Below, one piece after another: positions 1 through 32,000 of a DNA stretch of 32,000 nt; the first letter of the stretch is position 1, and every line of letters starts with the position of its first letter. The stretch is from NCBI RefSeq assembly GCF_003367075.2, contig NZ_CP065936.1:3510001-3542000 (forward strand), in the 5' to 3' direction. The translations under genes were made by a program, and so were the position numbers. The stretch comes from Cylindrospermopsis raciborskii Cr2010. Lineage in GTDB: Bacteria; Cyanobacteriota; Cyanobacteriia; Cyanobacteriales; Nostocaceae. Below the pieces are notes generated by a model that was not told where the DNA came from, ran no database searches, and saw only the letters and a list, made by a program, of their open reading frames with translations.

Positions 1-3000
1 CTTTTTGCTGTGACACCAAAACTCATTGTCTGACATTGCACCAGGTTTTGAATTCCAGAGTGGGTAACTAAAACACCTTTTGGATTACCAGTAGACCCAG
101 ATGTATAAATTACATAAGCCAAATTTTCCGGTCTCACCTTTAAATTCAACCTGGGATGATTCCCCTTTGATTCCAAATTCCTAATATCTAAGACTTGGAG
201 ATTTTCTTGTAATGGCAATCCTATGATGTTGTTAGTCAATATTACTGATACTTGACTATTTTCTATAATAAATCTTAGCCTATGATCAGGATAACTACGA
301 TCCAAAGGTAAAAATGCTCCACCAACTTTTAATACTGCCAATAGGGAAATAATATACTCAATACCAGGGTCAAAATACAACCCAACTATGGACTCATAAG
401 CAATGCCAGTATCTACCAGTTGAGTCGCTAGATTGTTAGCACGGTTTTCCAGCTCACCATAGGTAATGCTATACTCATCACAAACCACAGCAATGGAATC
501 AGGTTGGAGATCAGCATAGGACTCAAATAACTGATGGGCAGTTTTAAACCCTCCCTCTATTATAATATTACTCTCAGAAGCATTGATTAATCCTTCCCGT
601 TCAGAAATTGACAAAGCAAGAACTTGCGCTAGTGTTTGTTCTGGTTTTAATGTCATATTGACGATGATATTACGAAAACGTAATATCAAATTTTCTGCAG
701 CATTACCTGACAAAAACTTTGTTTGATAGTTTAGCTTTAACAACAACCCCTGATCAGGAATGACACCCACAGTTAACGGGTAATTAGTTCTTTCATAGAA
801 TTGAATGTCATCAACCCTGAAATCCGGTAACTGTTTCTTTAAATTTTGGTCAACAGGATAATTCTCAAACACCAGCAGACTTTCAAACAAAGCTAAACCT
901 GCTAGATTCAAATCTTTTTGGATATCAGCCAATTTGCTATATTCATACTCCCGCATTTCCAAATGTTGCTGTTGAATATTTTGCAACCAATCAGCAAGGG
1001 ATAGACTAGGGTCAATTTTCACTCGCATTGGCAAAGTATTGATGAAAAGTCCCACCATATTTTCCATGTTCGATAATTCTGGCGGTCTACCAGCAACAGT
1101 TACACCAAACATCACATCTTCACCTGCACCATGCTTTTGTAAGCACATTGCCCAAGCACCCTGAACAATTGTATTTAGCGTTAACCTTTGACTCTGGGCC
1201 ATTTTTTGCACTAGCTCAAATTCTAAGTCATCTAATCGTAATTCTACCTCTCGATATGCACTGGAATTATTTTCTAGGTCAGGAATTTCCCAGGCTAAAC
1301 GAGTACCAGTAGAAATCCCTACCAAATATTTTTGCCAAAATTGTTTAGCCCTTAGTTGATCACGACCTGTTAGCCATTGGATATAATGTCGGTAGGGAGG
1401 AACAGGTAGCAAGGAGTGGGGAACTCTTTCAGTAGCTGATTGGTATACGCTTAGTACCTCTTTAAAAATAACTGGTAATGACCAACCATCAAGAATAATA
1501 TGATGATGACTCCACAACCATTGCCATGTGGAATCGTCCAGACAAATAAGAGTAAATCGCATCAGAGGACTATCATTGAGATTAAATCCCTGCTCCTTAT
1601 CTTTCACTAAGTATTCGCCCATTTTCTCTATCTGTTGTGCAGGGGATAGGTCGCGCCACTCCTTATAAATCAGTGAAAATCCAGTTCCCTTGTTGACAAT
1701 TTGCAGGGGTTGATCTTGCTCTTCCCAAACAAAACAAGTACGTAAAACTGGGTGTCTGTCTACAATGACTTGCCAAGCATAGGCAAATTTATCAACATCC
1801 AATTTACCAATTATCTTCCCAGTTACTTGCTCAAAATAAATTCCTTGATCTGGTTCATAGATGGCATGGAACAGCATTCCCTGCTGCAAAGGAGAAAGGG
1901 GATAAATATCTTCTAAATGGGGATATTGATTTTGCAAAATATCCAATTTTGACTGGTTAAGTTGCGCAAGGGTAAAGTCTGTAGGTGTGTACTCACCCAC
2001 ACCCACCTCTGTACAGAAGTTCACGACTTTTAGGAGATTACTCTTGAAATCAGACACCCAGCGATTAATAGTTGATGCTTGGTGCAAATTAGAACTATAT
2101 AACCAGTCAATACGCAATTCTCCTTCCACAACAATAGCATTAACATCAATGATGTGGGGACGTGTAGCTTGGGGATCTCTGGTAGGTAATCCTTGAGAAT
2201 TTAATAGGGTAAAAAATTTATGTCTAGCACCACCCTCGTTTCTCACTTGACCAAGATAATTAAAGCTGATTTCAACTGCTGATGCTAACAACGGTTTTGT
2301 TTCCTGATCAAGATATTTTAAAATTCCATAACCAAACCCACGTTGGGGAACAGCACGCAATTGTTCTTTGACACTTTTAATAATTTCTCTAATAGCTTCC
2401 GTTTGAGAATCACCTTTTGGCAAATCCAAACTCACGGGGTAGAGAGTAGTAAACCAACCCAGAGTACGGGTAACATCTAAATCTGAAGATAATTCCTCTC
2501 TACCATGACCCTCTAGCATAATTTGGACGTAGGAATTTTGGGTTATGTCTGCCAGAGTTTTTCCCAGAGCAGCAATTAATAATTCCTGAGGGTTAGTCCG
2601 GTAGGTTTTATTAGCTGTAGTCAGCAAAGTTAGAGTTTCTTTTGCTGTCAATTGGCAACTAACTGTGCTCACAGAATACTCTAGATTTTCAGCTAGGGAC
2701 TCGGGAAAATCTAATGGTAGTTTTGCCGTTTTCCTAGCCAGGGTGTTTTGCCAAAACAACTTTTCACTCTGAATATTATAGGAGTTGACGTAGCCATGTA
2801 TGAACTCACACCATTTTTGCCACGAGGTAGTCTTAAAAGACAGTTTATTGCCACCAATTACGTCAACTAAATCTTGTAGCAAAATCCTCCAAGACACACC
2901 ATCAATAATCAAGTGATGGATGACAATCAATAATTGTGACGGGCGATTCGCTCCCAGATTGAACCACTTTACCATGTAAACTGGTCCCTCGGTCAAATTT

Positions 3001-6000
3001 AGCGATTTCTCACTTTTTTCCCTGACCTCCTTCATGATTGAATTTTGCTCAATTTCACTTTTTAAGTCCAGATCAACTACCTCCCAAGGAAATCCATCAT
3101 CTTGATCCTTCTCTACATAAAATTGCCGCCAACCTTGCGACTCCTTTTGAAACCTAAGTCGGAAATTATCGTGGTAGGCAAAAACCACCTTGATTGCTGT
3201 TGCTACTTGGGTCACCTGCAAAGAAGGATCTACCTGTAGTAACAAGGTTTGATTCCAATGATGGGGATTAGAAAGTTTGAGATCAAAAAACCACTGTTGG
3301 ATTGGACTCAGGGGAACTTCACCTGTGGGTATATTATTATTTTCAGCTGCGGCAAAACTTTGCAGATCGGTTTGTTCTTGTATTGCCAGGGCCAATCTCT
3401 GGACAGTTTGTTGTTCGAAAATTTGCTTAGGGGTTAATATCCAACCTTGGGAACGCATTTCTGTGATCACCCGCAACGCTAAAATGGAGTCACCACCCAA
3501 GTCAAAGAAGTTATCCTCAATGCCAATCTCTTCTATACCTAAAACCCGTTGCCAAATGTGACATAACGCCTTTTGTGCATCAGTTTCAGGAGGGATAAAA
3601 CTCCTTTTTGTGGTTGACTGATCCCAATCGGGTAAGGGTAAAGCTCCACGGTTAATTTTGCCTTGATTGGTCAAAGGTATGGCATCTAAAAATACAAAAG
3701 CTGCTGGAACCATATAATCAGGTAAACTCTCCTTTAGAGCTTTCCTTAATTCATTTCTATCAATTTCATTATTATTTATACTTCTCAGGACAATATAGGC
3801 TACTAATCTCCGGTCTTGATCTGAGGTTGAGTGGACAGTGACCACAGATTCAGATACTTGGGTTAATTTATTTATAGCTGCTTCAATTTCCGCCAATTCA
3901 ATTCTAAACCCACGTATTTTCACTTGGGAGTCACAACGTCCCAAATATTCAATATCACCATTTCTCAATCTTCTGGCCAAATCTCCGGTACGATACAATC
4001 TAGCCCCCGGTTTTTGACTGATAGGGTTGGGAATAAATCTTTCTGCTGTCAAAGAAGGGCGGTTTAGATATCCTCTTGACACACCCATTCCTCCTACATA
4101 AATTTCCCCAGCAACTCCATAAGGTACCGGTTCAAAATAGCTGTCTAGTATGTATAGACACAAATCAGGAATAGGTATACCAATTACACTACCACGGTTT
4201 TCTAAAATGTCTTCTGCCAAAATTTGACGATAAGTAACGTGAACCGTAGTTTCCGTGATTCCATACATGTTAATCAGCCTGGGATGACTATCACCATAAC
4301 GTTCAATCCAAGGTTTAAGACTTTGCAGTTCTAATGCTTCTCCACCAAAAATAATTGCCCTCAAATTATTCAAAGGATGGGTGAATTCTTGATCAGCTCT
4401 GATCAGTTGACGAAAAGCTGAAGGGGTCTGATTGAGAATGGTTACCTGTTGGGTTGCTAAAAGCTGTCTAAAATCATGGGGAGAACGACTTTCAAGATAG
4501 GGAACTATTACTAATTTACCACCATACAATAATGCTCCCCACATTTCCCACACTGAAAAATCAAAGGCAAATGAGTGAAACATTGTCCATACATCTTTCT
4601 CATTAAACTCAAACCATTTTTGAGTGTTTCTCATTAATCGGAGGACATTTTTATGAGTAACTAAACAGCCTTTTGGTTTTCCTGTGGAACCACTGGTGTA
4701 GATAATATAGGCTGCTTGTTCCGGGAAAATCTTCGAGATTGGATGCACCAATTGGTTGGTAGGTTTCATGGTGTCAATTAACAAAAGTTCTGGTATTTCC
4801 CCGGGAATTTTTGCTCTTAAGGGTTCCGTGGTAATTACCAACCTAATACCACTATCTTGGGCTATGAAGTTGAGTCTCTCTGCTGGATATTGGGGATCTA
4901 AGGGAACATAAGTTGCACCACATTTTAAAACTGCTAGGATGGAAGCTACTAATTCCAGACTACGTTCTTGGAAAATTCCTACTCTGGTTTCTGCGCCTAC
5001 TCCTTTTTCGATTAGGTGACTTGCCAACTGGTTTGATATCTGATTTAATTTCTGATAAGTTAATGTCCTTTCTGATTCAATTAGAGCAACTTTTTCCCCA
5101 TAAGTGTTTACTATATGACTAAAAACATCAACTAAATTTGTCGCTTCAACTTCTTGATCACTGGCACTAGATCCAAAAGACAACAGTTCTCTTCTTTCTT
5201 CTGTATTTAGCCAAGGTAAAGTATCAATTTTAGTGTCGAGGTTCCCAATAACTGCACTTAAAAGTTGCTCATAATGTCTTAATATATCCTCGGCTGTATG
5301 GGCTGTAAATAAATCTGTATTATACTCTAATGCGGCTATCCATCCTTTTTCAAATGTGGGTTCTAGCATTAAACTAAGATCAAATTTGGCTCCCCCGTTA
5401 TCTAAATATACAGGTTGAACCGTCAACCCAGGTAACTTAATTTCTTCAATCGGTGCATTCTGTAGAGCGAAAAGACTCTGAAAAACCTGGGAGTGGGCAG
5501 GATCCCTTGTGATATTCAGTTTATCAATTATTATTTCCAATGGAACTTCTTGATTAGCAAAAGCCTCCACACAGGTTGAGGCCACTTGTTGCAACACCTG
5601 TTTAAAAGAAAGTTGACCCGTTAAACTGCAAACTATGGGTAGGGTGTTGATAAAACAACCAATCAAATTTTTCAATTCACCCCTGTTGCGATTAGCACAA
5701 GGAGTACCAATGATAATATCCGTTTGTCCAGAGTAACGAAACAAGAGAATTTGATACACCGCCAATGTGACCATAAAGAATGTAACCCCCTCTTTTGCGG
5801 CCACAGCTTCTAAGGAATCTATTAAATCCCTGGGTAGGGTTTTACGCAATACTGCACCACTAAAGGTCTGTAAGGCGGGACGATTTTTATCTGACGGTAA
5901 ATCTAGAATCGGTAATGGTAAGGCTAATTTCTTTTGCCAATATGCTAATTGATCTTGAATTCTTTGTGTTTGTAAATAGGTCTCTTGCCACTCGGCGTAA

Positions 6001-6536
6001 TCTCCATATTGAATTGGTAGTTCGGGTAATGAAATTTCTGCCCTGGAAACATACAACTGAGTTAATTCCTGAATGAATATACCCAAAGACCAACCATCAC
6101 TAATGATGTGGTGAAGATTGACTAAAAGGATATGTTCTTTATTTGATATTTTATAGAGCGTTGCTCTCAACAATGGACCTTTAATTAGATCAAACAACTG
6201 ACGAGATTCGTCCTCTAAGATTTTTTTAATGGTTAGTAATCGGTCATAATCAGACCATTTTTCCGGGGGCAATTCTAGGGTCCTATGTTGTAAATGAAAC
6301 TGTTGTTCACTACGAACCAACTGTACAGGTTCACCATTTTCTAGCGCAAAAGTGGTTCTGAGAATTTCGTGACGATTGATAATGTAGCGAAAACATTTCT
6401 CTAGAAGAGTAAAGTCTAGGTCACCCAATAAATTTAACCCTATGGGAATATGATAGGCCGTATTGCCCGTAAACATTATTTCCCGGTACCAAAATTGTTT
6501 TTGACTTACAGACAGGGGCAATACGTAAACTTCCAT
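1..6536 (-). CDS. Non-ribosomal peptide synthetase, 3' end cut by the window edge. Domains: C - A(Thr) - T - E - C(DCL type) - A(start only).
   Basis: This gene is absent from the supplied ORF track because it has no stop codon inside the window. The reverse strand from the ATG (complement of 6534-6536) reads MEVYVLPLSVSQKQFWYREIMF... All hand-located core motifs share that frame: C HHIISDGW 6090-6113; A TSGSTGKPKG 4668-4697; FDFSVWE 4545-4565; NMYGITETTVH ~4240-4275; carrier GGDSI with Ser at 3486-3488; E-domain HHLIIDGVSW 2889-2918; second C HHIILDGW 1482-1505; second A TSGSTGNPKG 75-104. The A1 specificity code read by eye is DFWNIGMVHK (Thr). Confidence 0.93.
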   Translation of the reverse strand, partial: MEVYVLPLSVSQKQFWYREIMFTGNTAYHIPIGLNLLGDLDFTLLEKCFRYIINRHEILRTTFALENGEPVQLVRSEQQFHLQHRTLELPPEKWSDYDRLLTIKKILEDESRQLFDLIKGPLLRATLYKISNKEHILLVNLHHIISDGWSLGIFIQELTQLYVSRAEISLPELPIQYGDYAEWQETYLQTQRIQDQLAYWQKKLALPLPILDLPSDKNRPALQTFSGAVLRKTLPRDLIDSLEAVAAKEGVTFFMVTLAVYQILLFRYSGQTDIIIGTPCANRNRGELKNLIGCFINTLPIVCSLTGQLSFKQVLQQVASTCVEAFANQEVPLEIIIDKLNITRDPAHSQVFQSLFALQNAPIEEIKLPGLTVQPVYLDNGGAKFDLSLMLEPTFEKGWIAALEYNTDLFTAHTAEDILRHYEQLLSAVIGNLDTKIDTLPWLNTEERRELLSFGSSASDQEVEATNLVDVFSHIVNTYGEKVALIESERTLTYQKLNQISNQLASHLIEKGVGAETRVGIFQERSLELVASILAVLKCGATYVPLDPQYPAERLNFIAQDSGIRLVITTEPLRAKIPGEIPELLLIDTMKPTNQLVHPISKIFPEQAAYIIYTSGSTGKPKGCLVTHKNVLRLMRNTQKWFEFNEKDVWTMFHSFAFDFSVWEMWGALLYGGKLVIVPYLESRSPHDFRQLLATQQVTILNQTPSAFRQLIRADQEFTHPLNNLRAIIFGGEALELQSLKPWIERYGDSHPRLINMYGITETTVHVTYRQILAEDILENRGSVIGIPIPDLCLYILDSYFEPVPYGVAGEIYVGGMGVSRGYLNRPSLTAERFIPNPISQKPGARLYRTGDLARRLRNGDIEYLGRCDSQVKIRGFRIELAEIEAAINKLTQVSESVVTVHSTSDQDRRLVAYIVLRSINNNEIDRNELRKALKESLPDYMVPAAFVFLDAIPLTNQGKINRGALPLPDWDQSTTKRSFIPPETDAQKALCHIWQRVLGIEEIGIEDNFFDLGGDSILALRVITEMRSQGWILTPKQIFEQQTVQRLALAIQEQTDLQSFAAAENNNIPTGEVPLSPIQQWFFDLKLSNPHHWNQTLLLQVDPSLQVTQVATAIKVVFAYHDNFRLRFQKESQGWRQFYVEKDQDDGFPWEVVDLDLKSEIEQNSIMKEVREKSEKSLNLTEGPVYMVKWFNLGANRPSQLLIVIHHLIIDGVSWRILLQDLVDVIGGNKLSFKTTSWQKWCEFIHGYVNSYNIQSEKLFWQNTLARKTAKLPLDFPESLAENLEYSVSTVSCQLTAKETLTLLTTANKTYRTNPQELLIAALGKTLADITQNSYVQIMLEGHGREELSSDLDVTRTLGWFTTLYPVSLDLPKGDSQTEAIREIIKSVKEQLRAVPQRGFGYGILKYLDQETKPLLASAVEISFNYLGQVRNEGGARHKFFTLLNSQGLPTRDPQATRPHIIDVNAIVVEGELRIDWLYSSNLHQASTINRWVSDFKSNLLKVVNFCTEVGVGEYTPTDFTLAQLNQSKLDILQNQYPHLEDIYPLSPLQQGMLFHAIYEPDQGIYFEQVTGKIIGKLDVDKFAYAWQVIVDRHPVLRTCFVWEEQDQPLQIVNKGTGFSLIYKEWRDLSPAQQIEKMGEYLVKDKEQGFNLNDSPLMRFTLICLDDSTWQWLWSHHHIILDGWSLPVIFKEVLSVYQSATERVPHSLLPVPPYRHYIQWLTGRDQLRAKQFWQKYLVGISTGTRLAWEIPDLENNSSAYREVELRLDDLEFELVQKMAQSQRLTLNTIVQGAWAMCLQKHGAGEDVMFGVTVAGRPPELSNMENMVGLFINTLPMRVKIDPSLSLADWLQNIQQQHLEMREYEYSKLADIQKDLNLAGLALFESLLVFENYPVDQNLKKQLPDFRVDDIQFYERTNYPLTVGVIPDQGLLLKLNYQTKFLSGNAAENLILRFRNIIVNMTLKPEQTLAQVLALSISEREGLINASESNIIIEGGFKTAHQLFESYADLQPDSIAVVCDEYSITYGELENRANNLATQLVDTGIAYESIVGLYFDPGIEYIISLLAVLKVGGAFLPLDRSYPDHRLRFIIENSQVSVILTNNIIGLPLQENLQVLDIRNLESKGNHPRLNLKVRPENLAYVIYTSGSTGNPKGVLVTHSGIQNLVQCQTMSFGVTAK
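1975..3323 (-). other. Epimerization (E) domain inside the left-edge NRPS.
   Basis: The translation contains GEVPLSPIQQWFF...HHLIIDGVSWRILLQDL...EGHGRE...FNYLG, the classic E-domain motif series. It lies directly after a GGDSI-type carrier domain and before a C domain that starts YPLSPLQQGMLFH (DCL type). Boundaries are approximate. Confidence 0.85.
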
Positions 6537-6777
6537 GGTTTAAGTGATTAGTATTCGTTACAATTAGAAAGGAGTAGTCGCTTCCCTTAAGATAATATCG
6601 AAGAACTGGTGTAGAAATCGGGGAGAATGTTGTGGTTTTTTGACAATTAATCTAAAGGAATAGTTTAATGGTGTAGCCCAAAACCCTTGGAATAATAGTA
6701 CAAAACCTATTAAATTTAACAACTCTTGCCTTTTTTAACCTTTCGCTACGTAGTTATAAATTTCCCCGCCGACTTAC

Positions 6778-7356
6778 TTACTTTAAATTTACATCCTTTT
6801 GTCTAAGGATATTTATCCAATAGTCATGGTCAACATTCTGATCGCCTGTCACTAGTTCTTCGGAAGTGGGGTTGCTTCTCATAAAGTCTACCAATAACAC
6901 AATCCGCGTTTTATTAGATCTATTCCAGGCTTCATGTTCGTAAGTATCGTCAAAAACTAAGCATTTCCCCTCCTGCCAATTTTTAGTTTCCTTATCCACT
7001 CTGATAGCACAATTGTTATCAGGTACAACCACACCCAGATGACAGCGAAGAACTGCTTTGCTCACGCCAAAATGGGGACCTATATAAGTTCCTGGATCTA
7101 AAGAAGAGAATCCAGCTGTTATCATGCCAGGTATATTTTCCACAACTCCAGCCGTTTTTGGACAAAGCCTGCAGTTCTCTTCTAACCTTTGTCCAAAAGC
7201 GTATAGTCCTAGTACCCCCCAACCATGGTTGTAGATATTCCTCTCGGGCCAATCTATGAAGTCTGCTGGCTGTAATTGCTCCAGTTCTTTACGGATATCA
7301 GGCCAACTTGCCTCCAAAGCAGAAGTAAATGGGAAAATTGCAGGATTGAAAAACAT
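6778..7356 (-). CDS. Fe(II)/2-oxoglutarate dioxygenase of the aspartyl/asparaginyl beta-hydroxylase (LpxO-like) family.
   Basis: The 192-aa ORF carries the family pattern W..F.L...G....CP.T......FS.L.PG..I.PH.G......R.HLG...P........W.EG....FDD...HEA.N.S...R..L..DF. Compare FSSLDPGTYIGPHFG, LRCHLGVVVP, NWQEGKCLVFDDTYEHEAWNRS and RIVLLVDF. Confidence 0.8.
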   Translation of the reverse strand: MFFNPAIFPFTSALEASWPDIRKELEQLQPADFIDWPERNIYNHGWGVLGLYAFGQRLEENCRLCPKTAGVVENIPGMITAGFSSLDPGTYIGPHFGVSKAVLRCHLGVVVPDNNCAIRVDKETKNWQEGKCLVFDDTYEHEAWNRSNKTRIVLLVDFMRSNPTSEELVTGDQNVDHDYWINILRQKDVNLK

Positions 7357-7478
7357 ATGAACTAGGTTACGGTTTCGGTTTTATCTCTTGCTAGAAGTAC
7401 AAGTACCACATTGTGTCTTAAAAAGTCAACTATAATTTTTGAGGTAATTTTAAAACAAAGACCCTAAGGAATCTGGGA

Positions 7479-8243
7479 ATGAAATTGGAAGATACTAAGA
7501 GCTTAGTAACTGGTGCTGCTAGTGGGATCGGACGCTGCATTGCTCTAGAACTAGCCAGTGCAGGTGCTACAGTGGTTGGTGGAGATGTAGATATGGAAGG
7601 GCTAAAAAGCCTGGAGTTAGAGGCCAAAGAATTACCTGGTAAGATCTATGTCTTACAATTGGATGTAGCAAATGAATCAAATGTTAAAGAATTTATCTTT
7701 GCTGCTTGTGAAAAAATCGGCCATCCTAATACCCTTATCAATAATGCAGGCATTCTTAGAGATGGTCTATTAGTTACACAAGATGAGGATGGCTGGCTCA
7801 GAAAATTACCAACAGCACAATGGAAGCGAGTGATTGATGTAAATTTGACGGGTGCTTTTTTCATGGCCCGGGAGTTTGCTGCTGTAGCTATCGAGCAAAA
7901 TGTTTCTCCAGCACTGATCGTCAATATTTCTTCTGTAACTAGATCAGGAAACCCTGGACAATCCAATTATAGCGCATCAAAAGCAGGGCTGGATGCAGAT
8001 ACACGCACCTGGGCTTTAGAATTAGCTCCCTTCGGTTTTCGAGTAGCAGGTGTAGCTCCTGGACTAACAAATACTCCTATTTTGAGCCGAGTATCACCCA
8101 CAGCTTTAGCTGATATGACCGGAAGCATACCCTTGAAACGTATTGCTGAACCTTATGAAATCTGGCAAGCAGTGCGTTTTATTATTGAGTGTGACTATTT
8201 TACTGCCAGTGTTATAGATGTGGATGGAGGAGCCAGATTTTAG
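7479..8243 (+). CDS. Short-chain dehydrogenase/reductase, FabG-like (3-oxoacyl reductase type).
   Basis: The 254-aa ORF has the cofactor motif TGAASGIGR, an NNAG motif, and the catalytic S...YSASK (YxxxK) triad region. Confidence 0.85.
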   Translation: MKLEDTKSLVTGAASGIGRCIALELASAGATVVGGDVDMEGLKSLELEAKELPGKIYVLQLDVANESNVKEFIFAACEKIGHPNTLINNAGILRDGLLVTQDEDGWLRKLPTAQWKRVIDVNLTGAFFMAREFAAVAIEQNVSPALIVNISSVTRSGNPGQSNYSASKAGLDADTRTWALELAPFGFRVAGVAPGLTNTPILSRVSPTALADMTGSIPLKRIAEPYEIWQAVRFIIECDYFTASVIDVDGGARF

Positions 8244-8310
8244 CCAAAAAATTAAGACAGGAAAAATTCTGTAAAATGTGAGTGGTTAATAGATACTAGA
8301 AGACGGTAAA

Positions 8311-8529
8311 ATGTATAACAACGAGCAAAGCGATAGTACAATTTATTTGGTAGTAGTCAACCATGAGGAACAATATTCCATTTGGCCTAAATGGAAAGAA
8401 GTACCATTAGGTTGGCGTGCAGCAGGTAAAGAGGGAAATAAAGCAGAATGTTTAGCCTATATTGAGGAGGTTTGGACTGACATGCGTCCTTTAAGTCTAA
8501 GACAGGCAATGGAGAAAGTTAACACTTAG
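8311..8529 (+). CDS. MbtH-like protein (NRPS adenylation-domain chaperone).
   Basis: The 72-aa ORF carries the MbtH signature: [13 protein letters not shown]...PLGW...[17 protein letters not shown]. Confidence 0.92.
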
Positions 8530-8557
8530 TTTCATTTCAGTAAATATCTGCCCAATT

Positions 8558-8584
8558 CTACCCAAAACTTTTAGTTTTGGGTAG
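8558..8584. terminator. Perfect hairpin between the convergent mbtH-like gene and the NRPS gene; possible bidirectional terminator.
   Basis: ctacccaaaac-tttta-gttttgggtag forms an 11-12 bp perfect stem. It lies in the 77-bp gap between the stop codons at 8529 (+) and 8607 (-). Neither side has a clear U-tract, so the call is only moderate. Confidence 0.4.
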
Positions 8585-8606
8585 GTGGTCGCCCCAGTAA
8601 AGGTAA

Positions 8607-11600
8607 TTAATATTTAGACAGGATGCCATCATCAGTTAAGGTGACGGAACGGCGTGTGCGCGACGCTTTGGGGATTTCTATTTCTGGTAGTGCAGGTGAT
8701 TCATCTCCTACTAAAAGTGCAATTTCTCCCGGGGTGCGATGAGTAAATAGCTCCGGTAAGGGAAATTCTGTGTCATATGTTTGACGCAAACTAATAGCTA
8801 ACTGGGTGACTAACAGAGAGTCTCCACCAATCTCAAAGAAATCATCATCCACCCCCACTCGTTCTAATTTTAACAGTGATGCCATCAAGGAGCAAATAGT
8901 TGCCTCGCGGTCATTCCTGGGAGCAATGTAATCCTTTTTGATTGAGTTCCAATTATGTACTGGCAGTGCAGCATAATCAACTTTGCCATTGATAGTTAAA
9001 GGTATGGTCTCTATTGGCACAAAAACTGATGGAACCATATAATCAGGCAGTTTAGTTTTTAAAAACTTTCCTAGGTCATTTTGGGGTTGTGCCACACCAC
9101 TAAATATCACGTAAGCAACTATGCGATTCTCACCGGTGGGAGACTTCTGGCATACTACTAGTGCTTGTTTGACATCAGGATGGCTAGTGATTACTAATTG
9201 AATCTCTTCCAGTTCAATCCGGAATCCACGTATTTTAATTTGTTGGTCAGCACGTCCGAGATATTGAATTTCTCCATCGGGTAAATATCTAGCTAGGTCT
9301 CCACTACGATATAACCGACTACCAGGTCTATGAGCATGGGGAATAAATCTTTGTGCGGTGAGTCCTGGTTGTTGAAGGTATCCCCTCGTCACCCCTGCAC
9401 CGCCAATATAAATTTCTCCTGTAACTCCTGTGGGTGTGGGATCTAAATTCTCATCCAAGATATAAAGCTCTAAATCGGGAATTGACTGACCAATGACACT
9501 GGGACGATGGTTAAGATTATTGATAATGTCTTTCTGGGTAATTGGTCTATAGGTGACGTGTACGGTGGTTTCTGTAATACCATACATGTTAATCAACTCT
9601 GGTTGGGTATGACCATATAAGTCAATCCAGGGTTGTAGGTCGGCTAATTCCAGGGCTTCACCACCAAAAATCACATAGCGTAAGGATAATTTTTCTGGCT
9701 TTTGGCGGACAACGGAAATAAGTTGTTTGAATGCTGAAGGTGTTTGATTCAATACTGTAACTCTGTGTGTTGCCAGCATTTGCAAAAACTCCTTGGGTGA
9801 GCGCACTGTCCAATGGGGAACAACTACAACTTGACCACCATATAATAAACCACCCCACATTTCCCACACGGAGAAATCGAAAGCATAGGAATGAAACAAA
9901 GTCCAGATATCTTCACTATCAAAGTTAAACCAGGTTTCAGTGCTGTTAAACAAACGTATTACGTTAGCATGGGTGACTATACAACCCTTGGGTTGACCTG
10001 TGGAACCGCTAGTATAAATTACATAGGCTGCATTTTGCGGCAGTATGTTAACTTCTGGAGCTTGGGAATTCTCCTGCTCTATTTCTTCAGCAATATCCTC
10101 CAGAATAATCATTTCAGCTCCACATTCTGGTAGTTGGGAAATCACTGATCTTTGAGTAATTAAAAGCATAATTCCACTATCTCGGAAGAGAAATTCCAGG
10201 CGATCGCTAGGATAAGCCGGATCAATAGGGACATAAGCACCACCAGCTTTCAAAATGCCCAATATGCTAATAATTAATTGTTCAGAACGCTCTAAACATA
10301 GGCCTACCAGTGTTTCCGGTCCTATCCCCTTGGCTTGTAGATAATGGGCCAGACGATTGGCTTGGATTTCCAATTCTCCAAAACTGAGACTGGTTTGTTG
10401 ATAGACTAGGGCTGTTTTATTAGCATGTTTGGCAACAGTTTGGTTAAAAGCAGAAACCAGAGTTTGGGAGGATACAAAGTCTTTCAGATTTTGATTAGCA
10501 CTTTGAATCAGGTGTTGACGCTCTTGGCTAGAAATGAGCGATCGCCTGTGATATGGTGTTTGGGGATTGGTAACCATATCAAACATAGCAGCTTGGTAAT
10601 AGTTGGCATACTGGTCAACTTGTGTGTCTGCAAATTGTTGGGTGTCGTAGATCAAATTCAGCTGTAGCGCTGCACTTCCAGGTACTAAACAAAATTCCGT
10701 TAAGAAGGGGAAATCTGTTTCCTCAAAAATATCCACATTTTCAACCTGAATTTGTGGCAAATTGAGCAGTCCTTCATAAACATGGAAATGAACATAGTTA
10801 AACCCCACGTCAAACAGAGGGCGCTGATCCAGAACCCGTTGAATTTCAGCGAGTGGGAATGTACGATGGGGAAGAATTTCCGTTTCCAAGCGGAAAACTG
10901 CTCGCACCAAGTCTAACCAGTTACCTTGCGGTAATTCTAAGCGGAAAGGTATAGTATTAACAAACAAGCCAAGTAAGTTTTCGCTACCACTAGTTTCCGG
11001 TCTAGCATTAATGACATTACCTGTAACTACCTGCTTTTGTCCAGTGATAAAGGAAAGAACCCGCAGATGCAAGGCTAGCAAAGATGTCTTTAAAGGAACA
11101 CCGAGATTTTTAGTAATTTGACGCAGCTTTTCTGCTAATTTTGTATCAACAAGAACAGACATACGTTTGAGCTGACGTTTTTGATGACTTGCTGCTGTAG
11201 TTTTTGCCGTATTTGTACTTAAGCGTGGCAGGAAAGTGACTTGTAAATTCCTGAGATGTTGTAACCAGAATTCACGTACTGTATGATTAGTAATTACGTT
11301 TTGTTCCTGGGCAATAAAATCCTTGTAACTAATTTGGGTTACTGGTAGTGGTGGCAAATTTTCTGTGGCCAAATATTCCACATAACGCCTTAATAATTGT
11401 GTTAATAAAGTTGCCACACTCCAACCATCCAGGATAACATGATGAAAACTAAAACTAAAACTCAGTTTCAGATCAGAAACTCTGTGAATTTGCAAGCGGA
11501 AAAGGGGTGCTTGAGTAATATCAAAATTGTGATTCTTTTCTAACTCAATCCATTCCCTAATTTGTTCATCAGCATTATCACAACCCCGCAAATCAACAAC

Positions 11601-14600
11601 ACTTAAAGGTAATTCCACCTGTTCATGCACCATTTGCAGTGGTTGACTATATCCTGTCCAGTGGAAGGAAGTCCTTAACACCGGATTAGCTGAACAAATA
11701 TCGGCAATTGCTTGCTTCCAAGCCAATTCTGAATAACCTATTTGCAGATCAAAAGTGAAAATCTGATGAAAAATTGCCGAATCAGGATCTAATTCACTAT
11801 GATATAGCATTCCACTCTGTAAACTAGAGAGGGGATAAGCATCTCCCACATCTTGTGGTAAAAGCAGTTTATCAGCATCAGAGACCAGAGCAGAACCTAT
11901 GTTAGGAAGTTTCTTAACCCCATCCCCAGATGTAATTATAGCTTTCTTGGTAGCCAAATAACGAACCGTTGCTAACTCATATAGTTCTCCAGCAGAGATT
12001 AAAAAACCCGCATTTTTGGCCCTAGCAACCACTTGTAAAGCCAAAATAGAATCCCCACCTATCTCAAAGAAATTATCATCAATGCCAACCTTTTGCAAGC
12101 CAAGAATTTCTGCCACTATTGTACACAATATTTCTTCATCCAGATTGCGAGGAGCGATGTAGTCTTCCTCTACCCTTAACAAATTCCAATCTGGCATGGG
12201 TAAGGCCTTAATATCAACCTTGCCATTGACATTCAAGGGAAGAACCTCTAGCTTAACATAAGCTGCGGGAATCATATAATCTGGCAACTTATTTTTCAGG
12301 TATTGACGCAATTCATGAGCAGTCGGTGAAGACTCATCTGGGACATAATAAGCAACTAAACGCTTTTCTTCCTCCCATTCATCCGTAATAACTACTGCTT
12401 CCCGTACTTGATAATGAGATATTAAAGCTGCTTGAATTTCTCCTAACTCAATGCGGAATCCGCGAATTTTGACTTGTTGGTCTATTCTGCCCAAATACTC
12501 TAAATCCCCATTAGGTAATCTCTTGGCCAAATCACCGCTACGGTACATTCTTCCACTCCCAAAGGGATTGGGCAAAAACCTTTCTGCTGTTAAAGCAGGA
12601 CGATTCAAATAACCATTAGTTACTCCCGCACCACCTACATAAATTTCTCCGGGAATTCCATCAGCTACAGGTGATAATTTCTCATCCAAGAGATATATAT
12701 GAAGATCGGCGATTTCCTTACCTATAAAACTTCCCCTAACTTTTAAATCCTGACGGGTAATAGGACGATAGGTAACATGAACGGTAGTTTCTGTAATACC
12801 ATACATGTTGATCAAGTAGGGTTTTTTATCCCCATACCTTTCCAACCAGGGTTGTAGGCTTTGTATATTTAAAGCTTCGCCACCAAACATTATATAGCGT
12901 AGATATATATCCTGTACGCTACTTTGATCTGCGTGAATCAACTGGTAAAAAGCTGAAGGTGTCTGATTGAGCACTGTTACCTTTTCGGTGCTGAGAAATT
13001 CTCGGAATTTTTCAGGATTTCTGCTTAACCAGAAAGGTACAACAATTACCTTGCCACCGTATAGTAAGGCACCCCATAATTCCCATACGGAAAAATCAAA
13101 AGCAAAGGAATGAAATAGAGTCCAAATATCTTTTTCATTAAATCCAAACCAAGGTTCTGTAGCACGCATTAGACGAATAGCATTTTTGTGAGTAACAACA
13201 CAACCCTTGGGAGTTCCCGTAGACCCACTAGTGTAAATAATATAAGCAGGAAAATCCGGCTTAATACTAATTATTGGTAATGTATTTGCCTGTTTAGCAA
13301 GTGCTAAATTGATTGATTCGATGGTAAGGGTACTGATATTTTCAGTGACTAATTCTGCTATTAGGGATGTTTCTGTAATTAGTGTTGTCATGCCACTATC
13401 TTGCACAATGAATTGGCGACGTACACTGGGAGCATGGGGATCAATGGGAACATAAGCTGATCCAGTTTTTATGATAGCCAAAATTGCAACTATTATCTGT
13501 TCAGAACGCTCCAAACAAATCCCCACCCGTGATCCTGGTTTTACCCCCTGACTAATTAAGTAATTGGCCAATCGATTGGCTTGATCATTTAATTCTGTGT
13601 AGCTAAGAAACTTTTTATAAAGTTCTCCATCAAATTGAACTGCTAGATTTTGTGGGTATTGAGAAACGACCTTTTCAAAAGCAGAAACCAGTGTTTCTGT
13701 ATCATCGGCAAAGAATTTTGTTGATGGAGAGTCCGGTTGGCTTATGTTTATAGTTTCTGAATCACAAATGGCAAGATCGCCAATCGAAATTTCCAAATTA
13801 GTAGCAGCTTGGGTAAACAAAGTTTCAAAACTTCTTACTATCTCCCCAACTGCTTCCCCATCTAAATAAGAAAGGTTATAGTCAAAGTCTATTTTTACAT
13901 CGTCAGTTTTTTCATATTCTCGCACGTAAATAATTAAGGGGACTTTTTGTTGCTGACTATAAAGAGGAACACATGTAGTTTTGGTATTAGGTAAACTGTC
14001 AGCATAGTCGTGCCTTTCATAAGAAAGAAAAACCTCAAATAAATGCTGCTTGCTGGTGGCTTTTAACCCAGAAAGCTGTTTCATTTCCGCTAAAGGAAAC
14101 TTTTGATGGCGATAGTCCTGACGTAATGAGTAACGAATCTTGTCTAATAATTGATGAATTGTGTTTTCTTGCTCGACTTCCAGTCTAAAGGGAATGGTAC
14201 TCACAAACATTCCAATGGCATCTTTAAAAATATTTTTACTGCGATTCAATAAAGATAAACCTACAACTACATCATTTTTTAGATAATGTTTACTTACGTA
14301 AATAGCAATTAAGCTTAAAATAAAATGAAACACATTTGATTTAACATTTTTACAAAGCTCATCAACTTGATCATACTGGTGACGAGGAATGTAAATAGAA
14401 TGCCTTTTTCCATCAAGTTCTTGTGGTTGTTTGATAGGGTGAAAAATCATCGGGGATAGATTATTGAGCCGTTGTTGCCAATAATGCCGATCCCGCATAA
14501 AAATATCCGATGCTAAATACTTTGTTTCCTCCTCTATATATTCTGTGATTACCCAGTCTCTTGTTTCTTGATCTTCCCTACCCTCTTGGAGGATTTGATT

Positions 14601-15068
14601 ATAAGTTTTAATAACTTCCCGAAAGAATATTGCTGCTCCCCAACCGTCCGTAATAACATGATGATACTTAGCGTAAACTATATGCTTATCATCACAAACC
14701 TTAATCAACTGAAAGTCAGCTAAGGTAGCATTTTCACCAAAAGTAAGGGGTTTGATGAATTCCTGGTTTATGTAATTTTCAGCCTGTTCATCACTGTTGT
14801 CATGACCAGAAAAGTCAATAAAGGGAATATGATTACTTGTATGACTTGCGATAGTTTGGAAAGGTTCGCCATCAACTTCATAAATTCTTGTTTTTAGTCC
14901 TGGATGGCAATCAATTGTTTTGCTCATCGCGTAATTAAGAATTTCCCGATCAAAAATCCCACGAACAGTCACAGTTGCGCCTATATGCATATGGCAACTA
15001 TTTGGGGACATGATTTGATCAACATAGATTTCTTTTTGATTTGTTGATAATGGTAATATCTGGTTCAC
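8607..15068 (-). CDS. Bimodular lipo-initiation NRPS: Cs(starter C) - A(Thr-like) - T - C(DCL-like) - A(Thr) - T.
   Basis: The ORF is 2153 aa with a GTG start at 15066-15068 and an AGGA 9 nt upstream. Motifs: HHVITDGW 14640-14663; TSGSTGTPKG 13203-13232; FDFSVWE 13080-13100; carrier Ser 12048-12050 (GGDSI); HHVILDGW 11421-11444; TSGSTGQPKG 9984-10013; FDFSVWE 9861-9881; carrier Ser 8817-8819 (GGDSL). Specificity codes are A1 DFWNMGMVHK and A2 DFWNIGMVHK. There is no TE or E domain. Confidence 0.95.
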   Translation of the reverse strand: MNQILPLSTNQKEIYVDQIMSPNSCHMHIGATVTVRGIFDREILNYAMSKTIDCHPGLKTRIYEVDGEPFQTIASHTSNHIPFIDFSGHDNSDEQAENYINQEFIKPLTFGENATLADFQLIKVCDDKHIVYAKYHHVITDGWGAAIFFREVIKTYNQILQEGREDQETRDWVITEYIEEETKYLASDIFMRDRHYWQQRLNNLSPMIFHPIKQPQELDGKRHSIYIPRHQYDQVDELCKNVKSNVFHFILSLIAIYVSKHYLKNDVVVGLSLLNRSKNIFKDAIGMFVSTIPFRLEVEQENTIHQLLDKIRYSLRQDYRHQKFPLAEMKQLSGLKATSKQHLFEVFLSYERHDYADSLPNTKTTCVPLYSQQQKVPLIIYVREYEKTDDVKIDFDYNLSYLDGEAVGEIVRSFETLFTQAATNLEISIGDLAICDSETINISQPDSPSTKFFADDTETLVSAFEKVVSQYPQNLAVQFDGELYKKFLSYTELNDQANRLANYLISQGVKPGSRVGICLERSEQIIVAILAIIKTGSAYVPIDPHAPSVRRQFIVQDSGMTTLITETSLIAELVTENISTLTIESINLALAKQANTLPIISIKPDFPAYIIYTSGSTGTPKGCVVTHKNAIRLMRATEPWFGFNEKDIWTLFHSFAFDFSVWELWGALLYGGKVIVVPFWLSRNPEKFREFLSTEKVTVLNQTPSAFYQLIHADQSSVQDIYLRYIMFGGEALNIQSLQPWLERYGDKKPYLINMYGITETTVHVTYRPITRQDLKVRGSFIGKEIADLHIYLLDEKLSPVADGIPGEIYVGGAGVTNGYLNRPALTAERFLPNPFGSGRMYRSGDLAKRLPNGDLEYLGRIDQQVKIRGFRIELGEIQAALISHYQVREAVVITDEWEEEKRLVAYYVPDESSPTAHELRQYLKNKLPDYMIPAAYVKLEVLPLNVNGKVDIKALPMPDWNLLRVEEDYIAPRNLDEEILCTIVAEILGLQKVGIDDNFFEIGGDSILALQVVARAKNAGFLISAGELYELATVRYLATKKAIITSGDGVKKLPNIGSALVSDADKLLLPQDVGDAYPLSSLQSGMLYHSELDPDSAIFHQIFTFDLQIGYSELAWKQAIADICSANPVLRTSFHWTGYSQPLQMVHEQVELPLSVVDLRGCDNADEQIREWIELEKNHNFDITQAPLFRLQIHRVSDLKLSFSFSFHHVILDGWSVATLLTQLLRRYVEYLATENLPPLPVTQISYKDFIAQEQNVITNHTVREFWLQHLRNLQVTFLPRLSTNTAKTTAASHQKRQLKRMSVLVDTKLAEKLRQITKNLGVPLKTSLLALHLRVLSFITGQKQVVTGNVINARPETSGSENLLGLFVNTIPFRLELPQGNWLDLVRAVFRLETEILPHRTFPLAEIQRVLDQRPLFDVGFNYVHFHVYEGLLNLPQIQVENVDIFEETDFPFLTEFCLVPGSAALQLNLIYDTQQFADTQVDQYANYYQAAMFDMVTNPQTPYHRRSLISSQERQHLIQSANQNLKDFVSSQTLVSAFNQTVAKHANKTALVYQQTSLSFGELEIQANRLAHYLQAKGIGPETLVGLCLERSEQLIISILGILKAGGAYVPIDPAYPSDRLEFLFRDSGIMLLITQRSVISQLPECGAEMIILEDIAEEIEQENSQAPEVNILPQNAAYVIYTSGSTGQPKGCIVTHANVIRLFNSTETWFNFDSEDIWTLFHSYAFDFSVWEMWGGLLYGGQVVVVPHWTVRSPKEFLQMLATHRVTVLNQTPSAFKQLISVVRQKPEKLSLRYVIFGGEALELADLQPWIDLYGHTQPELINMYGITETTVHVTYRPITQKDIINNLNHRPSVIGQSIPDLELYILDENLDPTPTGVTGEIYIGGAGVTRGYLQQPGLTAQRFIPHAHRPGSRLYRSGDLARYLPDGEIQYLGRADQQIKIRGFRIELEEIQLVITSHPDVKQALVVCQKSPTGENRIVAYVIFSGVAQPQNDLGKFLKTKLPDYMVPSVFVPIETIPLTINGKVDYAALPVHNWNSIKKDYIAPRNDREATICSLMASLLKLERVGVDDDFFEIGGDSLLVTQLAISLRQTYDTEFPLPELFTHRTPGEIALLVGDESPALPEIEIPKASRTRRSVTLTDDGILSKY
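10200..10207. repeat. HIP1 palindrome GCGATCGC.
   Basis: Exact octamer, within NRPS coding sequence. Confidence 0.9.
10538..10545. repeat. HIP1 palindrome GCGATCGC.
   Basis: Exact octamer, within NRPS coding sequence. Confidence 0.9.
10550..11845 (-). other. DCL-like condensation domain that has no upstream E domain; candidate dual E/C.
   Basis: The domain starts DAYPLSSLQSGMLYHSELDPDSAIFHQ and contains FHHVILDGWS. It closely parallels the true post-E C domain of the neighbouring gene (DIYPLSPLQQGMLFHAIYEPDQGIYFEQ ... HHIILDGWS). Only ~70 aa separate it from the preceding carrier Ser. Confidence 0.6.
13750..15068 (-). other. Starter-type condensation (Cs) domain, probably N-acylating the first Thr with a fatty acid.
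   Basis: This is the N-terminal C domain with nothing upstream of it. Its local motifs (GMFVSTIPFR, YRHQKFPLAEM, IDFDYNLSYL) resemble what I recall of the surfactin SrfAA lipo-initiation C domain (GMFVSTVPLR, LRHQKYPYNLL, IDFDYRTDLF). Boundaries are approximate. Confidence 0.6.
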
Positions 15069-15086
15069 AAATTTAGTTCCTGTAAT

Positions 15087-15104
15087 AGAGTTGTTGGAAA
15101 ATAA
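15087..15104. repeat. Left terminal inverted repeat of the IS.
   Basis: agagttgttggaaaataa matches the reverse complement of 16081-16098 at 16 of 18 positions. Confidence 0.7.
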
Positions 15105-15131
15105 GGGATAATAATCAAGCAGACAAGTAGG

Positions 15132-16036
15132 GTGACATTAATGTTGAACTTAGACCGCATCCTGAATCAAGAGCGACTGCTACGAGCAATGACTGGACTT
15201 AACCGCCAAGCATTCAACGAGCTGTTATCTCAGTTTGCTGATACCTATGAACGCACCGTGTTCAACTCCTTAGCAAACCGCAAACGTGCGCCCGGGGGCG
15301 GACGCAAGCCTACACTCAGAAGTATAGAGGAAAAACTATTTTATATCCTGCTGTACTGCAAATGTTATCCGACGTTTGACTTGCTGAGTGTGTTGTTCAA
15401 CTTTGACCGCTCCTGTGCTCATGATTGGGTACATCGACTACTGTCTGTGCTAGAAACCACTTTAGGAGAAAAGCAAGTTTTGCCAGCACGCAAACTCAGG
15501 AGCAGGAATTCACCAAAAGGTTTCCAGATGTGAAGGAGGTGATTGTGGATGGTACGGAGCGTCCAGTCCAGCGTCCTCAAAACCGAGAACGCCAAAAAGA
15601 GTATTACTCTGGCAAGAAAAAGCGGCATACATGCAAGCAGATTACAGTCAGCACAAGGGAGAAACGAGTGATTATTCTGACGAAAACCAGAGCAGGTAAA
15701 GTGCATGACAAACGGCTACTCCATGAATCAGAGATAGTGCAATACATTCCTGATGAAGTAGCAATAGAGGGAGATTTGGGTTTTCATGGGTTGGAGAAAG
15801 AATTTGTCAATGTCCATTTACCACACAAGAAACCGAAAGGTAAGGAGTTAACACAGCAGCAAAAGGAGGAGAATCGAGAACTCAGTCGTCAGCGAGTTGT
15901 GTGTGAGCACGCTCACTCTGGAATTAAGAGATATAACTGTGTACATTCTGTATATAGGAATCGTGTGACCGATTTTGATGATCAATTGATGTTGGTCAGT
16001 GCAGGGCTATGGAACTTCTATTTAGATGCAGCATAA
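15132..16036 (+). pseudogene. DDE transposase split by a frameshift (N-terminal HTH part plus C-terminal DDE part).
   Basis: ORF 15132-15533 (...GGGRKPTLRSIEEKLFYILLYCKCYPTFDLL...EKQVLPARKL) and ORF 15425-16036 (...EFTKRFPDVKEVIVDGTERPVQRP...YSGKKKRHTCK...) are the two halves of one transposase in frames 0 and -1. Family-like sequence switches frame between ~15495 and ~15508, consistent with a 1-nt deletion. Confidence 0.8.
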
Positions 16037-16080
16037 ATTCAATCGGGATGGGGGAAGTTCTGTCATCCGGAAATATGCTT

Positions 16081-16098
16081 TTATTTCCCAACAGCTCT
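16081..16098. repeat. Right terminal inverted repeat of the IS.
   Basis: The reverse complement of ttatttcccaacagctct is agagctgttgggaaataa, which pairs with 15087-15104. Confidence 0.7.
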
Positions 16099-16296
16099 CT
16101 TCAACTAAAACAAGATCTAACAGCGATAAGATAATACAAAGCTTATGTTGCAAACTATAATAAAAACTTATCATTCTTTTTTTTAAGTTTTTCAGGTGAA
16201 TTTTTGGAAAACTATTGACACAATTGGCATTATGTGAGACTGTTTTGTGGGATTCATTTTATTGACAGCCAACAGGCAAATATAGACAGAGTTAAT

Positions 16297-19200
16297 ATGA
16301 CAAACTTTTCACAAGCGGATGATATAGATCTATTGGGATTGCTATTGGAAGAAGAAGGAATTGAACTAGAAATCAAGGAAGTAGTTCCCCGTGTAGGATC
16401 CACGGAAGCGCCCACTTCTTTTCAACAAAGACGACTATGGTTTCTCTATGAATTAGAACCTACATCCTCAGCTTATAACATTTGTTCTATTTTTGATCTG
16501 AAAGGAACACTAAATATAACAGCTTTACGGGTTGCATTCAAGCAGTTACAACAACGTCATGAAAGCCTGCGAACTACATTTATGGATGTTGATGGAGAGC
16601 CTTGGCAGAAAATCCATGCTAATAGTGCAACTGAATTAAGACTGGAAGATTGGAGCAATGATAGGAGTGAGGATAAAAGACCAGAAATAATAGCTGAAAT
16701 TGCTCGTCATGAAAGTGATCATCAGTTCAACCTGCAAACAGGTCCCCTGATCCGTGCCCAACTGTTTAAAATTGAGTCAAAACAACATATTCTTAGTATT
16801 AACCTACATCATATTATTGCTGATGCTTGGTCCGTTGGCATAATTCTGGAAGAAATTGCTATGCTTTATCAGGCAGAAATTTCCAAAACTCCAATGGCAT
16901 TACCAGAATTAAAATTCCAATATACAGATTATGCCCTGTGGCAAAAAGGAAATTTCCAGAATTCTAATATTTTAGAAAAAAGCCTGACCTATTGGGAAAA
17001 ACAACTAGCCCAATTGCCAACTTTACAGTTCCCCTTGGATTTTCCCAGACCGCGATTACAAACATTTCGCGGAGGCTTAATTAAATTTGAGATATCAAAA
17101 GAAACAACCAATAGGATCCGCAACTTTATCGTAAAAGAGGGTGCAACCTTATTTATGTTTCTGATGGCTGTATTCCAAACTTTACTTTCCCGTTACACTG
17201 GACAGGAAGATATAGCCGTAGGGACTTCGATTGCTAACCGTCCATCGGACTCAGAAAACCTAATTGGTTTTTTCGTCAATATGTTAGTAATTCGTACTAA
17301 CTTAGCCGATGAACCTAACTTTAATTCCTTATTAAAAACCGTAAAGAAAACAATTTTATCTGCTTTTGAGCATAAAGAAATTCCCTTTGAAACTTTAGTC
17401 GAAAAATTGAATTTACCAAGGGACACCAGTAGAAATCCTTTATTTCAGATTGCTTTTACCCTATTAAACGCACCTAAACCGCAGTTTGGTACTGGTGATT
17501 TGGAAGTTTGCATATTAGCAACTCAGGAAGCAGCACGTTTTGACTTAGAACTGTTCATTACCGAAACGGAAGACACTTTAAATGGAGCTGTATCGTACAA
17601 CATTGATTTGTTGAAAAGAGAAACTGTAGAAAGGCTTGCCCGTCATTTTTGTCAACTGTTAGAGAGCGTACTTGCTCAACCCGAGATACCAGTTAGTCGC
17701 TTACCTTTTTTGCTCTCAGAAGAAATAGCTGTTTTGGCACCGTCTCAACCTGCACAAACTTTTCCCGTGCATTTCTGTTTGCATGATATATTTACTGAGC
17801 AGGCCAAATTGCGTCCTCAGCAAACCGCACTAATATTTGGGCAAGAAAGACTGACATATTCAGAAGTAAATTATCGTGCCAACCAATTAGCACACTATTT
17901 AATGCGTGTTGGAGTAAAACCGGAAGCAAGAGTGGGACTATGGTTATCTCGGTCATTGGATTTGGTCATAGGGATTATCGCAATTTTGAAAGCTGGAGGT
18001 GTTTACGTTCCCTTTGACCCCAACTATCCAAGGGATCGTATAACCTATATGTTGGAAGATAGTCAAATTAGAGTTCTGCTAACCCACAGCGAATTTGAAG
18101 CTCAAATACCATTTGATTTTACCAATAATAACATACTTACTATATTTATTGATAAATACAAGTCTGAATTCACTCAAGAGGTAACAACAGAACCGGAAGT
18201 ATTAATTCTTCCCGATAACGCTGCTTACATTATTTATACCTCTGGTTCCACGGGAAAACCCAAAGGAGTTGTGGTTACCCATCGTCATGTGGTGCGGTTA
18301 ATGTTATCGACTGAGAAGTGGTTTAAATTTAACGCCAAGGATGTTTGGACACTCTTTCACTCCTGTGCTTTTGATTTCTCAGTTTGGGAAATTTGGGGGG
18401 CATTATTCTATGGTGGTGTTTTAGTGATCGTCCCCTATCTAATCAGTCGATCACCGGAGGAATTCTATAACTTACTGTGCGAAGAAAAAGTTACGGTTTT
18501 AAATCAAACCCCCTCAGCTTTTCAGCAACTAATCCAGGCAGAATCCACACTCTGTCGAGAGGGAGAATTAGAATTACGGTATGTGATTTTTGGTGGTGAA
18601 GCATTGGATTTAGCTAGTTTAGAACCCTGGTTTGAAAGGCACGATGATCAGTTTCCACTACTTGTAAATATGTACGGAATTACGGAGACTACAGTTCATG
18701 TAACCTACCTTCCCCTTACTTTTAAGGATGTCAAAAAAGGATCAGGCAGTTTAATTGGTAAACAAATTCCTGACCTTTCTTTATATATTTTAGATCGTCA
18801 TCTGCAACCTGTTCCCATAGGTGTTGTAGGAGAAATGTATGTGGGTGGTGCAGGTGTTACTCGTGGTTATTTTCACCGTCCTCAACTAACAGCAGAACGG
18901 ATGATTCCCAACCCATTTGCCACCAATGATCTCACATCGGTACGTCTCTATAAAACCGGTGATTTAGCCCGTTTTCTGGATAATGGAAACATTGAATATA
19001 TAGGACGCAATGATCATCAGGTTAAGATTCGTGGGTTTCGCATAGAATTAGGTGAAATTGAAGCACTTATTAAAAGTCACCCAGAAGTAAGAGATGCCCT
19101 GGTAATTGCCAGAGAGGAAAGCAAAGAAGATGTGAGGTTGGATGCTTACATAATTCCTATAAATCAAATTGCTAATACTGAAACTTTAACACAAGAACAA

Positions 19201-22200
19201 ACTCAGGAATGGCAATATACCTTTAATGATACCTATAATATAACCTCAGGGGAAACTGAAGAAGACTTTAATATTATTGGTTGGAATAGCAGCTATAGTA
19301 ATCAGCCCATTCCTGGGGTTGAAATGCGCCAATGGCTCAACAATACTCTACTGAGAATACAATCCCTCAAGCCTAGGAAAGTTTTGGAAATTGGTTGCGG
19401 TACGGGTATGATTTTATTAAATATTGCTCCCCAAGTAGAATCTTACTGGGGAACGGATTTTTCCCAAGCTGCAATTAATCGCCTGGATACTATTGTTAAA
19501 AACCGCTCTCTAAAAAACGTCAACCTACTAACTAGGGAAGCAATTGATTTTTCAGAAATTCCCACTGGTTATTTTGACACTGTTGTTATTAACTCTGTTG
19601 CGCAATATTTTCCATCAATTGAGTATTTGCAACAGGTCATTAAAAGTGTTTGGCAATTATTAAAAACCGGAGGAAGTTTATTTATTGGTGATAATCGAAA
19701 TTTGTCACTGTCAAATTATTTCTACGCTAGCGTTGCTTATTTTCAGGCTAATGACAACACTGATTGTGAAACATTTAAAACTCAGGTTAGACGCATTGCA
19801 AAAAAAGAGAACGAATTAATTATTGCTCCGCATTTCTTCACTGATTTAAGAAAATCATTTCCTGACTTAACAGCTGTAGAAATTCAAATTAAGTCGGAAA
19901 ATAATGAAAATGAGCTGACTAAATACCGTTATGATGTGATCTTACATAAGTTAGGTATATCAACAGAACAACCACCAGAAATTATCTGGCGAGATTGGGA
20001 GACTGACAATTTACAATTGACGGATTTAAAACAGCAAGTTATTGAAATGAGATCTATCGGTTGGCATAGTGTACCTAATGGTCGGCTAAGTAAAGATGCT
20101 GCCATTTACCAATGGATGTTAAAAAACAGCCACGAAAATGAACAAAAAACCATTGGTGAATTAAGAACTGTGCTCAATAACATTCATGAGCCAAAAGGGT
20201 TCAATCCAGCAGATTTTTATGCTATTGCTCAAGAAATTGGTTCGGAAGTAAGTATTAGTTATTCACCGGGAAAAGTAGATTGTTTTGATGTATGTTTTTA
20301 TCCTGTGAGCCACAAAAAATTCATGGTACCATCAATGCCAATTATCAATGATTTAAGTGATTCATTGGATCGAGATGATCACCCATATTGGATTGATCCC
20401 CTCCAAAGTAGATTTACCAAATTCCTAATTTCTCAATTGAAGCAAAGGTTAGAGGAGAAATTACCAGAATATATGTGTCCCTCGGCCTTTATGATTTTAG
20501 AAAATTTCCCTCTTACCCCCAGTGGTAAGCTGGACAGACGTGCCCTACCCATACCAGATCGGGATTTAACAATTAATCAACAATCCCTGGTGTTACCTAA
20601 AACTCCTACGGAACAGAAACTATCTCAACTATGGATGGATGTTTTAGGAATTGATAAAATTGGCGTTACGGAGGATTTCTTCCATTTGGGAGGACATTCA
20701 CTTTTAGCAACTAAATTGGTGTCTCGTATTAGGGAGGAATTTAATGTAGCCTTACCTTTACGGTCAATTTTTGAATATTCAACCATTGCTCGGTTAGGAG
20801 ACGAAATTGACTGTTTAATTAATGTAAATACTACTAAAACAGGCCCAGAAGATATTATTCCTGTTTCTAACCGAGAAAATTTACCCCTTTCTTTCTCCCA
20901 ATCTCGACTCTGGTTTTTAGATCTATTAGAAAAAGAAAATGCCGCGTATAATATATCAGTAGCTTTTCATTTAGAAGGAGATTTAAATGTAGATGCACTA
21001 CGAGAAAGCTGGCAAAATATTATTCAACGTCATGAGGTGTTGCGCACAACTTTCGATAATCTGCAAGGATCCCCAATTCAGACAGTTCATGACTGGTTGG
21101 AATTAAAATTAACCATAACAAATCTCAGTTGTTTAGACTTTCAAACCCAACAAGAAACATTGAGAAGGTCAATACAAGAAGTGGTTATTACTCCCTTTAA
21201 TCTTAAACAGCTACCATTACTACGTATCCATCTCTATCAATTATCTGACAATATTAGTGTTTTGTTGTTGGTCATACACCATATTATCGCTGATGGTTGG
21301 TCTTTGGGAGTCATGGTTAAAGAGTTATCCTTGTTCTACACGGCCATCTGTCAAAGAAATATCCCATCTATACCCCCTCTATCCATACAGTATGGAGATT
21401 TTGCCAATTGGCAACGGGAAGTTTTTCAGAAAACACAACTACCTATACAACTAGCTTACTGGAAACAAAAACTAACAGGTGCAAATCAAATTTTAGAACT
21501 ACCAACAGATTACCCTCGTTCCCCAATTCCGAGTTATCAAGGTAGTGCTGTAAACTTTGCAGTTGATCAACAAACCACTCAAGAATTTAAAAAACTATGC
21601 GAATCTCAAGGTGCCACTTTATTCATGGGTTTGTTGGTGGTATTTAGCATTTTGCTTATGCGCTATTCAGGACAAGAAGACTTATTAATTGGTACGCCAA
21701 TTGCTAACCGTAATCGTAAGCAGACCGAAGATTTAATCGGTTTTTTTGTCAATACTTTGGTCATCAGAAATAACTTGAGTGGTAATCCTAATTTTATCAA
21801 CTTACTCTCTAGAACTAAGGAAGAAACTCTACAAGCTTATGCTCATCAAGATGTACCCTTTGAAAAGATAGTAGAGGAAATAAATCCACAAAGAAATCTC
21901 AGTCAGCATCCATTATTTCAGGTAATGTTCGTCTGGCAAAATGCACCTATGAATAAGTTGGAACTACCTAACTTACAACTAGCTCCTTGGAGATTGGAAC
22001 AAAGATTAGCGAAGTTTGATTTGACCTTGTTAATGACGGAAACTGAACAGGGAATTGATGGAACATGGGAATATAGGACAGATTTATTTGCACTAGAAAC
22101 AATTAATAGAATGATCGGTCATTTTGAAACTCTATTAAAGGGTATTATTGCTGAACCACAAAAACCAATTACTCATTTACCTGTACTTACTAGCCACGAG

Positions 22201-24891
22201 AAAAATCAACTACTCTTTCAATGGAATCAAACGCAATTTGAGTACCCTTTGTATCAACAAAATAAGTGCCTGCATCAATTGTTTGAATTACAAGTAGAGA
22301 AAACACCTAATAATGTAGCTGTAGTTTTTAAAAATCAAAGTCTTACCTATTTTCAATTAAATCAAAGAGCTAATCAATTGGCCCATTATTTACAATCCCG
22401 TGGTGTCCGACCAGATGTATTGGTAGGAATTTGTATGGAGCGTTCATTAGAAATGGTAATTGGTTTACTGGGAATTTTAAAAGCTGGTGGTGCTTATGTT
22501 CCCATGGATTCCAATTATCCCCGGGAACGTCTTGACTTTATGTTAGTAGATGCTGGAATTTCTCTATTATTAACACAAGAAAACCAGGTCACAACTCTAG
22601 ATATTTTACCTCCGCACCAAATCATTTGCCTAGATAAGGAATGGCAAGTTATTGCTCAAGAGGATACACATAATCCCTCTACTAATTTAGTAGTAGAAAA
22701 TCTTGCATATCTTATCTACACATCTGGCTCGACTGGTCAACCCAAAGGAGTGATGATAAGCCATAGTGCTATTTGTAATCACATGTTGTGGATGCAAAAA
22801 ACCTTTAGTTTTGGGGAAAGGGAAAAAGTATTACAAAAAACACCTTTTAGTTTCGATGCTTCTGTATGGGAATTTTACGCACCTCTATTAACAGGTGGAC
22901 AGTTAATAATTGCCGAAAAAGATGGACACAAGGATGTTTCTTACCTGTTGAAATTAATTTGTGAGCAACAAGTAACAGTTCTACAAATGGTTCCTTCCTT
23001 ACTACAAATGTTCCTAGAATATGGGGAGATAGAAAATTGTCATTCCTTAACACATATCTTCTGTGGGGGTGAAGCTTTACCAGTAGCTATGGTAGAAAAT
23101 TTATTGAGCAAACTAAATGTTAACTTTCACAACCTCTATGGACCTACGGAAGCCTGTATTGATGCTACTTTTTTAAGCTTCACAAAAGAAAACAATCACT
23201 ATATTAAACAAAATATGCTTCCCATTGGTCGTCCCATCGCTAATACACAAACTTATGTTCTTGATGCTCACTTACAACCAGTTCCCATTGGGGTTCCAGG
23301 TGAACTATACATAGGTGGTATGGGACTAGCACGTGGTTATTGCCAACTTCCGCAATTAACTAGAGATAAGTTTATTGCTCATCCCTTTAGCGATAATCCA
23401 GATTCACGTCTTTATAAAACAGGAGACTTAGTTCGTTACCTTCCCGATGGAAACATTGAATTTATAGGACGCATTGACCACCAAGTTAAAATACGCGGTT
23501 TCCGCATTGAACTGGGAGAAATTGAAGCTGTATTGACTCAACATCCCAATGTACTGAATGCAGTTGTAGTTATTTCTGGAGACTCATCTGCCACTAACAG
23601 TTTAATTGCTTATTATGTAAGCACAGAAAAGCAATTTACCTCTTCGGGTGTGTTACGTGATTTCCTCAAAGAAAAGTTACCCGATTATATGATACCTAAC
23701 AGTTTTATAGTTTTAGACCATCTACCCATGACACCAAATGGGAAGATTGATAGGAAGCTATTGGCTGGGTTGAATATAAACAGGAATTTTGATGCTCATC
23801 AACATGTTTCCCCTCGCACACTTTTAGAATATAAACTAGTAGAAATATGGGAGGAAATTCTCCAAGTCAGTCCAATAAGTGTAACTGAAAACTTTTTTGA
23901 TTTAGGTGGTCATTCTCTTTTAGCCATCAGATTGATAGCTGCTATTGAGCAAAAGTTAAAATGTAATTTACCTGTGGTTTCTCTATTTAGAGAGGGGACT
24001 ATAGAGAAAATTGCCCTATTGTTAGACCAAGATCACCAAAAAGCAAGCAATCATTCAGATATTCTAATTCCTCTGCAAACTCAAGGCGATTTGCTACCTT
24101 TATTTTTAGTCCACCAAGCAGGAGGTTATGGTTTATCCTATTCGGTTCTAGCTGAAAAATTGGCTGTAGGTATGGGTAAAAAACTGCCCATCTATGCTAT
24201 TCAGTCACCTGGATTAGATGGTAAACAATCACCCTTAGAAAGCATTGAAGAAATGGCAAATACCTACATTCATACCATTCGAGAAATACAGCCCCATGGA
24301 CCTTACTTATTAGGTGGACATTCTTTAGGGGGATTAATTGCCTTTGCCATGGCTAGTCAATTGGAAGCTATGGGAGAACAAATTGAGCGCGTATTGATTA
24401 TAGATACCCATCCACCTATGCCAACGGATGAAACTATAGCTTCTTTGGAGGATAATGCAGGAATTATTTGTTTTATGGTGGAGCAAATAGCATTATTTTT
24501 TAATAAAAATGTGACTATCAATTATCAGACAATTTCTAGTTTGGATCAAGATTCCCAGTTAGACTATGTTGCACAAACATTAGAACAACATAATCTGATT
24601 CCACCCAACTCAGGAAATAGTTTAATTGCTCGTCTCATTAAGGTTTATAAGGCTAATTTACGCGCTAGTGTAGTCTATCAACCACCTGTAAATAGGTCTA
24701 ATATTACACTATTTATAACTCCCTCCCTAGCAGCTAAATTTCCCAATGACCCCACTGTTGGATGGCAAAAGTTAACCACTCAAAAAGTCCAAGTTTGTCG
24801 CGTTATGGGTGAACATCAAACTATGTTAAAAGAACCTGAAGTGGAAAATTTGGTCACGGAAATCATGGCTACATTAGTAAACACTCCTTAA
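16297..24891 (+). CDS. Terminal bimodular NRPS: docking extension - C - A(Thr) with embedded N-methyltransferase - T - C - A(Gln) - T - TE.
   Basis: The track ORF begins at GTG 16234; I prefer ATG 16297 (MTNFSQADDIDLL...). Motifs: HHIIADAW 16807-16830; TSGSTGKPKG 18238-18267; FDFSVWE 18370-18390; NMYGITETTVH 18667-18699; SAM motif VLEIGCGTG 19381-19407; carrier Ser 20698-20700 (GGHSL); HHIIADGW 21277-21300; TSGSTGQPKG 22720-22749; FDASVWE 22852-22872; carrier Ser 23914-23916; TE GHSLG with Ser at 24322-24324. Specificity codes are DFWNIGMVHK (Thr) and DAWQFGLIDK (Gln). Confidence 0.95.
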   Translation: MTNFSQADDIDLLGLLLEEEGIELEIKEVVPRVGSTEAPTSFQQRRLWFLYELEPTSSAYNICSIFDLKGTLNITALRVAFKQLQQRHESLRTTFMDVDGEPWQKIHANSATELRLEDWSNDRSEDKRPEIIAEIARHESDHQFNLQTGPLIRAQLFKIESKQHILSINLHHIIADAWSVGIILEEIAMLYQAEISKTPMALPELKFQYTDYALWQKGNFQNSNILEKSLTYWEKQLAQLPTLQFPLDFPRPRLQTFRGGLIKFEISKETTNRIRNFIVKEGATLFMFLMAVFQTLLSRYTGQEDIAVGTSIANRPSDSENLIGFFVNMLVIRTNLADEPNFNSLLKTVKKTILSAFEHKEIPFETLVEKLNLPRDTSRNPLFQIAFTLLNAPKPQFGTGDLEVCILATQEAARFDLELFITETEDTLNGAVSYNIDLLKRETVERLARHFCQLLESVLAQPEIPVSRLPFLLSEEIAVLAPSQPAQTFPVHFCLHDIFTEQAKLRPQQTALIFGQERLTYSEVNYRANQLAHYLMRVGVKPEARVGLWLSRSLDLVIGIIAILKAGGVYVPFDPNYPRDRITYMLEDSQIRVLLTHSEFEAQIPFDFTNNNILTIFIDKYKSEFTQEVTTEPEVLILPDNAAYIIYTSGSTGKPKGVVVTHRHVVRLMLSTEKWFKFNAKDVWTLFHSCAFDFSVWEIWGALFYGGVLVIVPYLISRSPEEFYNLLCEEKVTVLNQTPSAFQQLIQAESTLCREGELELRYVIFGGEALDLASLEPWFERHDDQFPLLVNMYGITETTVHVTYLPLTFKDVKKGSGSLIGKQIPDLSLYILDRHLQPVPIGVVGEMYVGGAGVTRGYFHRPQLTAERMIPNPFATNDLTSVRLYKTGDLARFLDNGNIEYIGRNDHQVKIRGFRIELGEIEALIKSHPEVRDALVIAREESKEDVRLDAYIIPINQIANTETLTQEQTQEWQYTFNDTYNITSGETEEDFNIIGWNSSYSNQPIPGVEMRQWLNNTLLRIQSLKPRKVLEIGCGTGMILLNIAPQVESYWGTDFSQAAINRLDTIVKNRSLKNVNLLTREAIDFSEIPTGYFDTVVINSVAQYFPSIEYLQQVIKSVWQLLKTGGSLFIGDNRNLSLSNYFYASVAYFQANDNTDCETFKTQVRRIAKKENELIIAPHFFTDLRKSFPDLTAVEIQIKSENNENELTKYRYDVILHKLGISTEQPPEIIWRDWETDNLQLTDLKQQVIEMRSIGWHSVPNGRLSKDAAIYQWMLKNSHENEQKTIGELRTVLNNIHEPKGFNPADFYAIAQEIGSEVSISYSPGKVDCFDVCFYPVSHKKFMVPSMPIINDLSDSLDRDDHPYWIDPLQSRFTKFLISQLKQRLEEKLPEYMCPSAFMILENFPLTPSGKLDRRALPIPDRDLTINQQSLVLPKTPTEQKLSQLWMDVLGIDKIGVTEDFFHLGGHSLLATKLVSRIREEFNVALPLRSIFEYSTIARLGDEIDCLINVNTTKTGPEDIIPVSNRENLPLSFSQSRLWFLDLLEKENAAYNISVAFHLEGDLNVDALRESWQNIIQRHEVLRTTFDNLQGSPIQTVHDWLELKLTITNLSCLDFQTQQETLRRSIQEVVITPFNLKQLPLLRIHLYQLSDNISVLLLVIHHIIADGWSLGVMVKELSLFYTAICQRNIPSIPPLSIQYGDFANWQREVFQKTQLPIQLAYWKQKLTGANQILELPTDYPRSPIPSYQGSAVNFAVDQQTTQEFKKLCESQGATLFMGLLVVFSILLMRYSGQEDLLIGTPIANRNRKQTEDLIGFFVNTLVIRNNLSGNPNFINLLSRTKEETLQAYAHQDVPFEKIVEEINPQRNLSQHPLFQVMFVWQNAPMNKLELPNLQLAPWRLEQRLAKFDLTLLMTETEQGIDGTWEYRTDLFALETINRMIGHFETLLKGIIAEPQKPITHLPVLTSHEKNQLLFQWNQTQFEYPLYQQNKCLHQLFELQVEKTPNNVAVVFKNQSLTYFQLNQRANQLAHYLQSRGVRPDVLVGICMERSLEMVIGLLGILKAGGAYVPMDSNYPRERLDFMLVDAGISLLLTQENQVTTLDILPPHQIICLDKEWQVIAQEDTHNPSTNLVVENLAYLIYTSGSTGQPKGVMISHSAICNHMLWMQKTFSFGEREKVLQKTPFSFDASVWEFYAPLLTGGQLIIAEKDGHKDVSYLLKLICEQQVTVLQMVPSLLQMFLEYGEIENCHSLTHIFCGGEALPVAMVENLLSKLNVNFHNLYGPTEACIDATFLSFTKENNHYIKQNMLPIGRPIANTQTYVLDAHLQPVPIGVPGELYIGGMGLARGYCQLPQLTRDKFIAHPFSDNPDSRLYKTGDLVRYLPDGNIEFIGRIDHQVKIRGFRIELGEIEAVLTQHPNVLNAVVVISGDSSATNSLIAYYVSTEKQFTSSGVLRDFLKEKLPDYMIPNSFIVLDHLPMTPNGKIDRKLLAGLNINRNFDAHQHVSPRTLLEYKLVEIWEEILQVSPISVTENFFDLGGHSLLAIRLIAAIEQKLKCNLPVVSLFREGTIEKIALLLDQDHQKASNHSDILIPLQTQGDLLPLFLVHQAGGYGLSYSVLAEKLAVGMGKKLPIYAIQSPGLDGKQSPLESIEEMANTYIHTIREIQPHGPYLLGGHSLGGLIAFAMASQLEAMGEQIERVLIIDTHPPMPTDETIASLEDNAGIICFMVEQIALFFNKNVTINYQTISSLDQDSQLDYVAQTLEQHNLIPPNSGNSLIARLIKVYKANLRASVVYQPPVNRSNITLFITPSLAAKFPNDPTVGWQKLTTQKVQVCRVMGEHQTMLKEPEVENLVTEIMATLVNTP
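19200..20400 (+). other. N-methyltransferase domain inserted between A-domain motifs A8 and A9 of the Thr module.
   Basis: About 400 aa are inserted after GRNDHQVKIRGFRIELGEIE...LDAYIIP and before LPEYMCPSAF...PSGKLDRRAL. The insert contains the SAM-binding motif VLEIGCGTG and the sequence GGSLFIGDNRN. Boundaries are approximate. Confidence 0.85.
24070..24888 (+). other. Thioesterase (TE) release/cyclisation domain.
   Basis: The C-terminal ~270 aa contain LFLVHQAGGYGLSY and the nucleophile elbow GGHSLGG. Confidence 0.85.
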
Positions 24892-24979
24892 CTAATTAGG
24901 TCATTGGCATTGAGTAAAAATCTGCTTAAATATGACTAAAAAATCTATTAAACAAAAAAACTAAATTACTTAGAATGAA

Positions 24980-25717
24980 ATGAGTAAAATTCCCCAGATT
25001 ATCCATCAAATTTTTTTTCTAGGAGCAGCAGCAGTACCGGAAAAATATCGACGTTATCAACAAACAGTTTTACAAAATCATCCCCATTGGGAATACCAAT
25101 TTTGGGATGAACGCAAAGCTAGAGGATTTATGACAGATAATTATCCCTGGTTCCTACCAGTATTTGATGCTTATCCTCATGATATTCAGCGTCGTGATGC
25201 CATACGTTATTTCATACTCTATCACTATGGTGGGTTTTACTTAGATATGGATGTAGAAAGTATAAAACCACTGGATAATTTATTGGCAGATTTCGAGCTT
25301 ATTCTATCCAAGTTGGTAGGTTTTAGTAATGCAATTATGGGTAGTATTCCCAAGCATCCTCTGTGGTTGAAAGTGTTTGAGGAATTAAAAAACCGTCAAC
25401 ATAACTCAGACCATAAAATAATGCCACTTTATGTTGGACATAGTACTGGACCAATTATGCTTAACGACTGCGTGGTTGGGGGTAAATTTGATCAAAATTC
25501 TAATGTTCTAGTCTGTCCAGGATATATTTTTGAGCCAGGTGCACCCATGGAACTTAATGGTAAAATCTTCAAGAGTCACGTTAACCCAGAGACTTATACT
25601 ATACATCACATGACCACTTCTTGGTTACCTAGAAAACACCAAATAGCCAGGTTTTTATTCGGGTTGATGTTAGAACCATACTGGTTTTTTCGATCTTTAT
25701 TTAAAGGCAAAATTTAA
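24980..25717 (+). CDS. Glycosyltransferase with a DXD sugar-binding region (Och1/Sur1-like; mannosyltransferase-like).
   Basis: The 245-aa ORF contains IPQIIHQIFF, RRDAIRYFILYHYGGFYLDMDVE (DXD motif) and HPLW, the pattern of the Gly_transf_sug family. Confidence 0.7.
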   Translation: MSKIPQIIHQIFFLGAAAVPEKYRRYQQTVLQNHPHWEYQFWDERKARGFMTDNYPWFLPVFDAYPHDIQRRDAIRYFILYHYGGFYLDMDVESIKPLDNLLADFELILSKLVGFSNAIMGSIPKHPLWLKVFEELKNRQHNSDHKIMPLYVGHSTGPIMLNDCVVGGKFDQNSNVLVCPGYIFEPGAPMELNGKIFKSHVNPETYTIHHMTTSWLPRKHQIARFLFGLMLEPYWFFRSLFKGKI

Positions 25718-25814
25718 TTTATGAACCAAAACTTTCGGGAGAACCACAAAAAAACAATTGGAGGACGGCTAGACAAAATTGAGTTCTACTTTAGATGAAA
25801 ATTTTAGGTACTGA

Positions 25815-25822
25815 GCGATCGC
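25815..25822. repeat. HIP1 palindrome GCGATCGC.
   Basis: Exact octamer, in the intergenic region upstream of the GT39 gene. Confidence 0.9.
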
Positions 25823-25853
25823 TTCAAAAAAAGTCGTTAGGAAATTAGGACAA

Positions 25854-27497
25854 ATGCCAAATTTAGAATTAAAAACAAAAACACCAACTTGGTTAAAAAT
25901 TGCAGTAGTAGTTCTGATAGGACTAAGTATTTTCTGTCGCTGGGTAAGTTTAGACAAAAAAATTTACTGCTGCGACGAAAACTGGACATCTGTAGCAATT
26001 TCTGGACACACATTAGTTGAGTTACAAAAGGAACTTTCTGAACATGAAGGCATAATTCCTATCAATAACTTTCAAAAGTATCAACACATAAGTCCAGAAA
26101 AGCATGTAAGTGATACAGTTAATTATTTAATCACCTCAGACCCCCAACATCCCCCATTGTACTACATTATGGTCAGACTATGGGCCCAGATATTTGGTGA
26201 TTCCCCCACGGGAATAAGGAGTTTATCGGCAATTATTAGTTTGTTAATATTTCCGGGTGTATTTTGGATATGTTTAGAGTTGTTTGAGTCTGGAATTGTG
26301 GCATGGATAGCAATGGGATTAATTGCTGTTTCTCCCTTACAGCTATATTTTGCTCAAGAGGCTCGCCAATATGCTTTATGGATGGTAGAAATTCTCATAT
26401 CCAGTACTGCTTTATTGAGATCCATCAGAAAAGAAAATACACTCAGCTGGGTTTTGTATAGCCTAACCTTGATTCTGGGACTATATACCCACTTATTAAC
26501 AGGTTTCATGATTATATCTCACGGAATTTATGTGATTATTCAACAACAGTTTCGTCTCACCAAAACCTTGATTAACTATATAATTTATACAATCATAGCT
26601 TTGTTGATATTTTTACCTTGGCTAATTGTATTCATAAATCATCTCGATACAGGAGTATCATTAATTTCTGGCTACAGTGTTAGATATACGGATATTCCCT
26701 TAGAGTTAATTGCCGTTTTTCTTGTTCGAGCTACTAGGACATTTTTTGATCTTGGTTTGGCTAAACCATTAGGATCCTTTAGTTATTTTTCTGATGAAGG
26801 GGCTTTGTACTATACTCTTATTTCCCTGATCTTCGGCTTATTTTTAATAAGCTATCTCATATTTTGTTTTTGTAAGGATATTAAAAATGAAACTTATCTT
26901 TTTCTTTTTTGTCTAGGGGGATTTCCTAGTATATTATTGATCTTATATGATATAATTTTGGGTGGATCTCGTTCCATACAAGTACGATATGAATTGCCCT
27001 TGTATATCTGTTTAGAAATTGCCATAGCATATATTTTAAGTTTTGCCTTTCCAATTTTACAAGAAAAGACTTGGCGGAGAAAAATAGCCCAATTAATGAT
27101 GGTATTACTTATTTTTTCCGGACTAGTTTCTGATGTCAAATTCTTTCAGTCCCAAAATTCGTGGACGCAATCAGGTAGCACATTTATCATGGAAACAATT
27201 CAGGCTATTAACGAAGCAGACTCACCTTTATTGGTAATAAATAATGCTGCTGTACATTTGGGAGGAATATTAGCTTTGACTCATTATTCCCCAGGAATTT
27301 CTCTGCTAACGAATAAAGATGTTGAACCTTTAGTAATTCCGGAGAATTATAATCAGATTTTTTTTGTAGATAACAATAGTCATTTATTTCGTAAACTAAA
27401 GGATAATCAAAACTATTGTATGAAAACAATACAAAAAATTACCACTAATCACTCAGTAACTGTAGGAGGTTTATGGAGATTTGAGAAGAAGGTTTAG
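25854..27497 (+). CDS. Polytopic membrane GT-C glycosyltransferase, family 39 (PMT/ArnT-like), using a polyprenyl-phosphate sugar donor.
   Basis: The 547-aa ORF has many hydrophobic segments. It has a first-loop acidic DE motif (CCDENWT) and the family-typical HPPLYY and SPLQLYFAQEARQYALW segments. Confidence 0.7.
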   Translation: MPNLELKTKTPTWLKIAVVVLIGLSIFCRWVSLDKKIYCCDENWTSVAISGHTLVELQKELSEHEGIIPINNFQKYQHISPEKHVSDTVNYLITSDPQHPPLYYIMVRLWAQIFGDSPTGIRSLSAIISLLIFPGVFWICLELFESGIVAWIAMGLIAVSPLQLYFAQEARQYALWMVEILISSTALLRSIRKENTLSWVLYSLTLILGLYTHLLTGFMIISHGIYVIIQQQFRLTKTLINYIIYTIIALLIFLPWLIVFINHLDTGVSLISGYSVRYTDIPLELIAVFLVRATRTFFDLGLAKPLGSFSYFSDEGALYYTLISLIFGLFLISYLIFCFCKDIKNETYLFLFCLGGFPSILLILYDIILGGSRSIQVRYELPLYICLEIAIAYILSFAFPILQEKTWRRKIAQLMMVLLIFSGLVSDVKFFQSQNSWTQSGSTFIMETIQAINEADSPLLVINNAAVHLGGILALTHYSPGISLLTNKDVEPLVIPENYNQIFFVDNNSHLFRKLKDNQNYCMKTIQKITTNHSVTVGGLWRFEKKV

Positions 27498-27531
27498 AGC
27501 AATATTAAATAAAAGTTAGTAAATCAACAGT

Positions 27532-27987
27532 ATGATAAATAAAATTAGCTTAAGTCGGTACGGAATATTTATTAGTCGGTTAATTCGTTTTGCGTTGGTG
27601 GGTTTTAGCGGTGTAATAGTGGATCTAGGAGGTTTTTATTTTCTACATAGCCTATTAGGTTTAAACCTAACTCCTAGTTCGATGCTATCAACCGAATTAG
27701 CAATCATTAATAATTTCTTCTGGAATGATATTTGGACATTTGGTGACGTAGTTCAGAAAGAAAATTTAGTTTTAGACAACAGTCACAGATTACAAAGGTT
27801 TTTTAAGTTTAACTTAATTTGTTTGTTGGGTTTAATTCTCAATAGTTTAATTGTGAACTTTTTGGTTTATAAGTTTGCTATAAATGCTTATCTAGCCAAA
27901 TTGATAGCCATCATTTGTGTGATTTCCTGGAATTTTGGTATGAACATGAGGTTTAATTGGCAGGTGATGGAGAAAAAAGAATCATGA
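27532..27987 (+). CDS. GtrA-family small membrane protein (polyprenyl-phosphate-sugar handling/flipping).
   Basis: The 151-aa ORF has four hydrophobic segments, RFALVGFSGVIVDLGGFYFL, and the GtrA hallmark NNFFWNDIWTF. Confidence 0.8.
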   Translation: MINKISLSRYGIFISRLIRFALVGFSGVIVDLGGFYFLHSLLGLNLTPSSMLSTELAIINNFFWNDIWTFGDVVQKENLVLDNSHRLQRFFKFNLICLLGLILNSLIVNFLVYKFAINAYLAKLIAIICVISWNFGMNMRFNWQVMEKKES

Positions 27988-28781
27988 CCAATAATAGCAG
28001 TAAGGACTTAGTATTAGCCCCTTCTGGAAGCCTAGAAATTACCGCATTGTCGGAAGTTTCATCATCAGTTAAGCCAGTTTATTTGTCATTGGTTATCCCG
28101 ACCTATAACGAAAGCAAAAACATTTTGGCAGTGGTCTATCTCTTGAGTGATTTGCTCAATGAGGCCTTAGTAGATAATTACGAATTGATTGTGGTGGATG
28201 ATGATAGCTATGATCGCACCTGGGAAATTGCTCAGGAACTAACCAAAGATTACCCCCGTCTGCGGGTGATGCGTCGTCAGGGAGAACGAGGCCTATCTAC
28301 AGCAGTAATTAGAGGTTGGCAGATAGCTCAAGGGGAAATACTAGGAGTAATTGATGGTGATTTACAGCATCCACCAGAAGTATTACTCAAGTTATTGAAA
28401 GCGATGGATCAAGAAGCAGATATTGCCGTGGCCAGTCGTAATATAACTGGAGGTGGAACCAGTGATTGGCAATGGCATAGGCGGTTTTTGTCACGGGGAG
28501 CGCAATTTTTAGGACTGCTGATTTTGCCTGATATCGTCAGTCGGGTTTCCGATCCGATGAGTGGTTATTTCTTAGTGCGTCGAAAGGCGATCGCACAGAA
28601 ATTAATGAGTCCTTTGGGCTATAAGATTTTAATTGAAGTCCTGGGGCGAGGTGAGATTAACCATATTATTGAGGTTGGCTATGTGTTTCAGGAACGTCAA
28701 GAAGGAGCAAGCAAAGTGACTTGGCGACAGTATATAGAATACCTGATACATTTAGTGCGACTGAGGTTTCATGTGGTATAG
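27984..28781 (+). CDS. GT2 polyprenyl-phosphate glycosyl (mannosyl/glucosyl) synthase, Dpm1/GtrB/ArnC-like.
   Basis: The sequence contains LSLVIPTYNESKNI, VVDDDSYDRT, DGDLQHPPE and SGYFLVRR. I prefer ATG 27984, which overlaps the GtrA stop as ATGA (27984-27987), over the track's TTG start at 27957. Confidence 0.82.
   Translation: MTNNSSKDLVLAPSGSLEITALSEVSSSVKPVYLSLVIPTYNESKNILAVVYLLSDLLNEALVDNYELIVVDDDSYDRTWEIAQELTKDYPRLRVMRRQGERGLSTAVIRGWQIAQGEILGVIDGDLQHPPEVLLKLLKAMDQEADIAVASRNITGGGTSDWQWHRRFLSRGAQFLGLLILPDIVSRVSDPMSGYFLVRRKAIAQKLMSPLGYKILIEVLGRGEINHIIEVGYVFQERQEGASKVTWRQYIEYLIHLVRLRFHVV
28587..28594. repeat. HIP1 palindrome GCGATCGC.
   Basis: Exact octamer, within the GT2 gene. Confidence 0.9.
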
Positions 28782-28849
28782 TACAAATTTTCTTTATTTT
28801 TCACATCTAAAGCACTGTTAGCTTCGTGTAAAATAACATATTTAGGTTT

Positions 28850-28866
28850 GGCAACTGGGTGTTGCC
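28850..28866. terminator. Weak hairpin between the convergent GT2 and toxin genes.
   Basis: ggcaac-tgggt-gttgcc forms a 6-bp stem followed by atttatt. The stem is short, so confidence is low. Confidence 0.25.
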
Positions 28867-28868
28867 AT

Positions 28869-29369
28869 TTATTCTTCCTCCCCTGCTTGTTTGAGAGCAA
28901 AATCAATGACAACTTGACTCAATCTAATCTTGTGACTAAGCATATTCTTAATAGCTTCTTTCACGGAAAGAGATGGATTTTGTTGTTTGGCTTTCAGTAT
29001 AATTCCAATAGAACCAGTTAAGTTAAGTCCGTTTAATCGGGCAATTCTTCTGCCTACAGATTCATCAATACAGACTGTTGTTAGGTTATTATCGAGAGCG
29101 AACTGGATGACGGATGCTTCCCCTAAATCTAAAGAATTGAGGAGAAAGGGGGTGATGGTCAAAGGAATTCTCTGCTTATTTAGCCAACTAGCATGGTTAA
29201 ATTCAGAAACGGCAAAGTTTACTGACCCACCTTGAAGAATTTCCTGACAGACTTCAAAAGTGACAAATATTTCTTCATATAATGATGATAAAATAGTTAA
29301 ATCACCCCAAGCAGCAACTAGGGCAATTAAGGGAGATGTGTTGATGACGATTTTCTCGGTTTTAGGCAT
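28869..29369 (-). CDS. DUF3368 / PIN-like predicted nuclease (type II toxin candidate).
   Basis: The 166-aa ORF begins with IVINTSPLIALVAAW, as PIN-like DUF3368 proteins typically do. It overlaps the upstream UPF0175 gene by 8 bp. Confidence 0.7.
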   Translation of the reverse strand: MPKTEKIVINTSPLIALVAAWGDLTILSSLYEEIFVTFEVCQEILQGGSVNFAVSEFNHASWLNKQRIPLTITPFLLNSLDLGEASVIQFALDNNLTTVCIDESVGRRIARLNGLNLTGSIGIILKAKQQNPSLSVKEAIKNMLSHKIRLSQVVIDFALKQAGEEE

Positions 29370-29616
29370 TTGCTAAATCAGATAATAATTCTTCTTCTGT
29401 TAGGTCAATAAGCGGAATATTGTAATCAGCAAGTTTCATTATAAAGGTAGTTCTGTTTACGCCTAATAAACTAGCAGCCATACCAGATGAAATCCGCTTC
29501 ATTTCAAAAAGTTTGATTGCCATTGCCCATTTAGCCTCCTGCTCAAATTGCTCTTTGGTGCTACCTAAAGCATCAGGAAAGGTATCAGGGTAGGTAATGG
29601 TTAACTGTAAGGGCAT
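29362..29616 (-). CDS. UPF0175-family antitoxin candidate.
   Basis: The 84-aa ORF shows the UPF0175 pattern: KWAMAIKLFEMKRISSGMAASLLGVNRTTFIMKLADYNIP. It is translationally coupled to the DUF3368 gene. Confidence 0.75.
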   Translation of the reverse strand: MPLQLTITYPDTFPDALGSTKEQFEQEAKWAMAIKLFEMKRISSGMAASLLGVNRTTFIMKLADYNIPLIDLTEEELLSDLANA

Positions 29617-29698
29617 AGAGCTTCCTCATTTTTATTCTGGTTTAATTTCATGATAGTTCCTGGGAGTGAAAGAGCGGTATAATGCGATAAATTTTAAG

Positions 29699-29706
29699 GC
29701 GATCGC
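29699..29706. repeat. HIP1 palindrome GCGATCGC.
   Basis: Exact octamer, in the divergent intergenic region between the antitoxin and epimerase genes. Confidence 0.9.
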
Positions 29707-29769
29707 CGATTGGGTGGCTCGATGAAATGTAATGTAACAGTGTCTGATACATTTAGAGGGATAATAATC

Positions 29770-30834
29770 ATGACGATCGTTTTAGTAACAGGTTCAGCTG
29801 GATTAATTGGTTCTGAATCAGTTCGATTTTTCTGCAAGCGTGGATTTAGCGTGGTTGGCATTGATAACAATATGCGCTCTTTTTTCTTTGGAGAAGGTGC
29901 TTCAACCGAATGGAATCGTGATCGCCTTTTAGAGGAATATGGTGATCAATACATTCACCATAACGTTGATATTCGGGCTTCCGAAAGCATATCCAACATC
30001 TTTAAAACCTATGGTACAGATATTGGTTTGATCATTCACACTGCGGCTCAACCATCCCACGATTGGGCGGCTAAAGATCCCTATACCGACTTTTCCGTCA
30101 ATGCCAATGGCACTTTAGTTTTATTAGAAAACACGCGGCAATACTCTCCGGATGCGGTCTTTATCTTTTGCTCGACCAACAAAGTCTATGGAGATACTCC
30201 GAATCGCTTACCGTTACTAGAAGAAGAACTGCGCTGGGAAATTAACCAAACCCATCCGTACTACCAAGGAATTGATGAAAACATGAGTATAGATCATTCT
30301 ATGCACTCTTTGTTTGGAGCTTCAAAGTTAGCGGCGGACGTACTAGTGCAGGAATATGGACGCTATTTCAACATGAAGACCGTTGCATTTCGAGGAGGAT
30401 GTTTGACAGGACCAAGCCACTCTGGTACTCAACTACACGGCTTTTTATCTTACCTGATGAAATGTACAATGACCGGCGAACCTTATCAGATACTTGGCTA
30501 CAAAGGCAAGCAGGTTCGTGATAATATCCACAGCTACGATTTAGTAAATGCCTTTTACCATTTTTACCAAAACCCGCGAGTTGGTGAAGTATACAACATA
30601 GGTGGAAGTCGTTTTAGTAATTGCTCAATGTTGGAAGCGGTTCAGCACTGCCAAGCAATTACTGACAAAAAGCTGAACTGGCAATACATAGAAGTGAACC
30701 GCATAGGCGACCACATTTGGTGGATTAGTGATGTTCAAAAATTTAAAAATCATTATCCTCGTTGGGAGCTAAGTTACACAATAACTGATATTTTGAAAGA
30801 GATTTTTACCAAAAATGTTAGCCGCTGGAACTAG
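29770..30834 (+). CDS. Extended-SDR NAD-dependent sugar-nucleotide epimerase/dehydratase (CDP-paratose-2-epimerase-like).
   Basis: The sequence contains [16 protein letters not shown] (Rossmann GxxGxxG), STNKVYGD, a catalytic YxxxK-type FGASKLAAD, and [10 protein letters not shown] prefer ATG 29770 to the track's TTG start at 29710. Confidence 0.8.
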
Positions 30835-30869
30835 AAATCAATCATGAGCAGACAATTTTTAATTGGGGG

Positions 30870-32000
30870 TTATAGCTTGCTTGTCATGTAATGCCAAATT
30901 TCATCCACTGCCCTTTTAACTCCACCAGCAGCATGACAGGCATCGCCCAATCGACGAAGATTAACTCTAAAAGAATTATTAGTTAAAAGTTGCTGTGCAG
31001 TTTGTCGTAGATTTTCTACCGTACTGTCTTTTAAAAACATCATAATTCCTGCACCCTGCTCCTCAATACGACGAGAAATAATTTCCTGCTCATAGGTTTG
31101 TGGTACTGCAATCATCGGTACTGAATAGGAAATAGCTTCTCTTGTGCCACCAGCTCCTCCGTGCATAATAAACAAACTGGCACGTTCTAAAATTTTTAAT
31201 TGAGGAACCGTGCCATTGGGTCTGATGATAAAGTTTTCGGGAATATCCCCCAAAACACTTACATCTATGGTAGGACTTAATATCATTACTACTTGAGCAT
31301 CAATATTACCAAATGCCTGAATACAGTTCTGATAGAATCTCACTCCTGGATCGTGAGCAGTGCCAAAAGAAATAAGAATTACCTTGTCCTTTTGTAGTTT
31401 TTCCAAAGGAAAATCAAATTCGATACCCCTTATAAGGTTACAAGGTCCAACGAAATGAAATTGCTGACTAAACTGATTAAACTTATAGTGATAGGGTTGC
31501 AGTTCTACTGGCAAGTAACATAAGTTTAACGGTTCAATATTGGTAAATGTATCTACAAACTTAATTGGTGGCAGTCCATAGGTTAACCGCAATTCTTTTT
31601 GGTATTTTCGATAATATTTCATACCCTCTGCAGCTTGTTTTAAAAAAAAGGGCAGTTTTTTTCTCAACCACGGACATTCATAAAATGTTTGGGGGGTAAA
31701 AGCAGCTGTAGAGATAGAATTTATGGCGGGAATATTGAGAATTTGCCCCAATAATCTCCCCCAAAGACATAGGGAATCATGAATAATATAATCTGGTTTC
31801 TCTTTACTCACAGACTCTATTAATTCTGGGAGCATCTGATGGGCACACCAGATTAACGAGGGAACTAAAGACATTTCATTTTCTGCAGGTGGCGCTGTTT
31901 CAGGATTTAGGGTTGGATAAGGGCGAAACTTGGCACCAAAGGATAATATTTCTCCTTCAAAGCTAGGTACTTCATAGTAAATTACCTCTTCGCCTCTGTC
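30870..32000 (-). CDS. GT1 glycosyltransferase of the MGT/UDP-glycosyltransferase family, 5' end cut by the window edge.
   Basis: The track ORF starts at an internal Met (31874), but the frame stays open to position 32000 (DRGEEVIYYEVPSFEGEILSFGAKFRPYPTLNPETAPPAENE-MSLV...). The C-terminal donor-binding signature is HGGAGGTREAISYSVPMIAVPQTYEQEIISRRIEEQGAG. Confidence 0.85.
   Translation of the reverse strand, partial: DRGEEVIYYEVPSFEGEILSFGAKFRPYPTLNPETAPPAENEMSLVPSLIWCAHQMLPELIESVSKEKPDYIIHDSLCLWGRLLGQILNIPAINSISTAAFTPQTFYECPWLRKKLPFFLKQAAEGMKYYRKYQKELRLTYGLPPIKFVDTFTNIEPLNLCYLPVELQPYHYKFNQFSQQFHFVGPCNLIRGIEFDFPLEKLQKDKVILISFGTAHDPGVRFYQNCIQAFGNIDAQVVMILSPTIDVSVLGDIPENFIIRPNGTVPQLKILERASLFIMHGGAGGTREAISYSVPMIAVPQTYEQEIISRRIEEQGAGIMMFLKDSTVENLRQTAQQLLTNNSFRVNLRRLGDACHAAGGVKRAVDEIWHYMTSKL

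Follow-up and report, generated by a model that had tools for sequence, protein, structure and literature searches.

We suggest that the genes following the terminal NRPS gene of the hassallidin cluster, hasT, hasF, hasE and hasD, include a module that makes lipid-linked mannose and places it on hassallidin, a reading to which we assign a probability of about 50%. The predicted chemistry, in which lipid-linked mannose is made and then transferred outside the cytoplasm, is well supported, and the predicted enzymatic identity of HasD, HasE and HasF is highly probable; hassallidin as the acceptor is plausible but unproven, at even odds. New here are the recognition of HasD and HasE as a split synthase of the dolichyl-phosphate mannose synthase (DPMS) type, that of HasF as a GT-C enzyme nearest ArnT in structure, and the existence of HasD-HasF fusions.

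The module within the hassallidin gene cluster

The window, by which we mean the whole 32,000-nucleotide stretch of DNA that was analysed, is the published hassallidin (has) antifungal gene cluster in a genome of the Raphidiopsis/Cylindrospermopsis raciborskii type. The original prediction had treated the product as an uncharacterised lipopeptide, which the published cluster (PMC5834425) corrects, and had rightly expected it to be Thr-rich; hassallidin is Thr-rich and glycosylated. Orthologous hasT, hasF, hasE and hasD occur in the has clusters of Anabaena sp. SYKE748A and C. raciborskii CS-505 (Vestola, 2014; Pancrace, 2017; Abreu, 2018, PMC5834425), which share with the window the neighbours hasV, hasU, hasY, hasP, hasQ and hasA; unlike them, the window has an IS between hasV and hasY and no hasC. 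The four genes therefore already have published names, and the lengths of their products in the window (245, 547, 151 and 265 aa for HasT, HasF, HasE and HasD) equal those given for CS-505, CS-508 and CR12 (PMC5834425, Table S5), where annotation goes no further than “glycosyl transferase family 2”, “GtrA family protein” and, for HasF, “putative membrane protein”.

Upstream of the module, hasY (16234–24891, + strand) encodes the terminal NRPS (C-A-MT-T-C-A-T-TE), in which Pfam detects two Condensation, two AMP-binding and two PP-binding domains and one thioesterase, with a methyltransferase at residues 1043–1163; it is called as 2864 aa on contigs matching the window exactly. As originally described, four co-directional genes follow: hasT (24980–25717), hasF (25854–27497), hasE (27532–27987) and hasD (27984–28781) all lie on the + strand, with gaps of 88 bp (hasY-hasT), 136 bp (hasT-hasF) and 34 bp (hasF-hasE), and an ATGA at 27984–27987 (+) is read from the sequence as the stop of hasE overlapping the start of hasD. 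Scanning by consensus only, we found no terminator-like hairpin in the three intergenic gaps and one, followed by a T-run, 68 bp past hasD (28849–28867, +). Further downstream lie hasP (29770–30834, +), an NAD-dependent sugar epimerase/dehydratase (PF01370, E = 8e-37) that in this context would serve nucleotide-sugar supply and is 354 aa both on contigs matching the window exactly and in Table S5 (PMC5834425), and hasQ (30870–32000, −), a GT1 macrolide-type (MGT) Leloir glycosyltransferase (TIGR01426, E = 5e-75) that is cut by the window end and whose frame is intact by comparison with the 402-aa gene of locus L002. We note that the locus is plastic, with an IS in the hasV/hasY spacer, presence or absence of hasC and a toxin-antitoxin-like pair within the cluster, and that the gene order is G-F-E-D-C-B-A in Anabaena and Y-T-F-E-D in the window.

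The arrangement of the four genes is not due to chance. In both Anabaena cylindrica (L004) and Dolichospermum flos-aquae (L005), whose proteins are 64–80% identical, hasF, hasE and hasD stand in the same order and the last two again overlap by 4 bp.

A predicted split synthase and GT-C transferase

HasD, a soluble GT2 protein (PF00535, E = 2e-36), matches the catalytic domain of the Pyrococcus furiosus DPMS (5mlz_A, residues 23–246) at E = 3e-59 with 44.6% identity and retains every listed DPMS residue for donor, metal and polyprenyl-phosphate binding (PMC12992685), namely D124GDLQHPP131 (DGD codons at 28353–28361), S151-R152, R166, S170 and K214-I-L; its matches to GtrB (1.6e-11) and ArnC (1e-10) are far weaker. 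HasE, a four-helix membrane protein of the GtrA family (PF04138, E = 1.5e-25), matches residues 252–372 of the same chain, its membrane domain, at E = 1.7e-13; polar residues still line the pocket (D31, N61 and N134), and the ELxIxNNFxWNDxWTF motif is conserved. The closest non-has relatives of HasD (65–73% identity) are cyanobacterial GT2+GtrA fusions of about 410 aa, and HasE is 48–51% identical to the C-terminal half of such proteins, which are widespread in cyanobacteria. Because HasE is a homologue of the DPMS membrane domain, HasE and HasD would form one split, order-swapped synthase, and the proposal of a synthase served by a separate GtrA flippase must be revised. By homology, HasD is the predicted cytoplasmic catalytic subunit, which would convert GDP-mannose and polyprenyl phosphate into polyprenyl-P-mannose, and HasE the predicted GtrA-like membrane domain of that enzyme type, here a separate protein and translationally coupled to HasD via the overlap; that the sugar is mannose is inferred from homology alone.

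Homology shows HasF to be a membrane transferase of GT-C fold in which the Asp-Glu pair past helix one is invariant. All 14 PDB matches of its AF2 model (pLDDT 79, pTM 0.81) at E ≤ 0.001 in Foldseek are GT-C enzymes, the best being ArnT (5f15, 5e-6). The candidate catalytic pair, Asp41-Glu42 (codons at 25974–25979, +), is invariant in 94 of 94 aligned homologues (48–98% identity to the window protein) and lies past a helix at 12–30, at the start of another at 41–50; D96-P-Q-H-P-P101, R108, D116, R171, Y173 and R378 are invariant as well. The C-terminal alpha/beta domain, of about 110 residues, may be periplasmic, judging by analogy and a crude positive-inside count. Pfam, DPMS and fold matches together bear out the assignment of the last three genes to a GT-C transferase, a GtrA-family protein and a synthase. 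Three independent, diverged HasD-HasF fusion ORFs (P0066, L020 and L023, the first two 78% identical) tie the synthase to the transferase; other has-type genes accompany two of them, namely hasC and hasE at L023 and, at L020, hasE, one gene each for an NRPS and an MFS protein, and an ORF of 679 aa where hasB would stand.

The acceptor of the mannose

We propose that HasE anchors HasD at the membrane and/or carries the mannosyl-phosphate head group across to the outer side, and that HasF would then pass the mannose to a periplasmic acceptor, most likely hassallidin during or after its export through the cluster's transporters. Hassallidin A bears mannose, N-Me-Thr and the fatty-acid 3-OH are the sites of sugar attachment, and hassallidins have up to three sugar positions, the acetylated one being the M3 hexose; membrane AT3 acyltransferase genes adjoin or lie near hasF in Planktothrix serta and Tolypothrix. 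The target of HasF might be the N-methyl-threonine mannose (position M3) or a hexose of the fatty-acid-linked glycan, the remaining sugars being installed in the cytoplasm by HasT and HasP/HasQ. HasT is the DXD-motif enzyme expected as the first gene (PF04488, E = 3e-22; D89-M-D91, codons 25244–25252), a GT32-like Leloir glycosyltransferase that matches the Och1 alpha-1,6-mannosyltransferase (9n3s) at E = 7e-8 and has orthologues 73–84% identical in P. serta, Nostoc UIC 10607 and Aulosira laxa. It resembles GDP-mannose-type GT32 enzymes and could alone supply the N-Me-Thr mannose, which speaks against hassallidin as the acceptor of HasF.

Across six lineages and heavy rearrangement, HasF recurs in NRPS clusters of the has type: those of Raphidiopsis, Anabaena, Dolichospermum, Tolypothrix and Nostoc, where HasE comes with it, and that of P. 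serta. The expected synteny with orthologous NRPS clusters thus held in that the module recurs in other cyanobacteria, but HasD was not found within 10 kb in Tolypothrix, Nostoc UIC 10607, Scytonema or P. serta, and the has-like cluster on an A. laxa plasmid is missing all three proteins while encoding HasT and a HasX-like GT2. Strains without the NRPS genes keep a 62-aa HasF fragment or nothing (PMC5834425, Table S5). NRPS association is confined to clades of at least 44% identity to HasF: a second clade (44–50%) comprises GT-C and GtrA pairs within other NRPS clusters (L010, L022, L024), and an NRPS neighbour occurs in 0 of 67 loci of the 33–39% housekeeping clade, where a fused synthase lies nearby in 7 of the 29 loci with enough flank. 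For L008 and L018, two members of the HasF clade, no NRPS gene lies closer than 10 kb. To judge by this distribution, lipopeptide clusters seem to have recruited a copy of a cyanobacterial housekeeping set in which a fused synthase is paired with a GT-C enzyme. The decay of HasF with NRPS loss, the clade-limited association, the fusions and the Ram29 precedent discussed below count for the transfer of mannose to hassallidin; the one-hexose product of P. serta, the A. laxa cluster, the gaps in HasD and the NRPS-free L008 and L018 count against hassallidin as the acceptor. The product of P. serta, hassallidin E, bears a single hexose (its mass is 1410.58, that of hassallidin A 1382.52), so that either HasT or the apparently intact HasF, or both, adds no stable sugar there.

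A rival view is that the acceptor lies in the envelope, HasD, HasE and HasF mannosylating LPS core or lipid A, peptidoglycan or a surface protein in ArnC/ArnT- or RgtE/RgtA-like fashion, so that the producer better tolerates or exports its membrane-active lipopeptide, with hassallidin sugars coming from HasT, HasQ and HasX only. Leloir enzymes are available for those sugars, P. serta has two candidate transferases for a single one, ArnT is the best structural match of HasF, UniRef calls the P. serta orthologue “RgtA/B/C/D-like”, and L008 and L018 stand apart from any NRPS gene; the 33–39% relatives, adjoining a housekeeping synthase with no NRPS nearby, point to a cellular glycoconjugate as the ancestral acceptor. 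The has-like cluster of A. laxa nevertheless does without the module, and HasF decays upon NRPS gene loss, which is compatible with both readings. Sterols are, to our knowledge, generally absent from cyanobacteria. Since hassallidin permeabilises only sterol-containing membranes, release being near-complete at 0.8 µM with cholesterol and modest at 30 µM without (PMC12473245), self-protection, which had been offered as the alternative role, seems unneeded, and we consider envelope remodelling rather unlikely.

That HasF is a GT39 enzyme of the protein O-mannosyltransferase (PMT) type acting on peptide Thr hydroxyls, with GtrA as a separate flippase and in place of the Leloir route, as first put forward, is unlikely; of the labels first given to the four genes, GT39 alone did not hold. 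Its acidic pair in the first loop is PMT-like, the predicted donor is polyprenyl-P-mannose and the N-Me-Thr of hassallidin is mannosylated; however, Pfam matches only the generic PMT_2 model (PF13231, E = 5e-12), with no match to PF02366 or PMT_4TMC, solved PMT sequences are unmatched even by the family profile at E < 10, and the fold scores of ArnT, OST subunits and ALG12 equal or exceed that of Pmt4. GtrA here is the synthase's own membrane domain, encoded separately, and the presence of HasT and HasQ implies that the GT-C enzyme acts besides cytoplasmic glycosyltransferases, not instead of them. Least credible is that the genes are passengers of a recombination-prone island shared with the has genes, serving an acceptor other than hassallidin in general protein O-mannosylation or exopolysaccharide decoration: the plasticity of the locus and L008 and L018 would fit, but HasF and HasE are kept in has-type clusters of six or more genera with differing gene orders, the 44–50% clade pairs sit in other NRPS clusters, and the housekeeping clade shows no NRPS association.

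Relation to known glycosylation systems

For the transfer of lipid-linked mannose to hassallidin, the precedent that had been invoked, Ram29 and Dbv20, is real: like Tcp15 and MppH-I, these are GT-C mannosyltransferases from NRPS clusters of actinomycetes that depend on polyprenyl-phosphomannose, and enzymes of the Ram29 type mannosylate NRPS products (PMC4635501). As described, they resemble HasF in being integral-membrane GT-C proteins encoded in NRPS lipo(glyco)peptide clusters, with several helices in the N-terminal part and a soluble domain at the C terminus, which in the Ram29 group is proposed to bind the aglycone on the outer side of the membrane (PMC4635501). Their polyprenyl-P-mannose is proposed to come from Ppm1 synthases (PMC4635501), whereas a synthase and its GtrA partner are part of the has cluster itself; the acidic pair lies in the first loop of HasF and is reported in the second of Ram29, and the host is a Gram-negative cyanobacterium, not an actinomycete.

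Adjoining genes for a GT2, a small GtrA-family protein and a GT-C transferase also make up GtrA/GtrB/GtrC, ArnC/ArnE-F/ArnT and CsbB/GtcA/YfhO, from which the has module differs in its synthase, of DPMS and not GtrB/ArnC type (3e-59 versus 1e-10 to 1e-11) and devoid of membrane helices of its own in HasD, and in its presumed acceptor, a secondary metabolite in place of O antigen, lipid A or teichoic acid. HasD has the catalytic motifs of the type-III DPMS of P. furiosus (PDB 5MLZ, 9EP0), and HasE corresponds to its GtrA-like domain of four helices, including the polar pocket for the mannosyl-phosphate head group; the has version is bacterial, encoded by two genes and reversed in order, membrane part first, with the gate residue Phe338 replaced by Ile and DAD by DGD. 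PMTs (CAZy GT39, PF02366) resemble HasF in GT-C fold, lipid-phosphate-mannose donor and Asp-Glu pair in the first extracytoplasmic loop, but HasF has no PMT/PMT_4TMC or MIR domain and no detectable similarity to solved PMTs, and its fold matches them no better than it matches ArnT, OST or ALG enzymes.

Gene content of the has locus

The four co-directional genes that the original prediction placed behind the terminal NRPS gene are all present on the plus strand. The NRPS gene hasY, an ORF of 2885 codons, ends at 24891 and is followed by hasT (24980-25717; PF04488, DXD sugar-binding glycosyltransferase), hasF (25854-27497; PF13231, PMT_2), hasE (27532-27987; PF04138, GtrA/DPMS transmembrane domain, E=1.5e-25) and hasD (27984-28781; PF00535, GT2). 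The predicted gaps of 88, 136 and 34 bp, and the ATGA overlap at 27984-27987 that joins the stop of the third gene to the start of the fourth, were likewise confirmed. In a consensus scan, none of the three intergenic gaps contained a terminator-like hairpin and one was found 68 bp beyond hasD, a pattern match only, which would fit a single transcript.

Around hasT, hasF, hasE and hasD lie hasV (minus strand; an NRPS of 2153 aa), hasU (8311-8529; MbtH), hasY, hasP, hasQ and hasA. The part of the has cluster in the window also includes an NRPS gene cut by the left window end (3-6539, minus strand), as well as genes for an Asp/Asn hydroxylase and an SDR. The lengths published for has proteins in the C. 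raciborskii strains CS-505, CS-508 and CR12 equal those found here: HasV (2153 aa, NRPS), HasT (245 aa, glycosyl transferase), HasF (547 aa, putative membrane protein), HasE (151 aa, GtrA family), HasD (265 aa, GT family 2), HasP (354 aa, NAD-dependent epimerase), HasQ (402 aa, MGT family glycosyltransferase) and HasA (555 aa, ABC transporter) (PMC5834425, Table S5). Since the protein lengths agree, the window holds part of the published hassallidin cluster, and the locus itself is already in print. The 547-aa HasF occurs with identical sequence and the same gene order on three NCBI assemblies, the closest named HasF homologues come from Raphidiopsis curvata and C. raciborskii, as do homologues at 98-99% identity, and the Planktothrix serta orthologues carry the database name "involved in Hassallidin biosynthesis". 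A truncated hasQ, as the ORF list suggested, was ruled out: the gene is cut by the window edge.

An insertion sequence of 1010 bp (15088-16097) lies within the divergent hasV/hasY spacer. Its terminal inverted repeats (GAGTTGTTGGAAAATAA / GAGCTGTTGGGAAATAA) are imperfect, and it carries two transposase ORFs that overlap (15132-15533, HTH_Tnp_4; 15425-16036, DDE_Tnp_4). It stands in place of 77 bp found in three comparison contigs (L001-L003) that are otherwise 99.85% identical, and could affect how both NRPS operons and hasT-F-E-D are expressed. The hasD/hasP interval holds a toxin-antitoxin-like pair on the minus strand (28869-29616), consisting of a UPF0175 gene (29362-29616) and a DUF3368 gene (28869-29369). 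The methyltransferase gene hasC, which accompanies hasF and hasE in seven has-type loci examined in other strains and genera, is missing in the window (28782-29080) and in L002, and is present in L001 (12944-14288) and L003. Its neighbours there are a partial hasQ copy of 123 bp (window 31128-31250) and the DUF3368 gene, called as 83 aa in those two contigs versus a 166-aa ORF in the window.

HasD, HasE and HasF as a candidate lipid-linked mannose pathway

Judged from sequence, hasE and hasD very probably encode, between them, a type III-like dolichyl-phosphate mannose synthase (DPMS) that has been split into two genes with its domain order swapped. The two proteins are read as halves of one enzyme type because both match the single chain of the Pyrococcus furiosus type III enzyme (PDB 5MLZ) and both match fused cyanobacterial proteins. 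HasD matches 5MLZ over residues 23-246 (E=3e-59, 44.6% identity), compared with 1.6e-11 for GtrB and about 1e-10 for ArnC, while HasE matches the GtrA-like membrane domain of the same chain (residues 252-372, E=1.7e-13). Among the relatives of HasD, nine clusters of short has-type orthologues rank first and are followed by cyanobacterial single chains of 400-420 aa (65-73% identity), in which the GT2 catalytic part is N-terminal and the C-terminal GtrA half is 48-51% identical to HasE.

HasD keeps all of the metal/diphosphate-site and lipid-phosphate-site residues listed for type III enzymes (PMC12992685), save an Ala to Gly change within DAD: its D124-G-D-L-Q-H-P-P131 corresponds to the type III motif 89-DADxQHPP-96 with both Asp, Gln, His and Pro-Pro retained. 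The type III lipid-phosphate binders Arg117 (SRY), Arg131, Ser135 and Lys178 (KIL) (PMC12992685) have equivalents in S151-R152-N, R166, S170 and K214-I-L. When HasE orthologues are aligned with the C-terminal domains of the fused proteins and with the Pyrococcus domain, ELxIxNNFxWNDxWTF stands out as a nearly invariant motif. The three pocket positions of HasE are all polar (Asn248 to D31, Asn277 kept as N61, Arg341 to N134), and Asn at the Arg341 position is found in all type III enzymes outside the Thermococcales (PMC12992685); the gate residue Phe338 is replaced by Ile (I131). Type III enzymes are single monomeric chains, whereas HasE and HasD come from two genes with the membrane part upstream, and the 4-bp overlap between them is conserved in Anabaena and Dolichospermum. 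Crystallographic work from 2026 proposed that the membrane domain binds flipped Dol-P-Man, and the roles of anchor and flippase are therefore compatible for HasE.

Fused GT2+GtrA proteins of about 410 aa are widespread in cyanobacteria (proteins P0130-P0240; loci L031, L035, L039, L043, L050, L052, L054 and L061), their architecture and catalytic motifs agree with archaeal type III DPMS, and a PMT_2 GT-C gene frequently lies within 3.6 kb of the fused gene. Type III DPMS has been concluded to be confined to archaea (PMC12992685); the bacterial counterpart that cyanobacteria commonly carry is a by-product of this analysis with wider use.

The third component, HasF, is best described as a GT-C enzyme by its predicted fold. 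By sequence, HasF was matched to no solved structure in the PDB, which includes Pmt1, Pmt2 and Pmt4 (phmmer E<1; 29-sequence profile E<10). An AlphaFold model built from 29 sequences reached pLDDT 58, and one built from 94 sequences, which we used, reached pLDDT 79 and pTM 0.81. Searched against the PDB with Foldseek, this model retrieved GT-C enzymes in 14 of 14 matches at E <= 0.001, the other matches with probability of at least 0.9 being GT-C or GT-C-like. ArnT ranked first (5e-6), followed by STT3, ALG12, Pmt4, ALG9, PglB and DPY19, with TM-scores of 0.41-0.48; Pmt4 was the sixth-ranked match (5e-5). A DE motif, which the original prediction had proposed to look at, is present in loop 1: Asp41-Glu42, immediately past the first helix, shows no variation among the 94 HasF homologues and is a candidate for the catalytic role, and DPQHPP (96-101), R108, D116, R171, Y173 and R378 are equally invariant. 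The model is helical to about residue 432 and continues into an alpha/beta domain of some 110 residues (437-547; pLDDT mostly 78-92). A crude hydropathy and charge count places the RRK-rich loop 405-409 inside the cell, which would put this C-terminal domain outside the cytoplasm.

The classification of HasF within GT39, part of the original prediction, gained no specific support. Neither PF02366 (PMT) nor PF16192 (PMT_4TMC) matched, and relatedness to characterised PMTs was not detected in the PDB (phmmer E<1; 29-sequence profile E<10). The database label "glycosyltransferase family 39 protein" was probably assigned through the match to the generic PMT_2 model, since PF13231 is the only family model to match HasF (E<0.01).

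That synthase and transferase belong to one system is indicated by three diverged single ORFs of 828-832 aa in which a HasD-type catalytic domain is fused to the N-terminus of a HasF-type GT-C. They comprise P0066 (831 aa; Logan contig L012, 520-3015), a protein 78% identical to it (828 aa; L020, 9125-11611) and a third of 832 aa (L023, 9098-11596). Such a fusion makes topological sense, as HasF is predicted to have its N-terminus in the cytoplasm. In L020 an NRPS gene and an MFS gene precede the fusion, and a GtrA gene and a 679-aa ORF in the hasB position follow it; the fusion loci thus read D-F (then E in L020), versus F-E-D in the window. The existence of synthase-transferase fusion proteins is itself of wider use. 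Taken together, we put the probability that the hasD/E/F module has the chemistry assigned here at roughly 0.85.

Distribution and origin of the module

Genomic contexts were rebuilt from exact-protein look-ups and one metagenome scan. Among homologues at least 53% identical to HasF, the gene order is Y-T-F-E-D in the Raphidiopsis window, F-E-D-C-B-A adjoining NRPS genes in Anabaena cylindrica, and G-F-E-D-C-B-A in Dolichospermum flos-aquae. Tolypothrix NIES-4075, from the genus of hassallidins A and B, has hasF flanked by two NRPS genes, with hasC and hasE and without hasD; Nostoc UIC 10607 has C-F-E-B...A-Q-T-U-V, again without hasD; and Planktothrix serta PCC 8927 has MFS-F-AT3 acyltransferase adjoining NRPS genes, E and D being absent in the approximately 39 kb seen. 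The expected conservation of the trio beside orthologous NRPS clusters thus stands for hasF, which sits at has-type NRPS clusters in all six cases, but not for the trio as a unit: hasE or hasD is missing in some, and all three are missing from Aulosira laxa. In C. raciborskii strains without the NRPS genes, HasF is reduced to a 62-aa fragment or gone (PMC5834425, Table S5). The hasF of P. serta sits at the edge of a horizontally acquired has cluster, between the genes for an MFS exporter and an AT3 membrane acyltransferase (L015, 8668-12820), and the HasF homologues in L018 and L020 likewise have an MFS gene directly upstream.

There are three exceptions to the association. The plasmid-borne has-like cluster of A. 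laxa NIES-50 encodes HasT (84% identity), a HasX-like GT2 and PKS proteins, and lacks F, E, D, C and Q; it lies on a conjugative plasmid (AP018308.1, 223629-283290; L013/L014) and includes three PKS genes. At L018, a 62% HasF homologue has an MFS gene as its sole companion. In Scytonema hofmannii (L008), hasC, hasF and hasE occur with transporter genes inside an apparent nif-interrupting element, with no NRPS gene within 10 kb. This set (5563-21030), in which the hasC, hasF, hasE, MFS and ABC transporter genes adjoin a serine recombinase gene, lies between nitrogenase gene fragments as if it were cargo of an excision element.

At lower identity (44-50%), GT-C and GtrA genes are paired within other NRPS clusters, which suggests that membrane-bound tailoring may be common among cyanobacterial lipopeptide clusters. 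In these non-has clusters (L010, from Nostoc sp. KVJ3, L022 and L024) the GT-C is 47-50% identical to HasF and the GtrA gene is directly downstream, followed in L010 by an MBOAT acyltransferase gene. The metagenome scan yielded 67 loci with a GT-C 33-39% identical to HasF, and NRPS, hasC, hasT and hasQ genes were found near none of the 67. Of these loci, 29 have 4 kb or more of flank on both sides, and 7 of the 29 carry a fused synthase gene no more than 3.6 kb from the GT-C. From these NRPS-free loci, some with a fused synthase nearby, we take the synthase/GT-C pairing to be ancestral and housekeeping, and the NRPS-linked HasF clades to be derived from it. A recurring cassette upstream of HasF-family genes, comprising a carbamoyltransferase, SxtJ, DUF5989, an SGNH/AlgX-like protein and a GT-C (L006, 6232-11635; L011, 6342-13293, with two GT-C genes in tandem), suggests additional periplasmic sugar decoration; one copy lies inside a has-like cluster and one apart from any NRPS.

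The acceptor and known systems

Hassallidins are well-studied antifungal glycolipopeptides with a cyclic peptide, glycosylated at the N-methyl-threonine and the fatty-acid 3-hydroxyl. Hassallidin A carries mannose, and in hassallidin B the fatty acid bears an extra rhamnose. The sugar positions number up to three (M1-M3), M3 being a hexose that is frequently acetylated and is the only sugar of the simplest variants (PMC4413203). HasD, HasQ, HasT and HasX have been listed in the literature as glycosylation genes, and the accounts of the has cluster covered here gave no sugar-by-sugar assignment of enzymes.

With HasT, HasP/HasQ and HasD/E/F, the window has three transfer systems for at most three sugar positions. 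We posit that HasP and HasQ, an epimerase/dehydratase and a macrolide-type GT1, would place the fatty-acid-linked pentose or deoxyhexose (M2), that HasD and HasE would supply the predicted donor, polyprenyl-P-mannose, and that HasT and HasF would serve the remaining two hexose positions between them. Two points favour HasF as the enzyme that would install the N-methyl-threonine mannose (M3): M3 is the site of the hassallidin A sugar identified as mannose, and M3 is the acetylated sugar, with genes for membrane AT3 acyltransferases beside or close to hasF in P. serta and Tolypothrix. Against this, HasT resembles GDP-mannose-type GT32 enzymes, and it is present in every has-type cluster with the relevant part visible (Raphidiopsis, Nostoc UIC 10607, A. 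laxa and P. serta). The argument that a universal transferase installs the universal sugar, which would assign the N-methyl-threonine mannose to HasF, was dropped: the A. laxa has-like cluster lacks HasF, and HasT, no less widespread than HasF, occurs alongside it in the one-hexose producer P. serta.

The P. serta product, hassallidin E, carries one hexose (mass 1410.58; hassallidin A, at 1382.52, is two CH2 lighter), and there HasF retains every invariant residue and HasT is present too. At least one of the two thus adds no stable sugar in P. serta, and for this reason we give hassallidin as the acceptor of the HasF-transferred mannose only an even chance, well below our estimate for the chemistry of the module. 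The main rival is an ArnT- or Rgt-like modification of the envelope that would protect the producer from its own product; the membrane activity of hassallidin depends on sterols (PMC12473245), however, and this weakens the case for self-protection.

If hassallidin is indeed the acceptor, the locus would permit what we tentatively propose, at somewhat poorer odds, as a periplasmic finishing step: the exported lipopeptide is mannosylated through a polyprenyl-phosphate-mannose pathway that the cluster itself encodes and that was copied from a cyanobacterial housekeeping pair of type III-like synthase and GT-C, the sugar is then acylated by membrane acyltransferases, and the same probably applies to other cyanobacterial lipopeptides whose clusters pair a GT-C with GtrA (L010, L022 and L024). 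We know of no natural-product cluster reported to encode a complete donor pathway for a lipid-linked sugar, and of none in a Gram-negative producer; the has cluster, if the proposal is true, would be the first on both counts. Among searchable open-access papers we found none that joins hassallidin to GtrA, and two that join it to a mannosyltransferase, which by title and abstract are a review of antifungal peptides and a study of the Candida cell-wall proteome; the primary papers on the has cluster (Vestola 2014 and Pancrace 2017) may already state the idea. Reading hasD/E/F as a lipid-linked mannose pathway is a concrete assignment that is cheap to test (a knockout and a 162 Da shift), accounts for the recurrence of a "membrane protein" and a "GtrA" alongside the has genes, and would put part of the tailoring outside the cytoplasm, which is relevant to heterologous expression and glyco-engineering.

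With GT39 PMTs, HasF has in common the loop-1 Asp-Glu, but neither the PMT/PMT_4TMC domains nor sequence relatedness were found in it. In predicted mechanism, the trio is one of the three-component Gtr/Arn-type systems, which likewise combine a GT2 synthase, GtrA and a GT-C with a loop-1 acidic residue; their acceptors are envelope glycoconjugates, whereas the has context suggests a secreted lipopeptide. In context, HasF resembles Ram29, Dbv20 and MppH-I of actinomycete NRPS clusters, as a GT-C membrane enzyme with a predicted soluble C-terminal domain. Unlike these, the has trio brings its own donor synthase and GtrA partner, and the has-type genes show split, swapped or fused domain arrangements.
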